From contig USCC01000003.1 of the NCBI GenBank assembly GCA_900553035.1, positions 1 to 51,929 on the forward strand: a DNA stretch of 51,929 bases, read 5' to 3'. This stretch comes from an uncultured Rhodospirillaceae bacterium. Lineage in GTDB: Bacteria > Pseudomonadota > Alphaproteobacteria > CAAGCB01 > CAG-977. Of the stretch, positions 1 to 51,929 are shown in pieces. The translations under genes were made by a program, and so were the position numbers. Every line of letters starts with the position of its first letter. Positions within the stretch are counted from its first letter, which is position 1. Under the pieces are notes generated by a model, which saw nothing but the letters and a program-made list of their open reading frames with translations, had not been told where the DNA came from and searched no databases.

Positions 1-1
1 G

Positions 2-223
2 GCATCCCGGGCGAAACTGTCGGCTCGGCGAGCCGATCTGAAACCCGACGAAGCGCTGGTCTATGTGGCCGAGAACGGACAAGCGGTCGCGCGCAAAGTG
101 AAAAAAGGCCTGTCCAATGAAATGTACACCGAAATCCTGGACGGCCTTTCGGAAGGCGATGAAATCATCCTGGAAGACCTGACGCCGAATCCGCAGGGAT
201 CAAAACGTCGGGGGCCGCCATGA
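2..223 (+). CDS. C-terminal fragment of efflux periplasmic adaptor (HlyD/MacA-like), truncated by window edge
   Basis: Frame open from window edge to TGA 221-223. ATGA overlap with the downstream ABC ATPase start at 220. Translation ...VYVAENGQAVARKVKKGLSNEMYTEILDGLSEGDEIILED resembles adaptor C-termini. Gene order is adaptor-ATPase-permease. Confidence 0.55.
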   Translation, partial: ASRAKLSARRADLKPDEALVYVAENGQAVARKVKKGLSNEMYTEILDGLSEGDEIILEDLTPNPQGSKRRGPP

Positions 224-933
224 GCGTCATAACCGTTAAAAACGTCGGCAAGACCTATTATATGGACGGCGGGATGAAGCAGAACGTCCTTAAAGGCGTC
301 AATCTGACCGTCGAAAAGGGGGAGTTCGTTGCCATCATGGGGCCGTCGGGATCAGGGAAATCGACCTTCATGAACCTTCTGGGGTGTCTGGATCGGCCGA
401 CATCGGGCAAGTATATCCTGGGCGGCAAGGAGGTGTCGGGACTGAACGACGACGAACTGGCTCATATCCGCAACCGGATGATCGGTTTCGTTTTTCAGGG
501 GTTCAATCTGCTGATGCGTCGTGACCTGACCGACAACGTGGCATTGCCGCTGATTTACGCAAACGATATGACCAAGGAGCAACAGCGCGAACGGGCGCGT
601 GAAGTGCTGACCCTTGTCGGTCTGAAACGTTTTGCCGAACGCTACCCGAATCAGATTTCCGGCGGTATGCAACAGCGCGTCGCCATTGCCCGTGCTCTGG
701 TCAATAATCCGGAAATGGTGCTGGCGGACGAACCGACCGGAAACCTGGACAGCAAAACAAGCGATGAAATCATGCTTTTCTTTCAAAAGCTTAACCGTGA
801 ACACGGAATCACCATTGTGCTGGTGACGCATGAACCCGATGTGGCGCAGTATGCCAAACGTCTGGTACGTATTGTGGACGGGACGATTGAATACGACGGC
901 GACGTGCAGACGTATATGGAACAGCAGAAATGA
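220..933 (+). CDS. ABC transporter ATP-binding protein, MacB/LolD family
   Basis: Walker [10 protein letters not shown], signature [15 protein letters not shown], Walker [14 protein letters not shown]-loop VTHE. Stop overlaps the permease start. Confidence 0.92.
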
Positions 934-2144
934 TCAAATCGATTTTACATGAAGCGTGCCTGTCAATGACGGGAAACAAACTGAGATCGTTTCTGACGAC
1001 GCTGGGCATTATCATTGGCGTGTGCGCCGTCGTGATGATGGTGGCGGCGGGTCAGACAGTGCAGAACATCATTCAGGAACGCTTTGTTGCCATGGGCAGC
1101 AACCTGCTGATCATCCGTTCCCAACGTCCGCGCGCCACGGTAAAGACGTCGGGGCCGACCACTTCCATCACGCTGGACGACGCCCTCGCGCTCAGAAAAG
1201 TCCGCGGCATTGACGTCGTCGCACCCGTTTTAAGTACAAGCGCACAGGCGATCAACGGCTCAAACAACTGGAGCGTTTCCATTCTGGGGACGACGCCCGA
1301 TTATATGAAAACGGCGAACTGGGAATTGGCTCGCGGACGGATGCTTGACGAACAGGATATCCGTAAGGGAACCAGCAACGTCGTCATCGGCCATGAGGTG
1401 ATGACCGAATTGTTTCCCTATGACGATGCCCTGGGAAAGACGATCCGGATCGGCAATCAGCCTTTTCGTGTTGTCGGCATTCTGAAGGAAAAAGGCTCAA
1501 GCACGGGCGGAGCAAATCAGGACGCATCAGTTATGATGCCTTTACGGACGGTGCAGCAGCGTTTCAACCGGTACGCCAAGCTGAACGCCGTCAACCATAT
1601 CGCCGTCAAGTTTCAGGAAAACCAGGATTTGAATGTGGTCGAGGAACGCATCCGCCGCTTTCTGCGTGCGCGTCATAAAATCAAGGACGGCGACGATGAT
1701 GATTTCCGTATCCACAATATTGCGGAATTTGTTGAAAACATCCGCCTGATCGGGACGGTGCTGGCGATTCTTCTGGCGGCGATCGCTTCGATTTCCCTGG
1801 TCGTGGGCAGTATCGGAATCGTGAATATGATGCTGGTTTCCGTGACGGAACGAACGCGGGAAATCGGCATCCGGAAAGCGCTGGGCGCTCCGAATACGTG
1901 GATTATGCTTCAGTTTCTGTTTGAAGCCATCCTGATTTCCATGGCGGGAAGCGTGATTGGCCTGATTCTGGGCGTGGGTCTGTCACAGCTTGGGGGCTAT
2001 ATTTTTGAAACGAATGTGCCGTTCAGCCTGTGGCCTGTCCTGCTGTCCTTTACCGTTGCCATTGTGGTCGGCGTGGTGTCCGGCGTGTTCCCCGCGTACA
2101 AGGCAATGAAGCTTGACCCGATTGAAGCGCTTCGCTACCAGTAA
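930..2144 (+). CDS. ABC transporter permease, MacB/FtsX family
   Basis: 404 aa with N-terminal TM, large periplasmic domain and C-terminal FtsX-like 3-TM bundle (ERTREIGIRKALGA motif). ATGA-coupled to the ATPase gene. Confidence 0.9.
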   Translation: MIKSILHEACLSMTGNKLRSFLTTLGIIIGVCAVVMMVAAGQTVQNIIQERFVAMGSNLLIIRSQRPRATVKTSGPTTSITLDDALALRKVRGIDVVAPVLSTSAQAINGSNNWSVSILGTTPDYMKTANWELARGRMLDEQDIRKGTSNVVIGHEVMTELFPYDDALGKTIRIGNQPFRVVGILKEKGSSTGGANQDASVMMPLRTVQQRFNRYAKLNAVNHIAVKFQENQDLNVVEERIRRFLRARHKIKDGDDDDFRIHNIAEFVENIRLIGTVLAILLAAIASISLVVGSIGIVNMMLVSVTERTREIGIRKALGAPNTWIMLQFLFEAILISMAGSVIGLILGVGLSQLGGYIFETNVPFSLWPVLLSFTVAIVVGVVSGVFPAYKAMKLDPIEALRYQ

Positions 2145-2147
2145 GGA

Positions 2148-3371
2148 TTAACGGACTTCGGGAAGGCCGGGAAACGCGGAGTGCTCCGCTTCTGTCCGGG
2201 CTTCGGGGGTTCGTGCGCCGAAAAAAAGTGTCCCGGCTCCCATTTTTTCATTCAAAGCGTCAAAGGCCTGCATCAGCTTCCGGCTTTTGAGGTTTTCATC
2301 CGGCGGGATGAAAAGGTTCCCCTGCAGGCGCCCGACATTTTCAACATCGGACAGCATCACGCCCGCACGCTTGCACCTGAAACCGGGGCGCCAGACTTTT
2401 TCAAGCCCCGCGGCCAGAGCCGTCATGAAACACGCCGTGTTGTCGGTCATTTCGGACAGGGTTTGCGTATGAACGTTCTGGCAGTAAGGATAGCGCGGGT
2501 CAAAACGGCTGTTTTCAATAAAGACGGTCAGGGCGGCGGCCGCCGATTCATGTCGGCGCAGGCGGCGGCAGACGGCCTCGGTAAATTCGGCCATAACGGA
2601 TTTCAGCCTGTCAAAACCGGAGATTTCCCGCTCAAATGTCCGCGAACACACGAACGACTGCTGTCCTTCCTCGATATGTTCCCGGCAGGGGATGCCGTTC
2701 AGTTCGGTGACAATCCGATCCGTGTTGATGCCCAGATTTTTCCGGATCAGCGAATGGGGCGCTTTTTTCAGATCCAGTGCCGTGATAAATCCCAGGAAAT
2801 TAAGCCGCAGTGCCGTCCGGCGTCCGACGCCCCACAGATCCGCGACATTCCGTACGGCCAAAGCCGCGTCAATCCGTGCTTCGTCCGAAAGGATTTCGAT
2901 TTTATTCCCTTCTTTTTTCTTGGCGATATCGGCGGCGGCTTTGCAAAGCGTTTTTGTCGGAGCCGCACCGACGGAAACGGGAAGGCCGGTTCGTGTTCCG
3001 AGCAGTTCCCGGATGAAGGGGGCTTCCCTTTCCGGCCGCGCGCCCTCCGGAAGGCGGACAAAAGCTTCATCAATGGAATAAACCTCTGTGTGGTCATAGA
3101 ACATTTTCAAAAGCCCCATGATGCGCCGCGACATATCGCCGTACAGACCGTGGCGGCTCGAAAGGGCGACGCCGCCGCGAGCCGTAAAGGTATCTCTGAC
3201 CTTGAAGTACGGGCATCCCATCGGTATCCCGAGCGCTTTGGCTTCGTTTGACCGGGAAATGACGCATCCGTCATTGTTCGACAGGACGACAACAGGCCGC
3301 CGCTTCAGTTCCGGTCGGAAAACTCTTTCGCAGGAAACAAAAAAATTATCACAGTCGAGCAGCATGAACAT
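2148..3371 (-). CDS. umuC: Y-family translesion DNA polymerase, UmuC-like
   Basis: N-terminus MFMLLDCDNFFVSCERVFRPELKRRPVVVLSNNDGCVISRSNEAKALGIPMG aligns closely with E. coli UmuC. I place the start at ATG 3371, 1 nt after the umuD-like stop, rather than the longer track start 3404. Confidence 0.85.
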   Translation of the reverse strand: MFMLLDCDNFFVSCERVFRPELKRRPVVVLSNNDGCVISRSNEAKALGIPMGCPYFKVRDTFTARGGVALSSRHGLYGDMSRRIMGLLKMFYDHTEVYSIDEAFVRLPEGARPEREAPFIRELLGTRTGLPVSVGAAPTKTLCKAAADIAKKKEGNKIEILSDEARIDAALAVRNVADLWGVGRRTALRLNFLGFITALDLKKAPHSLIRKNLGINTDRIVTELNGIPCREHIEEGQQSFVCSRTFEREISGFDRLKSVMAEFTEAVCRRLRRHESAAAALTVFIENSRFDPRYPYCQNVHTQTLSEMTDNTACFMTALAAGLEKVWRPGFRCKRAGVMLSDVENVGRLQGNLFIPPDENLKSRKLMQAFDALNEKMGAGTLFFGARTPEARTEAEHSAFPGLPEVR

Positions 3372-3372
3372 G

Positions 3373-3720
3373 TCAGTACTTTCGGACAACGGCCGAGACA
3401 ACACCCCACAGGAGGGTTTCCCCGTCCACGGGAACGGTTTCGGAACGCCCGGGACGGCAGGTTTTCAGGACGGCTTTTTCTGCGGTGCGCCGGAAGAGGC
3501 GCACAAGCAGGCCGCCGTCCCGTTCGGCAACGACGATCTGGCCGTCCGCGGGCGGACGGGAACGATCAACCGCCAGAATATCGCCCGGCCGGATACCGGC
3601 GTCAATCATCGCGTCGCCGGCCATTTTCAAGAAATAAGTCGACAGAGGATGCGGGTTTAAAAATGAATTCAGGTCCATACCCTGTGTTGTCCGATTTTCA
3701 TACTGTCCTGAAAACGGCAT
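3373..3720 (-). CDS. umuD: UmuD-like S24-fold protein, apparently catalytically inactive and UmuD'-length
   Basis: 115 aa aligns with UmuD from about residue 25 onward (DLNSFL..HPLSTYFLKMAGDAMIDAGI..GDILAVD). GDSM is GDAM and the catalytic Lys position is Arg (LLVRLF). GGAGG RBS upstream. Confidence 0.75.
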   Translation of the reverse strand: MPFSGQYENRTTQGMDLNSFLNPHPLSTYFLKMAGDAMIDAGIRPGDILAVDRSRPPADGQIVVAERDGGLLVRLFRRTAEKAVLKTCRPGRSETVPVDGETLLWGVVSAVVRKY

Positions 3721-3736
3721 ATTGAGCCTCCGATAT

Positions 3737-3751
3737 GTTCTTATTTTGTTC
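3737..3751 (-). promoter_or_regulatory. Candidate SOS (LexA) box of direct-repeat type GTTC-N7-GTTC upstream of umuD-like gene
   Basis: gttc ttatttt gttc on the + strand, i.e. GAAC-N7-GAAC reading with the gene. Overlaps a possible -10 (TAGAAC) that follows TTGCAA by 17 nt on the minus strand. Confidence 0.3.
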
Positions 3752-3967
3752 TAGCATTTCCGGCGCCTTTTTGCAACGGAAAACATGCGGTTCCGTCCGG
3801 CTTGACGGACGGGGCGGATTCCGCTTATCCTTCACAGGTTATCTTTTTCAGGACAGGTGACTGTCCGGAGCTTGTTACGCAGGCCGGCGGATGGTTCGCC
3901 GGCTTTTCTTTTTTCGGCGGTGCGAATCCAAAAACAGAAAATAAGGAAGAAGGCATTGACTGAAAAA

Positions 3968-4657
3968 ATGAGCGCGGATTTTATCAAAGCCAACATGATG
4001 GGGCCGAACGCCGTAAAACTGCTGGAAGAAGCAGCGGCCTCCCTGCCGTTCAAGCCGGGTTCCCGCGTGCTGGATCTGGGATGCGGAAAGGGGCTGACTT
4101 CGATTTACCTGGCATCAACTTTCAGCGTTCGGGTGTTTGCGATGGATCTGTGGATTCCCGCGGCGGAGAACTTCCGGCGTTTCCGGGATTTCGGTCTGGA
4201 TGACGCGATTGTTCCCATTCATGCCGACATTGCGCAGCCGCCCTTTGCCGAGGGTTATTTCGATACGGTCGTCAGTGTGGATGCCTATCACTATTTCGGG
4301 CGTGATCCGGCTTTTATGGATGCACGTCTGGCGCCTCTGGTAAAACAGGACGGTATGATGCTTCTGGTGTTTCCGGGACTGAAAAGGGAGGTCGGGCGTG
4401 ACATTCCGCCGGAAATGCTTCTGTCGTGGCGTCCGGAAGACATTGATACGATGCACAGTCCGTCATGGTGGAGCGCTCTTCTGGCACAGGCCGTGTCTAT
4501 TGATGTCGTGTCGATTAAGGAAGCCGCTTGTTCCGAAGAGGCCTGGGAAGACTGGCTGGCGTGTGATAATCCGTATGCCGTGGGCGATCGGCGGGCGATG
4601 TGCGCCGGAGCCGGGAAGCATATGAACTTCATTTCGGTTCTGTGCCGGAAGAGGTAA
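3968..4657 (+). CDS. Class I SAM-dependent methyltransferase
   Basis: Motif I VLDLGCGKGLTSIYLA and post-I acidic FAMDL. Start placed at ATG 3968 (MSADFIK) rather than the upstream GTG 3857 of the track. Confidence 0.75.
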   Translation: MSADFIKANMMGPNAVKLLEEAAASLPFKPGSRVLDLGCGKGLTSIYLASTFSVRVFAMDLWIPAAENFRRFRDFGLDDAIVPIHADIAQPPFAEGYFDTVVSVDAYHYFGRDPAFMDARLAPLVKQDGMMLLVFPGLKREVGRDIPPEMLLSWRPEDIDTMHSPSWWSALLAQAVSIDVVSIKEAACSEEAWEDWLACDNPYAVGDRRAMCAGAGKHMNFISVLCRKR

Positions 4658-4779
4658 GCCTGCGGAAAACACCGAGCCGGAAACAGGCCGGCGTTTTTCC
4701 GTTCCCGCGCCGATACAGCCTTTCCTTTTTCTTTGAAAGAAAAAGAGGTAGAATAATCTGAATAAGGAAGGAGAACGGC

Positions 4780-5988
4780 ATGCCGGAACGGAAAGGGAAA
4801 ACATCGGAGTTTACGGCGGAAACGTATGCCCGCGCCGTTGTTTCCGAAGCCGGAAACTGGGAAAAGAAATGCCGGGAAATCGCCGGACGTGTTTCCGGGA
4901 ACGAACAGGCGTCGGGTATGCTCTGCACAGCGCTTGACCCGGTATACAAGGCATACTGCGCCATCCTGAAAAGCGGCCGGAAAACAGATATGAAAAAGGT
5001 GCGCGCCCAGATTTCCGCCGTTCTTAAAAAAGACGAAAAGTTGCGTACAAACCCCCTTATCGCAGGGGTTCGGCGGCGGATGCGCCGTTCCGGGAAAAGC
5101 CTTTCGGGGGCGTTGGCAAGGATGATGGAACGGTATGCGGGCAAAACCATCCATAACGGCTTTATCCATGCCCGCAACCGATCCGGCCGTCCGGTCGTCC
5201 GAAGGGCTCTTCCGCATGAAGAGGACTGGAATTCCTATCTGAAACACGGCTTGACCGGCCTTGCGCGGCGTGAGGCCTTTTCCGAAAGGGCGTGGGAGGA
5301 TTTTGTTCTTCCTTTTGATCCCGAAGCTGATAAAGCCGGAACCGTCGGTTACGGAGCGTATGCCCTGATGGCGGTTTTGCAGCGGGAAACAAAGGGAATG
5401 CGGCCGTTCGACAGGCTGTTTGAGGAAAAACACCGGCGCACCCTTGGGAATCCGGATCTGCTGTTTGCGACGATTGAAAATATCGATTCCCGATACGCTG
5501 AACGAATTGACAAGGCCGCCCGCTATGTTCCCGAAAAGGGCGATCTGATCATCGTCCAGCATAAAAGGAACCGGTTTCACGCGTTCATGTATGTCGAAAC
5601 AAAAAACGGCGTTGACCTTTATGCCGGTTTCGAGCCGGAAATGGCCGGCCGGCCTCTGCCCGTGCCTCTGAAAAACCGCCGTGGGTTCCGCGTCGTACGG
5701 ACGGCTCGTTTCCTGCGCGACCTGCAGAACGGAAAAATCAGGGAAATACGCGCGCTGGAAGAAAGCGAGCGTCGGAGGCGGCAGGAAAAACAGGCGCAGG
5801 GAAATGTCGAGGAGTTGATTCGTAAGGAGCAGACCCGGAAGGATCTGAACGAACGCCGCATCCGCCAGAATTTTTCCAACCGCAAAAACCGGCGCGCCGT
5901 GGCGAAAGCTGCGGAAAAGTCAAAGAAAACGCTGACCGAAAAGGACATTCGGCGCATGAAAATCAAGATTGCCGCAAAAAGCCGCTAG
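4780..5988 (+). CDS. Hypothetical protein with Lys/Arg-rich C-terminal tail
   Basis: Strong RBS aggaaggag 6-8 nt before ATG 4780. Protein-like composition, unlike the overlapping antisense 429-aa ORF. No family recognised. Confidence 0.55.
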   Translation: MPERKGKTSEFTAETYARAVVSEAGNWEKKCREIAGRVSGNEQASGMLCTALDPVYKAYCAILKSGRKTDMKKVRAQISAVLKKDEKLRTNPLIAGVRRRMRRSGKSLSGALARMMERYAGKTIHNGFIHARNRSGRPVVRRALPHEEDWNSYLKHGLTGLARREAFSERAWEDFVLPFDPEADKAGTVGYGAYALMAVLQRETKGMRPFDRLFEEKHRRTLGNPDLLFATIENIDSRYAERIDKAARYVPEKGDLIIVQHKRNRFHAFMYVETKNGVDLYAGFEPEMAGRPLPVPLKNRRGFRVVRTARFLRDLQNGKIREIRALEESERRRRQEKQAQGNVEELIRKEQTRKDLNERRIRQNFSNRKNRRAVAKAAEKSKKTLTEKDIRRMKIKIAAKSR

Positions 5989-6039
5989 GGATGTGCCGCT
6001 ACGTCGGGCGCCGGCCTCTGTATGAGGACGCGCGGAAAT

Positions 6040-6696
6040 TCATTCAACCCGGATGCCCATAAGCCGCACCAGATCGGCGGCCTGGAACATATTCAGCGTC
6101 GCGCCTCTTAATTCCTGAAAGTCTTTTGAAAGCGTGATCTGTTCTATGTCGGAATTCCGGAAATCAATGCCGCCGAGCGGTGTTTTGAAAAAATTGCTTT
6201 CATTGAAAACAGCCCGGTTCAAAGACAGCCTTCTGATTCGGCATTCGCCCAGTTCCGACGAAACAATGCGCGAGGATTCCAGTGAAACGTTTTCAAAACG
6301 GCTTTCATTGAAATTCGCGTACTGAAAGGATGTTTCCCGCAAAGCGCTTTCCCGGATGAAGCTTCCGACAAAACCGCATCCCGTGAATTTGCATTCCTCC
6401 ATGAGGCAGTTCCTGAAAAAGGCGCTTTCAAAAATGCAGTTGATAAAGCGGCAGTTCTGAAAAGCGGTATCAATGAAAGAGGCTTTTGAAAAACGGCATT
6501 CCCTGAATCGGCACCGCGTGAAGGAGGTATGGATGAAATCAATACGGGAGGCGTCTTCGTCTTCGGCATCAATGCAGAGAAAGCTTTTAGCGCGTATTTC
6601 GTCTGTTTTGCCGCGGACTTCATGCAGGAGAGAGCCGAATCCTTCGCGGATTTCCTCTCTTTGCGGCGGAAAGATGATTGTTTTGAATTCGGCCAT
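6040..6696 (-). CDS. Pentapeptide-repeat protein, Qnr/MfpA-like size and architecture
   Basis: 218 aa almost entirely A(D/N)LXX-type pentapeptides (CRFRECRFSKASFIDTAFQNCRFINCIFESAFFRNC...). The C-terminal tail LRGATLNMFQAADLVRLMGIRVE resembles the dimerisation tail of Gram-positive Qnr-like proteins. Confidence 0.8.
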   Translation of the reverse strand: MAEFKTIIFPPQREEIREGFGSLLHEVRGKTDEIRAKSFLCIDAEDEDASRIDFIHTSFTRCRFRECRFSKASFIDTAFQNCRFINCIFESAFFRNCLMEECKFTGCGFVGSFIRESALRETSFQYANFNESRFENVSLESSRIVSSELGECRIRRLSLNRAVFNESNFFKTPLGGIDFRNSDIEQITLSKDFQELRGATLNMFQAADLVRLMGIRVE

Positions 6697-6774
6697 TTTC
6701 TTCTCCTTTTTCCTAAGGATACGGCAAACGGGCAGGACCTCAAAACATGAAAACGCATGAAAGGAAAAAAAGAC

Positions 6775-6805
6775 TTGATTTAGAGTTAACTTTATGGCGT
6801 AGGGT
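6775..6805 (+). promoter_or_regulatory. MerR-style promoter (19-nt spacer) with palindromic operator, upstream of MBL hydrolase
   Basis: TTGATT(6775-6780)-19 nt-TAGGGT(6800-6805). The spacer starts with TAGAGTTAACTTTA, a near copy of the palindrome at 7936-7949. Confidence 0.5.
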
Positions 6806-6836
6806 TTAACCGTCCGTCTGATTCAAAAGGAAAGCC

Positions 6837-7919
6837 ATGACGAAAATGATTTTATATCCGGCCGTTGTTTTGCTGCTTCTGCTTGCCGTGCTGACTCTGT
6901 ACGCGCTCAGGGAAATGGGAGCGTCTCCTTCCGCAGAAGAATCGGCGGCGTTTGAAAAGTTGCCGTATTTCAGAAACGGTCAGTTCCGGAATCCCGAACC
7001 GCTTCCCGCGCCGATGAGCGGCGAATATGAAGACCGGGTAAATCTGGCAAGACTTCTTCTGGCCTCTCCTCATGGCCCCCAAAAGCCGCTGCCGCAGGTC
7101 AGGCTTGACCGTTCGTCGTTTCCGGAGGTTCCCGAAGACGGCGCCGTTTACTGGCTGGGGCACGCTTCCGCGATTCTGGAGCTGAACGGCCGGCGTATTG
7201 CCGTTGATCCGGTGTTCGGCAATGCTTCCCCGATTCCCTTTACGGTCAGAAGGTATCAGGCGCCTCCTCTGGATCAAAAGGAAATGCCGGAGCCGGATTA
7301 CGTTCTTCTGACGCATAATCATTACGACCATCTGGAACGCCGGACGGTGCGCGCCTTTAAAAAAGCGCATTTCATTGTGCCGTACGGCCTGAAATCGGCT
7401 TTGCGAGGCTGGGGAATTGAAGAGGCGCGCATCACGGAAATCGGATGGAACGAAAGTTTCGAGCAGGACGGAATCCGGTTTACGGCCGTTGAGGGGATTC
7501 ATTTTTCCGGACGAAGCCTGAGCGACGGCAACAGGACGCTGTGGAATTCGTATGTTATCCGGACGCCGCGGCATAATATTTTCTGGGGCGGTGACAGCGG
7601 TTACGGAAAGCATTATGCCGAAATCGGCCGGACGCTGGGGCCTTTTGACTGGGCGGCTCTGGAAACGGACGCATGGAACGGCGGCTGGCCCGGTATCCAT
7701 ATGTTTCCCGGCCAGACCGTGCAGGCCGCCCTTGATTTGCGGGCAAAGCGCGTCCTGCCGATTCACTGGGGTGTTTATGACCTGGGGGGACATCCGTGGC
7801 AGAAATCCATCAACCGGATTGTGGAAAACGCCGAAGGAAAGCCTTTTGAACTGATGACGCCGATGATGGGAGAAAAGCTGATTCCCGGTGAAACCGAAAC
7901 AACCTTCTGGTGGCGCTGA
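6837..7919 (+). CDS. MBL-fold metallo-hydrolase with N-terminal TM/signal anchor (NAPE-PLD-like)
   Basis: HxHxDH motif LLTHNHYDHL. Hydrophobic N-terminus MTKMILYPAVVLLLLLAVLTLYAL. 360 aa. Confidence 0.85.
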   Translation: MTKMILYPAVVLLLLLAVLTLYALREMGASPSAEESAAFEKLPYFRNGQFRNPEPLPAPMSGEYEDRVNLARLLLASPHGPQKPLPQVRLDRSSFPEVPEDGAVYWLGHASAILELNGRRIAVDPVFGNASPIPFTVRRYQAPPLDQKEMPEPDYVLLTHNHYDHLERRTVRAFKKAHFIVPYGLKSALRGWGIEEARITEIGWNESFEQDGIRFTAVEGIHFSGRSLSDGNRTLWNSYVIRTPRHNIFWGGDSGYGKHYAEIGRTLGPFDWAALETDAWNGGWPGIHMFPGQTVQAALDLRAKRVLPIHWGVYDLGGHPWQKSINRIVENAEGKPFELMTPMMGEKLIPGETETTFWWR

Positions 7920-7929
7920 AAAAAATGTA

Positions 7930-7960
7930 TTGACTTAGAGTTAACTCTAAATATTAAGCT
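7930..7960 (+). promoter_or_regulatory. MerR-style promoter (19-nt spacer) with perfect palindrome TAGAGTTAACTCTA
   Basis: TTGACT(7930-7935)-19 nt-TAAGCT(7955-7960). The 14-bp perfect palindrome at 7936-7949 lies inside the spacer. ATG 7990 is 29 nt downstream. Confidence 0.55.
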
Positions 7961-7989
7961 TGTATCATCATTTCGTTTCAGGAGGAAAA

Positions 7990-8631
7990 ATGAACAGGCG
8001 TCATTTTATCAAGGCGGTTTTAACGGTAGCGGCTGTCGCCGCTTTTCCGAAAGGGGTTTTGCCGGATGTGCCGCCGGGATCCGGGAGAAAAAAAATGAAA
8101 ATTACGGTTTTAACCGGAAGCCCCCATGAAAAGGGGACTTCCGCACTTCTTGCCGACGAGTTCATACGGGGAGCGACGGAAGCCGGGCATGAGGTCTTTC
8201 GCTTCAACGCGGCTTTTGAAGACGTCCATCCCTGTATCGGGTGCGACCGCTGTGGGCTTGGGGCGCGCAAATGCGTTTTTAACGACGCAATGGACAGGCT
8301 GAATCCTCATCTGCTGGAGGCCGATGTCCTGGTTTTTGTCACGCCTTTGTATTATTTCGGCATGTCGGCTCAGCTGAAGACCGTCATTGACCGGTTTTAT
8401 GCGAATAACTACAGGATCATGGAAGGCGGCCGGAAATCCATCCTTATGGCAACAGCCTGGAACAATGACGACTGGACCATGACCGACCTGACACATCATT
8501 ACCGGACTCTGGTTCGGTACCTGAAAATGCAGGATGTCGGCATGGTTCTGGCCAAAGGGTGCGGCCGCCGCAGCGATATTGAAAATTCAGATTATCCCCA
8601 ACAGGCTTACAGGCTCGGGAAATCTCTTTAA
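7990..8631 (+). CDS. Iron-sulfur flavoprotein (Isf/flavodoxin-like) with possible Tat signal
   Basis: AGGAGG RBS before ATG 7990. N-terminus MNRRHFIKAVLTVAAVAAFP fits the twin-arginine pattern. Flavodoxin-like core MKITVLTGSPHEKGTS. Compact Cys motif CIGCDRCGLGARKC (CX2CX2CX6C). Confidence 0.75.
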   Translation: MNRRHFIKAVLTVAAVAAFPKGVLPDVPPGSGRKKMKITVLTGSPHEKGTSALLADEFIRGATEAGHEVFRFNAAFEDVHPCIGCDRCGLGARKCVFNDAMDRLNPHLLEADVLVFVTPLYYFGMSAQLKTVIDRFYANNYRIMEGGRKSILMATAWNNDDWTMTDLTHHYRTLVRYLKMQDVGMVLAKGCGRRSDIENSDYPQQAYRLGKSL

Positions 8632-8655
8632 AAATCGGCAGAGGAGGAGGACAGG

Positions 8656-9195
8656 ATGAAGATCACAGTCATTACCGGCAGCCCGCACAGAAACGGGACT
8701 TCCGCACTTCTTGCCGATGAGTTCATACGGGGCGCGTCCGAAGGCGGCCATGATATTTTCAGATTTGACGCCGCCTTTTCAAACGTTCATCCCTGTAGAG
8801 CATGTGAAGCCTGCGCCATGGGGCGGCAGAAATGCGTTTTCAGGGATGATATGGATGTTTTGGAGCCGCATCTGCGGGCGGATGATGTCATCGCGTTTGT
8901 CACGCCGTTATATTATTACGGCATGTCGGCTCAGATCAAAACAGTCATTGATCGTTTCCATGGCAGTGGGATGAATCTTGAAAAGCGTCCTAAAAAGGCG
9001 GTTTTTATGGCAACGGCCTATAATCCCGCGTCTTGGGCGATGGATGATATCGTCGGACATTACCGGACGATCATCCGGTATCTGGGATGGGAGGATGCCG
9101 GAACGGTTCTGGCTGTCGGATGCGGCGTTCGAGCCGATATTGAACGGACGGATTTTCCCAAGAAGGCCTATGTTTTGGGAAAGTCGTTTTCCTGA
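8656..9195 (+). CDS. Iron-sulfur flavoprotein (Isf family), cytoplasmic paralogue
   Basis: 179 aa, clearly paralogous to the core of the preceding gene. MKITVITGSPHRNGTSALLADEFIRG. CRACEACAMGRQKC (CX2CX2CX6C). No signal peptide. Confidence 0.85.
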   Translation: MKITVITGSPHRNGTSALLADEFIRGASEGGHDIFRFDAAFSNVHPCRACEACAMGRQKCVFRDDMDVLEPHLRADDVIAFVTPLYYYGMSAQIKTVIDRFHGSGMNLEKRPKKAVFMATAYNPASWAMDDIVGHYRTIIRYLGWEDAGTVLAVGCGVRADIERTDFPKKAYVLGKSFS

Positions 9196-9207
9196 TTTTC
9201 GGAGGGC

Positions 9208-9708
9208 ATGAACATGAAGAACGAAAAAATCTTTTATTACAAATTTGAACCGATCAACGCATGGTTTGTTTTCAACACTGCTCTGCTGATCGTCCTGCTT
9301 TACGGAAGCTTCCGATGTCCGTTTCTGCTCTCTTGGTGGCAGACACAAGTGTTATGGGACGGGGCGGTGTTTTCCGTGCTGGCGTGGGGGTACAAATACC
9401 TGCTGAAACACCGGGCGGCTGTGATTGATGACGAGGCCGTCACCATTGACCATTGCCGTCCGCTTCCGTGGGCGGACATCCGAGCCGCCGAAGAGAAAAC
9501 CGTGAAATGCGGACTGCGTAAATACAGGGTGATTGTCCTGGAGCCGAAAGAGGGGATTGATTACAGGTACAATTTCCTGCAAAAGCACAATTGCCGGTTT
9601 TCCCCTTTTTCAATTCCGCTTTACGGGATTCTCTCGGATGAGGATATCGCGGAAATAAAAAGGCTTATTTCCGAAAAAGTCGGTCCTGTCCGGACGGCGG
9701 AAGAATAA
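9208..9708 (+). CDS. Hypothetical membrane protein
   Basis: 166 aa with two predicted N-terminal TM helices and a soluble C-terminal half. Last gene before terminator 9723-9748. Confidence 0.55.
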   Translation: MNMKNEKIFYYKFEPINAWFVFNTALLIVLLYGSFRCPFLLSWWQTQVLWDGAVFSVLAWGYKYLLKHRAAVIDDEAVTIDHCRPLPWADIRAAEEKTVKCGLRKYRVIVLEPKEGIDYRYNFLQKHNCRFSPFSIPLYGILSDEDIAEIKRLISEKVGPVRTAEE

Positions 9709-9722
9709 AAAAACGATCCCGG

Positions 9723-9748
9723 AAAGCCCCGCGGAAGCGGGGCTTTTT
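9723..9748. terminator. Bidirectional intrinsic terminator
   Basis: aaagccccgc-ggaa-gcggggcttttt. Sits between convergent genes ending at 9708 (+) and 9769 (-). Confidence 0.75.
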
Positions 9749-9768
9749 CATGAACGGATGTTTCTCCT

Positions 9769-10980
9769 TCAACGCAGGGGGCCGTTCTGCTCTGTCCAAC
9801 GAGGGGCGCCAGAAACGGAGGCCGTATTTTTGAGCGGCCCGCTTTGCCGGAGGAATACAAAGAATGCTCCGAATATCAGGAAAAGAACGGCTCCAAAAAC
9901 AACAGGGCTTAATCCGATCCCCGAAATGATTCCGCCGCAGACGAACGTACCGGCGGCAGTACCCAGATTCGCCGAGGTCAGGAATAATCCATTGGCAAAA
10001 TCCGAAGCCTCCGGCGCGGCCGAAGAAATCATATACTGCCCGCTGTTGCCGGCGATACCGCCCAGGATCCCCAGAATAAAAACAAGGGCTGCCGCCGGGA
10101 CAATGAAGCGGCCGGCAAAAAACAGGGCGGTGTAAACGGCGATCAGAGCAAAGGGAATGCTCTTAATCGTTTTCCCGGGATTCAGAGCCAGCATTTTTCC
10201 GGCAAACATATTGCCGATGATGTTGGATACTCCGTATATGAACAGGAGCAGGCTGATGATTTTGAACGAAACGCCGGTGATGTTTTTAAGGTAGTCGGAC
10301 AGGTAGCTGAAAAAACCGAACAGAGCGCCGTTGATGAAAATAACGGCCAGAACGGAATACCATACGACAGGTTTTTTCAGGACACTCAGCTGCTGGCCGT
10401 ACGAGATTCTTTCCCTGACCGGCAGAGACGGAACGAAAATAAGCGTCGCCACGAAAACCACGACATTGATGGCGGCAAAAAACAGCATGGCCGCAGCGAA
10501 GGAAGTTTCTCCGGCGATGAAGCTTGTTGCCGGGACGCCCAACACCATGCCCGCCGAAACGCCGATGAATACTTTGGCAACGGCTTTGGGCACATCCTTT
10601 TTATCCGCAGAGCCGGCCGCGACCGTAAAGGCCATGGAAACATAAACCGGATGGAAAAAAGCCGGAATGACCCGGGCGGCTAGGATGACCGTAAAATCCT
10701 GCGTCAGCATGGAAACGATATTGCCGGCAATGAAAATCCCCAGCGAAAGCAGCATGGCGGATTTACGGTTCATCCCGGACAGCAGCAGAGGCATCACCGG
10801 CCCCGAAACAGCCACGACCAGGGCAAAAAGGCTGACCGTTTTCCCGGCTTCCGGAACGCTGACGTGAAACGTTTCCGCGATCAGAGGGATAATCCCGACG
10901 ACGCCCATCTCGGTATTGATGATGCCGAAGACGCCAAGGGTTAAAATGAAGACCAGAAGGCTGTTTGAGCTGTTTTTCAT
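9769..10980 (-). CDS. MFS transporter (DHA1-like)
   Basis: About 12 hydrophobic helices. Start placed at ATG 10980 (MKNSSNSLLVFILTLGVFGI) instead of track start 11061. Confidence 0.85.
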   Translation of the reverse strand: MKNSSNSLLVFILTLGVFGIINTEMGVVGIIPLIAETFHVSVPEAGKTVSLFALVVAVSGPVMPLLLSGMNRKSAMLLSLGIFIAGNIVSMLTQDFTVILAARVIPAFFHPVYVSMAFTVAAGSADKKDVPKAVAKVFIGVSAGMVLGVPATSFIAGETSFAAAMLFFAAINVVVFVATLIFVPSLPVRERISYGQQLSVLKKPVVWYSVLAVIFINGALFGFFSYLSDYLKNITGVSFKIISLLLFIYGVSNIIGNMFAGKMLALNPGKTIKSIPFALIAVYTALFFAGRFIVPAAALVFILGILGGIAGNSGQYMISSAAPEASDFANGLFLTSANLGTAAGTFVCGGIISGIGLSPVVFGAVLFLIFGAFFVFLRQSGPLKNTASVSGAPRWTEQNGPLR

Positions 10981-11172
10981 ATCCGTTTCCGATTTTTTTT
11001 TGATCAATGCTGTGAAGGCGGAAAGATCGTTCAAAACCACCGTTATCCCGATATTCTTCACGGTGATATCCCTCTTCCTTTCCCTCCTTTTGAAGCGGCT
11101 GCCCCCGTGAAAAGAGGGGCAGCGCTTCGGTTTCGCAGGACGGCGATCAGCAGAATTTTCATGCCGTCCTTT

Positions 11173-12231
11173 TCATTTCAGATTTTTTTTGAAAAACGCT
11201 TCCAGCTTTCCAAACGGAATGAGGTCAACGCGGTCATACAGATCGACATGGCCTGCTTCGGGAACGATCACCAGTTCTTTTGGTTCGATAGCACGCCGGT
11301 AGGCCTCCTGACTGAACTCAATCGAATGAGCCTTTTCCCCGGTGATGAACAGAAGCGGCCGCGGCGAGATCGTTTCAATGTCATTGAACGGATAGAAGTT
11401 CATGAATTTGGTGTTGCTGCTCAGCGTCGGATGGGTCGTCTGTTCGGAAGACGCGCCTGCCGGTGTGAACTCACCTCTGGGCGTGCGGTAGAACTCAAAG
11501 AATTCCCGTTCGATCGGCGTCGTGTTTTCATTGATTTCATGGACGGTTCCGCTGGTATATTTTCTTTTGCCGCCCGTAAATTCGGCGTACCGCTGTTCGG
11601 CGGCTTCGGCGATAATCTTTTTTCTCTGTTCCAGAGAGAGAGACTTGTTCAGTCCGTGACGGCTGGCCGATCCCATATCGTACATGCTGACGGTCGCAAC
11701 GGCTTTGAGGCGGGGATCTATTTTGGCCGCGCTGATGGCAAAGCTTCCACTGCCGCAGATTCCGATCACTCCGATTCCGTCCGGATCAACGAACGGCCTT
11801 GTCCCCAGATAATCTGCCGCCGCGCTGAAGGCTTCCGCGTACATGTCGGGAGAAACGCTGTTGCGGGGCGTGCCGCCGCTTTCTCCCCAGAAGGGGAGGT
11901 CTATGGCCAGGGTGACAAAGCCTTTTTCCGCCATTTTCGTCGCGTAAAGATTCGCGCTCTGCTCCTTGACGGCTCCCATGGGGTGCCCGACAACGATTGC
12001 CGGAAGCTTTTTCTTTCCGTCAAAGTCCTTCGGCATGAAAAGATTTCCCGCAATATTCATGTCGTACTGGTTTTTGAAGGTCACTTTCTGCAGGGTGACT
12101 TTGTCGCTTGTGTAAAAGTTATCTGCATCTTTCGGCATGTCTGCTCCTGAGGCGGCGGATGTTGATAAAAGAACTCCAAACAGGGCCGTCAGAACAGGTC
12201 TGGCGGCAGAATGCGGTTTGTTTGTCGGCAT
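11173..12231 (-). CDS. Secreted alpha/beta hydrolase (dienelactone-hydrolase-like)
   Basis: Signal peptide MPTNKPHSAARPVLTALFGVLLSTSAASGA. Nucleophile-elbow-like GVIGICGSGSF. C-terminal HVDLYD region. The opposite-strand 347-aa ORF is Arg-rich shadow. Confidence 0.8.
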   Translation of the reverse strand: MPTNKPHSAARPVLTALFGVLLSTSAASGADMPKDADNFYTSDKVTLQKVTFKNQYDMNIAGNLFMPKDFDGKKKLPAIVVGHPMGAVKEQSANLYATKMAEKGFVTLAIDLPFWGESGGTPRNSVSPDMYAEAFSAAADYLGTRPFVDPDGIGVIGICGSGSFAISAAKIDPRLKAVATVSMYDMGSASRHGLNKSLSLEQRKKIIAEAAEQRYAEFTGGKRKYTSGTVHEINENTTPIEREFFEFYRTPRGEFTPAGASSEQTTHPTLSSNTKFMNFYPFNDIETISPRPLLFITGEKAHSIEFSQEAYRRAIEPKELVIVPEAGHVDLYDRVDLIPFGKLEAFFKKNLK

Positions 12232-12262
12232 GTTTTTCTCCTTTGAGTGCGGTTAAAATGAA

Positions 12263-12496
12263 TCACGGTGTTTTGCTTTTGAGGCTGAACATCAGAAAAT
12301 CGAGGCAATCGATTTTTTTCTGGTCTTCATGCAGGGTTCGCACCAAAAGCTTTCTGTGGCCGGACAGCAGGCGGAGCTGCCGAATCGTTCCTCCTTCTTT
12401 TTCCAGCTGAAAAAACGTCCGGATCATGCGGGTATCGCAGCCGGCGTCTTTGAGGGTACGGAGAAGATCGGTTTCTTTTTTTGATGCGTCAGTCAT
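12263..12496 (-). CDS. Small hypothetical protein (77 aa), divergent from LysR gene
   Basis: Intact ORF with reasonable composition. No family assigned. Confidence 0.4.
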   Translation of the reverse strand: MTDASKKETDLLRTLKDAGCDTRMIRTFFQLEKEGGTIRQLRLLSGHRKLLVRTLHEDQKKIDCLDFLMFSLKSKTP

Positions 12497-12629
12497 TCGG
12501 CTGTCCTTTCATGTTTTTATTATGGGAGGCCGGGCGGATGATAGCAAATACTTATATCTTATGAAGAGATATGCTTTACAGGCATTTCATGAAACGCTAA
12601 TATTGAAAAAACACACAAAGGAAACCCTC

Positions 12630-13520
12630 ATGGAACTCAGAGTCTTACGCTATTTTCTGGCCGTCGCACGCGAAGGCAGCGTCACCGGCGCCGCCCGTTT
12701 TCTGAACGTCACACAACCCACCCTTTCCCGGCAGATCAGGGAGCTGGAGGAAGAATTGGGGCAACAGTTGTTCGTCCGCGGCAGTCACAGCGTTTCCCTG
12801 ACGGCGGAAGGAATGATTTTAAGGAAGCGAGCCGAAGAGATTGTCGATATGGTCGGCAAGACCAAAGCCGAATTCAGCGCGATGCAGGAAACGGTCGGCG
12901 GCGACATTCATATCGGCGGCGGCGAAACCGAAGGCATGAAACTGATCGCCGATGTCATCAACGGCCTGCGCCGGGATTATCCTGACATTCATTACCATCT
13001 GTACAGCGGCAATGCCGAGGACTTAAGCGAACGCCTGGATAAGGGACTGCTTGATTTCTGTGTGCTTATTCAGCCGATTGATCTGTCAAAATATGACTAC
13101 ATCGATATGCCTGTCAAAGACGTATGGGGCGTCATCATGCACAAAGACAGCCCTCTGGCTCGGAAGGAAGCCGTGGAGCGCGCGGATCTGCTGAAACTGC
13201 CGCTTGTGTGTTCCCGGCAGGCGATTCGTCCGGCCGCGCCGCATAACGAATTTCTGGACTGGTTCGGGGACGATTTTCAAAAGCTTGATATCATTGCGAC
13301 ATATAATCTGCTTTTCAACGCCGCGCTTCTGGCAGAACAGGGGGTCGGCTATGTGATTACGCTGGATAAGCTTGTCAATCCGATGAATACCGGCGTGTGC
13401 TTCCGGCCCTTTGAACCGAAGCTGGAAGCCGGGCTGAGCGTCGTCTGGAAAAGGTATCAGGTGTTTTCGCCGGCCGCCCGGATTTTTCTGGACGCGTTGC
13501 GAAGGAAACTTGCCGCATGA
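12630..13520 (+). CDS. LysR-family transcriptional regulator
   Basis: MELRVLRYFLAVAREGSVTGAARFLNVTQPTLSRQIRELEEELGQQLF is a canonical LysR HTH. Start set at ATG 12630. Confidence 0.9.
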   Translation: MELRVLRYFLAVAREGSVTGAARFLNVTQPTLSRQIRELEEELGQQLFVRGSHSVSLTAEGMILRKRAEEIVDMVGKTKAEFSAMQETVGGDIHIGGGETEGMKLIADVINGLRRDYPDIHYHLYSGNAEDLSERLDKGLLDFCVLIQPIDLSKYDYIDMPVKDVWGVIMHKDSPLARKEAVERADLLKLPLVCSRQAIRPAAPHNEFLDWFGDDFQKLDIIATYNLLFNAALLAEQGVGYVITLDKLVNPMNTGVCFRPFEPKLEAGLSVVWKRYQVFSPAARIFLDALRRKLAA

Positions 13521-13568
13521 AATATTCGGTGCGGCCGGAACCGGATCGGGGCGCCCTTTTCCGGAAAG

Positions 13569-14129
13569 CTAATACAGGATGATTCCCGCACCCGCGCTGA
13601 GGAACATGATCCAGACCGGATTTGTTTTGAACCGGCGCAGAAGCAGCATTGATACCGCCGCAACAGCCATGGCATAAAAATCAAAATCGTTGATTTCCGG
13701 CGTGATGTAATTATGCCCGGTGAGCGCCAGCAGCAGAATTCCGGCACCGGCCGCACCGATTAAGCCGGTCGCCACGGCTTTCAATCCCCGCAGAACCGCC
13801 ATAATCACATCAGAACTCCGATAACGACAGAAAAAGCGGTATCCGGCCAAAGAAATGACCACACCGGAAAAAATACAGCTGAATGTTGCCACAACAGCGC
13901 CGGCGATCCCCGCGATTTTCAATCCGACAAAGCTGGAAGCATTAATGGCCAGAGGCCCGGGCGTCATCTGTGAAATGGTGATGATGTCGGTATATTCTTT
14001 CATCGTCAGCCAATGATACTGATTGACCAGCAGGTCTTCAATCAGGGCGATGATGGCATATCCGCCGCCGATGCTGAAGCTGCCGATTTGCCAGAAGTTA
14101 AGAGCCAGTTCCGGAAGTTTTTCAAACAT
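13569..14129 (-). CDS. Chromate transporter family protein (ChrA half-size, second of pair)
   Basis: 186 aa hydrophobic with SFSIGGGYAIIALIE and ISQMTPGPLAIN motifs typical of the CHR family. Starts 1 nt after its partner. Confidence 0.85.
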   Translation of the reverse strand: MFEKLPELALNFWQIGSFSIGGGYAIIALIEDLLVNQYHWLTMKEYTDIITISQMTPGPLAINASSFVGLKIAGIAGAVVATFSCIFSGVVISLAGYRFFCRYRSSDVIMAVLRGLKAVATGLIGAAGAGILLLALTGHNYITPEINDFDFYAMAVAAVSMLLLRRFKTNPVWIMFLSAGAGIILY

Positions 14130-14130
14130 G

Positions 14131-14703
14131 TTACTTTGTCCGCCGGGCTTTTATGCTGAAGAGGAGGGCGTAGGCGGCCAGTGAAAGAATAATCAGCAAA
14201 ATGGCGTTGACGTTGAAAACAAAAGCCGCCGCAAAGACGGCCGCCGCCGTGAAGAGGCCGAGCCTCTCTCGAGCCTGGGCCACATTTTTCGCCATGTCAA
14301 GGACAACGTCTATGATAATGGCGGCGATGGCGGCAATCATCCCTTTAAGCGCGGCGTTGATCATCTCATTGTGGATAAACTGCTGATAGCATGCCGCCAC
14401 AATCGAAATGATGATCAGCGGCGGAAGGACCGCCGCGATACAGCTGACAACGGCTCCGGTGATGCCGGCGATTCTGTATCCCGTGACGGCGGAAAGGTTG
14501 ACGGCAATTGCGCCGGGCGCCGACTGGGCAATGGCGTACATTTCAATCAGCTCGTCAAAATCAAAGGCCCGGGCTTTATCAATAAACTGCTTTTTCATCA
14601 GGGGAATAATCATATATCCGCCCCCGACGGCCAGACAGCTGATGATGATGTTGGCTTTGAAAAGCCATAATAGACGACGGATGAGGCTTTGATCGTGCAT
14701 CAT
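14131..14703 (-). CDS. Chromate transporter family protein (ChrA half-size, first of pair)
   Basis: LAVGGGYMIIPLMKKQFI and AIAQSAPGAIAVN motifs. Start placed at ATG 14703/14700 (MMHDQSL), not track start 14907, which would overlap the nitroreductase gene. Confidence 0.8.
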   Translation of the reverse strand: MMHDQSLIRRLLWLFKANIIISCLAVGGGYMIIPLMKKQFIDKARAFDFDELIEMYAIAQSAPGAIAVNLSAVTGYRIAGITGAVVSCIAAVLPPLIIISIVAACYQQFIHNEMINAALKGMIAAIAAIIIDVVLDMAKNVAQARERLGLFTAAAVFAAAFVFNVNAILLIILSLAAYALLFSIKARRTK

Positions 14704-14872
14704 GAAACTCCGTTGGTTTTCGCGGGGAATTCTGCCCTGACAAAGAAAAAGCGCCGCAAGACTGTCCTGCTTCCTCTTATTCCTCAAGCCGGACACATAA
14801 AAAATCTCCGCCATTTTACGGAATTTTTCCCGATTGGCAATGCCTGAGTCACAGTTCACGAACGACGGTTTG

Positions 14873-15496
14873 TTACCAATTGTTAAAATGTATCCTGTCC
14901 TCAACATTGATACACTTTTGCACAGGCAATTTGGCGTCTTTGCTCGGATAACCTAAAGCGATATAACAAGGCATTGCGTAATCATCCGGATGGTTAATTG
15001 TTTTCTTGATATGCTCCAATTCCCCGGTCATCGGAATACGGGTAACTCCAAAAATTTCCTCGGCGGCGGCGGCTAAAAGGATATTTTCAATACAAAGCCA
15101 AATAGAGGCAAACTCATTCAATGAACTTAAACAAGTCGGCTGCATTAAAGGTTCTCTTATTTTGAAAAATGGCAAAATAAGACAGCCTGAATTATAAAGC
15201 ATGGAAAATTGCTTAGGCATTGCAATATGATACATTCCTCTTTGGTCTGTATCTGTCATTCCAAATCCGTCCATCATCTTTTCACATTCGTCATAGCTTG
15301 TCATATCTTTCAAATCAAGCACTCTCGAACGTTCTTTTTTATCATTGACGATCACAAACTCCCATTGCCGCAAATGGTTATTTGTCGGCGCTTTTAAACC
15401 TGCGGAAAGAATTTTTTTAATAACTTCCATATCAATCGGTTTATCTTCAAAATCACGGATTGTTCTGCGTTTTTCGATTGCTTCATAAAGTTCCAT
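14873..15496 (-). CDS. Nitroreductase family protein
   Basis: MELYEAIEKRRTIRDFEDKPI... is the typical nitroreductase N-terminus (RRS/TIR). 207 aa. Confidence 0.85.
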   Translation of the reverse strand: MELYEAIEKRRTIRDFEDKPIDMEVIKKILSAGLKAPTNNHLRQWEFVIVNDKKERSRVLDLKDMTSYDECEKMMDGFGMTDTDQRGMYHIAMPKQFSMLYNSGCLILPFFKIREPLMQPTCLSSLNEFASIWLCIENILLAAAAEEIFGVTRIPMTGELEHIKKTINHPDDYAMPCYIALGYPSKDAKLPVQKCINVEDRIHFNNW

Positions 15497-15510
15497 TTTC
15501 GCCTCTCCTT

Positions 15511-15993
15511 TTAACGGACATGATAAGTTTGTGATTCTTTTTTTCCAATCTCATCAAATTTCTGCTTCATCAAATCAGAAAACAAGGTGGTCAACCGCAC
15601 CAGCTCAGCAATGTCTTCTTTTTTTGCCAACTCAATCATCGCATCAACTTCGGCATTCGCCGCAGGTGGAATAATTTTTTCAGCGAAGTCATATCCTTTT
15701 TTAGTAAAGAAAATAATTTTATTGCGCCTGTCCTCAGGAGCTTCGATAAGTGTCACATATCCCAATTTGAAAAATTTTTTCACAATCGCACTGATTGTTT
15801 GCTTTGTTGCCGACATCCGCTCACAAATATGGGATTGTAAGCATCCCTTGGGAGCGAACCAAATCAAATTCAACACAAATAATTCATTCGTTGTTAAATT
15901 ATGCTTTCTGGCACATTGTGTATATGCGGCGAACTGCACATCTCTGAGTCGACAATAACGATTGACATACGCCCGGATTTCTTCTTTTTCCAT
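15511..15993 (-). CDS. MarR-family transcriptional regulator
   Basis: 160 aa winged HTH (LTTNELFVLNLIW....ERMSATKQTISAIVKKFFKLGYVTL..PEDRRNKIIFFTKKG). Confidence 0.88.
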   Translation of the reverse strand: MEKEEIRAYVNRYCRLRDVQFAAYTQCARKHNLTTNELFVLNLIWFAPKGCLQSHICERMSATKQTISAIVKKFFKLGYVTLIEAPEDRRNKIIFFTKKGYDFAEKIIPPAANAEVDAMIELAKKEDIAELVRLTTLFSDLMKQKFDEIGKKESQTYHVR

Positions 15994-16017
15994 TCGTTCC
16001 CATCTGTCAATAATTTG

Positions 16018-16037
16018 ATAGTCAAATATTTGACTAT
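16018..16037. promoter_or_regulatory. Perfect 20-bp palindrome, probable MarR autoregulatory operator
   Basis: ATAGTCAAATATTTGACTAT lies 25 nt upstream of the marR-like start on the minus strand. Confidence 0.5.
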
Positions 16038-16119
16038 TTTGTACCGCAAGGTTTTATGATTGTCAATATCGATTTGTAACGCGGCGGACAAGCCCGTCTA
16101 AAGAGTGACGCGGAACAGC

Positions 16120-16301
16120 TGTAAGACGAAAGATAGTTTTATATTTTTTAAGGAAGTGGGATATAGCGGGATATATGGGGATATAACGGGATAAAAACGG
16201 CAGGAAACCTTAATTTTTCGGGCGGCGGTGATGCCGCTTTTAATTTTTTGGCGCGAGATGGTTTTAACTTTTTTTGTAAAAAACGCAGGATAGTTTTAAC
16301 T
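16120..16301 (+). repeat. attL-like array: three direct copies of an end-repeat (consensus about AACGCAGGATAGTTTTAAC)
   Basis: Copies at 16120-16143 (terminal), 16251-16268 and 16282-16300. Spacing (one terminal site, a gap, then two adjacent sites) mirrors Mu attL L1 / L2-L3. Confidence 0.5.
16158..16197 (+). repeat. Four phased 10-bp repeats GGGATATNNN in the L1-L2 spacer
   Basis: gggatatagc gggatatatg gggatataac gggataaaaa, exact 10-bp periodicity. Homologous block at 18213-18252. Confidence 0.8.
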
Positions 16302-16611
16302 TTAAAAGGTCGGGGATTTCGCCCTCATGCTTCTGCCAATGCTATTCGTGAACGGATGCGCAAAGGCGAGATGTGATTGCCCGCCGTGGCCGATTGCCGG
16401 AGCGGCTGTCGCTCAAGAGCTTGATTGTTTGCCTGAAAAAGAGTTCCCGGCCCTTTATGAATGGCTGGCCAGATTGGATAAACTTCGCGACCAATTAAAA
16501 AAGTAGCGGAGGCTTGGGCGCACCACCGCCCAAAGCCGCGAGTTACAGGCTCGCACAGATTAACTGCTCCGCACCTCTGCAGAGGCGGAGTCAAAATACG
16601 GATTAACTAAT

Positions 16612-16791
16612 ATGGAGTCAATACGTTGCCCGAAATGTAATAAGCTTTTATTCAAAGCCAATTCGGCGGAAATCGAAATCAAATGCCCCAGATGCGGCAC
16701 TTTGAACACCATAACGGTCTTGAACCGAACTAACCAAGAAAGCCCTGAGCCTCCTTTAAGTAAGGAGAAGCTTTATGAAAAAGAAAATTGA
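16612..16791 (+). CDS. com: Com-like zinc-finger translational activator (59 aa; below ORF-track cut-off)
   Basis: MESIRCPKCNKLLFKANSAEIEIKCPRCGTLNTI... matches Mu Com (MKSIRCKNCNKLLFKA...IEIRCPRC). The 3' end overlaps the methyltransferase start by 17 nt, as com overlaps mom in Mu. Confidence 0.75.
   Translation: MESIRCPKCNKLLFKANSAEIEIKCPRCGTLNTITVLNRTNQESPEPPLSKEKLYEKEN
16751..16767 (+). promoter_or_regulatory. Hairpin sequestering the methyltransferase RBS (candidate Com target)
   Basis: CTCCTT(16751-56)-taagt-AAGGAG(16762-67). AAGGAG is the RBS for ATG 16775. The stem can be extended by flanking AGC/GCT. Confidence 0.5.
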
Positions 16792-17569
16792 AACAGTGCG
16801 TGTAACACCACTTGCCCCCTATCTTGGGGGCAAGTTCCGTCTTTCAAAACGGATCATCGATAAAATCGAACAAATCCCACATAAAATTTATGCCGAACCT
16901 TTTATCGGCATGGGCGGTATTTTTCTGCGCCGAATGCAAATCCCAAAAGCCGAAGTCATCAACGATATTAACGGCGAATTGGTCAACCTGTATCGGATTG
17001 TTCAGCGGTATCCGGAAGAACTCTGCCGTTCAATCAAGTTCCGATTGGCCGCCAGACAGGAATTTGAACGGTTAAGCAAAATCCCGCCCGAAACGCTGAC
17101 AGACATTGAACGCGCCGCCCGCTTCCTTTATTTGCAAAGCGTCGCTTTCGGCGGAAAAGTGACGGGGCAGTCGTTCGGCGTATCCATCGACCGTCCGGCG
17201 CGGTTTAACTTTGTAAAAATGCAGGAACGGATTCGCAATGTCGCCGAACGCTTGGCAAGCGTTACCATTGAACGAATGGATTTTGAAAAGTTCATCACAC
17301 GTTATAATACAAAAGACACACTGTTTTATCTTGACCCGCCGTATTGGGGAAATGAAACCGACTACGGTAAAAACATCTTCTGCCGCTCCGATTTTGAACG
17401 GTTAAAAGACGTTTTAACCGGCATTAAAGGCAGATTTATTTTGTCTTTAAATGATATTCCTCAAGTCCGAGAGCTGTTTAAAAACTTTACCATCGAACAG
17501 GCCGATGTGACATATAGCATCAGTAAAGCAGGCTGTTGTCAACGAACAGAGGTGATTATAACGAACTAA
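16775..17569 (+). CDS. DNA N6-adenine methyltransferase, Dam/D12 class
   Basis: AEPFIGMGGIF (FxGxG SAM motif) and FYLDPPYWG (DPPY catalytic motif). 264 aa. Confidence 0.9.
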   Translation: MKKKIETVRVTPLAPYLGGKFRLSKRIIDKIEQIPHKIYAEPFIGMGGIFLRRMQIPKAEVINDINGELVNLYRIVQRYPEELCRSIKFRLAARQEFERLSKIPPETLTDIERAARFLYLQSVAFGGKVTGQSFGVSIDRPARFNFVKMQERIRNVAERLASVTIERMDFEKFITRYNTKDTLFYLDPPYWGNETDYGKNIFCRSDFERLKDVLTGIKGRFILSLNDIPQVRELFKNFTIEQADVTYSISKAGCCQRTEVIITN

Positions 17570-17579
17570 TAAAATAAAG

Positions 17580-17603
17580 AGGCGGTAAAAACACCGCCTT
17601 TTT
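17580..17603. terminator. Bidirectional intrinsic terminator
   Basis: aggcggt-aaaaac-accgcct followed by tttt. Sits between convergent genes ending at 17569 and 17602. Confidence 0.75.
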
Positions 17604-17883
17604 AAATTTGTCCGATAACTGTTAATTTTAAAATACCGTCCTTGTAAAAAGAAGCCTTCCACTGATCTAGACGAGACTGTTTGAGGAGACGCTCAAACTT
17701 AATCAGATACGTTTCCGAATTTTTTTCAAAAAAGTCTGCTGTGTTTATTTCGGCATAGGAAATTAAAGAAGAAAGGCTATTTTTCATGAGGCGTTCAAAA
17801 ACATCCAGCAGATATTCGCGTTCACTTTTATTGACTGTGTCGTTCGTGACATCAAGTATATCAACTGCTTTTAAAGCTCTCAT
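17602..17883 (-). CDS. Hypothetical protein (93 aa), AT-rich
   Basis: Intact ORF with plausible helical composition. No family recognised. Confidence 0.45.
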   Translation of the reverse strand: MRALKAVDILDVTNDTVNKSEREYLLDVFERLMKNSLSSLISYAEINTADFFEKNSETYLIKFERLLKQSRLDQWKASFYKDGILKLTVIGQI

Positions 17884-17979
17884 GTTTTGCTCCTTTTTCG
17901 TTATTGTGTCGATATGTTCATTGACGCTCCGTTCGTGACCGAAGTCCAGTCATTTCGAGAGGGAAACGAAAGAAAGGTG

Positions 17980-18066
17980 AGAGTCTAAAAAGAGATGTAA
18001 AAAGTGCTCTAAAAGGTCTTTAATTATTATGATTTTGCCGGTCTAAAAATGATTGTCGCGCTACAA
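17980..18066 (-). repeat. Three reverse-oriented copies of a second end-repeat variant (TTTTTAGAC type), ending ...CGCGCTACA
   Basis: gtctaaaaag (17984-), ctctaaaagg (18008-), gtctaaaaatgattgtcgcgctaca (18042-18066). The reverse complement of the last, TGTAGCGCGACAATCATTTTTAGAC, matches 16 of 25 positions of 18183-18207. Confidence 0.4.
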
Positions 18067-18178
18067 AAACGCAGGATAGTTTTAATCTAATTCTATCCTA
18101 CGTTTTGGGTATCAATGAACCGTCTGAAAAAAGTTAAAACTAAGTTGCGTTTCGGTTAAAACTATCTTGCGCGCTACA
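18062..18178 (-). repeat. attR-like array of the GATAGTTTTAAC-type repeat (one forward and three reverse copies, contiguous)
   Basis: Forward copy 18067-18085. Reverse copies 18091-18108 (forms a 14-bp-arm palindrome with the forward copy), 18133-18153 and 18157-18178 (terminal, ends CA). Confidence 0.5.
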
Positions 18179-18182
18179 ACAG

Positions 18183-18353
18183 TGTTATTTAACAGTTATA
18201 TTTAGACTAAACGGGATAGAATGGGATATACGGGGATATAACGGGATAAGGGCGGAGTTCGTGGGATTTTGATGGTGTGAAAATTTTTTTGCGCGGAATA
18301 TCTTTTTAGACTGATTTCCAAAGATTGACATTTATTTTTAGACTAATAAAGAG
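18183..18353 (+). repeat. attL-like array of main prophage: three direct TTTAGAC-type repeats
   Basis: TGTTATTTAACAGTTATATTTAGAC (18183-18207, starts TG), gcgcggaatatctttttagac (18291-18311), ttgacatttatttttagac (18333-18351). Same one-gap-two architecture as 16120-16301. Confidence 0.45.
18213..18252 (+). repeat. Four phased 10-bp GGGATA repeats (paralogue of 16158-16197)
   Basis: gggatagaat gggatatacg gggatataac gggataaggg. Shares the exact 18-mer ggggatataacgggataa with the first block. Confidence 0.8.
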
Positions 18354-18375
18354 CCGGATTTTTTATCCGGCTCTT
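18350..18375. terminator. Intrinsic terminator ending the repressor operon
   Basis: agagccgga-ttttttat-ccggctct, 4 nt beyond the stop of the 111-aa gene on the minus strand. Confidence 0.7.
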
Positions 18376-18378
18376 ACG

Positions 18379-18714
18379 TTAATTGAAACTCTTTTCAATT
18401 TCGTTAAGATGATCCAAAACGTCATCATACTGTTTACAAGGTATTTTACGCAGCGTTTCGTAGCGGAACTTTCCTTTCAGGTGTTTATAAAGTTCGCTTT
18501 TGCTGATTTTTCCGCCTTTTGCAATCCGGTTGACGCGTTCATTTAAAGCTGTCCTTTGAGGCGTGGATATACGACAAGCTGGATCTGTTGTCATAATTTT
18601 GACCGAAGCAGAAACAGCTCCGAATAAAAACGCAAAAATGATGAAATTACGGACGAAAAGGAATGTTTTTCTTTTACCTATAAGCTCTCGGAGTTCTTGT
18701 ACGTCTGTTTTCAT
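18379..18714 (-). CDS. Membrane-anchored protein with ORF6C-like C-terminal domain, co-transcribed with repressor
   Basis: 111 aa. TM helix FLFVRNFIIFAFLFGAVSASV. The C-terminus ISTPQRTALNERVNRIAKGGKISKSELYKHLKGKFRYETLRKIPCKQYDDVLDHL resembles the ORF6C domain pattern of phage regulators. Confidence 0.6.
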   Translation of the reverse strand: MKTDVQELRELIGKRKTFLFVRNFIIFAFLFGAVSASVKIMTTDPACRISTPQRTALNERVNRIAKGGKISKSELYKHLKGKFRYETLRKIPCKQYDDVLDHLNEIEKSFN

Positions 18715-18768
18715 GTTTTTCCTTTCAGTTTAGATATAACTAAAAGGATATAATGTCTTTTAGAAAGA

Positions 18769-19218
18769 TTATCCGGCAGATTTAAGAATTTCCATTAAAT
18801 CAATGATTTCCGCTTTTTCACTTTCTTTCTGCAGTCCGTTCGCCCGCTTTTTTGTCATGTAGGCATAAATTTTTGTGCATATCAGAGCTTTTTGTTCGGG
18901 GTTATCCCAGCGTAATTCGCGGTCGACCAATTCAATGACATCTTTTAACAGATCCGCATCAACAGCATCAGGGTTATATTTCACCGCCGATTCAGGAGGT
19001 TCTTTCCCGGTTGCCAGCCAATTTAGAGAAACATCCGCCAATTCTGCAAGTTTAGTAGATATTAAAAGTTTTGGTTCTGCATCTCCGGTCATATAACTGG
19101 ATATGGAACGTACAGAAACGCCTAAGGCAAGGCTCGCCGCCTTTTGTCCGCCAATTTTTTTTACAGCGGCAGCGATTCGTTCTTTTAAATCACTTTTTTG
19201 ATTGCTTTCGGAGTTCAT
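18769..19218 (-). CDS. Prophage repressor (Mu c analogue), XRE-type HTH
   Basis: HTH GGQKAASLALGVSVRSISSYMTGDAEPK. Divergent from ner, the position expected for a Mu-like c repressor. Confidence 0.8.
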   Translation of the reverse strand: MNSESNQKSDLKERIAAAVKKIGGQKAASLALGVSVRSISSYMTGDAEPKLLISTKLAELADVSLNWLATGKEPPESAVKYNPDAVDADLLKDVIELVDRELRWDNPEQKALICTKIYAYMTKKRANGLQKESEKAEIIDLMEILKSAG

Positions 19219-19234
19219 TACCGCAACTCCGAAA
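19206..19234. promoter_or_regulatory. Candidate operator: inverted repeat TTTCGGAGTT-N9-AACTCCGAAA overlapping the repressor start codon
   Basis: 10-bp arms at 19206-19215 and 19225-19234. A third AACTCCGAAA copy at 19316-19325, each followed by (GA)TGAA. Confidence 0.45.
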
Positions 19235-19445
19235 AAAAGATGAACTTTTCATCGTCAAAAAAAGAAGATAAATTCATTTTAAAATCAATACGTTGATATT
19301 TTTTCACAAAAAACAAACTCCGAAATGAATTTTTCTTCTTTACATGATGAAGAAAACTTCCTATTTTAATTATACAAAGTTAATTTAACACCCCAGAAAA
19401 AACCGACTTGGCAGAGTCGGTCAGAATGGAGGACGGAGACACGTT

Positions 19446-19727
19446 ATGAGATACACAGCCGTACAGATCAAATGCAAAATCCTTCTTAAAGGAATGACGT
19501 TAAAAAGTCTGTCCCTAAAAGCCGGATTATCTGCCAGATCCTGTTCAGTCGCTCTCATCAAGCCTTTCCCGGCCGCTGAAGAAGCTATCGCCGAATTTTT
19601 AGGCATACCTGCCCAAAAACTTTGGCCAAGCCGCTTTAATGCGGACGGGAGCCGCAAATGTTCCCGACTCTCTAAATATAAGGGGATTCGTATTTTTCGG
19701 CAATGTCAAAACGACAAGGCCGCTTAA
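19446..19727 (+). CDS. ner: Ner-like DNA-binding protein
   Basis: LKGMTLKSLSLKAGLSARSCSVAL...AIAEFLGIPAQKLWPSRF matches the Ner/Nlp family, including the conserved IWPSRY-like end. Confidence 0.8.
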   Translation: MRYTAVQIKCKILLKGMTLKSLSLKAGLSARSCSVALIKPFPAAEEAIAEFLGIPAQKLWPSRFNADGSRKCSRLSKYKGIRIFRQCQNDKAA

Positions 19728-19768
19728 ACAAAGAATTTTTTGACGTAACAAATTCAAAAGGAGGAAAA

Positions 19769-20098
19769 ATGACCGAATACATTTCAGAAGAAAATGAAAA
19801 AACGATACGCAATCTTCTCGCATCATGCAAGAAAGCTGTTCCGGGCGTTGTTTTTAAAATCAGAGATACGGAAGAACTTGTCATAAAAAGCAGTGATATT
19901 GATGAAATTATCACGGCGATTGACGGCGGAGACGAAGAAATCGGCATTAATGCTTTCGGACAGGATGGAAAAATACTCGGCTGGTTCGGCATTCTGCCGT
20001 ATGAAGCGACAGACATTGTATTTGACTATTCCGCCAATGCGTTTTGCGACAGTGTGATGGAATGCGTCGAGGAAGTATCTGACGATAACGCTTATTAA
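19769..20098 (+). CDS. Hypothetical early protein
   Basis: AGGAGG RBS before ATG 19769, so the track start 19703 is unlikely. Acidic 109-aa protein. Confidence 0.55.
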   Translation: MTEYISEENEKTIRNLLASCKKAVPGVVFKIRDTEELVIKSSDIDEIITAIDGGDEEIGINAFGQDGKILGWFGILPYEATDIVFDYSANAFCDSVMECVEEVSDDNAY

Positions 20099-20114
20099 AT
20101 TAAAGGTTAAAGCG

Positions 20115-20579
20115 ATGTCAAAGAGCTTCAAAGACACACAGACGCTTGATTTATTTGAACAGGTTTATCCTGTGCGCAGACCGCCGGTGATCTCCCACAC
20201 CGTTGATTTGAGCGGCAAGATTAAGCGTTTGGTGTCTTTGATTCTGAAAGAGAGCCCTAAAAGCAGAGAGCAGCTGGCTGCAGAAATGGCTGAAGCTATG
20301 GATTGCCCGTCTTTTAGTAAAGCGATGCTGGATAATTATTCCAGCGAAGCCAACGAGCTCCATCAAATCCCGCTATATCGTTTTATCGTCCTTGTCCGCG
20401 TTGCTCAAGCTGCATGGGCATGGGATGAACTTTTAAAAGACGATGGTTATACGGTTCTTTTCGGCGAAGAGGCTCTTTTCGCCGAACGAGGGCGCGTTCA
20501 ACAGCAGATTGAAGAACTGCGTAAGTATCAAAAAGAACTGGAAAAGTCTGCTCCGGTCAAAATCAGGAGGCGGTTATGA
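20115..20579 (+). CDS. Hypothetical early protein (154 aa)
   Basis: ORF ends in an ATGA-type overlap with the transposase start. No family recognised. Confidence 0.6.
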   Translation: MSKSFKDTQTLDLFEQVYPVRRPPVISHTVDLSGKIKRLVSLILKESPKSREQLAAEMAEAMDCPSFSKAMLDNYSSEANELHQIPLYRFIVLVRVAQAAWAWDELLKDDGYTVLFGEEALFAERGRVQQQIEELRKYQKELEKSAPVKIRRRL

Positions 20580-22645
20580 AAGAGTGGTTGTCTCCTTTGG
20601 AATTAGCAAATTTAGAACTTCCGAATTTTCCAAGAACAGAACGCGGAGTTCAGACAAAGGCCGCCCGTGAACATTGGCAATCTCGTCCCCGATGCGGTCG
20701 CGGCGGCGGCAAAGAATACAACGTATCGAGTTTACCGGCTAAGGCTAAAGAAGAATTGGCGCGGCGGTCTTTGTCAAGCGTTCCCGAACGCCGTTCAAAG
20801 GCCGTGATAGAACATCCCGACGACGCCGATTTATCCGAAGCCAAAGCATGGCAGCGTGAAACGGCGGAAGCGCGCGCGGCGGTTTTGGACGCGATTGACA
20901 ATCTGGCGGTAACGTGCGGGAAAAACAACGCGATTAAAGCCGTTTTAAACGGGCTTAAAAACGGAAGATTGGAACCGTCCTTCATTGAACTGATCCGCAA
21001 AGCGAACGCAAAGGCCGGCGAAACGATCAAACTTTCCCGCGCCAGCTTGTTTAACTGGTACAAACTGCGTGAAACGGCGGGTTTAAAAGGGTTGATGCCC
21101 ACCCCTGCGAAAGATGAACAGATCGTTGCTCCCGAATGGTTTGAAGCCTTTGCCCGTTTGTATTTCAGACCGCAAAAACCGTCATTAAATTCCTGCATTG
21201 AAATTCTGCAGGAAAATATGCCCGCACTTGCCCCCAGTTACAGGCAGGCCAAGTTTTACCTTGAAAAAATCGGCAAACTGCTGGCGAACAAGGGACGCGT
21301 CGGGGCGCGTGAGGGTAAAGCTTTTCGGGCTTATGTTTCCCGCGACGTATCGCATTTATGGCCGGGGGCGATTTATTGCGCTGACGGTCATACGTTTGAT
21401 GCGGAAATCGCGCACCCGATCCACGGCAAGCCGTTCCGTCCCGAAGTCACAACGATTATAGACGTTTATACCAGAAAAGCCGTCGGGTTCAGTTTGAATA
21501 TCGTTGAATCGACTGCGTCCGTTATGGACAGCTTGATACACGCGGTGACGACCAACGGCGTTCCCGATGTGTTTTACGTTGACAACGGGAACGGCTTTAA
21601 TAATACGACCGTAGATATGTTCTGCGCCCGTTTGGGCATCACGAAAAAGAACAGTATCGCCTACAATTCCCAAGCGCGCGGCGTGATTGAACGTCTGCAC
21701 CAGACGATTTGGGTCAAGGCGGCGAAAATGCTTCCGACTTACATGGGCAAACCGATGGATCCGGAAGCCAAGCAAAAGGTTTTTCATATTAACCGACGTG
21801 AAGTCAAACAAGACGGACGCAGTCGCCTTCTCCCCGATTGGCGGGGATTTGTGGCTTATTGCGAACGGTGCTTTGCCGCCTATAACGACCACCCGCATTC
21901 TTTTTTGCCGATTATTATTGATTCTGAAACAGGCAAAAAACGTCATATGACGCCGAACGAAGCTTGGGAAGCCGGCAATCCGGAATTTCCCGATTACCGT
22001 CCCGACGTGCTGACACCTGCGGAAATTGATGACCTGTCGCGTCCGTATGTTGTGCGTAAATGCTCCCGCTGTTTGGTCAGCCTGTTTAACAACGTGTACG
22101 GTTCGCATCTGCTGACGCATTATCACGACGAACAGGTTGCCGTCGGTTTCGACATTCATGATGCATCAAAGGTTTGGGTGCGCGAATGGGACGGGAAACT
22201 TCCGGGACGTTTAATCTGCGTTGCGCGATTTGAAGAAAATAAACGTGCCTTTATGCCTGTCGCCTATGACGACAAGAAAAAACTTGAACGGGCTCAAGGA
22301 CGGCTTGCACGTCTTGATGAACAGCAAAAAGAAGTTTTGGAAGAATTGGGACAAAGATATCTGCCCGCTCCCGAAGCTGCGCCCGTGACGGCGGAGGAAG
22401 CCGCCAAAAACGAAGAATTTTTAAAAGAATTTGAGGCTGAACAGAACGCTCGGCCCGTTGCCGATATCGATACGCCTGCGGCTCGGTTCCGCAAGGCCGT
22501 CGCTCTCCGGCAAAAACTAGAAAACGGGGAAGATATTCCCGAAGAAGACCGCCGTTGGTTCGTCAAATATTCCGAATATCCCGAATATCAGCAACGTATG
22601 GATTTTGAAGAGGATTTCGGGCTGGAAGCGGCCATTACGGCATAA
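20576..22645 (+). CDS. Mu-type DDE transposase (MuA homologue)
   Basis: 689 aa. N-terminal Mu-end/enhancer-binding-like HTH (MKEWLSPLELANL...). rve-type core with CADGHTFD, FYVDNGNGF and GVIERLHQTIW (D, D, E). Confidence 0.92.
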   Translation: MKEWLSPLELANLELPNFPRTERGVQTKAAREHWQSRPRCGRGGGKEYNVSSLPAKAKEELARRSLSSVPERRSKAVIEHPDDADLSEAKAWQRETAEARAAVLDAIDNLAVTCGKNNAIKAVLNGLKNGRLEPSFIELIRKANAKAGETIKLSRASLFNWYKLRETAGLKGLMPTPAKDEQIVAPEWFEAFARLYFRPQKPSLNSCIEILQENMPALAPSYRQAKFYLEKIGKLLANKGRVGAREGKAFRAYVSRDVSHLWPGAIYCADGHTFDAEIAHPIHGKPFRPEVTTIIDVYTRKAVGFSLNIVESTASVMDSLIHAVTTNGVPDVFYVDNGNGFNNTTVDMFCARLGITKKNSIAYNSQARGVIERLHQTIWVKAAKMLPTYMGKPMDPEAKQKVFHINRREVKQDGRSRLLPDWRGFVAYCERCFAAYNDHPHSFLPIIIDSETGKKRHMTPNEAWEAGNPEFPDYRPDVLTPAEIDDLSRPYVVRKCSRCLVSLFNNVYGSHLLTHYHDEQVAVGFDIHDASKVWVREWDGKLPGRLICVARFEENKRAFMPVAYDDKKKLERAQGRLARLDEQQKEVLEELGQRYLPAPEAAPVTAEEAAKNEEFLKEFEAEQNARPVADIDTPAARFRKAVALRQKLENGEDIPEEDRRWFVKYSEYPEYQQRMDFEEDFGLEAAITA

Positions 22646-22694
22646 AAAGGGCGGCGTCCTTTCCGACAACCGCCAACCACAAAACAAAGGAAGA

Positions 22695-23438
22695 ATGACA
22701 AAAATGAATGATACTGTCAAGAATACAATCGCCCCGCTGCGCAACGTGGCACTTTTGAACGAACTGGTATACCGCGTTAAAAACCGCGATTACGGTCTGC
22801 CCGGCATGGCGACCTTTTACGGGTTTTCCGGATACGGAAAGACGTTCGCGGCGATTTATGCGGCGAACAAGCACAAAGCCTATCACGTCCAAGTCAAAAG
22901 CGTGTGGACGCCGAAAAAGCTCTGCGCTTCGATTTTGGGAGAAATGGGCATTCAGCCCGCTTACACAATCCCCGACATGATGGATCAGATCGGCGAAGAA
23001 CTCTCGCTTTCCCAGCGTCCTTTAATCATAGATGAAGCGGATTTCTTGGTTCAAAAGCGTATGATCGAAGTCGTCCGCGATATTTACGAAAGTTCACAGG
23101 CGGCCATCATTTTGATCGGCGAAGAAGCCATGCCGGTCAAACTTCAAAAATGGGAACGTGTGCACGGCCGGATGCTGGACTGGGCAGCGGCACAGCCGGC
23201 TTCAATCGACGATGTGAAACACCTGGCAAAACTGTATGCAAACGGCGTTACGGTCGAGCAAGACCTATGCGAAAAAATCCTGAAAGAAAGCGCGGGTTCC
23301 GTGCGCCGCGTTTGCGTCAACCTTGACCGCGTGCGTGAATTTGCAATGACAAAAGGGTTAAAAACAGTCGGTTCGGCTGATTATCAGCGCGATTTCTTTA
23401 CAGGCATGCCGCCGATGGCGCGGAAAGCGGGGCTGTGA
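22695..23438 (+). CDS. MuB-like AAA+ transposition ATPase
   Basis: Walker A GFSGYGKTFAA and Walker B PLIIDEADFL. Start at ATG 22695 behind aaaggaag. Lies directly after the transposase. Confidence 0.85.
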   Translation: MTKMNDTVKNTIAPLRNVALLNELVYRVKNRDYGLPGMATFYGFSGYGKTFAAIYAANKHKAYHVQVKSVWTPKKLCASILGEMGIQPAYTIPDMMDQIGEELSLSQRPLIIDEADFLVQKRMIEVVRDIYESSQAAIILIGEEAMPVKLQKWERVHGRMLDWAAAQPASIDDVKHLAKLYANGVTVEQDLCEKILKESAGSVRRVCVNLDRVREFAMTKGLKTVGSADYQRDFFTGMPPMARKAGL

Positions 23439-24022
23439 TGGCAAACAAACCGATACACTTGCGCATGAAAGCCAAAAACCCCTGCGGCCGCCAAGCAATG
23501 TGGGAAGCGATCAGGGCAAATAAAGACGGATTTACAATAACGGAACTGGCAAACAACTTCAGCGATTTAAAAAGGGCGACTTTAGAAACATATGTCCATT
23601 CTTTGCTTAAAGGCGGCTATCTGGAAAGTTCCGTTCCTCAGCGTTTTAAAGCGTCTGTTTTCAAGCTGATTAAAGACGTCGGGGTTAATGCTCCGCGCCT
23701 TGATAAACAGGGAAAAGAAGTTATGCAAGGAAGAGGCAATGAACAGATGTGGTTGGCGATGAAACGCCTGAAGTCTTTCAGATGTCAAGAACTGATAGGA
23801 ATAGCATCAACCGAAGAAACGCTGATTTCTTTAGCTACAGCAAAAACTTATGTTGAAACGTTATGCCGCGCCGGGTATCTGCGCCGCATTGAGGCCGGCA
23901 GATACGCTTTTATCGCTTCGAAAAACACTGGTGCGAAAGCTCCGATGATCCAGCGATTAAAAACCGTATTCGATCCGAATTTGCAAAAGATCGTCTGGCA
24001 ACAGGAGGCAAGCGATGACTGA
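23438..24022 (+). CDS. Hypothetical early protein, two winged-helix-like repeats
   Basis: TGATG overlap with the MuB-like stop. Internal duplication suggested by ...FTITELA...TYVHSLLKGGYL and ...LISLATAKTYVETLCRAGYL. Confidence 0.55.
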   Translation: MANKPIHLRMKAKNPCGRQAMWEAIRANKDGFTITELANNFSDLKRATLETYVHSLLKGGYLESSVPQRFKASVFKLIKDVGVNAPRLDKQGKEVMQGRGNEQMWLAMKRLKSFRCQELIGIASTEETLISLATAKTYVETLCRAGYLRRIEAGRYAFIASKNTGAKAPMIQRLKTVFDPNLQKIVWQQEASDD

Positions 24023-24332
24023 TTGGATTTCCGAATTAAAAGCCGAATGCGCCAAGACTTCTCAAGCCAAAGTCGCCAAAGAAATGGGCTATTCCGCCGC
24101 GACGATCAGCCTTGTTTTAAAAGGGCGGTATGCAGGCGATTTAAGTGCCGTTGAACGCACGTTTAACGGATGCTTTAAAAACGCTTTGCTGGTTTGCCCC
24201 GTCTTGGGCGAACTGTCCGTCGACCGATGCGTTCGTTATCAAAAACAAAAATTTTCGGCCGTTAATCCTCAGCGCGTGGCTCTTTATAAAGCCTGCCGCA
24301 ACGGCTGTCCCCACTTTAAAAAAGGAGAATGA
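24015..24332 (+). CDS. HTH DNA-binding protein (early)
   Basis: AGGAGG RBS. TSQAKVAKEMGYSAATISLVLKG is HTH-like, and the C-terminal half is Cys-rich. Confidence 0.6.
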   Translation: MTDWISELKAECAKTSQAKVAKEMGYSAATISLVLKGRYAGDLSAVERTFNGCFKNALLVCPVLGELSVDRCVRYQKQKFSAVNPQRVALYKACRNGCPHFKKGE

Positions 24333-24335
24333 AAA

Positions 24336-24632
24336 ATGCCTTTGAACACGACTTTATCGCAACGGATTTTCGGCGTGATTTCAATGCTGACCCGCGAATA
24401 CGGGCAAGAACCGCAAGGCTTTATTCCGCCGTCAATAATGGACAGAGAAATCAAAAAGCTGACCCGCATCAAAAACGAAGTCGCCGTTTTGGAAAACGAG
24501 CTTTCCGACAAAGCCGGCGTATCCAAAGAAACCGTCGCGGTCGCCGTTCGCCTGCGTCATCTGGGCGTTGTTTCCGGGACAGATTTTATAAAAGGAAATA
24601 ATGACGATGAACCGCCTCCGGCAGCTGCTTAG
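24336..24632 (+). CDS. Hypothetical early protein (98 aa)
   Basis: AGGAG lies 9 nt upstream of ATG 24336. The alternative frame 24329-24601 is Arg-rich and starts too close to the RBS. Confidence 0.5.
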   Translation: MPLNTTLSQRIFGVISMLTREYGQEPQGFIPPSIMDREIKKLTRIKNEVAVLENELSDKAGVSKETVAVAVRLRHLGVVSGTDFIKGNNDDEPPPAAA

Positions 24633-24689
24633 ATTTTGGATTTTTTTACTGACTTACAAACCACCAATCAGAGAAAGGAAACACTGAAA

Positions 24690-25001
24690 ATGCAAGAAAC
24701 AACAAGACAGACGGCTGTAGAAGCCGTCAATAAACACGATTTTTTGTTTTTAATCGCCGGAACGCGAGGCGAAGACGGAAGTTATGACACGCGCCGAATA
24801 ATCGAAGGAAAAATAGGCGAGCTGGCTATTCCTTTAGCAGATGCATTAAAAGACAACTCAAGCCTTGAAAACTACGTCCTTAAAATACGTATGCAAGAGA
24901 AAATCCCGGAAATATTACACGGATTAGCGGATGCTCTGTCCGAGGGTTTGGTCGAGAAAAACAGCAAACAGAAAGAGAAAGGAGAAACCGAAAATGAATG
25001 A
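24690..25001 (+). CDS. Hypothetical early protein
   Basis: ATG 24690 follows aaaggaaa. Ends overlapping the DUF3164 start. Confidence 0.5.
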   Translation: MQETTRQTAVEAVNKHDFLFLIAGTRGEDGSYDTRRIIEGKIGELAIPLADALKDNSSLENYVLKIRMQEKIPEILHGLADALSEGLVEKNSKQKEKGETENE

Positions 25002-25617
25002 ACAGACTAACACAATCCCGGCGGGGTACATGCAGGATGCAGCAGGACGGCTTGTCCCCGAAAGCATTATCAAGCCGACGGAAAAGCTGGAAGACCAGCT
25101 GGTGCATAAAATAATGGACTTTGCCCGGGCGTTGTCGGATCAAATTGCCCGCTTTAAGGGCCACACGGGCGACGACATTGCCGCTTATTTATCGCTGATT
25201 GACGAGAAATACGGCGTCAAAAAAGGCGGACGCAAAGGAAACATGACGTTTCAGACGTATGACGGCCTGAAAAAGGTTCAGGTTGCTATTTCTGAAAACA
25301 TCGTTTTCGGCGCGGAACTGCAAACCGCGAAAACGCTGATCGACGAGTGCATTAACGCCTGGGGTGCGGACAGCCGCCCGGAAATCGTCACGCTGATTGA
25401 TCATGCTTTCCAAGTGGACAAAGAAGGCAAAATCAACCGCAACGCCCTGTTGTCGCTCCGCCGTTTGGACATCAAAGACGAAACGTGGCAACGCGCCATG
25501 CAGGCGATTACGGACAGCATCAGAATCGACGGTTCAAAACTGTATTACCGCTTTTACGAACGGGACACGGCGGAATCCCCGTGGCGGGCAGTTACAGTCG
25601 ATCTGGCCAAAGCATAA
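24994..25617 (+). CDS. DUF3164-family protein (conserved in Mu-like phages)
   Basis: IPAGYMQDAAGRLVPESII..., KKGGRKGNMTFQTYDG, LLSLRRLDIKDETWQRAMQAITDS fit my recollection of the DUF3164 pattern. Confidence 0.7.
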   Translation: MNEQTNTIPAGYMQDAAGRLVPESIIKPTEKLEDQLVHKIMDFARALSDQIARFKGHTGDDIAAYLSLIDEKYGVKKGGRKGNMTFQTYDGLKKVQVAISENIVFGAELQTAKTLIDECINAWGADSRPEIVTLIDHAFQVDKEGKINRNALLSLRRLDIKDETWQRAMQAITDSIRIDGSKLYYRFYERDTAESPWRAVTVDLAKA

Positions 25618-25627
25618 AGGAAAAACG

Positions 25628-25774
25628 ATGAGAATATTTTTGCATTATCTCTGCATTGCCGCCGCTCTGGCATTGATCGGCTACACGTTCTACGTCGAAC
25701 GCCAAGTCGTCGCCGCGACCGAGCGCGTCAACGCCACAACCGCGGAACTGAGAATAAAAGCGGAATTAGACTGA
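25628..25774 (+). CDS. Small membrane protein (48 aa)
   Basis: aaaggaaaaacg precedes ATG 25628. One TM helix (IFLHYLCIAAALALIGYTFYV). The upstream part of the track ORF is out-of-context overlap. Confidence 0.45.
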   Translation: MRIFLHYLCIAAALALIGYTFYVERQVVAATERVNATTAELRIKAELD

Positions 25775-26220
25775 TTTTCTTTATGGGTGCGGCGGATTTT
25801 TCTCTGCCGCAGACATAAGGAAAAACAACGTTTTCCGAAAGCGGTTCGGAACATTGTCCGATTTTGTCCCGTCCCGTCAAGGGCTTCGCAAGCGGCTTCG
25901 CCGCCCTTGACCGGACAAGACAAAATCAGTCTTTGAAAATTGTTCCCGCTTCCGGAAAAAACATAATTTTTTAGGGGTACTTTAAAAAATGTTGACCGCA
26001 ACCCAAAAATTTGGCACCGTTATAAGTGGAGCTCAAAACTCCATTTTGCAAACGCGGATGCCGCACCCGAAAGATTATGCGGTATTTTTGTGCCCGTTTT
26101 TTGTCGGGAGTGTGAGGAATATAATACCCTTTTGGGGAATAACTCCGCACATCGTTTGCTGTGTTTTGAGCTCCCGACGCCTGATCGGTTCAGGTTTATC
26201 CATCAAAAGGAGCAAACGTT

Positions 26221-26808
26221 ATGACACAAAACATTATAAAATCAGACATCTATCAGCTTGTCGAAATCGACGGGGAAATGAAAATCCGCGACTTGGATCT
26301 GGCGGAACGTTTGGAAATGAAAAATCCGCACGACATTCGGACGCTAATAAAGAAAAATTTGGACGAACTCCAGAGTTTCTGCCCAATCTCGGCGATGCCG
26401 AGAAAGGAAAATGTCGGCTTGGGATTAACCAGAACGGTCGAATCTTTCTTCTTGAACGAAGAACAGGCCTTATTGGTTTGTATTTTGTCGCGTACGGCAA
26501 AAGCAAAGGAAGTTCGCCGCGAACTCATTGCCCTTTATTCTCAGTATCGACACGGCGAATTGGAAAAAACGAATACACGTTTTCTTGTCGAAGACTTGCA
26601 ATTCGAGATTTTGAAATCAAATCCCGAATGGGCAAAGATTCTGCGCTGTCATCAGGCGGGGCTTTCGGGAAAGGAAATCGGAAAAGTCGTCGGAAAGTCA
26701 AAAGATACCGTCAATCGACAGCTTCAGCGTATGCACGCTTGCGGCTTTCCCGTTCGTTTGGTTTCGGGACGCAAACCCGCTCAGCTTTCCCTGCCGTTCG
26801 GAGGGTAA
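26221..26808 (+). CDS. Phage regulatory protein (antirepressor/Rha-like N-terminus, C-terminal HTH)
   Basis: AGGAG RBS. IRDLDLAERLEMKNPHDIRTLIKKNLDEL resembles the N-terminus of phage regulatory proteins. C-terminal LSGKEIGKVVGKSKDTVNRQLQRM is an HTH. Confidence 0.6.
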   Translation: MTQNIIKSDIYQLVEIDGEMKIRDLDLAERLEMKNPHDIRTLIKKNLDELQSFCPISAMPRKENVGLGLTRTVESFFLNEEQALLVCILSRTAKAKEVRRELIALYSQYRHGELEKTNTRFLVEDLQFEILKSNPEWAKILRCHQAGLSGKEIGKVVGKSKDTVNRQLQRMHACGFPVRLVSGRKPAQLSLPFGG

Positions 26809-26812
26809 AGCC

Positions 26813-26959
26813 ATGGGGAAAGTCATTAAATTGCCCCAAAAGCGGATTTATAAACCCGACGTCAGCCGTAAAATCAAAGACGCGATTGAAAGCGGTAAAA
26901 TCACTTTTGAAGATTTGGATTTCGCCCTTAAAATCTGCGAAATCATTAATCGCGTTTAA
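26813..26959 (+). CDS. Small hypothetical protein (48 aa; below track cut-off)
   Basis: GGAGGG lies 6 nt upstream of ATG 26813. Followed directly by terminator 26979-27008. Confidence 0.35.
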   Translation: MGKVIKLPQKRIYKPDVSRKIKDAIESGKITFEDLDFALKICEIINRV

Positions 26960-26978
26960 TCTTTTAACCTTTATTTCT

Positions 26979-27008
26979 CCCTGCCGCTTTCAAGGGCGGC
27001 AGGGTTTT
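26979..27008 (+). terminator. Intrinsic terminator
   Basis: ccctgccgc-tttcaagg-gcggcaggg followed by tttt. Confidence 0.75.
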
Positions 27009-27030
27009 CCGTGTCTGAAAGGAATCTGAA

Positions 27031-27444
27031 ATGACCGCAGATAAACGCCCTCTTTTAGCCAAAATCCACATCGCCAAAGCACAGTTGAACCTTGACGACG
27101 ACCAATACCGCGATATTGTGTGGCGCATCACAGGCAGGGACAGCGCGGCAAAGTGCCGTTATTCCCAACTGGTTGACCTGATTAACGAATTTAAGGCGTT
27201 GGGTTGGAAAACGCCGAAGAAAAAGGCGTTCCGGCGCGCACCGTCCGACGGAATTAAAAAAATCTATGCGCTTTGGGGCGAACTGCAGGCTTTGGAAGCG
27301 GTTCAATCGACCGATAAAACCGCCGCGCTTGATGCTTTTTGCAAAAAGTACACGGGCATCGACAGCGTTCAATGGCTACAGCCAGCTCAACAACAAAAAA
27401 TTATCGAAATTCTCAAGCAATGGATTAAACGTATCGGGGGTTAA
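27031..27444 (+). CDS. gemA: GemA-like protein (Mu gp16 family, DUF1018)
   Basis: LLAKIHIAKAQLNLDDDQYRDIV... is the characteristic GemA N-terminus. Sits directly before mor, as in Mu. Confidence 0.8.
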   Translation: MTADKRPLLAKIHIAKAQLNLDDDQYRDIVWRITGRDSAAKCRYSQLVDLINEFKALGWKTPKKKAFRRAPSDGIKKIYALWGELQALEAVQSTDKTAALDAFCKKYTGIDSVQWLQPAQQQKIIEILKQWIKRIGG

Positions 27445-27446
27445 TA

Positions 27447-27824
27447 ATGAAAAAAAACGGAATAACGTTGCCGATGTCGATGTTGGAAATCGCCGAAACG
27501 GTAGGATTTGACGCGGCCGTTGTCCTTATGGACAATTTCGGTGGTATCGGATCGTTTTATATTCCTCGCGTCGCTTTGGAAAAGCATAAAATAGCGCGGC
27601 TGATCGGCTTTGAAAATTATAAGAAATTGTGCAAAAACTTCGGCGGACAGCGTTTATTTATTCCCCGCGGCGCGTACAGGCGTTTAAAGAAATCGCTGAT
27701 AATCGAAGCGGACGGCAATATCTCCAACCGTCAACTTTGCCGCATTTTGGGCGTAACGGAACGTTACGTCCTGAAAGTCAAAGCCGAATTGAAAGAAGAC
27801 AAAAAACAAGGCGAATTGTTTTAA
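27447..27824 (+). CDS. mor: Mor/C-family transcriptional activator
   Basis: 125 aa. ...FGGQRLFIPRG... and C-terminal HTH ISNRQLCRILGVTERYVLKVK are typical of Mu Mor/C. Confidence 0.85.
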   Translation: MKKNGITLPMSMLEIAETVGFDAAVVLMDNFGGIGSFYIPRVALEKHKIARLIGFENYKKLCKNFGGQRLFIPRGAYRRLKKSLIIEADGNISNRQLCRILGVTERYVLKVKAELKEDKKQGELF

Positions 27825-27852
27825 AATAACACAGCAATGTGAAAAATATACG

Positions 27853-27881
27853 TTGATATTCACTTTTATTACATGTAGAAT
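27853..27881 (+). promoter_or_regulatory. Sigma70-type promoter of the ParA-like moron
   Basis: TTGATA(27853-58)-17 nt-TAGAAT(27876-81), 30 nt upstream of ATG 27912. Confidence 0.55.
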
Positions 27882-27911
27882 GTATTTTAACAACAATTTT
27901 GGAGAAAAATT

Positions 27912-28928
27912 ATGACAATCTACACATTTTGGAATAACAAAGGTGGAACGGGAAAGACGAGCTTAGCTTTTCAAGCGATTTGCAGGTATGCGCAACAAAA
28001 CAAGGATAAAAAAATCCTTGCTTTAGATTTGTGTCCTCAGGCCAATTTATCAGAATTATTTTTAGGGGGATTAGAGGGAAAAGGAAGTGAAAATTTATTA
28101 AAAATACAAGGGGGCGCTAAACGAGCGACAATAGGAGGATATTTTCAAGACAGAATGCCTTCACCATATATTGTTACACCGAATATATTGATGAAGGAGT
28201 TTATTATAAAACCATCTAAATATAATTTTTTAATTCCCCAAAATATAGATTTGGTTTGTGGAGATCCTTTGTTAGAAATGCAATCAAACGCCGTTTCTAC
28301 ATTAGCGAATGCTAATATTCCTGGAACAAACACATGGATATGTGCCATTGACTGGGTTAAGGACTTTTTAGCTCCCTTAAAAGATGAATACACGGATTTC
28401 TTTTTTGATACAAATCCAAGTTTTTCAATATATACACAAATGACCCTTGCTGCTTCCGAACGTTTAATTTTTCCCGTCATGGCGGATGATTCTTCGAAAA
28501 GGGCAATACAAAATGCATTATCATTGATATATGGTATTTTATTGCCGTCTCCTATTTATCAATCATACGCATTTAATGCAAAGTTAGCGGCAGAGAACCG
28601 TCCTTTACCAAAGGTTCATCTCATTGTAAAAAATCGTTTAACCCAATATATGGGAACTGCTTCTGCTTATCATGCCGTATTAAAAACCATTGACGATATC
28701 GTACGAGATAACCTTTCTTCTTGTGCGTGTTCTTTTTCAAATATTAACGATTGCATCGTTAATGTGAGGGATTTCCAAACGACAGGAGTTGTTTCTTTTG
28801 CGCGTGGTGCTCCTTTCTTTTCTTTGTCTGCACGTTCTTATTCAATACAAAATAAAAGGGTAAAGATACGAGAAGATTATCTTGATAACTGTATAGAGGC
28901 AATAGATAACGTGGTCGCAAGATTATAA
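27912..28928 (+). CDS. Stand-alone ParA/MinD-superfamily ATPase (338 aa), AT-rich moron
   Basis: Deviant Walker A WNNKGGTGKTSLAF, then ALDLCPQANLS, and Walker B-like FFFDTNPS. No parB or centromere-like partner seen. Confidence 0.8.
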   Translation: MTIYTFWNNKGGTGKTSLAFQAICRYAQQNKDKKILALDLCPQANLSELFLGGLEGKGSENLLKIQGGAKRATIGGYFQDRMPSPYIVTPNILMKEFIIKPSKYNFLIPQNIDLVCGDPLLEMQSNAVSTLANANIPGTNTWICAIDWVKDFLAPLKDEYTDFFFDTNPSFSIYTQMTLAASERLIFPVMADDSSKRAIQNALSLIYGILLPSPIYQSYAFNAKLAAENRPLPKVHLIVKNRLTQYMGTASAYHAVLKTIDDIVRDNLSSCACSFSNINDCIVNVRDFQTTGVVSFARGAPFFSLSARSYSIQNKRVKIREDYLDNCIEAIDNVVARL

Positions 28929-28942
28929 AAATCTTTACAGAG

Positions 28943-28966
28943 AAAAAGCCTCCGAAGAGGCTTTTT
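28943..28966. terminator. Bidirectional intrinsic terminator
   Basis: aaaaagcctc-cgaa-gaggcttttt between convergent genes ending at 28928 and 28985. Confidence 0.8.
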
Positions 28967-28984
28967 CTTTGAGATAAAATCTAT

Positions 28985-29449
28985 TTAAAAATCAATCCCT
29001 TCCGTCGGATAAAACATATTTGCTCCGTTTTTTGAAACGTCCCAACCGCAAATTTCTTGAGTAACCCGCTTGTCCGTAATTATACCGGATTGTTTTCCGC
29101 TTCCCATATAAAAGGACAATGTTTGACCCCATGCGCGATAATTGCCTGAAATGTTCTTTAAGTCGTTTTTTAATTTAACGCTGACTTCTAACTGTTCCTT
29201 CCAACCGTAATCGTCCGTTTGATAAGGATAGGCCTCTTGGAAAAAAGCCGTTGCTTCTTTGACGTCGCTTGCCGCCCTTTTAAATAACGCCGGACAGCTT
29301 TCCTTTAAAACGTTCAAAGCCTTTTCTACCTTTTCAATATGGGCGGGATTGTTATATTCTCCGTTTGGCACGTATTTTATATCGACAGTTGGCGCGGAAC
29401 CGCAACCGCACAAAACGGCACAAACACACAGATAAAACAGCTTTTTCAT
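28985..29449 (-). CDS. Lipoprotein (154 aa), AT-rich moron
   Basis: Lipobox MKKLFYLCVCAVLCGC|GS. No family recognised. Confidence 0.8.
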   Translation of the reverse strand: MKKLFYLCVCAVLCGCGSAPTVDIKYVPNGEYNNPAHIEKVEKALNVLKESCPALFKRAASDVKEATAFFQEAYPYQTDDYGWKEQLEVSVKLKNDLKNISGNYRAWGQTLSFYMGSGKQSGIITDKRVTQEICGWDVSKNGANMFYPTEGIDF

Positions 29450-29497
29450 TCTTTTCTCCCGTCAACAAGAAAAACACTTAAGATTGTATGTTTAAAC

Positions 29498-29527
29498 ATT
29501 TTAATCTGAAAAATAAGCTCTCGTCAA
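29498..29527 (-). promoter_or_regulatory. Candidate sigma70 promoter for lipoprotein gene
   Basis: Minus strand TTGACG(29527-29522)-18 nt-TAAAAT(29503-29498). Confidence 0.4.
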
Positions 29528-29599
29528 TCTGCGGGGATATTTTCCCTCTTGTGCTTTTTACGTCGCTGCCTTATTGTCAAAAACAAAAGCAAATCCGCC

Positions 29600-29650
29600 G
29601 TTTGCAGTGAACTGTTCAGAATATTATCGTCGGTGTCGTTTTCCTAAAAT
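29600..29650 (+). promoter_or_regulatory. Late promoter 1: 26-bp conserved motif + 19 nt + TAAAAT
   Basis: GTTTGCAGTGAACTGTTCAGAATATT (29600-29625) is identical to 37532-37557. TAAAAT at 29645-29650 has the same spacing as at the second copy. Confidence 0.55.
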
Positions 29651-29689
29651 CAATCCTGACACGGATTGATTTTTTTTTATGGAAAAGAC

Positions 29690-29887
29690 ATGGACATTGC
29701 AGATCAGGCGCAAGCCGAAATCGAAAAAATGAACGTCAAGGTTTCAAGAACGTCGTCCAAAAAAGCGACGCCCGTTTCAGCAGAATTTTGCGCTGAATGC
29801 GGGGAGCCGATTCCCGAAGCCCGTCGTTTGGCCGTTCCGGGGTGTCGTCTGTGCGTTGAATGCCAGACGGAGCAGGAGTGCGGCTGA
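29690..29887 (+). CDS. TraR/DksA-family C4 zinc-finger protein
   Basis: CAECGEPIPEARRLAVPGCRLCVEC is the TraR-type C4 finger. Start taken at ATG 29690 (MDIADQAQ). Confidence 0.8.
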   Translation: MDIADQAQAEIEKMNVKVSRTSSKKATPVSAEFCAECGEPIPEARRLAVPGCRLCVECQTEQECG

Positions 29888-30201
29888 TGGCGGCGTTTAT
29901 CGGATTTATCAAGGATTACTGGGGCGTGATCGTCGGCGTTGCCGGATTTTTCTTCGGCTGGGTCAAATTCACGGCGGCCAAGACGTATGCTTCAAAAGAG
30001 GACGTTTCAAAGCTGGAACACCGCGTTTCGGCGGTTGAACAATCGGTCAAAGGATTGGCGACGCAAAAGGATATGCATGATCTGACGTTAAAGCTGGAAC
30101 GTCTGACGGGCAAAATAGACAAGATTGAAGCAATCTCAGAACGCATGGAAAACACCGTGCGGCGACAGGAAGATTTTTTGATGAACCGGGGGAATTTATG
30201 A
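29887..30201 (+). CDS. Small membrane/coiled-coil protein (Mu gp25-like, DUF2730-like)
   Basis: TGATG overlap with the previous stop. TM helix YWGVIVGVAGFFFGWV followed by a coiled coil. Position is before the terminase module. Confidence 0.6.
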   Translation: MAAFIGFIKDYWGVIVGVAGFFFGWVKFTAAKTYASKEDVSKLEHRVSAVEQSVKGLATQKDMHDLTLKLERLTGKIDKIEAISERMENTVRRQEDFLMNRGNL

Positions 30202-30503
30202 ATACGTCGTATAAAGAAATCGTCGCACAAGACCGCCGCTTGGCCATGCTTCGTTTTTTGGCGGAAGACAGCGATTACAAAATAAATGATTCCGTCATGC
30301 AACAGGCTTTGGAACAACTGGGGCATTCGGTCAGCCGCGAAGCGATACGGGCGGATTTTGATTTTCTGGCGGAAATCGGATTGATTGAGGTTGAAACGTA
30401 TTTTGACGGCAAGGTGCAGGTTGCCAAAATCACGGGGCGCGGGCTGGACGTCGCGGCGGGACGCGCCGTCGTAACGGGCGTTAAACGCCCCAGACCGGAG
30501 TAA
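30198..30503 (+). CDS. Winged-helix protein (Mu gp26-position)
   Basis: 101 aa with ATGA overlap. RLAMLRFLAEDSDYKINDSVMQQALEQLGHSVSREAIRADFDFLAEIGLI. Confidence 0.6.
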   Translation: MNTSYKEIVAQDRRLAMLRFLAEDSDYKINDSVMQQALEQLGHSVSREAIRADFDFLAEIGLIEVETYFDGKVQVAKITGRGLDVAAGRAVVTGVKRPRPE

Positions 30504-30507
30504 TCAA

Positions 30508-31038
30508 ATGGGACGGCGTTCAAGCATAGACCGTCTGCCCGCCGCCGTTCGCGACAAAATCGGCGCGCTGCGGCAGGAAGGTCGAACGATTGACGAGATT
30601 ATGGCAAAGCTGGACGAATTAAACGTTGACGTCAGCCGTTCCGCCGTCGGCCGTCATTGCAAACGTTTGGAAAGCATACAGGCGTCAATCCGCCAAAGCA
30701 GGACGATTGCCGAAGCGATTGTCAAGGATTACGGCGACGAATATAAAGAAAACAAAGTCGCCCGCGCAAATATCGAAGTTTTGCACAGTATTTTGTTTCG
30801 CATGATGGGATCCGAAGACGGCGAACCCGTAACACTTGACGCAAAGGACGCGATGTTTCTGGCAACATCATTGGAGAAGCTGACAAAAGCGGAAAAAACC
30901 GATTTTGAAAAGGAAATGAAGCTGCGCGACAAAATCAGGGAAAAAGCGGAAAAGAACCTTGAAAAAACGGCGCAGAAAAAGGGATTTTCCCCCGAAGTCA
31001 TCGAAACGATCCGCCGCGAAATCTTGGGAGGGCTGTAA
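30508..31038 (+). CDS. Terminase small subunit (Mu gp27-like, DUF3486)
   Basis: MGRRSSIDRLPAAVRDKIGALRQEGRTIDEIMAKL matches the DUF3486 N-terminal HTH pattern. Confidence 0.8.
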   Translation: MGRRSSIDRLPAAVRDKIGALRQEGRTIDEIMAKLDELNVDVSRSAVGRHCKRLESIQASIRQSRTIAEAIVKDYGDEYKENKVARANIEVLHSILFRMMGSEDGEPVTLDAKDAMFLATSLEKLTKAEKTDFEKEMKLRDKIREKAEKNLEKTAQKKGFSPEVIETIRREILGGL

Positions 31039-32513
31039 TGGACAAAGGTTTTCTGCCCTATCAGCGCGAATTGACGGATTGTGTGTTTAAATACCCCGTG
31101 ACCGTCGTCGAAAAGTCGCGACGGACGGGATACACTTGGGCGGCGGCGGGAATCTCCGTTTTGATTTCGGCGGCGGAAAACAACCCGTCGGATACGTATT
31201 ACATGGGTTATGATTTGGAGATGGCTCGCGAATTTATAGAGGTCGCGGGGGAATGGGCAAAACGCTTTTCCATGCTTTCTTCCGCCGTTGAAGAGTACGT
31301 TTTTGAAGATCCGGAATCCCCCGAAAAAAACATCAAAGCCTTTCGCATCACGTTTGCAAACGGCCGCAAGATTGTCGCGCTGCCCTCCGTTCCGAGGGCT
31401 TTGCGCGGCAAACAGGGCTTTGTGCTGATTGACGAAGCGGCATTCCATAACGATTTGGCCGAAGTTTTAAAGGCGGCTTTCGCTCTTTTGATTTGGGGCG
31501 GAAAAGTTTTAATTCTGTCCACGCATGACGGCGAAGACAATCCGTTCAACGAACTGATCAACGACGTTAGAGCGGGCAAAAAGCCTTACAAACTATTGCG
31601 CTGTACGTTTGACGACGCTTTAAAGGACGGGCTTTTCCGGCGTATTTGCCAAAAAACGGGCAAAGAATGGAGCAAAGAAGCCGAACAAAAATGGCGGCAG
31701 GAAATAATTGATTTTTACGGCGACGACGCGGAAGAAGAATTGTTTTGCGTGCCTTCCAGAGGTTCGGGAACATACCTGACCCGCGCTTTGATTGAACGGG
31801 CTATGGCCGCCGACATTCCCGTGTTGCGTTTGGCGCAAAAAGACGATTTTGCCGCGTTGCCCCCCGAAATGCGTGAAAAGAGTATTGACGACTGGCTGTC
31901 GGGCAACGTGGAAAGCCTGTTAAACGCCGTTCCGGACGACGGGCTGACGTCGTTCGGGTTTGACTTCGGTAGGTCGGGCGATTTGTCGGTCTTGTGGATT
32001 TTACGGGAACAAAAAGACCTTAGTTTGAAAACGCCGTTTGTCATAGAGCTTTCAAATATACCGTTTGACCAACAGCGTCAAATTCTGTTTTACGTCATCG
32101 ACCGCCTGCCGCGGTTTCATGCGGGCGCGATGGACGCCAGAGGCAACGGGTCGTATTTGGCCGAAGCGTGCTGGCAAAAATACGGTTCGGGAAAAATCGA
32201 CAAGGTCATGCTGTCGCAGGGTTGGTATCGGGACAATATGCCGGCGTTAAAGGCGCGATTTGAGGATGCGACGCTTTTAATTCCGAAGGACGCCGATATT
32301 TTAAGCGATCTGCGCGCCTTAAAAGTCGTCAAGGGAATAGCGTGCGTTCCCGAAAAACGAATAACGGGCAAAAACGGATTAAAGCGTCACGGCGATGCGG
32401 CGGTTGCTTTGGCTTTTGCCGTCGCGGCGTCAAGAACCGATCCGGTTGAATACGATTATATGACGTATGACGCCGATGACGACGGATTTAATTTCAACGA
32501 AGGAACGTATTAA
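31038..32513 (+). CDS. Terminase large subunit (Mu gp28-like)
   Basis: 491 aa. Walker-A-like KSRRTGYTWA and LIDEAAF (Walker B). Position fits. Confidence 0.88.
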   Translation: MDKGFLPYQRELTDCVFKYPVTVVEKSRRTGYTWAAAGISVLISAAENNPSDTYYMGYDLEMAREFIEVAGEWAKRFSMLSSAVEEYVFEDPESPEKNIKAFRITFANGRKIVALPSVPRALRGKQGFVLIDEAAFHNDLAEVLKAAFALLIWGGKVLILSTHDGEDNPFNELINDVRAGKKPYKLLRCTFDDALKDGLFRRICQKTGKEWSKEAEQKWRQEIIDFYGDDAEEELFCVPSRGSGTYLTRALIERAMAADIPVLRLAQKDDFAALPPEMREKSIDDWLSGNVESLLNAVPDDGLTSFGFDFGRSGDLSVLWILREQKDLSLKTPFVIELSNIPFDQQRQILFYVIDRLPRFHAGAMDARGNGSYLAEACWQKYGSGKIDKVMLSQGWYRDNMPALKARFEDATLLIPKDADILSDLRALKVVKGIACVPEKRITGKNGLKRHGDAAVALAFAVAASRTDPVEYDYMTYDADDDGFNFNEGTY

Positions 32514-32514
32514 A

Positions 32515-34044
32515 ATGGCTGTTTTATTAGATCGGTTCGGTAATCCCGTCAAAACGTCGAATTTAACGAAAGAGGACGCTTCCTGTCTGATTGCGGGCGT
32601 TCGGATGCATGAATCGGGGTATCCGTCTTTCGGGCTGACGCCTAAAAAACTGTCAAGCCTGCTTAGATCGGCCGACGACGGCGATATGGACGCTTATTTG
32701 GATCTGGCCGAAGAAATGGAAGAAAAGGAACCGCAGTACCTTTCCGTTTTAGGGACGCGCAAACGCGCCGTGTCGCAGCTGGACGTCAGCGTCGAAGCCG
32801 CGGGAAGCTCTGCCGAAGAGGAAAAACACGCCGATTTCGTGCGCGAATTTATCGCTCGCGACACGCTTTCCGACGAACTGTTCGACCTGATGGACGCGGT
32901 CGGCAAAGGCTTTTCTGTTTCGGAAATCGTTTGGGAATGTTCGGAAAAACAATGGAAACCCGTCAAAATTCAGCACGTCAATCCGAAATGGTTTTCTTTG
33001 GACAAGGATATGCGGACGCTGTTGTTAAAAACGCAGGACGGCAAAGTTCCGCTTGAACCGTTTAAATATATTCAGTGCGTCATGAATGCAAAGTCGGGGC
33101 TTCCTCTTCGCGGCGGTCTGGCGCGTGTCGTGTCTTGGTATTATATGTTTAAAAACTTTGACGTTAAAAGCTGGGTTACCTTTTTAGAGGTTTACGGCCA
33201 GCCTTTGCGCGTCGGCAAATACGGGACGAACGCGACGCAAAAGGACAAAGAAACGCTGATGCGCGCCGTTTACAACATCGGCGCGGACACGGCGGCGTGC
33301 ATTCCCGAAAGCATGATGATCGAGTTCATCACGGCGCAAAATTCGGGGTCGGCGGAACTGTATCAACAGTTCGCGCAGTATGTCGATTTGATGATTTCAA
33401 AAATCGTTTTGGGGCAAACGACAACGACGGACGCCGTATCGGGCGGACACGCGGTTTCAAAAGAACATAACGAAGTCCGCCGCGACATCATGCGATCCGA
33501 CGCCAAGCAGCTGGCCGCTGTTTTAAAGCGCGATTTGATTATCCCGATGATTGATTTGAACTTCGGGACGCAGAAAAATTATCCGAACATACGCATCGGA
33601 AATTTCGACGACGAGGATTTAACGGCACTGTCCGACACCTTGTCAAAGCTGGTGCCGCTGGGGCTTCAAGTATCCGCGTCGCAGGTGCGTTCAAAAATCG
33701 GTCTTGACGCGCCGAAGGACGAAAACGACATTTTGAAATATGCCGCTCCGTCCTTTGATACGGCTTTTAATCAGGCGAAAAAATCTTTAAACGAAACCGA
33801 AAAATCTGAACCGGATTCCGTTGACGAAGCCGTCAAGGAAATGGAAGCCGAATGGGAGCGCGTTTTAACGCCCGTTATTTGTCCGGTTGAACGGCTTTTA
33901 AACGATTGTCACAGCTATGACGAGGCTTTTCAACGCCTTGCCGAAGCGTATCCGGACATGGATGCGGCGGCTTTGACGGAATATCTGGCGCAGGCCTTGT
34001 TCAAAGCAAATTTAAACGGGCGTTTAAATCATGGCCGGAATTGA
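32515..34044 (+). CDS. Portal protein (Mu gp29-like, DUF935)
   Basis: 509 aa from ATG 32515 (MAVLLDRFGNPV). Follows the terminase. DUF935-like LRSADDGDMDAYLDLAEEMEEKEPQYLSVLGTRK. Confidence 0.88.
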   Translation: MAVLLDRFGNPVKTSNLTKEDASCLIAGVRMHESGYPSFGLTPKKLSSLLRSADDGDMDAYLDLAEEMEEKEPQYLSVLGTRKRAVSQLDVSVEAAGSSAEEEKHADFVREFIARDTLSDELFDLMDAVGKGFSVSEIVWECSEKQWKPVKIQHVNPKWFSLDKDMRTLLLKTQDGKVPLEPFKYIQCVMNAKSGLPLRGGLARVVSWYYMFKNFDVKSWVTFLEVYGQPLRVGKYGTNATQKDKETLMRAVYNIGADTAACIPESMMIEFITAQNSGSAELYQQFAQYVDLMISKIVLGQTTTTDAVSGGHAVSKEHNEVRRDIMRSDAKQLAAVLKRDLIIPMIDLNFGTQKNYPNIRIGNFDDEDLTALSDTLSKLVPLGLQVSASQVRSKIGLDAPKDENDILKYAAPSFDTAFNQAKKSLNETEKSEPDSVDEAVKEMEAEWERVLTPVICPVERLLNDCHSYDEAFQRLAEAYPDMDAAALTEYLAQALFKANLNGRLNHGRN

Positions 34045-35323
34045 TTTTTCCCCTTTGCCGCCCGCCGAAGCCATCCGTTTTTTTCAAAAAAAAGGATATA
34101 AAATCGGCTTTGACTGGCGCGATGTCTGGAAAGAGGAGCACGCGATCGCCTTTACGGTTGCCAAAGCGATGCAGATTGACATTTTGCAGGATATTCGCTC
34201 CGCTTTGCAGGACGCTTTGGAAAACGGCACGACGTTTGATCAGTTTAAAAAAGATCTGATTCCCGTTTTGCAAAAAAAGGGCTGGTGGGGAAAACGGGAA
34301 ATGCCTGATTCGAAAACGGGATTGACGGAAAAGGTAACGCTCGGCACGCCGCGCCGCCTGTCAATCATTTACGACACGAACATTCGCACGGCGTATGCGG
34401 CGGGAGAGTGGGCGGCGATTGAAGAAAACGCCGAAGACGCGCCTTATTTGCGATATGTCTGCGTTCTGGATGAACGCACGCGGGCGCAACACCGTCAATG
34501 GCATGATTTGATTTTGCGCTATGACGATCCGTTCTGGGCGACGCATTATCCGCCGAACGGATGGAAATGCCGTTGTTCCGTCATTCAATATTCCGATAAC
34601 GATTTAAAGCGGCGCGGTTTCGTACCGTCAAAAAGCCCTCAAATTCGCTATACCGAATGGGAAAACAAACGAACGGGGAAAATCGAACGGATTCCAGAAG
34701 GCATCGCGCCGGGGTTTGATTATAACGTCGGCAAAGCCAGATACCGCGCTTTTACGCCTGAACCTGACGGCAATCCGCCGCAGACGTTCCAAAACCGCGC
34801 CGCCGAACTGCCGCCTTTGCCCGAAGCCTCGCCGATGCCGGAAAATTCCGTTTTGCCCGAAGGATTGAGCGATACGGAATACGCCCGCGCTTTTTTGTCC
34901 GAGTTCGGCGCGGATATCGGAAAAACCGTCGTTTATACCGATGTTGTCGGAGAACCGCTTGTCATCGACGAAGGGCTGTTTTTGAATAAACGGTCTCAAA
35001 CCCTTAAATCAGGCAAAAATAAACGCGGAAAATTTATGCGCCTGTTAGCTTATGCATTAAAAAATCCGGATGAAATCTGGCTGCGCTGGGAAAATGAAAA
35101 AACAACCGGCAAACCTGTTTTGAAAAGGCGATATATTAAAATCTATCAGACTGAAGACGGTAGCCATTGTCTGACTGTATTTGAAAAAGGCCAAAAGACA
35201 TGGAAAGGTGCAACAACGTTTCCAGCAAAAGCAGGAAAGCCTGAACAAACGAAAAACAATTATATCAATCAATATCGAGATGGTTTTTTGGCATATAAAA
35301 AACGCCAGTCGAATAGCAACTGA
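34031..35323 (+). CDS. MuF-like minor head protein (gp30) with extra AT-rich C-terminal domain
   Basis: MuF/SPP1 gp7 core ...TRAQHRQWHDLILRYDDPFWATHYPPNGWKCRCSV. About 110 additional residues (LAYALKNPDEIWLRWE...IKIYQTEDGSHCLTVFEKG) are encoded by visibly lower-GC DNA. Confidence 0.88.
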   Translation: MAGIDFSPLPPAEAIRFFQKKGYKIGFDWRDVWKEEHAIAFTVAKAMQIDILQDIRSALQDALENGTTFDQFKKDLIPVLQKKGWWGKREMPDSKTGLTEKVTLGTPRRLSIIYDTNIRTAYAAGEWAAIEENAEDAPYLRYVCVLDERTRAQHRQWHDLILRYDDPFWATHYPPNGWKCRCSVIQYSDNDLKRRGFVPSKSPQIRYTEWENKRTGKIERIPEGIAPGFDYNVGKARYRAFTPEPDGNPPQTFQNRAAELPPLPEASPMPENSVLPEGLSDTEYARAFLSEFGADIGKTVVYTDVVGEPLVIDEGLFLNKRSQTLKSGKNKRGKFMRLLAYALKNPDEIWLRWENEKTTGKPVLKRRYIKIYQTEDGSHCLTVFEKGQKTWKGATTFPAKAGKPEQTKNNYINQYRDGFLAYKKRQSNSN

Positions 35324-35429
35324 CGTTCAGATGCATTCCTACGATTCCGCTATTCGGAGCGTTATGCATCCTTAATTTATTTTATTATGCCATCAATGAA
35401 ATGAAAAATCAAGATTAAGGAATTTTAAC

Positions 35430-35534
35430 ATGACGGTGCCCGTCTGTACCTGTCCGGGGGTCATTGATTTGTTTTATCCGAGCCTTTTCCTTTTTTTCGG
35501 ATTTGTCCTGTGGCTGATGTTTAAACACGCATAA
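35430..35534 (+). CDS. Possible small hydrophobic peptide (34 aa)
   Basis: MTVPVCTCPGVIDLFYPSLFLFFGFVLWLMFKHA. taagga lies upstream. Followed by terminator 35553-35585. Confidence 0.3.
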   Translation: MTVPVCTCPGVIDLFYPSLFLFFGFVLWLMFKHA

Positions 35535-35552
35535 AAAACAAAAACCGAAAAT

Positions 35553-35585
35553 AAAGCCGCGTCATGCGGCTTTGTCATTTTTCGG
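35553..35585 (+). terminator. Intrinsic terminator
   Basis: aaagccgc-gtcat-gcggcttt followed by gtcattttt. Confidence 0.7.
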
Positions 35586-35703
35586 CTATCGTTTTACGTT
35601 ATCAAATCCAAAACGCACACAGCCCCGTTTAATACCCGTTTAACTTCGATGTTTTTTATGGAAATTTTTCCTAATTTATAGATTTTTAAAAATTTGTCAG
35701 TTA

Positions 35704-35712
35704 TGGTACAAT
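35704..35712 (+). promoter_or_regulatory. Extended -10 promoter element of island 2
   Basis: TGgTACAAT, 21 nt upstream of ATG 35733 with AGGAG (35721-25) between. Confidence 0.5.
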
Positions 35713-35732
35713 CAAACAAAAGGAGAACGTTC

Positions 35733-36638
35733 ATGGATAAGCCTTTTTTATATTCACGTCAAAAAGTGATTTTAGCCTTATTAGAGGCATTTGGCGGAAC
35801 GTTGCCTAAAACGGATATGCAAAAGTATATATTTCTTTTTACGCAACGTTGTCAAAAAGAAGGGGAACGTAGTTATGATTTTATTCCTTATAAATATGGC
35901 TGTTACTCTTTTCAATTTGAAAAAGATCGCCAAACTTTGGCGGATATGGGCATAATATTCGGAGATGATTGGCGGCTTCCTGATGGTAATGAAATATATT
36001 TAAAAATGTTTGATAAAACAGAACAGTCAAAAATGCGTTATTTTGCTGAAATATACAAGAAAAAGCATGGAGATGCATTGTTGCATGAAGTTTATACAAA
36101 GTATCCATATTATGCCATAAACAGCGAAGTGAAAGAAAGAGTTTTAAACCGAGAAGAATTAGAAAAAGTAAAGGTTTCTGTTCCTCATAATGATTCTGTT
36201 TGTTTCTTCACCATTGGTTATGAAGGAAAAACCATAGAAAATTATATTAACCGCCTGATTAAAAATAATATTCATCTGGTTTGTGATGTTAGAGCCAATC
36301 CATTTAGTCGAAAATATGGATTTTCTCAGCGTGACTTATCCGTATTGTTAAAAAAAATTGGAATTGAATATGTGCATATGCCTGAATTGGGAATAGTTTC
36401 AGATAAACGCCAAGAATTAAAGACTCAAGAAGATTATGACGCTTTATTTTCTTGGTACGAAAAAAATATTCTTCCAACAAAAACAGAAATATTGAACAAA
36501 TTAAAAGATATGCTAATGCAATATACGCGCATAGCTATCACTTGCTTTGAAGCAGATGTCAAGCAATGCCATAGGGGACGAATTGCAAAAATTCTATCTG
36601 AACAATCGGACTGGAATACGCCAATAGAACATATCTAG
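35733..36638 (+). CDS. YwgA/SocA(Panacea)-like N-terminal domain fused to DUF488 domain
   Basis: N-terminus: MQKYIFLFTQ...YDFIPYKYGCYSFQFEKDRQTLADMGII. C-terminus has DUF488 hallmarks: FFTIGYEGKT, VCDVRANPFSRK, YVHMPELG, ITCFEADVKQCHRGRIAKIL. Start set at ATG 35733, not TTG 35694. Confidence 0.8.
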   Translation: MDKPFLYSRQKVILALLEAFGGTLPKTDMQKYIFLFTQRCQKEGERSYDFIPYKYGCYSFQFEKDRQTLADMGIIFGDDWRLPDGNEIYLKMFDKTEQSKMRYFAEIYKKKHGDALLHEVYTKYPYYAINSEVKERVLNREELEKVKVSVPHNDSVCFFTIGYEGKTIENYINRLIKNNIHLVCDVRANPFSRKYGFSQRDLSVLLKKIGIEYVHMPELGIVSDKRQELKTQEDYDALFSWYEKNILPTKTEILNKLKDMLMQYTRIAITCFEADVKQCHRGRIAKILSEQSDWNTPIEHI

Positions 36639-36639
36639 C

Positions 36640-37485
36640 ATGAAAAAAGAAAAAATCTTTATAACTGTCAAAACATACCCATCTATTTCTACTTCCTATG
36701 GTGAATTAGTATGTACGGCCGGCATTCGTGAGGATGGTTCATGGATCCGCATTTATCCTGTGCCTTTTAGGACATTAGAAACATGGAGACAATATAAAAA
36801 ATATCAATGGATAGAAGCATTGATTGAAAGGAATGAAGCTGACATTCGGCCCGAAAGTTTTAAAGTTATTGATATTGATAATATTAACTTATTGGATGAA
36901 GTAAAAAATTGGGATGAACGAAAAAAGATTATTTTGTCAAAAAATAAAATTTATGATGATCTGGAAGAACTTATTGATTTAGCAAAAAATAAAAACTTAT
37001 TGTCTTTGGCTGTTTTTAAACCCAAACATATAAAGCGTCTAAAAATAAAAAGAGAAAAAGAAGACAAGAAACAATTAGAAAAGAAAGTGACTTTGAAGGC
37101 AAGATCAAAGCAGATAAACCTTTTCGGTCAGTCTTTTGATGATTTTGAACCGGTTGATCGGCTTCCTTTTAAGTTTTCATATGTTTTTGAAGATATTAAA
37201 GGAAGAGAAAGTTCTTTAATGATTGAAGATTGGGAAATTGGTGTTTTGTATCGGAATTGTTTTTTGAATGCTAGAAAAAAGAATAAAAATCTTTCAGAAG
37301 ATGAGCTTATGCAAATAGCCGCTCAAAAAGTCAAAGAAAAATATGAAGATAAATTCTTAAAAGAAAATGATATTCTTTTATTTTTGGGAACGACAAAAGA
37401 GTATCATAAAATTGCTCCTAATCCTTTCGTTATTATTGGAGTATTTTATCCTCCAATAGAAAAACAACTTGATCTTTTCTTTTGA
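36640..37485 (+). CDS. Uncharacterised 281-aa protein, translationally coupled to the DUF488 fusion
   Basis: ATG follows the upstream stop by 1 nt. N-terminus TVKTYPSISTSYGELVCTAGIREDGSWIRIYPVPFR, then a Lys/Glu-rich linker, then a C-terminal domain with no recognisable motif. Very AT-rich. Confidence 0.75.
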   Translation: MKKEKIFITVKTYPSISTSYGELVCTAGIREDGSWIRIYPVPFRTLETWRQYKKYQWIEALIERNEADIRPESFKVIDIDNINLLDEVKNWDERKKIILSKNKIYDDLEELIDLAKNKNLLSLAVFKPKHIKRLKIKREKEDKKQLEKKVTLKARSKQINLFGQSFDDFEPVDRLPFKFSYVFEDIKGRESSLMIEDWEIGVLYRNCFLNARKKNKNLSEDELMQIAAQKVKEKYEDKFLKENDILLFLGTTKEYHKIAPNPFVIIGVFYPPIEKQLDLFF

Positions 37486-37531
37486 CATTTTTCCAAATCG
37501 GGGCAATATAAAAACGGCGGGAATCCTGACG

Positions 37532-37582
37532 GTTTGCAGTGAACTGTTCAGAATATTTTTAAAATTCCCGTCCCCCTAAAAT
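37532..37582 (+). promoter_or_regulatory. Late promoter 2 (PI analogue): same 26-bp motif + 19 nt + TAAAAT
   Basis: GTTTGCAGTGAACTGTTCAGAATATT at 37532-37557 and TAAAAT at 37577-37582. The gpI-like ATG at 37589 is only 6 nt downstream of the -10. Confidence 0.55.
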
Positions 37583-37588
37583 GGGGGC

Positions 37589-38596
37589 ATGAAAAACGAA
37601 ACCGAAAAATTTAAATTAGCCCGCGCCGAAACCTCTGCCGTCCTGATCGGGACGGAAGACGAAAACGCCGTGCCGAACGTGATCCGTCTGATGCCCGTCG
37701 GGGACATCGCCGGGCGCGACGGGCGGCGTTTTTATCTGGATGATCCCGAAACGGTCATTGCAGAAACGGCCGTGTATAAAAAGAATCTCGATCTTTTAAT
37801 CGATTATAACCATCAGTCCGAATATGCAGAACAAAACGGCCGGCCCGCGCCTGCCGCTGGATGGATGACGGATTTTTTTGTCGCGGACGGACATCTGTGC
37901 GCCACCGTACAGTGGACGGCAAAAGCGGCGGAACACATTAAAAACCGCGAATTTCGCTATATTTCGCCGGTGTTTTTCCATACCGGCGGAAAAATCCGTC
38001 GCATCGTTTCGGCCGCGTTGACAAATACGCCGAATTTTGACTTGAAAGCCCTGAATCAGACACAAAAAAAGGAGAACAGTATGGACAAGGAAAAAGCCCT
38101 TTGTCAGGCCCTGAACGCGCCTGATGAAGAAAATGCCCTTTTGCGTATCGAAGAATTAAAAAGCGCGCAAAAGGAATTAAACGAAATCGCCGCCGCTCTT
38201 GAATGCGAAGCCAAAGCCGAAGCGGTTATCAAAGCCGTAAACGAAACAAAAGCGGATCCCGCAAAATTCGTTGAGATCGACAAGGTCGCCGATCTGACCC
38301 GCGAATTAAACGAAATCAAAGCCGAACGCGCCGAAGAAAAGGCGGAAAACGCGGTCAACGCCGCAATCCGCGACGGCCGTCTGCCGCCGGTTTTAAAAGA
38401 GAACGCTAAAGAAATCTGCAAAAAGATGGGCGAAACGGCGTTGAACGAATTCATTTCAAAAATGCCCAAAATATCCGCGCCGTCTTTGGCCGCGGGCGAA
38501 CCGCCCAAGCCCGCCTGCGACGCTTTGAGCGAAGACGAAAAGGAAATCTGCGAAATCATGGGCATTTCATCGGAAACTTTCAAGAAAGGAAAATAA
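37589..38596 (+). CDS. Head protease/scaffold protein (Mu gpI-like)
   Basis: LIDYNHQSEYAEQNGRPAPAAGWMTDF...REFRYISPVF parallels Mu I (IDYEHQT...NGQPAPAAGW...YRYISPVF). The C-terminal half is Ala/Glu-rich and scaffold-like. Confidence 0.85.
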   Translation: MKNETEKFKLARAETSAVLIGTEDENAVPNVIRLMPVGDIAGRDGRRFYLDDPETVIAETAVYKKNLDLLIDYNHQSEYAEQNGRPAPAAGWMTDFFVADGHLCATVQWTAKAAEHIKNREFRYISPVFFHTGGKIRRIVSAALTNTPNFDLKALNQTQKKENSMDKEKALCQALNAPDEENALLRIEELKSAQKELNEIAAALECEAKAEAVIKAVNETKADPAKFVEIDKVADLTRELNEIKAERAEEKAENAVNAAIRDGRLPPVLKENAKEICKKMGETALNEFISKMPKISAPSLAAGEPPKPACDALSEDEKEICEIMGISSETFKKGK

Positions 38597-38597
38597 T

Positions 38598-39005
38598 ATG
38601 CCGCAGGTAGATACAAAAGAACGGGACGGCATTTTGATCGTGCACCCCGTTAAAGCCGACACAAAAGTATGCGCTGGAGAGATCGGCTGTTTGGACGCGA
38701 ACGGATATTTGGTTCCAGCATCTGTTGCGACAGGCCTGAAAGCCGTCGGGCGTATTGAAGAAACCGTTACCGGAGGAACGACGGACGGCGAAGAAAAAGC
38801 GTTGGTCAAAAAAGGCGTGTTTTTATTGAAAAACAACGCTTCGGACAAAGTGACCCGCACTCATATCGAAAGCGATTGTTATTTGTCGGGCGCGGCCGAA
38901 GTCGCCGCAACGGACGGCAAAGGCGAAGGAACTGCCGCGACGCGCTCCAAAGCCGGAAAAGTCATTGACGTCGAGGGCGATTTTGTCGCCGTCAAATTCG
39001 ATTAA
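38598..39005 (+). CDS. Head decoration/cement-like protein (DUF2190-like)
   Basis: 135 aa between scaffold and capsid genes. Gly/Thr-rich beta-type sequence. Family assignment is tentative. Confidence 0.6.
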   Translation: MPQVDTKERDGILIVHPVKADTKVCAGEIGCLDANGYLVPASVATGLKAVGRIEETVTGGTTDGEEKALVKKGVFLLKNNASDKVTRTHIESDCYLSGAAEVAATDGKGEGTAATRSKAGKVIDVEGDFVAVKFD

Positions 39006-39017
39006 ACGGGGGAAAAA

Positions 39018-39899
39018 ATGAAGATTACAACTGAAAAACTGGCGGCATTGAACACCGCGTTAAAAGGAACGTTCAAACAGGCTTTTGAAGAAACGCCCAG
39101 CGATTATGAAAAAGTCGCGACAACGATTCCGTCGTCGAAAAAATCGAACACTTACGACTGGATCGGCCAGACGATCAATATCCGCGAATGGGCGGGCGAT
39201 CGGGTCATTCAGAACCTGACCGAATACGATTACACGATTAAAAACAAAAAGTTTGAAGGAACCGTCGCCGTTAAAAAAGACGACATCGAAGACGACGAAG
39301 TCGGCAAATACAACATCATCATGAAAGAACTGGCCTACGGCGCGAAAACGCACCCTGACAGCCTGATTTTCGGCGAACTTTTGAAAAACGGCACGTCGAC
39401 GGTGTGTTATGACGGCCAGTATTTCTTCGACACCGATCACGACGTCGGCGGCGAAAGCGTTTCCAACTTCACGACGGGCAGCGGCGCGGCGTGGTATCTG
39501 TTGAACACCGCCAGACCGTTGAAACCGCTGATCTGGCAACCGCGCACGCCCGCAAATCTGGTAACGATCGACAACGAAGAAGTCGAACCCGTCTTTAAAC
39601 GCGGCGAAATCCTTTACGGCGTCGATTTTCGCGGAAACGCCGGATACGGGTTCTGGCAGATGGCGTACTGTTCCAAACAGGACTTGACGACGGCGAATTT
39701 CAACACGGTTTACGCCGCGATGATGAGCATGAAACAGCCGAACGGCAAACCGTTGAACAACCGTCCGACGCTGCTGGTCGTTCCGCCTTCTTTGCGCGCG
39801 GCGGCAAAAACAGTCATCGAATCCGAAAAGCTGGCGGACGGCACAACCAACCCGAACAAGGGCGTCGTTGAAATCCTTGTCAGCCCGTGGCTGGCCTGA
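39018..39899 (+). CDS. Major capsid protein (Mu gpT-like)
   Basis: 293 aa. N-terminus ...LAALNTALKGTFKQAFEETPSDYEKVATTIPSSKKSNTYDWIGQ fits the gpT family. Position fits. Confidence 0.88.
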   Translation: MKITTEKLAALNTALKGTFKQAFEETPSDYEKVATTIPSSKKSNTYDWIGQTINIREWAGDRVIQNLTEYDYTIKNKKFEGTVAVKKDDIEDDEVGKYNIIMKELAYGAKTHPDSLIFGELLKNGTSTVCYDGQYFFDTDHDVGGESVSNFTTGSGAAWYLLNTARPLKPLIWQPRTPANLVTIDNEEVEPVFKRGEILYGVDFRGNAGYGFWQMAYCSKQDLTTANFNTVYAAMMSMKQPNGKPLNNRPTLLVVPPSLRAAAKTVIESEKLADGTTNPNKGVVEILVSPWLA

Positions 39900-39913
39900 C
39901 GAAAGGGGGAACA

Positions 39914-40177
39914 ATGACGAAATACATTGAAATCCTTTCCGCCGTTGACGGTTTCAGACGCGGCGGCGTCGCCCACCCGAACGTTAAAACGGTTCACCGC
40001 GTTGACGCCTTTAGCAAAGTACAGCTGGAGCAGATCAAAAACGAACCGCGCCTGTCCGTCCGTTTTTTCGAGGTTGAGGAGAAAAAGCCCGAACCCGAAC
40101 CGGCGGAAAAGAAACAGGACGAAAACGGGAAAGAAGCCCCGAAATCCGACAAAAGCAACGGCAAAAAGGGCAAATAA
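39914..40177 (+). CDS. HI1506-like small head-region protein with Lys/Glu/Pro-rich tail
   Basis: MTKYIEILSAVDGFRRGGVAHP... resembles FluMu HI1506-related proteins. Start set at ATG 39914. Confidence 0.6.
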   Translation: MTKYIEILSAVDGFRRGGVAHPNVKTVHRVDAFSKVQLEQIKNEPRLSVRFFEVEEKKPEPEPAEKKQDENGKEAPKSDKSNGKKGK

Positions 40178-40606
40178 ATGAAAGCGTACGCGGATATTCA
40201 CAATATGAAAGAACGTTTCGGCGTTTTAGAGCTGTTACAGCTGACCGACGCGGCGGGCGAAGACCTGAGCGCGGAGGAAACGGCGGTTGTTGAAACGGCC
40301 TTAAACGATGCGACGGCCTTTATGAACGGATATATCCGCGTACGCCATACGCTGCCTTTATCGGCCGTTCCGCCCGTTTTGACGCGCCTGTGCTGCGAAA
40401 TCGCACGGTTTTACCTGTACAAAACAGCCGTCACCGACGTTGTCAAAGACGCTTATGACGCCGCCGTCAAGGTTTTGCGCGATATTGCCAAAGGCGATTT
40501 GCTTTTAAGCGACCCCGAAGGAACGCCGCCCGAACAGGGCGCGCCGCTGGTCATTGTCGGCGGCGCAGAGCGTCTGTTTAACCAAAACAGTATGAAGGGA
40601 TTTTAA
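40178..40606 (+). CDS. Head-tail connector protein (Mu gp36-like, DUF1320)
   Basis: 142 aa. Position and pattern (...ALNDATAFMNGYIRVRHTLPL...EIARFYLY) fit DUF1320. Confidence 0.7.
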   Translation: MKAYADIHNMKERFGVLELLQLTDAAGEDLSAEETAVVETALNDATAFMNGYIRVRHTLPLSAVPPVLTRLCCEIARFYLYKTAVTDVVKDAYDAAVKVLRDIAKGDLLLSDPEGTPPEQGAPLVIVGGAERLFNQNSMKGF

Positions 40607-40607
40607 A

Positions 40608-41078
40608 ATGCCGCAGTTGCGTTTTGATTTAAACGATCTGTTTGACGTCGGCGACGGCTTAAAACGTTTAGGCGGCAGTACCGGCCTGTTTCTGAAACGC
40701 GTTGCCCGAATGTTGACGGCGTCGGCAAAGGAACGCTTTGTTAATGAAACGGATCCCGAAGGCAACAAATGGAAAAAAGGCGTTAAAAACGGCGGGCAGA
40801 CATTGACGCTCAGCGGGCTTTTGCGCCGCAGCATTACGAACAAAAGCGACGATAAAACCGCCGAAATCGGCACAAACCGCATTTATGCCGGCATTCACCA
40901 GTTCGGCGGCGTAATTACGGCAAAAAAAGCAAAATATCTGCGCTTTAAAATCAACGGGCGCGAAGTTTTTGCAAAATCGGTCGTCATTCCGGCGCGTCCG
41001 TTTCTGGGCGTTTCCGAAACGGACAAAGAAGCCGTTAAAGACGAATTAAACACGCTTTTAACGGAGGCTTTAAAATGA
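40608..41078 (+). CDS. Virion morphogenesis protein (Mu gpG-like)
   Basis: ...RSITNKSDDKTAEIGTNRIYAGIHQFGG...ARPFLGVSETD is the typical phage virion morphogenesis family signature. Confidence 0.8.
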   Translation: MPQLRFDLNDLFDVGDGLKRLGGSTGLFLKRVARMLTASAKERFVNETDPEGNKWKKGVKNGGQTLTLSGLLRRSITNKSDDKTAEIGTNRIYAGIHQFGGVITAKKAKYLRFKINGREVFAKSVVIPARPFLGVSETDKEAVKDELNTLLTEALK

Positions 41079-41641
41079 TCGGAAAAATCGAAAACGCCGT
41101 TATTCAGAAAATTAAATCGGCTGATTTGGGCTATCGCCTGAAACTGGTCGAAAGCTATAAAGCGCAGTTCGACGACGATCTTGTTAAACTGGTCAAAACG
41201 TCCGCTCCGGCGGTTTGGGTTGCCTTTACGGGCGAAGACAACACGCAGAACACCGCCAAAGGCATGGAATGCACGGCGTCGTTTTCAATCATCATTCTGA
41301 CCCGCAACGTCAGAAACGAACGTTCGGCGCGTTTCGGCGACAAACAAGGCGAAGTCGGGACGTATCAGATATTACAGGATATTAAAGCTCTTTTGCACGG
41401 CAGCGACGTCGGGCTGAACATCGTTCCGTTTGAACATAAAAGAACCGTCCCGTTGTTAAATACGGCCGTTTCCGGATTTTTCGCTTCGGTTTTCTCATTG
41501 GAATTTGAAACGTCCTACGTCATGGCGGCGGCCGATAAGACGGGCGGCGATTTAGCGGAGTTTTTAAGGCTTCATGCCGATTGGGAACTGCCCGAATTTA
41601 ACAGTGAAACTTTAACGAACATCAGAGGGAAAAATGAATAA
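41075..41641 (+). CDS. Mu gp37-like protein (DUF1834)
   Basis: 188 aa with ATGA overlap. Position between gpG-like and sheath genes. Confidence 0.65.
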   Translation: MIGKIENAVIQKIKSADLGYRLKLVESYKAQFDDDLVKLVKTSAPAVWVAFTGEDNTQNTAKGMECTASFSIIILTRNVRNERSARFGDKQGEVGTYQILQDIKALLHGSDVGLNIVPFEHKRTVPLLNTAVSGFFASVFSLEFETSYVMAAADKTGGDLAEFLRLHADWELPEFNSETLTNIRGKNE

Positions 41642-41804
41642 AACCATTAAATTAAGGCCGAAAAAAGGCCTGACGGTCTTAAAGCCGAACGGCGAAAGGT
41701 TGGCTATTGAGGGCGAAACGGTCGAACGGGAAACATACTGGATCCGCCGCATTAACGACGGCGACGTCGAAATTGTAACTGAAGCAAAGAAAGGGGGTAG
41801 ATGA
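41634..41804 (+). CDS. Mu gp38-like small protein (DUF2635; 56 aa, below track cut-off)
   Basis: MNKTIKLRPKKGLTVLKPNGERLAIEGETVERETYWIRRINDGDVEIV fits the DUF2635 pattern. Overlaps both neighbours. Confidence 0.6.
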   Translation: MNKTIKLRPKKGLTVLKPNGERLAIEGETVERETYWIRRINDGDVEIVTEAKKGGR

Positions 41805-43258
41805 TGCCGGTTTCTTTTAATGAAATCCCGCAAACTCGTGTTCCGGGCGTTTATGTTGAAATCGATAATTCGGGCGCGTTAAAAAACCTGCCGGGCAAAG
41901 CGTCGGTCGGCCTGATCATCGGGCAAAAAACGACGGGATCGGCAACGGCGTTGTCGCCGCGATTGGTAACGGCTTCCGATAATCCGGCATTGTTATTCGG
42001 CGCGGGGTCGGAATGCGCCAGAATGGTCAAGGCATGGCGGGAAACAAACACGTTTAACACGCTTTATGTGTTGCCGGTTACAGCCTCAAGCGGCACGGCG
42101 GCGGTTTATACGCTGACCGCGACGGTTGCTCAATCTCCGTCCGCCGGAACGATTTGCCTGTATATCGGCGGGCAAAGAATCACCGTTGACGTAACGCCCG
42201 CAACAACGGCGGCAACCCTGCATACGGCAATCGCGGCCAAGATTTCCGCATCGCCCGATCTGCCCGTTACGGCACAAAGCGGCGACGACGGCGTCGTCAT
42301 AACCGCCAAAGCCAAAGGCGAAGTCGGAAACAATATTGATATCTCGCTGAATTATTACACGGGCGAAGACCTGCCGCAGGGTGTTACGCTCAGCGTTTCA
42401 AAAACAACATCGGGATCGGGCAATCCTGATTTGTCGGATGCGATTGCGGCAATGGGCGACACGGTTTTTACCGATATTGTTTGTCCCTATACCGACGCGG
42501 CGAACACGGCTTTGCTGAAAACGGAAATGGCGCGCCGGTTCAATGCGATGGAACGCATTGAAGGAACGGTCTTTTCCGGTTTAAGCGGTACGTTATCCGA
42601 AATCATCACCAAAGCCGAAGCCGCAAACAGCCCGCATATCGTTTACATCGAATGCTGTAAAACGCCGGATCCGCCCGAAGAACGTGCGGCGCGACTGGCC
42701 GGTATTGTCGCCTATCAATCGCAGATCGATCCCGCCCGCCAATATCGCACTTTGGCTTTGACGGGTTCCAAACCGTCGAAAACGCCGCTGACCCGCGAAG
42801 AACGCGACCTGCTTTTGCGTTCCGGCGTTGCGACAGCCAAAGCCGACGCGGGCGGTAATGTGCTGATCGAACGTGTTGTTACCTCTTACCGTACAAACGC
42901 CGCGGGGAACGAAGACATATCTTATTTGGATTTAACGACGTTAAAAACCCTGATTTACCTTCGTTATTCGTATGTTTTACGTTTTGAACAGAAATTTCCC
43001 CGCCACAAGCTGGCCGACGACGGTTATCCCGTTTCCGACGGACAAGCCGTCATGACGCCGCTGGTCGGCAAAGGCGAAGCCGTCGCTTTGGCGCGTGATT
43101 GGTATGACGCGGGGCTGATTGAAAACTTCGACGCGTTCAAAAAAAGCATCGTTTCCGAGCGCGACGCGACGGATACCGAGCGTTTGAACCAGCTTCTGCA
43201 GCCGGACGTCATCAACAACCTGCGCGTCGTTTCGGGCAAAATTCAATTCATTTTGTAG
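41801..43258 (+). CDS. Contractile tail sheath protein (Mu gpL-like)
   Basis: 485 aa. N-terminus ...IPQTRVPGVYVEIDNSGA and C-terminus ...LRVVSGKIQFIL are sheath hallmarks. Confidence 0.9.
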   Translation: MMPVSFNEIPQTRVPGVYVEIDNSGALKNLPGKASVGLIIGQKTTGSATALSPRLVTASDNPALLFGAGSECARMVKAWRETNTFNTLYVLPVTASSGTAAVYTLTATVAQSPSAGTICLYIGGQRITVDVTPATTAATLHTAIAAKISASPDLPVTAQSGDDGVVITAKAKGEVGNNIDISLNYYTGEDLPQGVTLSVSKTTSGSGNPDLSDAIAAMGDTVFTDIVCPYTDAANTALLKTEMARRFNAMERIEGTVFSGLSGTLSEIITKAEAANSPHIVYIECCKTPDPPEERAARLAGIVAYQSQIDPARQYRTLALTGSKPSKTPLTREERDLLLRSGVATAKADAGGNVLIERVVTSYRTNAAGNEDISYLDLTTLKTLIYLRYSYVLRFEQKFPRHKLADDGYPVSDGQAVMTPLVGKGEAVALARDWYDAGLIENFDAFKKSIVSERDATDTERLNQLLQPDVINNLRVVSGKIQFIL

Positions 43259-43267
43259 GAGTAAGAA

Positions 43268-43618
43268 ATGGTAAATCCGTACAAATATTACGGCACTGGG
43301 ACGGTCAAGGCGGACGGAAAGGAATTCGAGCTGGAAGACTGCGAATTTACGCCGTCAGGCATTGTCCGCGAATACAAGCTGGAAGGCCGCGGTTTTTCCG
43401 AGAAGAAGCAGGGAGCAACCCTGACCGGCAAACTGAATATCAATGCAACGGCGGATCCGGATGCGATTAACAGGATGGACGACGTCACGGTCGTTTTTAC
43501 GGCGGACACGGGACAGTCGTGGTCGATGCCGCACGCGTGGCACGAACAGCCTGAAGCTGTTTCGGCCGACGGCATGACGGTGACATTTAAATCCAGAACA
43601 TCGGAGAAAATATCATGA
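43268..43618 (+). CDS. Tail tube protein (Mu gpM-like)
   Basis: 116 aa immediately after the sheath gene. Confidence 0.8.
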   Translation: MVNPYKYYGTGTVKADGKEFELEDCEFTPSGIVREYKLEGRGFSEKKQGATLTGKLNINATADPDAINRMDDVTVVFTADTGQSWSMPHAWHEQPEAVSADGMTVTFKSRTSEKIS

Positions 43619-43983
43619 CGGAAATCAGACTGATTGACGGGCTGAAGATCGGGGAAACGGTGCATAAGGACGTCACCCTGCGTTCGTTGACGGCGCGGGA
43701 TATTCTGGACGCGCACGAGGCCGCCGAGCGCGTCGTTATCGGCGCGGACGGAACACCGGTCGTCGTCGCTTCGCCCGTGCGGGTCGGCATGGAAACCCTG
43801 CGCCGCCGCGTTGAACGTTTCGGAACGGTTCAGATGCCTCTGTCTTTGGCCGAGCTTTTGAATTTAAGCGAGCGCGATCTGGATATCCTGCAGGACGCGG
43901 TCGACGAAATCGAAAAGGCGGAGGCGGCGGCAAAGCTGGAACGTGCGGGGCGAAATCAACGGGGCGTATCAGGAAATCCTTGA
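43615..43983 (+). CDS. Tail assembly chaperone (short form)
   Basis: 122 aa between tube and tape-measure genes with ATGA overlap. Confidence 0.75.
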   Translation: MTEIRLIDGLKIGETVHKDVTLRSLTARDILDAHEAAERVVIGADGTPVVVASPVRVGMETLRRRVERFGTVQMPLSLAELLNLSERDLDILQDAVDEIEKAEAAAKLERAGRNQRGVSGNP

Positions 43984-44086
43984 TTTGACGGCGCGTTTGA
44001 TGCGCGCCGGCAAAAACTTAACGGATTTTCTGGATATTCCCCTGAAACGCCTGATACGGCTGACGGACATTGAGGTTGAACCATGA
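43615..44086 (+). CDS. Tail assembly chaperone, predicted frameshifted long form (+1/-2 frame)
   Basis: The frame one nt forward is open from 43868 to TGA 44084-86. It encodes EINGAYQEILDLTARLMRAGKNLTDFLDIPLKRLIRLTDIEVEP and ends overlapping the tape-measure ATG 44083. G-rich stretch gcggggcgaaa at 43944-43954. Confidence 0.45.
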
Positions 44087-46044
44087 GCGACAAATTAAAA
44101 TATGCTTTAGCGCTTGATTTAAAGGGCAATTTTGCGCGGATGACCGCATCGGCGCAAAAGGCGATGCAACGCTTTGCCCAATCCGGAGAAACGGGATTAA
44201 AGCGCATGGCCAAAGCAATGCCCGCCGTCGGCCGGGCCTTGGACAAGCTCGGCAACCGTTATACCGCTTTGATGACCGGCGGGACAATGTATGCGGCCGT
44301 TAAATCGGCGGCGGCAATGGAGGGGCGGCTGGTTCGTTTGGGGATTACAGCCGAAAAATCGGATGCGGAAATCAGAAAGCTGAACGAAAGCATTTACGCC
44401 GTTTCGCAGGAGCGAAGTATTAATATTGAACCCTCCGAATTGACCGCCGCCGTTGAACAGATCGTCGAAAAAACGGGCGATCTGGATTTGGCGGAAAAAA
44501 ATCTGCGCAACATCGCTCTAGCGATTTCCGCAGCGGGGGTTGAGGGAAACGATGCCGGCAAAATGATCGGCGATATGTTTGAAAAGTTCGGAATCCGCGA
44601 AAGTGCCGACATGCTGAAGGGGCTTGATTTGATGACGAATCAGGGCAAGACCGGCGCTTTCACTCTGCGCGATCTGGCACAGCAGGGCGAGCGCGTGACG
44701 TCGGCGTATGCCGCGCTGGGCCGTCAGGGGGTGGGCGCATTGGGCGAAATGGGCGCGCTTTTGCAGATGATTAAAAAAGGCGTCGGGTCGCCCGAACAGG
44801 CCGCGACCGCGTTGGAAGCGTTCGTCCGCGCCCTGAACGACGCGCAGGTGCGTTCAAAGCTGGAAAAATCAGGAATCCAGCTGCTCGATCCGGAAGACCC
44901 GAAGCGTCTGCGTTCCGCGGTCGATATTATGAAGGATGTCATTAAGGTTTCAAAAGGAGACCTGAAAAACATTTCACGGGTCTTTAACGCGGAAGCTCAG
45001 CGTGCCTTTTCCGCCGTTTCGATTGAATATAAGCAAACCGGCGGATTTGAATCAATTGAAAGTTATCTGAACGCGCAGAGCGACGGAAAAACGCTGATTG
45101 AAGATTCCGCCCGTGCGGCGGCTACGTTTGAAAGAGTGGTGACATCGCTGAAAACCGCTGTTTCAAAATTTTCAAACGATGTCCTGGCTGAACCGATAAA
45201 AGAGCTGGCCGATGCATTGAATAAAATTGACCCGGAAACATTGAAAAGCGTCATTAAAACGGCGGCCGTCGGAATCGGTACCGTCGGCACAATGGTTGCC
45301 GGAAAGAAGTTGTGGGATATCGGGGCTGGTATTGTCGGAATGTTTCGTAAAAACAAGGGGAGAGCTTCTAATCCTCTTCTTTCGTCCGGCGGCGTTCAGC
45401 CGGTGTATGTAACGAACTTCGGTGAAATAGGGGGTGGATTTTCCGGCGGGCCATATGCCGGCGGGGTGAAAAAGGCCGGCCGGGCCGGACGTACGGCAAG
45501 AAGTGCGGTGCGGCAGAGTGCGAAAACAGCCCGGCAGGCGTCGGCCGCCGTCAAAGCCGGCCGTTTCGGAAAGGCAGGCGCTTTTTTAGGGAAAGGAGCC
45601 GGTTTTTTGGGAAAGGGGGCAAAATGGGGCGGAAAAATGCTTTCAAAAGCCGCCGTTCCCCTGATGCTGGCCGATGCGGGATATTCGCTTTATTCCGCGG
45701 AAAATAACGCTGACCGCGGCGATGCGCTGGGCGGTTTGGGCGGCACGCTCGGCGGCGCGAAAGCCGGCGCGCTTTTGGGAACAATGATTGCCCCGGGAAT
45801 CGGTACGGCGGTCGGCGGTTTAATCGGCGGCGGCCTCGGGTACCTGAGCGGGTCATGGCTGGGGAAAAAGGTCGGCGGTTTGTTTGACAGCGACAAGCCG
45901 GCGGCACAGCCTGAAAAAAGCATTCAGAACGGCCCGATCCGCTTCGTCTTTGACAATGCGCCCGCCGGTCTGCGCATCAAGGAAAATCCGTTCGGATTTG
46001 ATATTAAAATCAATACAGGATTGACGGAGGCGGCAGATGGCTGA
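44083..46044 (+). CDS. Tail tape measure protein
   Basis: 653 aa, helical N-terminal two-thirds and a Gly/Ala-rich hydrophobic C-terminal region. Position fits. Confidence 0.9.
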   Translation: MSDKLKYALALDLKGNFARMTASAQKAMQRFAQSGETGLKRMAKAMPAVGRALDKLGNRYTALMTGGTMYAAVKSAAAMEGRLVRLGITAEKSDAEIRKLNESIYAVSQERSINIEPSELTAAVEQIVEKTGDLDLAEKNLRNIALAISAAGVEGNDAGKMIGDMFEKFGIRESADMLKGLDLMTNQGKTGAFTLRDLAQQGERVTSAYAALGRQGVGALGEMGALLQMIKKGVGSPEQAATALEAFVRALNDAQVRSKLEKSGIQLLDPEDPKRLRSAVDIMKDVIKVSKGDLKNISRVFNAEAQRAFSAVSIEYKQTGGFESIESYLNAQSDGKTLIEDSARAAATFERVVTSLKTAVSKFSNDVLAEPIKELADALNKIDPETLKSVIKTAAVGIGTVGTMVAGKKLWDIGAGIVGMFRKNKGRASNPLLSSGGVQPVYVTNFGEIGGGFSGGPYAGGVKKAGRAGRTARSAVRQSAKTARQASAAVKAGRFGKAGAFLGKGAGFLGKGAKWGGKMLSKAAVPLMLADAGYSLYSAENNADRGDALGGLGGTLGGAKAGALLGTMIAPGIGTAVGGLIGGGLGYLSGSWLGKKVGGLFDSDKPAAQPEKSIQNGPIRFVFDNAPAGLRIKENPFGFDIKINTGLTEAADG

Positions 46045-47224
46045 TTATTACCGTCAGGGCTCTTTCCGAGGCGTCGAATTTGAATACATTGAGGACGATT
46101 ACGCCTATAAGGTCAAGGAAGCCGAGCAGAATTTGCTTTCATGCGATGAAACGACAGAAACGCTTGCCGCCGCGCCGCGCGAATTTGCCTTGATCGTCGC
46201 CGTTTTCGGGCGTGATGCCGTTAAAAAAAGAAATGACCTGATTAAGGCTTTGGAAGACACGTCGGCCGGGGTACTGATTCACCCGCAGTACGGCGAAATT
46301 TCGGTCAAGGTTTCGGACGCCGGATTCAGCGTTCATTCGGCGGCGGACAGCGGGAACTGGTTTGAATTTACAATCAATTTCATCAAAACGGATGACGACG
46401 CCGTCCGCCTGACCGTTCTGCCCGTCGCCGAACGGGCGGAACAAAAGCAGGAGGAGGCTGTTGAAAAAGCAAAAGAAGCGTTATCGGAGGAATCCGAAAA
46501 GAAAATTCAGGCCAAGGGCTGGCTTGACACGGTTGCCGATTCAACGGCGGCCTTTGCCGGCGAAGTGCTGAACGAAGTAAAAAAGGCTTTGGAAAAAGAA
46601 GTCCTGCCGTTCGGAGCTTTGGAAAAAATCAAGGGATCGGTTGACAGTATGGCGGGCGGATTATTGTCGCTGATAAATGCGCCGGGCATTTGGGCGTTGG
46701 AAATAACGGATTTACTGAATATCGACGGCGCGTCGTTTGAATTGTATGAACGGCTGGCATCGTTGTCGATGTCGCCGTCAAAGCCACAGTATCTGACCGA
46801 AACGCGCCGGCGCGCCGTTGAAAATCAGGAGGCCGTTTTAAGTCTTATTAAAACAGCGGCTGTTCTTCAGGGATTAAACAGGGCGGTTTCTTTTCGGACG
46901 GTTTCGGAAACGGAGGTTTCGGAGCGCATCGAACGGATGACGGCACTGGCCGAAAGCGTGATCGATTCCGAAGGGGTCAGTCCGGAGATGCAGCAGGCCT
47001 TTGAAACACTGCTTCAGACGTCCGTTGCGGTTTTGAAAAATGTCGGGACGGAACAGCGCACGCGTCATATTCCGGCGGCCGGAACAATCCCCGCCGTCGT
47101 CCTGCTGCATCAGGCGGGCGGGACGAAATTAATGCGTCAAAACGCCGATTTTGCCGCGCGGAACCATATCCGCCACCCTTTATTTGTCCCCGGCGGTTTC
47201 ATAATGGAGGTTGTCGATGTCTGA
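46037..47224 (+). CDS. DNA circularisation protein (Mu gpN-like)
   Basis: N-terminus MADYYRQGSFRGVEFEYIEDD matches the DNA_circ_N pattern (ASFRGV.F). Confidence 0.85.
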   Translation: MADYYRQGSFRGVEFEYIEDDYAYKVKEAEQNLLSCDETTETLAAAPREFALIVAVFGRDAVKKRNDLIKALEDTSAGVLIHPQYGEISVKVSDAGFSVHSAADSGNWFEFTINFIKTDDDAVRLTVLPVAERAEQKQEEAVEKAKEALSEESEKKIQAKGWLDTVADSTAAFAGEVLNEVKKALEKEVLPFGALEKIKGSVDSMAGGLLSLINAPGIWALEITDLLNIDGASFELYERLASLSMSPSKPQYLTETRRRAVENQEAVLSLIKTAAVLQGLNRAVSFRTVSETEVSERIERMTALAESVIDSEGVSPEMQQAFETLLQTSVAVLKNVGTEQRTRHIPAAGTIPAVVLLHQAGGTKLMRQNADFAARNHIRHPLFVPGGFIMEVVDV

Positions 47225-48194
47225 CAGGCTGGTTTTACAGACGGTTTCAAATAAGTTGTCCGGGTTTGATTTTATCAAAATTAAAAATCGGATTGACTGG
47301 CTCTCGGGATGCTTTGAACTGACGGCCCTGAACCGGTTAAGAGTTGATTTAACGCGCGTTAAATCGGCCGTTAAACAGGGCGATTTTATCCGGATCCTGC
47401 GGGACGGGGAACTGCGTTTGACGGGGTATATCGATCGCGTCGAAACGTTTTATGCCGGGCAGAAAAAAGGCATTAAAATCATCGGCCGGTCAAAAGCTGC
47501 CGATTTAACGGACTGCTCGGCGTTCGGCCTTGTGTACAGAAACCGTACCGCGCCGGAAATTATCGCCGATCTTTGCCAGCCGTTTAACATTTCACTGAAA
47601 ACGGATTTAAAAGGCTTTGCCCGGTGGGATAATTTCACGGTCAATCCGTCGGAAACAATCGGCAACGCTTTGGCGCGGCTGGCTAGACGGACGAACGCGC
47701 TTTTGTTTTCTTCGGCTGACGGTTCGCTTTGTCTGACGCGCCGCTGCATGGCGAAAAAGACCGATTTATTACTGCAAAGCGGCAAAGGCGGAAATCTGAC
47801 GGGCGGCGAAACGGAATTTTGTGCAGAAAACGAATTTTCAAAAGTGTCTTTAATCGGTCAAGGCGTTTTAGACGACGCGCACGATATTGACGCCATCCGT
47901 GCGCCGCTTTTATCCGCCGAATTTAACGACAGGCGGTATCGCACCCGCGTTGTTTATGCCGATGCCGTAACGGATGAGGCCTTGAAAAAAGAAATTGAAC
48001 GTCTGAACAAAAACTGCCGCGTGATTTCCCTGACCGCCGCAGGGTGGTTCAACGTCGGTTTAAACACGCTGATCACGGCGCGCGACGAATGGCTCGGGCT
48101 TGACGGCAGCTGTCTGGTCGCGGGGATTGAAGACGTGTTCGACGAAACGGACGGACATCGCACAACGTTTGATCTGGAGGCCGCCAATGTTTGA
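47211..48194 (+). CDS. Baseplate hub protein (Mu gpP/gp44-like)
   Basis: 327 aa. Position is after the gpN-like gene and before the gpV-like spike. Confidence 0.75.
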   Translation: MSMSDRLVLQTVSNKLSGFDFIKIKNRIDWLSGCFELTALNRLRVDLTRVKSAVKQGDFIRILRDGELRLTGYIDRVETFYAGQKKGIKIIGRSKAADLTDCSAFGLVYRNRTAPEIIADLCQPFNISLKTDLKGFARWDNFTVNPSETIGNALARLARRTNALLFSSADGSLCLTRRCMAKKTDLLLQSGKGGNLTGGETEFCAENEFSKVSLIGQGVLDDAHDIDAIRAPLLSAEFNDRRYRTRVVYADAVTDEALKKEIERLNKNCRVISLTAAGWFNVGLNTLITARDEWLGLDGSCLVAGIEDVFDETDGHRTTFDLEAANV

Positions 48195-48738
48195 AATGCT
48201 TCATAAAAAGCTGAAATCGCTTGTCCGGATCGGTAAAGTCGCTTTTGTCAGCGGCGGAAAAACGCAGTCCCTTCAGGTCGAAACGACCCGCGGCGAAACG
48301 CTGGATAACGTTAAATTCATTGAGCCCTACGGCTTTACGGCCGTTCCGTTAAACGGGGCAGAAACCGTTGTTTTGAACATTGGGGCCAACGGCGGGAATC
48401 CCGTCGCGCTTGTCGTTGGCGGGCGGCTTTTTCGCTTGCAGGATTTAAAACAGGGCGAAGTCGCATTGTACACGGACGAAGGCGACAAAATCCATTTAAA
48501 GCGCGGGCATGAAATCGCCGTCAAAGCAACAAAATTTGTCATTGACGCCGATGAGATTCAAATGAACGGCAAGGTCAGCATTTCAAAAACGCTGGACGTT
48601 GCAGAAAACATAAAAAGCAAGGCGGAAATCGCGGACAAAACAGGAAATATGACGGCGATCAGGACGGTTTATAACGCCCATACGCACAAAGATTCCGCAA
48701 ACGCGCCGACCTCAGCCCCTTTAACGCCGATGGAGTAA
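48187..48738 (+). CDS. Baseplate assembly protein V / spike (Mu gp45-like)
   Basis: Start at ATG 48187 (MFEMLHKK). ...VRIGKVAFVSGGKTQSLQVETTRGETLDNVKFIEPYGF... and ...YNAHTH are typical of gpV. Confidence 0.85.
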   Translation: MFEMLHKKLKSLVRIGKVAFVSGGKTQSLQVETTRGETLDNVKFIEPYGFTAVPLNGAETVVLNIGANGGNPVALVVGGRLFRLQDLKQGEVALYTDEGDKIHLKRGHEIAVKATKFVIDADEIQMNGKVSISKTLDVAENIKSKAEIADKTGNMTAIRTVYNAHTHKDSANAPTSAPLTPME

Positions 48739-48741
48739 AAC

Positions 48742-49161
48742 ATGACGCTTTATTTTGATACGTTGCCCGATTTAAGCGAGATTGACGATCCCCTCTTGGA
48801 AAGTATCCTTATTTCTTTGTTTACGGACAAATACGTTCCTGACGCCGACTTGCCGTATCAAACGGGGACGAACGGCGGCTGGCACGGCGATGCGGTTGCT
48901 TTGGAAACGCCGGCAGCGCAGACAGAAGAATATTCGTGGGGGTCGCGTCTGTGGACGTTGGAACGGGAAAAAATCAACGAAGAAACGCCTGCAAAAGTCA
49001 AAAGAATCGTTGAGGAGGCCTTGGAACCGCTTTTGCTTTTAAAGGAAATCAACGAGATCAGCGTTTCGGCCGAACGCTTCGGCGACGGTGTGGCTTTTAC
49101 GGTTGCCGTCGATGCTTCGTCCGGCCGGCGGGATTTTGTCTTCAAAAACATAAAAGGATAA
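48742..49161 (+). CDS. Baseplate protein (Mu gp46 family)
   Basis: ...GGWHGDAV...WGSRLWTLEREK...EEALEPLL fits the GP46 pattern. Confidence 0.8.
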   Translation: MTLYFDTLPDLSEIDDPLLESILISLFTDKYVPDADLPYQTGTNGGWHGDAVALETPAAQTEEYSWGSRLWTLEREKINEETPAKVKRIVEEALEPLLLLKEINEISVSAERFGDGVAFTVAVDASSGRRDFVFKNIKG

Positions 49162-49165
49162 CGCC

Positions 49166-50215
49166 ATGCCTTATGAAATTCCGTCAATTGAAGAGCTGGT
49201 CAGAAAATACGAACAGGCTTATATCGCTCGCGTCCCCGCCGAAAAACAAATGCCTCTTTCCAAAATGAGGGCAAAAGCGCGCGCCCTGGCTCAGGCGGTC
49301 GGCGGCCTTTACGGATACGGGAGCTTTATTTTAAAGCAGATTATTCCACTGACAGCCGAGGCCGAATATCTGGATCTGCATGCTTCTGCCGCCGCCGTGT
49401 TCCGAAAATCCGCGGCGCAGGCTTTCGGAAAAATTGCCGTTACGGGCGCAAGCGGCAAAATCATTCGTGCAAACACGGTCTTAACGTTTACCGACGGGAC
49501 GGCGTATGTCGTTTCGGCAGAGACGACGCTGGGCGCAGAGGAAACAAACGTTCCCGTCACGGCCGTTGATGCCGGGACGTCGGGCAACAGGACGGCCGGC
49601 GATGTTTTGACCTTTTCCGTTCCGATCCCCGGCGTTCAAAATCAGGCGTCCGTCGTTTCAATCGGCGGCGGAACGGACAAAGAAAAGGACGAGGATCTGC
49701 TTTACCGTTATCTGATGAAGGTCAGGAATCCGGCGCACGGCGGGTGCGACGCCGATTATGTCAATTGGGCTTTGTCCGTTCCCGGCGTGACGCGCTGTAC
49801 GGTTTATCCGCATGAGCAGGGAATCGGCACGGTCGTTTTACGGATCATGTCCGACGGCATCGGTACGGGTCAGGCGGGCGCGGAAATCATCGAACGATGT
49901 GCCGAATATATCGAAAGCGTCCGTCCCGTCACGGCAAAACGAATCTTCATTCTCTCACCCGCGCCGGCGGCGGTTGATTTTACGATTTCAAACTTAAAAC
50001 CCGATACGCAGGCCGTCCGCGATGAAATCAAAGCCGAGCTTTCCGACCTGTTCTTCCGCGAGGCGGTGCCCGGCGGAACAGTGCTGATTTCCCATATCCG
50101 TTCCGCGATTTCCGCGGCATACGGCGAAGAAGACCACGTCCTTGTGACGCCGGTTGAAAACGTGACGGCCGGCGCGAACGAGATTTTAACGCTGGGAGAA
50201 ATCACATGGAGCTGA
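49166..50215 (+). CDS. Baseplate J-like protein (Mu gp47)
   Basis: 349 aa. ...GGTDKEKDEDLLYRYLMKVRNPAHGG... is typical of the gpJ family. Confidence 0.88.
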   Translation: MPYEIPSIEELVRKYEQAYIARVPAEKQMPLSKMRAKARALAQAVGGLYGYGSFILKQIIPLTAEAEYLDLHASAAAVFRKSAAQAFGKIAVTGASGKIIRANTVLTFTDGTAYVVSAETTLGAEETNVPVTAVDAGTSGNRTAGDVLTFSVPIPGVQNQASVVSIGGGTDKEKDEDLLYRYLMKVRNPAHGGCDADYVNWALSVPGVTRCTVYPHEQGIGTVVLRIMSDGIGTGQAGAEIIERCAEYIESVRPVTAKRIFILSPAPAAVDFTISNLKPDTQAVRDEIKAELSDLFFREAVPGGTVLISHIRSAISAAYGEEDHVLVTPVENVTAGANEILTLGEITWS

Positions 50216-50778
50216 AACCGGCTTATTTTCAGGCTTTAGGCGCGTTGATGCCGAAAGGTAGGCTCTGGGAAGCCGACACGGACGGTGAACGGCACGCTGA
50301 AGCGGAGCTTCTGGCCGAAGCGCATGCTTTTTATGACAGGATTGCCGAGGAATCGGACGTACGCACGGCAACGTATCTGTTGCCCGAATGGGGCGAAGTG
50401 CTGGAGGTCGACGTCACAGGAAAGACGCTTCAGGCCGCCCGGTTTGATTTGAATTTAAAAAAGAACGCGCAAGGCGGCGCAACGCCCGAATATTTTAAAC
50501 ATCTGGCCAAAAGCTACGGGTACAACAGCGAATTGACCGAGTGTGTCCCGTTTGTCTGCGGCCTGTCCGAATGCGCCTCAAACGACGAGCTGGGCGAGGA
50601 AGAAACGATTTACGGCTGGTATTTGAAACTTTTGACCCCTGACGCCGTTGCTTTTCGGGCCAGCGAAAGCGAATGCGGCGACGATTTGGGGGCCGCTCCG
50701 CCCGATATCTCAGTCTTGAGTGAAATCCTCAAAAAATACAAACCTTCGCACACCTTTTTAAACATCAGCTTCCAATGA
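50206..50778 (+). CDS. Baseplate/tail protein (Mu gp48-like, DUF2313)
   Basis: N-terminus ...YFQALGALMPKGRLWEAD matches the YmfQ/DUF2313 pattern. Confidence 0.78.
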   Translation: MELKPAYFQALGALMPKGRLWEADTDGERHAEAELLAEAHAFYDRIAEESDVRTATYLLPEWGEVLEVDVTGKTLQAARFDLNLKKNAQGGATPEYFKHLAKSYGYNSELTECVPFVCGLSECASNDELGEEETIYGWYLKLLTPDAVAFRASESECGDDLGAAPPDISVLSEILKKYKPSHTFLNISFQ

Positions 50779-50790
50779 CGGAGAATCAAA

Positions 50791-51189
50791 ATGAAATACA
50801 TAAAACCGATGAACGAAACAAATGAAGACGCCGGATATGTCAACGCCGACGTATCAATCGGCCGGCGCGGGTCGACAGTTCCGGCGGCGGCCGTTGAAGC
50901 CCCCCAGCGTGAGCTGGTACATTTGATTACATCGGCCGGTTTGACACCGGATGACACCGACAGAACTCAGGTAAAGCAGGCCATTGATGCTGTTGTCGCT
51001 GCGGCAATCGTCGGCAAGGCGGACGCTTCATCCATGACGTCGGCTCTGGCGGCGAAGGCGGATAAAACCGAAGCCGTCCTTTCCGCGACCATACGAACAC
51101 TGGTCGTTTTGGAAAGTCAGGCGGCGTATGACGCTTTGACCGATGAACAGAAGGCTGATCCCTCTATTTTATACGCGATTAAAGGATAA
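50791..51189 (+). CDS. Short tail-fibre-like protein
   Basis: 132 aa. The N-terminus ...DAGYVNADVSIGRRGSTVPAAAVEAPQRELVHLI resembles baseplate-attachment segments of Mu/P2 fibres. Confidence 0.5.
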   Translation: MKYIKPMNETNEDAGYVNADVSIGRRGSTVPAAAVEAPQRELVHLITSAGLTPDDTDRTQVKQAIDAVVAAAIVGKADASSMTSALAAKADKTEAVLSATIRTLVVLESQAAYDALTDEQKADPSILYAIKG

Positions 51190-51193
51190 GGCA

Positions 51194-51865
51194 ATGAAGC
51201 TGGCAACCGTCAAACATTTTGTAGCTGAAAGCCGGATTTTGCGCCTGATGCTCGGCGGGTCGGTGGTCTGGGAATTGCCGAAAGTCACTAAGTCGTTAAT
51301 TTTATGGTCTTCCACAAACTTTACGGTTCCGCAGGGCATTGTTTCCTTGAAAATCACGATGGCCGGCGGCGGGGGCGGTGCGGCCGGATCGATCGGAGCG
51401 GTGTATATTTGGGGTGGGGGCGGAGGCGGCGGGGGCGGAAGGGTTGTCAAAACATTTACTCCGGCCGAGCTTAACGAAATGCGCGGAAAGACCTTCGCTG
51501 TTCTTGTCGGAGCCGCCGGGCTTTATCAAGGAGATAATAACTGGGGAGGAAACGGAGGGACGTCTCAATTTCAATGTCCCGGCCTTTGGCCGACGGCTTA
51601 TGGCGGCAACGGCGGTCAGACGGGTTCCCCGGGGGCCGGCGGCGCGGGAAGCGGCGGCGAAAACGGTGATGAGATTTTAACGGGAGGAAATGGCGGTACA
51701 GGAAGTGTCGGCGGGGCTCGGGGTTCAGGCGGACACGGACAGGAAGTCGGAGACGTTGCGGTTGCCGGGACGCATGGCTGCGGATGGGGCGGCGGGAACG
51801 GAATGCCGACGGGCCTGAATGGGGCTCAAGGAGCCGTTTTAATTGAATGGGAGGCTTACGAATGA
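51194..51865 (+). CDS. Glycine-rich tail-fibre-region protein
   Basis: Start at ATG 51194 (MKLATVKHF). Multiple GGxGG tracts typical of glycine-rich-domain proteins next to phage fibres. Confidence 0.55.
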   Translation: MKLATVKHFVAESRILRLMLGGSVVWELPKVTKSLILWSSTNFTVPQGIVSLKITMAGGGGGAAGSIGAVYIWGGGGGGGGGRVVKTFTPAELNEMRGKTFAVLVGAAGLYQGDNNWGGNGGTSQFQCPGLWPTAYGGNGGQTGSPGAGGAGSGGENGDEILTGGNGGTGSVGGARGSGGHGQEVGDVAVAGTHGCGWGGGNGMPTGLNGAQGAVLIEWEAYE

Positions 51866-51929
51866 TGACAACTAATACAAATAGATGTGGGGGTGCAAGA
51901 TACGATCGTCTGGTAGGAAGTAGCCAGCA
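51862..51929 (+). CDS. Start of next gene (partial)
   Basis: ATGA overlap with the preceding stop. Open to the window end (MMTTNTNRCGGARYDRLVGSSQ...). Confidence 0.3.
   Translation, partial: MMTTNTNRCGGARYDRLVGSSQ

Follow-up and report, generated by a model that had tools for sequence, protein, structure and literature searches.

Laboratory mini-Mu elements are Mu derivatives that retain attL and attR and are mobilised in trans by MuA and MuB. In bacterial genomes, defective or partial Mu-like prophages have been discussed for Neisseria and under the name of 'grounded prophage' (PMC3898611; PMC6379469). As regards target choice, wild-type Mu is reported not to insert within about 1.5 kb of its own ends, a target avoidance that depends on MuB (PMC7350765). 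Transposable phages of the D3112 group have hotspots beside palindromic BIME/REP elements, and end-anchored junction sequencing is available for Ab30 (PMC5977238).

Positions 16120-18178 of the window (the whole stretch of 51,929 nucleotides analysed here, from an uncultured Rhodospirillaceae bacterium) form a discrete element of 2,059 bp with TG...CA termini and a repeat array at either end. It is a decayed Mu-like element, and every sequence feature listed for it in the initial annotation was recovered (Table). The reading favoured here, with a probability of about 0.7, is that of a non-autonomous relic of a Mu-like transposable phage, of the type called A below, which would have decayed in situ. 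The element shares with laboratory mini-Mu the TG...CA ends, the 5-bp duplication (seen in solo copies), an L1 site apart from L2-L3, contiguous R sites, the lack of a transposase gene and a size of about 2 kb. It differs in being natural and fixed at one locus, in keeping an o-spanin, com, dam and orf93 as cargo, in having a heterologous right-end stub, and in being known here from sequence alone. Like the defective Mu-like prophages, it would be a vertically inherited remnant that has lost replication and structural genes. It may differ from them in keeping both complete end arrays and an intact duplication, and in recording the nested insertion of a phage with a second end specificity. The category of decayed prophage is ordinary, yet complete ends, a perfect duplication, one internal deletion and a nested insertion of another end-specificity class make this an unusually clean natural mini-Mu.

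Table. Features of the element and of its immediate borders, in window coordinates
Feature	Position	Strand	Remarks
Left copy of 5-bp target duplication, ACAGC	16115..16119	.	Solo copies
Type-A left end (attL-like)	16120..16306	+	L1 16120-16141, L2 16251-16268, L3 16282-16300
GGGATA cluster of type-A left end	about 16158-16200		Four times, 10-bp-phased
CGCAGGATAGTTTTAAC copies (three mismatches or fewer)	16252, 16284, 18070; 18133, 18155	forward; reverse	
Internal deletion junction, 12 nt between left-end unit and lysis-gene remnant	16307..16318	.	Homology limits either side
3' remnant of i-spanin-like 63-aa lysis gene	16319..16376	+	Ends ...RPHASANAIRERMRKGEM and stop; same C-terminus just upstream of com in full phage L041
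o-spanin-like lipoprotein ORF, 59 aa	16327..16506	+	MLLPMLFVNGC...; homologous ORFs in L041-L049
Conserved com-upstream control region	16507..16611	+	Hairpin 16567-16590 (CTCCGCACCTCTGCAGAGGCGGAG)
com, zinc-ribbon translational regulator	16612..16791	+	PF10122 Zn_ribbon_Com, E = 7e-13; phrog_13819 gpCom
dam, D12-class N6-adenine DNA methyltransferase, Dam-like, 264 aa	16775..17569	+	Intact; PF02086, E = 2e-31
Bidirectional terminator hairpin between dam and orf93	17580..17599	.	
orf93, cargo gene in variable dam-attR slot	17602..17883	-	
Foreign type-B right-end stub, 103 bp	17963..18065	+	Reversed ATnTTTTTAGAC-type sites; end ...GGTCTAAAAATGATTGTCGCGCTACA
Type-A right end (attR-like)	18066..18178	+	Palindrome 18066-18106, R2 18133-18152, R1 18155-18178 ending CA
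First 4 nt (ACAG) of right target duplication copy	18179..18182	.	Shortened by later prophage insertion
Type-B left end of neighbouring intact prophage	18183..18347	+	Outside the element; shared TGTTA... terminus
Sites in type-B left end			L1 18183-18210; GGGATA cluster 18213-18255; L2 about 18298-18315; L3 about 18330-18347

The terminal 22-mers, 16120-16141 and the reverse complement of 18157-18178, are identical at 18 of 22 positions, so the element has the TG...CA dinucleotides within imperfect terminal inverted repeats, as was first annotated and as is usual for Mu-type elements. The repeats at its ends follow the motif CGCAGGATAGTTTTAAC (type A). When up to three mismatches are allowed, this motif occurs five times in the 51.9-kb window, always within the element and nowhere else, including the prophage portion. 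About 0.10 matches would be expected by chance, and five were reached in none of 100 shuffles. The terminal L1 represents a sixth, more diverged copy. The separation of L1 from L2-L3 and the contiguity of the R sites form a statistically non-random pattern, consistent with candidate transposase-binding repeats. The initial annotation had correctly placed the arrays (one terminal and two internal copies on the left, contiguous copies on the right), and its forward/reverse pair near 18067-18108 is a genuine palindrome, kept in four independent full-phage right ends. It had overlooked that two different repeat types are present and that a right end of the second one occupies 17963-18065, within the element.

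The type-A left end is homologous to left-end relics of the same type in L041 (2404-2510) and L019 (9358-9414, reversed). The right end is colinear with those of the full type-A phages L019, L041, L045 and L050, the L019 terminus having been set from five different host sites of that phage. Both arrays are complete and inside the natural variation of functional relatives, and full copies of type-A phages circulate in related gut Alphaproteobacteria. IMG/VR scans with the type-A L1, the type-B L1, the deletion junction and the L2-L3 segment gave no match, and no complete type-A phage left end was recovered from them. Because of this, the pairing of attL with the type-A attR rests on the shared motif and on the two relics.

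The neighbouring prophage carries ends of another type (type B), with the repeat motif ATnTTTTTAGAC. Its left end has the TGTTA... sequence in common with two other type-B left ends (L084, L085) from the first base onwards, the upstream flanks being unrelated. The left ends of the two types are colinear and have the GGGATA cluster in common (89% over 37 nt), a candidate element that could serve packaging or bending. The prophage encodes a MuA with a Mu-type DNA-binding domain and an AAA+ MuB-like protein, and has its own com homologue, 85% identical to that of the element. Its right end was not retrieved by exact-protein look-ups with two tail-fibre ORFs (240 and 223 aa), baseplate J and DUF1189: the contigs obtained stop before this end or begin just past it. 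One of the contigs examined (L011) ends within the prophage's own com, and those retrieved for close MuA relatives (P0121) begin inside the left end.

Inside the element, homology breaks sharply at one place. The left-end homology to L041 ends after AACTTTAAA (16306), and homology to the spanin/com/dam region of every relative begins at 16319 or 16320; the sequence of this deletion junction is TTTAAAAGGTCGGGGATTTCGCCCTCATGC. From there on, the o-spanin, com, D12 dam, orf93 and attR backbone is colinear with the right ends of full type-A phages. Between dam and the tip, only a block of 103 bp interrupts the colinearity with phage L050. This comparison led to abandoning a type-B origin for the interior as a whole, since L050 makes the dam-orf93-attR backbone type-A-like and leaves only 103 bp as foreign. 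As for the spanin/com/dam module, it is mosaic across phages of both types. Upstream DNA is visible for at least about 7 kb in ten relatives, and each of these has baseplate or tail genes. The element thus has end and interior homology to complete Mu-like phages, and a single internal deletion at 16307-16318 appears to have taken out the rest of the phage. With its own ends, its own duplication and full phages as relatives, the earlier proposal of an internally deleted Mu-like relative holds.

The same proposal had the element keep exactly the ends and the modification module. This is too narrow: an o-spanin ORF, the 3' remnant of an i-spanin gene, orf93 and a foreign type-B stub are kept as well. 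The o-spanin-like ORF had no match in Pfam and PHROG searches. Its residues 7-58 are 82-92% identical to those of ORFs directly upstream of com in L041-L049, and gene position together with a lipobox suggests the spanin assignment. The control region that follows is almost invariant across five phages. The changes in the inner stem of its hairpin are compensatory, as the TCTGCAGA and CGTCGACG variants are both self-complementary. As in the com-mom module of Mu, a Com zinc-ribbon gene lies directly upstream of a DNA-modification gene and overlaps it (by 17 nt), behind a conserved structured leader, and no conserved module separates the pair from attR. In contrast to Mu, a D12-class N6-adenine methyltransferase replaces Mom, and a variable cargo slot follows. 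The annotation of a right-end modification module was sound as to com and a methylase of phage right-end origin; the enzyme is a PF02086 Dam, not Mom. Full-length homologues of this Dam are 80-90% identical; all five homologues that were looked up or aligned (P0006, P0017, L041, L050 and, through the main-prophage com, L011) belong to the right end of a full Mu-like prophage. In a GenBank phage search, the only matches were weak ones to the dam gene (66-81% identity; Sinorhizobium, Burkholderia and Pseudomonas B3 phages). Since the upstream control region is kept, induction of com-dam would probably depend on the late activator of a resident Mu-like phage. The product of orf93 had no match in Pfam, PHROGs, PADLOC or PDB sequences; the type-A phage L050 has a homologue (56% identical) in the corresponding slot. 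In L041 this slot is taken by a TIR-domain gene, in L019 by a lambda ea8.5-like gene. Open reading frames and family scans revealed no MuA transposase, MuB, repressor, structural or other mobility gene in 16120-18178. The element is therefore not an autonomous Mu-like prophage and cannot mobilise itself.

The 103-bp block has the appearance of a footprint left by a nested phage of earlier date. Its homologues are the right ends of the type-B phages L025, L047, L049, L076 and L099, whose termini were fixed by comparison of insertion sites. The block is missing from the otherwise colinear right end of L050, and it stops precisely at CA, directly next to the type-A attR's first conserved base. 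A difficulty is that its left boundary is the point where L050 resumes, so that the deletion would have had to spare all type-A DNA, possibly through microhomology at AAAC. The loss of one 22-bp repeat from the stub, once considered, is unneeded because L076 has a natural single-copy version.

The surroundings of the element separate it from the prophage. In the window its flanks read ACAGC on the left and ACAG followed by T (18179-18183) on the right, and 4 bp separate its CA from the TG of the next array, as annotated at the outset. At least ten independent assemblies carry the element alone at the same locus between marR and tRNA-Glu, with ACAGC on both sides. The solo copies read ACAGC/TG...CA/ACAGC, a perfect 5-bp target-site duplication of Mu type (9341-9345 and 11405-11409 in L001; also L083). 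Their right flank is CTACA/ACAGC/CTAAAAAG, against CTACA/ACAG/TGTTATTT in the window, and the DNA inserted after ACAG is the sole difference between prophage-bearing and solo contigs. The element is thus distinct from the intact prophage, as the initial annotation held, and the solo copies that it suggested looking for exist. Empty target sites, likewise suggested there, were not found among the contigs and genomes searched, so the insertion event is deduced from the duplication alone. It follows from the solo copies at the same locus that the prophage at 18183 arrived later, in a few strains. Homologous deletion between two com-dam copies had been considered as an origin of the solo strains; it was rejected because the type-A attR, which these strains retain, would have been lost.

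The history in the favoured reading, decay in situ of a type-A phage, would be as follows. A type-A phage would have transposed into the target ACAGC between marR and tRNA-Glu, within an old, degenerate type-B right-end relic. A type-B Mu-like phage would at some stage have entered this prophage 113 bp from its right tip and later been lost, leaving its terminal 103 bp. One large internal deletion, which may have come before or after this nested insertion, would have fused DNA just past L3 to the end of the lysis cassette. The repressor, transposase, MuB and all structural genes would have gone with it, and attL, the o-spanin, com, dam, orf93, the stub and attR would have stayed. The relic would have passed vertically to all sampled strains. 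In one sublineage, an intact type-B phage would have transposed 4 bp beyond its right tip; simple insertion would give a type-B attR followed by AACAG/CCTAAAAAG.

The element may also have been domesticated, the host benefiting from the orphan Dam/orf93 cassette, or from a harmless phage target that spares genes. This is unlikely, even though every sampled strain of the gut alphaproteobacterium has the element, its com and dam both intact, relatives have genes of defence type in the cargo slot, and type-B phages have left at least two, probably three, insertions or footprints of independent origin within about 60 bp of the right tip. Intactness may mean youth only, the divergence between strains (0.1% or less) being too small to reveal selection on com-dam. 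Moreover, orf93 is broken by an 89-bp deletion in one strain (L005) with no visible consequence, dam expression is not in evidence, and the hotspot can equally be attributed to the tRNA-proximal region or to nearby palindromes. A domesticated module or landing pad is compatible with the origin favoured for the element.

Quite unlikely is an active mini-Mu, comparable to a MITE or a satellite, that formed elsewhere, moved here and is still mobilised, perhaps packaged, by a helper Mu-like phage in trans. The complete end arrays, the perfect duplication and the full type-A phages of related gut Alphaproteobacteria are in line with it, and the GGGATA cluster in common with the neighbour might serve packaging. 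Yet the element occupies one and the same locus in every contig with the exact Dam, MarR or DUF1189 protein, and a metagenome scan with the host flank added a single solo copy. The 39 Dam-related loci in species-representative genomes include no mini form, and neither do the relatives with visible upstream DNA. The only co-resident phage seen has type-B ends, and genes that would manipulate a helper are absent. Judged by these findings, the element is not a phage satellite of the P4, PICI or PLE type, having no integrase, replication or helper-interference genes and a single locus in the contigs read. Nor is it MITE-like in the material covered, the Dam, MarR and DUF1189 contigs and one metagenome scan, where it occupies one locus. 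The intact-looking arrays would be usable only by a type-A transposase given in trans, and as the element has type-A ends and its neighbour type-B ends, mobilisation by the adjacent prophage is doubtful. The satellite mobilisable in trans of the initial annotation thus found no support. At this locus, decay in situ and formation elsewhere followed by mobilisation in trans predict the same sequence.

That the element is a part or a rearranged duplicate of the adjacent prophage (a left end at 16120 with com-dam as cargo, or a tandem or partial end duplication) is most improbable: the 4-bp spacing, the common GGGATA cluster and the related com speak for it, but solo copies with their own perfect duplication refute it, the transposase-site repeats differ in type, the terminus at 18183 is confirmed by independent type-B phages, and the com-dam DNA has no more than about 85% identity with the prophage copy. 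A prophage left end at 16120 is excluded by the solo copies together with the shared TGTTA... terminus.

With its two neighbouring, diverged sets of presumptive transposase sites, borne by otherwise mosaic, recombining phages, this one locus offers a ready system for studying transposase-end specificity. Relics of this kind also break metagenome assemblies, and a prophage boundary can appear 2 kb too long. The locus further bears on target choice. The type-A element lies inside an older, degenerate type-B right-end relic; the type-B stub is 113 bp inside its tip and the prophage of the window 4 bp outside. L099 has a type-B right junction a further 23 bp to the right (CA/AAAAAAGTC), and L102 has a refreshed-R1 footprint at the locus. 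Elsewhere, L019 and L041 are cut inside the GGGATA cluster of type-A left-end relics, and L085 has the order right end, 3 bp, left end. It is tentatively proposed that resident Mu-like end arrays attract incoming Mu-like phages, the relic being a self-renewing landing pad through insertion, loss by end-to-end recombination, and stubs. The neighbouring prophage has the kind of machinery on which Mu cis-immunity relies (MuA and a MuB-like AAA+ protein), but the pattern is the opposite, with insertions at distances of 3-4 bp up to tens of bp from Mu-type ends already resident. As at the D3112-group hotspots, transposable phages insert recurrently within a few bp, beside palindrome-containing repeats; here, however, these repeats are end arrays of other Mu-like elements, and the record is one of natural lysogens, not of deep junction sequencing. 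If the clustering holds, target immunity, a textbook property of Mu, would not be general among Mu-like phages, and the build-up of end-stub arrays would be accounted for. The right-tip spot also has 9-bp deletion alleles and 3-bp insertion alleles.

The initial annotation had described a 2,059-bp mini-Mu-like unit (16120-18178) next to a Mu-like prophage, and its account of the termini, the repeats, the gene content and the adjoining prophage was accurate (see table). The terminal 22-mers of the element match in inverted orientation at 18 of 22 positions. All five copies of the 17-mer CGCAGGATAGTTTTAAC found in the 51.9-kb window with at most 3 mismatches lie within the element, where 0.10 copies would be expected in the window by chance. 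The relic carries no mobility genes and is therefore non-autonomous; its orf93 had no match in any of the libraries searched. The big prophage encodes a repressor, a Ner-like protein, MuA (20576-22645), a MuB-like AAA+ protein, and head and tail proteins.

Features of the element, its surroundings and related loci (numbers without a contig name are window positions)
Feature	Position	Remarks
Host genes	up to ~16000	chromate transporter, nitroreductase, MarR (15511-15993, minus strand)
Element, left terminus	from 16120	TGTAAGACGAAAGATAGTTTTA
Element, right terminus	18157-18178	TAAAACTATCTTGCGCGCTACA
CGCAGGATAGTTTTAAC copies	16252, 16284, 18070; 18133, 18155	first three forward, last two reverse
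Lipoprotein ORF	16327-16506	59 aa
com	16612-16791	PF10122
dam	16775-17569	D12-class adenine methyltransferase, PF02086; overlaps com
Bidirectional terminator		between dam and orf93
orf93	17602-17883	minus strand
Mu-like prophage	from 18183	intact; extends past window end
GGGATA clusters	16158-16200; 18213-18255; L084 3930-3975; L085 63-100	four units, 10-bp phasing, between L1 and L2
Cargo slot, TIR-domain gene	L041 1544-2236	CAP12/Pycsar-effector-like
Cargo slot, lambda ea8.5-like gene	L019 8872-9156	
Cargo slot, orf93	17602-17883	also in L050
Alleles beside the right tip	right of 18178	reference; 9-bp loss; 3-bp gain; L099 junction; L102 refreshed R1; window insertion
Second-region insertions	L027/L030 from 9087; L046 from 1644; L047 from 10980; L049 from 11001	

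The left ends of the element and of the big prophage are colinear, each running from a terminal site through four GGGATA units and a spacer of about 50 bp to two further sites. The repeats themselves are different: CGCAGGATAGTTTTAAC in the small element (type A) and ATnTTTTTAGAC in the prophage (type B). Two independent relatives, L084 and L085, confirm 18183 as the type-B left terminus: both read TGTTAC... from the identical base after unrelated upstream DNA. The portion of the prophage inside the window contains type-B sites only. Cross-mobilisation of the relic by its neighbour therefore seems doubtful. Reversed type-B sites also occur within the small element (17982-18057), followed by CGCGCTACA ending at 18065. 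The GGGATA cluster, 89% identical between the two left ends, is present in every left end seen, and is alike in A and B despite the differing presumptive transposase sites. The Mu pac site occupies the corresponding part of attL, and the cluster is a candidate packaging (pac) or DNA-bending element.

Many contigs from human-gut metagenomes encode the exact Dam protein, as does one MAG (GCA_900765515.1). At one shared location, contigs L001-L008, L035 and L083 carry the element without the prophage, in the order marR, element, tRNA-Glu(ctc), three DUF1189 genes and T6SS genes, with the flanks ACAGC, TG...CA, ACAGC. The prophage-bearing contigs (the window, L009/L087, L010 and L089) are identical to these through ACAG, then continue with TGTTATTT; the 4-bp 'spacer' is thus the truncated right copy of the element's duplication. 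These junction sequences indicate that the big prophage is an insertion separate from the element. The solo state is the commoner one (at least 10 assemblies, versus 4 with the prophage), and we read the prophage as having arrived after the element, precise prophage loss being the alternative. No empty target site was seen among the contigs examined. In strain L007, 14 substitutions relative to the others cluster within the o-spanin ORF (16337-16449, corresponding to L001 9563-9675), against 2 differences over the remaining element; the patch looks like gene conversion from another Mu-like phage.

The most likely history has five steps. A type-A phage would have integrated at ACAGC. A type-B phage would have inserted into it, 113 bp in from the right tip, with only a 103-bp stub surviving the later loss of this guest. 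The type-A prophage would have shrunk to 2,059 bp through an internal deletion, and the relic would have been passed down to the whole sampled lineage. Finally, in one sublineage, a type-B phage would have landed 4 bp outside the relic tip.

Several comparisons bear on the origin of the right part. Dam homologues at 80-90% identity are numerous, and dam stands at the right end of a complete Mu-like prophage both for the two homologues looked up (P0006 and P0017) and in two loci from a genome scan (L041 and L050). Such dam-bearing full prophages occupy many different host sites. Comparing one phage across five host sites fixed the type-A right terminus as a palindrome (AAAACGCAG..CTGCGTTTT), then AAAAAAGTTAAAACTAAGTTGCGTTT, then ..CTGCGCGCTACA against host DNA; window positions 18066-18178 are colinear with it and with three further type-A right ends. 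The type-B right terminus, fixed from another phage at four sites, ends in ...GTCTAAATATAATTGTCGCGCTACA against host DNA and is homologous to 17981-18065. The comparison with L050, a rumen-MAG phage of type A, is the decisive one. Colinearity between it and the window extends from the dam end across the terminator, an orf93 homologue (56% amino-acid identity) and its upstream region as far as the right tip. It is interrupted only at 17963-18065, a block of 103 bp that the window has and L050 lacks. This absence from L050 and the homology to type B identify the block as a solo type-B right-end stub. Its last bases, CA, lie directly before the point where the conserved sequence of the type-A attR begins, and in sequence this junction is the signature that a transposase-made joint would leave.

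For the left part, the searches yielded relics of type-A left ends but no complete one. Homology to these relics stops at 16306, and homology to the lysis/com/dam DNA of all relatives starts at 16319/16320, in the last codons of a 63-aa i-spanin-like gene and 8 nt upstream of the o-spanin ATG. A single internal deletion thus explains how about 35 kb was lost. Because the spanin/com/dam module is mosaic across type-A and type-B phages, it does not point to a donor. Structural modules are likewise uncoupled from end type: the baseplate J of the type-B main prophage is 90% identical to that of type-A L019 and 35% identical to that of type-B L025. Among the phages compared, the dam-attR slot is a variable cargo site, empty in L025.

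It may be imagined that the relic has been domesticated as a methylase cassette or a landing pad. This is a less likely reading. The sampled strains, diverging by at most 0.1% at the locus, are too alike to reveal selection, and in solo strain L005 an 89-bp deletion (17851-17929, corresponding to L001 11077-11155) takes out the start of orf93. That the relic is an active mini-transposon or satellite is also improbable. The intact ends and the duplication fit that view, but against it every contig read has the element at a single locus, no minis were found among the relatives examined, and satellite genes are lacking. The end arrays fall inside the natural variation of functional relatives. A type-A helper might move the relic; there is no sign of past movement. 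Finally, the solo copies and the differing repeat types both refute the notion that the element is a portion or duplicate of the big prophage.

As for expression, the com leader (16507-16611) is almost invariant across five phages, all of which keep a hairpin upstream of com (16567-16590) with a compensatory change in its inner stem (TCTGCAGA or CGTCGACG). In Mu, mom is controlled by the late activator C and by Com. By analogy, and given this leader and hairpin, com-dam in the relic is probably still under phage-like control. The relic also affects assembly. Contig L011, of main-prophage type, stops inside its own com (14447-14645), after a 30-nt run identical to the relic com. In this way the relic disrupts k-mer assembly of the prophage right end, which probably explains the missing right end of the main prophage.

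The ~60 bp between the right tip and tRNA-Glu are hypervariable, with at least 6 alleles among strains (comparison of L001 11405-11473, L099 1-150 and the first 120 nt of L101, L102 and L103). L101 and L007 lack 9 bp (ACAGCCTAA), and L103 has 3 bp extra. In all strains an old type-B R1 relic (AAAAAAGTCTAAATATAATTGTCGCGCGACA followed by GGGGGC) directly precedes tRNA-Glu; the type-A element therefore sits within an older type-B right-end remnant. In L099, the junction of a full type-B attR lies 23 bp rightward of the site at which the window prophage inserted. L102 has a modern type-B R1 and GCGAC in place of the relic R1, which looks like the product expected if a phage at GCGAC had been deleted via R1 x R1 recombination. 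The host flanks of the element (16074-16086 and 16096-16105; L001 11424-11436) hold an inverted repeat, TTGTAACGCGGCG / CGCCGCGTTACAA, and degenerate type-B-like sites, GTCTAAAGAG and CAGCCTAAAAAG, the latter spanning the target. With these, the reconstructed empty site resembles an old type-B right end.

Comparable neighbours occur in other genomes. The right tip of the full type-A phage in L019 adjoins a reversed type-A left-end relic (nt 1-57; 9358-9414), and that of the unrelated full L041 phage a forward one from about nt 59 (2404-2510), beyond which lie host uvrA-like and GmrSD genes. The two breaks are a few nucleotides apart inside the GGGATA cluster, which suggests an insertion hotspot. 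In L085 (a Logan contig, 1-60), a type-B right end (…AATTGTCGCGCTACA), AAC and a type-B left end (TGTTACTTAACAG…) reproduce the geometry of the window, where a right end and a left end are 4 bp apart; tandem prophages, an insertion adjacent to an end or the right-end/left-end junction of a circle could each account for it. Counting only junctions retrieved regardless of their flanks, 3/21 have another Mu-type end no more than 100 bp away; the chance of at least 3 is about 7e-7, a rough figure that assumes 10 relics, each 200 bp long, in a genome of 2.5 Mb. Phage Mu keeps clear of about 1.5 kb around its own ends, and of as much as 5 kb or more (PMC7350765). In the D3112 group, some phages have hotspots next to palindromic repeats (PMC5977238), and this analogy offers a less exotic account of the clustering.

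A second regional hotspot is a homologous host region (…GGCGTTATAAGGCTTTGCGCGAAACCGCC…TGAACATCCGCCC…) in which type-B phages of four different genomes have insertion points no more than ~120 bp apart. In L076, a 2.2-kb contig, two type-B right ends (460-491 and 1020-1070) face each other, 530 bp apart.

Follow-up and report, generated by a model that had tools for sequence, protein, structure and literature searches.

Two adjacent genes in the head operon of a Mu-like prophage constitute, judging from profile matches, a new instance of the known anti-phage candidate PDC-M19 and not a new kind of system. The prophage is carried on contig USCC01000003.1 of an uncultured Rhodospirillaceae bacterium; the whole stretch that was analysed, 51,929 nt, is referred to here as the window. 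Gene 1 matches the PADLOC model PDC-M19A (PDLC04505; E = 2.9e-111, residues 7-301 on profile positions 2-294 of 294), and gene 2 matches PDC-M19B (PDLC04508; E = 5.8e-102, residues 1-280 on profile positions 1-269 of 269). The initial annotation, which was made from the DNA letters, held that the pair matches no named defence system and expected no PADLOC match if the system was novel; PADLOC models exactly this pair, and both proteins were matched full length, so that this claim has to be withdrawn. PDC-M19 is one of 145 computational anti-phage candidates (Payne et al., bioRxiv 10.1101/2024.01.29.577857) and is given in the supplement of that study as cassette CAS_00089 with the order FAM_02799>>FAM_02993; the figure 174 beside CAS_00089 is read by us as an instance count. 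The PDCs come from the PADLOC authors, and the letter M is taken to mean multi-gene. In that study, PDC-M19 was detected inside loci for BREX, DISARM, or type I RM. The string "PDC-M19" was absent from the main texts of the literature that we searched. The window cassette shares with PDC-M19 the full-length match of A and B, the gene order, and the tight coupling, as well as the association of the pair with RM, BREX, or DISARM-type neighbours, and no structural difference was found; what differs is the host, which is the head operon of a Mu-like prophage and not a chromosomal RM, BREX, or DISARM locus. In PHROGs, gene 1 falls in phrog_14939 and gene 2 in phrog_25907, and an NCBIfam search gave no match.

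The open reading frames were found at the coordinates of the initial annotation. Gene 1 (35733..36638, forward strand; 301 aa) runs from ATG 35733 to TAG 36636-36638, and gene 2 (36640..37485, forward strand; 281 aa) from ATG 36640 to TGA 37483-37485, with a spacer of 1 nt between the gene 1 stop and the gene 2 start. Because 53 of 53 aligned homologues begin at the equivalent Met, gene 1 is considered to start at ATG 35733 and not at TTG 35694. A Shine-Dalgarno sequence, AGGAG (35721..35725, forward strand), is located 7 nt 5' of this ATG, and AAGGAG is kept before gene 1 in a copy of the cassette in a defence island, L084. The upstream neighbour is a MuF gene with a PBECR2 domain (34031-35323), and the downstream neighbour encodes Mu-like protease I (the protease/scaffold gene, 37589-38596). 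The GC content is 0.28-0.35 over 35400-37400 and about 0.50 on either side (0.313 for the cassette vs 0.503 for the remaining window), in agreement with the AT-rich switch previously described between MuF and a late-promoter motif.

The boundaries of the cassette are exact and come from two independent comparisons. The sister phage L100 lacks it and carries 28 nt in its place: window positions 35437-35660 align to L100 5633-5857, and window positions 37475-37620 align to L100 5886-6032, which delimits a mobile cassette, consisting of promoter, gene 1, and gene 2, at about 35661..37474 on the forward strand. The homology of the island L084 to the window spans 35671-37466 at 79%, and this copy, which is 80-82% identical, is accompanied by hsdRMS (type I RM), a reverse transcriptase (RT), an M78 peptidase, AbiEii, and an integrase. 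The AT-rich foreign composition of the cassette is seen in two unrelated contexts, the window and L084. In the sister phage L101, another defence candidate, PDC-M24, occupies the same gap instead of the cassette, while in the sister phage L102 the cassette proteins show 97% amino acid identity and the flanking genes merely 85-88%. As judged from these sequence comparisons, the cassette is real and mobile and is traded horizontally. These informative sister phages came from a metagenome scan; a viral-contig scan with the protease found no sister phage, blastn of the region against GenBank phages gave short matches only, and an exact-protein look-up of the protease returned the same phage only.

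The same comparisons bear on whether the pair belongs to the conserved core, or to the structural genes, of this Mu-like lineage, as its location among the head genes and in their orientation, and the presence of both genes in every contig with an identical protease, would suggest. L100 and L101, whose MuF and protease are 84-88% identical to those of the window, are without the cassette, which refutes this reading. Gene 2 was found in 7 phage records, all from Gordonia phages, and in none of the 317 phage records with a Mu-like protease; a close copy lies outside any phage (L084), and the difference in GC content (0.31 vs 0.50) also argues against a core function, to which we attach practically no credence. 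The description of the locus as a foreign moron in the Mu head module is therefore upheld by the cassette-less sisters, as far as its accessory, non-core status is concerned.

Temperate phages and satellites have hotspots for defence genes, such as cargo slots of the P2/P4 type. The slot in the window resembles them as a fixed position in the backbone that holds alternative cassettes (PDC-M19, PDC-M24, or nothing), whereas it belongs to another phage family, is situated in the late head operon, and is insulated by a terminator together with a second copy of the late-promoter repeat. The terminator is predicted as an intrinsic-terminator-like hairpin with a T-run (35551..35585, forward strand; stem 35551-35575, T-tail to about 35585), whose RNA fold of -21 kcal/mol (z = -3.7) was equalled by none of 200 shuffles. 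It is predicted to end transcription from the MuF side and looks bidirectional. On the other side of the cassette, a 25-nt phage repeat (37531..37555, forward strand) was delineated by repeat search and alignment; its sole other copy (29599-29623) precedes the late operon, and 0 copies are expected by chance. The late-promoter motif annotated near 37532 is accordingly a genuine repeat, and it is probable that it serves as a late promoter or an activator site from which transcription of the head genes resumes 3' of the cargo slot. Both the terminator and the repeat are retained in L100 and L101, and because they are present in sisters without the cassette, we assign them to the phage backbone. 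Of the insulating terminator that had been proposed as part of the cassette, the hairpin itself is real; it is the attribution to the cassette that does not stand.

The cassette carries a putative sigma-70-like promoter of its own (TTTAAA-16-TACAAT, with TG-n before the TACAAT; 35685..35712, forward strand), detected by a scan with 9 of 12 matches plus the TG. The scan taken alone is at chance level, with 12 sites found vs 9.7 expected. The promoter region is conserved in the L084 copy in an unrelated genomic context, which favours the original proposal that the cassette possesses its own extended -10 and ribosome-binding site. The scan revealed no terminator-like site 3' of gene 2, and therefore read-through into the head genes would need explaining. 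A search of the region against Rfam gave one sub-threshold chance match, IS009 (20.6 bits vs a gathering score of 117). The Neisseria DUS, looked for as an indication of the host, is absent.

Relatives of gene 2 are encoded in at least 589 species genomes of many phyla. Among the best 80 loci, a gene 1 homologue was directly upstream on the same strand in 75 of the 75 loci with upstream room, and the spacing of the two genes was -8 to +15 nt in 73 of 76 loci; the two-gene module that had been postulated is thus borne out by strict co-occurrence. Cassette homologues are about 50% identical between phyla. About one-sixth of the immediate neighbours elsewhere are RM, DISARM, BREX-helicase, AbiE, STAND, or integrase genes, which, together with the L084 island, agrees with the anticipated surroundings of defence genes, and many other chromosomal neighbours of the pair are ordinary housekeeping genes. 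In Nocardia and Mycolicibacterium, a stand-alone DUF488-N3a gene (157-163 aa) is convergent with the OB gene, and in Gordonia phages a DUF488 gene without the N-domain is likewise convergent with the OB gene. Because the pair persists as a bare DUF488 plus an OB gene in Actinobacteria and Gordonia phages, we regard DUF488 with OB as the conserved core and the N-domain of gene 1 as dispensable and outside it.

Gene 1 consists of a family-specific N-domain (residues 1-152) and DUF488 (residues 158-291). The DUF488 domain noted in the initial annotation was confirmed by Pfam (PF04343; E = 1.2e-25, 90.9 bits vs a cutoff of 22.2, residues 168-288 on 2-121 of 121), and PF04343 was matched by 54 of 54 gene 1 relatives. 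The score of gene 1 against DUF488-N3a (PF22751) was 24.1 bits, below the cutoff of 27, and all 54 relatives matched this family at E<=1 (best, 8e-7). In the homologue alignment, the DUF488 motifs GYEG, DVR..S.K.GFS, TCFE, and CHR are invariant, with Cys271/Glu273 and Cys279/His280/Arg281 as motif residues in gene 1. The AF2 model has a pLDDT of 91. With the full-length protein as the query, Foldseek gave no significant PDB match (best E = 0.017), and the C-domain matched weakly PTP-fold phosphatases and enzymes of the tetrapyrrole-methylase fold; relatives of gene 1 showed weak Pfam matches to Y_phosphatase2 and PTP-NADK. PDB sequence searches with full-length gene 1 or a profile of the N-domain yielded nothing usable. 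Burroughs and Aravind are said to have placed DUF488, in 2023, in the rhodanese-phosphatase superfamily, with a predicted role in DNA-end processing in conflict systems.

The N-domain, which is probably wHTH-like, had been described as YwgA/Panacea-like. SocA_Panacea (PF13274) gave no match at E<=1 for gene 1 of the window and was not among the 25 most frequent Pfam families of the 54 gene 1 homologues, so that neither gene 1 nor its 53 close homologues have a listed profile match that would sustain this description. Two of 41 distant relatives of the N-domain matched SocA_Panacea (best E = 0.0034), and a relationship to Panacea has faint support from these profile matches.

This bears on the possibility that the pair is a toxin-antitoxin (TA) or addiction module, in which gene 2 would be a growth-arresting toxin, for example one that sequesters ssDNA, and gene 1 would neutralise it through the Panacea-like N-domain. 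The tight two-gene operon with overlapping or nearly overlapping reading frames, the mobility of the pair and its occurrence in islands beside AbiE, and the motif-level resemblance of the N-domain to Panacea, with the faint matches in distant relatives (E 0.003), would fit such a module and remind us of the PanAT TA systems, which are also two-gene operons. However, the cassette differs from PanAT in that no Panacea profile match was found for gene 1 or its close relatives, its N-domain is dispensable in other clades, and gene 2 is without a recognised toxin domain. The Panacea-based TA logic of the initial annotation is also disfavoured by the pairs of Actinobacteria and Gordonia phages, in which a bare DUF488 accompanies the OB protein and the genes are convergent and not co-transcribed; because the N-domain is missing in these pairs, the conserved partnership is that of DUF488 with OB. 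Moreover, each of the two proteins has the look of an enzyme or binder of nucleic acids, with motifs that are strongly conserved and resemble active sites, and we consider a TA module to be very unlikely.

Gene 2, which had been called unassignable, gave a confident AF2 model (pLDDT 86), and its best structural matches by Foldseek were tandem-OB ssDNA binders, namely RPA (E = 4e-5), Teb1, p204/p202 HIN, POT1, and baculovirus LEF-3 (E = 8.5e-5), at low global TM-scores (0.24-0.33). We therefore predict from the model that gene 2 encodes a tandem OB-fold (DuOB-like) protein resembling ssDNA-binding proteins. A PDB sequence search with the gene 2 profile yielded nothing usable. In the alignment, many aromatic, acidic (Glu, Asp), Cys, and His residues are invariant, and the invariant Glu, Asp, Cys, and His residues raise the possibility that gene 2 may itself be an enzyme or a metal binder and not a passive sensor. 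Reportedly, Burroughs and Aravind also described DUF488 or DUF488-N3a with a dual-OB partner, "DuOB" (PF22557). The cassette shares with the system so reported a DUF488 above the Pfam threshold and a partner that is modelled as two OB folds, while it differs in that gene 2 of the window has no match to the DuOB profile and the DUF488-N3a score is below the cutoff. Pfam searches of 54 gene 2 relatives gave noise only, except for one faint DuOB match (1 of 54, E = 0.034). The Gordonia phage protein gp43, a PDC-M19B member (E = 2.5e-48; 26% identical), reached E = 0.0021 against DuOB (18.6 bits vs a cutoff of 27), and in a homologue search from gp43, none of 120 proteins among the matches listed carried a Pfam annotation.

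As regards function, we give about an even chance to the reading that the locus is a lysogen-expressed mobile PDC-M19 cassette in a Mu-like cargo slot, which targets nucleic acids and probably serves to exclude other phages. In the following scheme we infer its lysogen expression, anti-phage role, substrate, and chemistry. The horizontally mobile cassette of ~1.8 kb has moved into a dedicated slot that is bounded by the backbone terminator and the second late-promoter repeat and directly precedes the protease/scaffold gene; it would be transcribed in the lysogen from its own sigma-70-type promoter, with translational coupling giving the two proteins in a fixed proportion. The tandem OB protein of gene 2 would recognise, in a phage that is entering the cell or replicating there, ssDNA or the ends of the DNA. 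The DUF488 domain of gene 1, with its Rossmannoid, phosphatase-like fold and invariant Cys, His, and Arg residues, would supply the chemistry and may modify or process a nucleic-acid terminus by phosphoryl or sugar-phosphate transfer, blocking the competitor at the stage of replication, ligation, or packaging. The N-domain of gene 1 may be an additional part that binds DNA or has a regulatory role.

The same predicted activities could belong to an accessory of DNA repair or metabolism without an immune role, in which end processing by DUF488 and ssDNA binding would tidy damaged or blocked termini, and which phages would carry for the benefit of the lysogen or of replicative transposition. Repair systems typically include ssDNA binders with OB folds and enzymes of the phosphatase type, housekeeping genes adjoin many of the chromosomal copies, and no defence phenotype is described for yeaO, the solitary DUF488 gene of E. 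coli. A repair accessory is, however, at odds with the patchy distribution, which looks like that of horizontally transferred genes (~50% identity between phyla), with the AT-rich foreign composition in both contexts, with the exchange for PDC-M24 at the same slot, and with the copy in an integrase-bounded island together with RM, RT, and AbiE; we rate it as unlikely.

The position of the slot recalls the Mu-like phages of P. aeruginosa, in which the Mu G homologue and the protease/scaffold gene flank an anti-CRISPR region of low-GC accessory DNA. Like the Acr locus of the JBD30/D3112 group of Pseudomonas phages, the window has variable, low-GC, self-promoted cargo in the head module that differs between sisters. 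The pair might accordingly be counter-defence cargo that helps the phage to evade host immunity on infection or induction by masking or re-processing DNA ends or ssDNA; swappable cargo likewise just 5' of the protease/scaffold gene would fit this, and an ssDNA- or end-binding protein with an end-modifying enzyme could protect the linear ends of Mu. The Acr locus of the Pseudomonas Mu-like phages encodes small Acr proteins and an Aca regulator, whereas the window has two large (301 and 281 aa), enzyme-like proteins that are chromosomally widespread, and neither an Aca-type regulator nor any HTH regulator gene was found within the cassette. In addition, the family is mostly chromosomal, occurs in many phyla, and is often beside housekeeping genes; PDC-M19 was found embedded in host defence loci (BREX, DISARM, or type I RM), and the Gordonia-phage pair is located in the lysogeny/immunity region. 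We regard counter-defence as having a low probability and retain a lysogen-expressed PDC-M19 cassette as the preferred reading.

It is a tentative and rather doubtful extension of this preferred reading that DUF488 with a dual-OB protein forms a mechanistically new immunity class, in which an OB sensor would capture phage ssDNA or genome ends for a terminus-altering enzyme of the rhodanese/phosphatase fold, and which temperate phages would trade at dedicated cargo slots to exclude competitors. If it were true, a nucleic-acid terminus would be chemically altered by phosphoryl or sugar-phosphate transfer, instead of DNA being cut or methylated, and the near-isogenic trio of Mu-like phages (with PDC-M19, with PDC-M24, and empty) would make the proposal directly testable. 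The locus offers independent comparative evidence that PDC-M19 acts as a discrete unit of cargo which has its own promoter and is exchanged horizontally. The locus also gives a concrete, testable context to DUF488, a very widespread domain of unknown function, and narrows the mechanism to a conserved core of DUF488 and the tandem-OB protein, not the N-terminal domain. The slot 5' of the protease/scaffold gene, which holds anti-CRISPRs in Pseudomonas Mu-like phages, holds general cargo in an unrelated human-gut Mu-like lineage.

In the Gordonia phage Nymphadora, gp42 and gp43 adjoin the repressor and the integrase. The partner of gp43 is gp42, on the other strand; gp42 is labelled "HipA toxin" and is a DUF488 protein, and the database annotation needs correcting. 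The "immunity repressor" gp44 was considered as a gene 1 equivalent and rejected, as no relation was detected by BLASTP or hhalign. Translation of the window revealed in addition a hydrophobic 34-aa ORF, MTVPVCTCPGVIDLFYPSLFLFFGFVLWLMFKHA (35430..35534, forward strand), of which both peptide and DNA are also present in the sister phages L001 and L100, and which we assign, on the basis of this conservation, to the backbone part of the cargo gap and not to the cassette.

The two-gene cassette between the MuF and protease/scaffold genes of the Mu-like prophage is almost certainly an accessory cassette and a member of PDC-M19, one of the phage defence candidates (PDCs) of PADLOC. While the initial annotation held that the pair matches no named system, a search of PADLOC-DB identified the gene 1 and gene 2 products, both over their full length, as PDC-M19A (2.9e-111) and PDC-M19B (5.8e-102). 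Because the locus shows every sequence-level feature of PDC-M19, we regard it as a new member of a known candidate family. The PDCs were collected by "guilt-by-embedding" in BREX, DISARM, and type I restriction-modification (RM) loci and entered PADLOC; all 145 were described as untested candidates, and the supplement lists cassette CAS_00089 (FAM_02799>>FAM_02993) with the entry "Assign as candidate PDC-M19" (Payne et al., bioRxiv 10.1101/2024.01.29.577857). PHROGs places each protein in a family without known function, and NCBIfam gave no match for either. The pair is therefore neither unnamed nor unnoticed, though uncharacterized, and the locus is a well-delimited natural test case for the PDC-M19 candidate and for DUF488 rather than a categorically new system. 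According to a preprint, DUF488 is found near prophages and defence islands, and YeaO of E. coli is unstudied.

The cassette is cargo rather than phage core. The view that it consists of core phage genes, conserved in most Mu-like phages, is refuted, and the initial proposal of a moron is borne out: the Mu-like protease was detected in 317 GenBank phage records and gene 2 in only 7, all of Gordonia phages (tblastn), and the cassette is absent from two of three sister phages retrieved by a metagenome scan (portal 95–96% identical; MuF and protease 84–88% identical). In the sister L102 the cassette is present with 97–98% amino-acid identity, and is thus more conserved than its flanks. In L100, the segments matching 35437–35660 and 37475–37620 of the window lie 28 nt apart, which places the insertion at ~35661–37474. 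In L101 (ULRP01028818.1), the MuF-protease gap holds an AT-rich two-gene PADLOC candidate, PDC-M24A (154 aa, 1.9e-46) and PDC-M24B (252 aa, 4.7e-97; 4519–5732, GC 0.35), replacing small ORFs of L100 and of the related phage contig L001. The terminator, a 34-aa hydrophobic ORF, and the late-promoter repeat are common to the related phages compared and are therefore backbone features, so that the slot forms an intrinsic island, preceded by a terminator and followed by a promoter that restarts transcription. The finding that a Mu-like head operon has a cargo slot whose content varies (PDC-M19, PDC-M24, or empty) is new. The analogous slot of Pseudomonas Mu-like phages carries anti-CRISPR operons, which speaks for a rival reading of the cassette as counter-defence cargo. 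The small ORFs of L001 (6022–6573) and L100 (4857–5408), encoding 96 and 82 aa between MuF and the hydrophobic peptide, have no counterpart in the window and no PADLOC match; they mark another variable sub-slot of the gap.

The claimed switch in composition was confirmed, since GC content is 0.28–0.35 from the MuF stop codon (35323) to the ATG of the protease/scaffold gene (37589) versus ~0.50 on both flanks, and 0.313 in the two cassette genes versus 0.503 in the remaining window. Both ORFs lie on the forward strand as first drawn: gene 1 (35733–36638), with AGGAG at 35721–35725 and a start Met at a position used by all aligned homologues, and gene 2 (36640–37485), after a 1-nt spacer. The upstream terminator was also found by scan (stem 35551–35575 plus T-run; RNA fold −21 kcal/mol, z = −3.7). 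The cassette's own extended −10 promoter stood only in part: the site (TTTAAA-16-TG-n-TACAAT, 35685–35712) exists and is shared with a copy of the cassette outside phages, but it is weak evidence alone because such sites are no commoner in the region than in shuffles (12 versus 9.7). The late-promoter motif noted at 37532 is a genuine 25-nt repeat, GTTTGCAGTGAACTGTTCAGAATA, with only two copies in the window (29599–29623, before the late operon, and 37531–37555; one mismatch; chance expectation none), each followed after ~20 nt by CCTAAAAT. It is probably a late-activator or late-promoter element, duplicated so that head genes beyond the slot are still expressed.

The non-phage copy, 80–82% identical as a pair, lies on a 124-kb metagenome contig (L084), flanked by type I RM (hsdR, hsdM, hsdS), reverse transcriptase, and M78 peptidase genes at one end and by those for AbiEii and a tyrosine integrase at the other. 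DNA homology (79%) spans 35671–37466 of the window, beginning 62 nt 5′ of the ATG and taking in the −35/−10 and RBS region, and GC content is again 0.31. The L100 and L084 comparisons thus agree on the same boundaries, with the promoter traveling with the genes; both the exact boundaries and the moving promoter are new. Positions 1–14749 of L084 form a defence island in which hsdS carries an inserted 274-aa ORF, the reverse transcriptase has 529 aa and a gene that is also AT-rich (GC 0.31), the M78 peptidase is part of a pair, and AbiEii has a 233-aa partner.

Gene 2 relatives occur in at least 589 genomes (one genome scanned per species) of Proteobacteria, Bacteroidota, Bacillota, Chloroflexota, Planctomycetota, Cyanobacteria, and others. 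The proposed two-component module and the co-occurrence with DUF488 fusions held: of the top 80 loci, 75 have space upstream, and in every one of these a co-directional gene 1 homologue with both N-domain and DUF488 immediately precedes gene 2. The distance between the genes falls between −8 and +15 nt for 73 of 76 loci, and frequent overlaps of −4 or −1 are of the kind that goes with translational coupling. No third conserved gene was found among the immediate neighbours of the loci examined. The suggested defence association was upheld by type IIG and type III RM, DISARM, BREX helicases, AbiEi, STAND NTPases, and integrases among these neighbours, beside many housekeeping genes. Nocardia and Mycolicibacterium pair the OB gene, in convergent orientation and with a 4-nt overlap, with a stand-alone DUF488-N3a gene of 157–163 aa that has no N-domain. 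Gordonia phage Nymphadora (NC_031061) has a convergent pair, gp42/gp43, between the immunity repressor gp44, which it adjoins, and a nearby integrase; gp42 (4822–5274, minus strand) carries the annotation "HipA toxin" but proves to be another DUF488 protein that stands alone, without the N-domain (hhalign 99.3%, 1.6e-20, motifs kept), which corrects the phage annotation. Because the pairing persists without the N-domain, DUF488 and the dual-OB protein form the conserved functional core across co-directional and convergent architectures, whereas the N-domain was added in particular clades, which speaks against a toxin-antitoxin logic that depends on it. Both the recognition of this core and the corrected annotation are new.

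The gene 1 product has a DUF488 domain (Pfam, 1.2e-25, residues 168–288), a DUF488-N3a match below threshold, and the invariant motifs GYEG, DVR-N-S-K-GFS, LGI-S-R, TCFE, and CHR. Its AlphaFold model (pLDDT 91) had no significant PDB neighbour over the whole chain; its weak matches, a guide only to the general kind of protein, were to PTP-fold phosphatases, tetrapyrrole-methylase-fold enzymes, and methyltransferases of the wHTH-plus-Rossmann type. The N-domain (residues 1–152) has no relative in PDB; in the 50% library it counts 765 cluster representatives, which are almost always joined to DUF488. It had been called Panacea-like; SocA_Panacea gave no match for gene 1, was not among the families listed for its 53 close homologues, and was touched by only 2 of 41 distant relatives (E ≥ 0.003), so the relation is at best a remote-homology lead. 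Residues 27–136 (35759–36140) partially match the C terminus of a PADLOC model for type I specificity subunits (8.4e-7, profile 431–550/554), which suggests that the N-domain is also fused to some HsdS proteins.

The gene 2 product, once considered unassignable, has no Pfam domain and no PDB sequence relative, but its AlphaFold model is confident (pLDDT 86) and its best PDB matches (Foldseek) are tandem-OB ssDNA binders (RPA filament, 4e-5; Teb1, p204/p202 HIN, POT1, and RMI), the best viral ones being baculovirus LEF-3 and phage SSBs. Because global TM-scores are low (0.24–0.33), we predict two OB-like barrels rather than a named family; this predicted assignment of the B protein is new. Its 26% identical homologue Nymphadora gp43 matches PDC-M19B (2.5e-48) and touches Pfam DuOB ("Dual OB-containing domain") at 2e-3. 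About 50 positions are invariant among 54 aligned sequences, aromatic-rich and including E22, C25, D68, R70, E72, E196, D197, E199, C207, and H256.

As shown above, the two genes form a self-contained unit that is mobile; one product has two OB folds, and the other a DUF488 domain in which Cys, His, Arg, and Glu residues are invariant. We give an anti-phage or exclusion role about an even chance; a non-immune accessory to DNA repair and a toxin-antitoxin or addiction module are rival readings. In the scheme that we favour for the anti-phage role, though its specific mechanism has a low probability, expression in the lysogen would be driven by the cassette's promoter, the OB protein would bind ssDNA or DNA ends of invading or replicating phage, and DUF488 would act as a phosphatase or transferase on the end of a nucleic acid and so block the competitor. 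The enzymatic reading draws on weak fold and Pfam similarities and on work of Burroughs and Aravind (2023), who reportedly placed DUF488 in the rhodanese-phosphatase superfamily and predicted DNA-end processing in conflict systems.

The cassette is flanked by MuF upstream and Mu-like protease I downstream, and L001, a metagenomic phage contig with 94% identity, has the complete Mu arrangement (terminase, portal, MuF, cassette, protease, capsid, tail). MuF (34031–35323) ends in PBECR2 (a Barnase/EndoU/ColicinE5/RelE-like nuclease; PF18810, 4.6e-31), and thus carries a fused toxin-type domain; its C-terminal part is the region most divergent among sister phages. The strongly hydrophobic 34-aa ORF, MTVPVCTCPGVIDLFYPSLFLFFGFVLWLMFKHA (35430–35534), just 5′ of the backbone terminator and kept in L001 and L100, may encode a small membrane peptide. 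Positions 1–14000 of the window resemble host chromosome, and contigs with the identical phage originate from human gut metagenomes.
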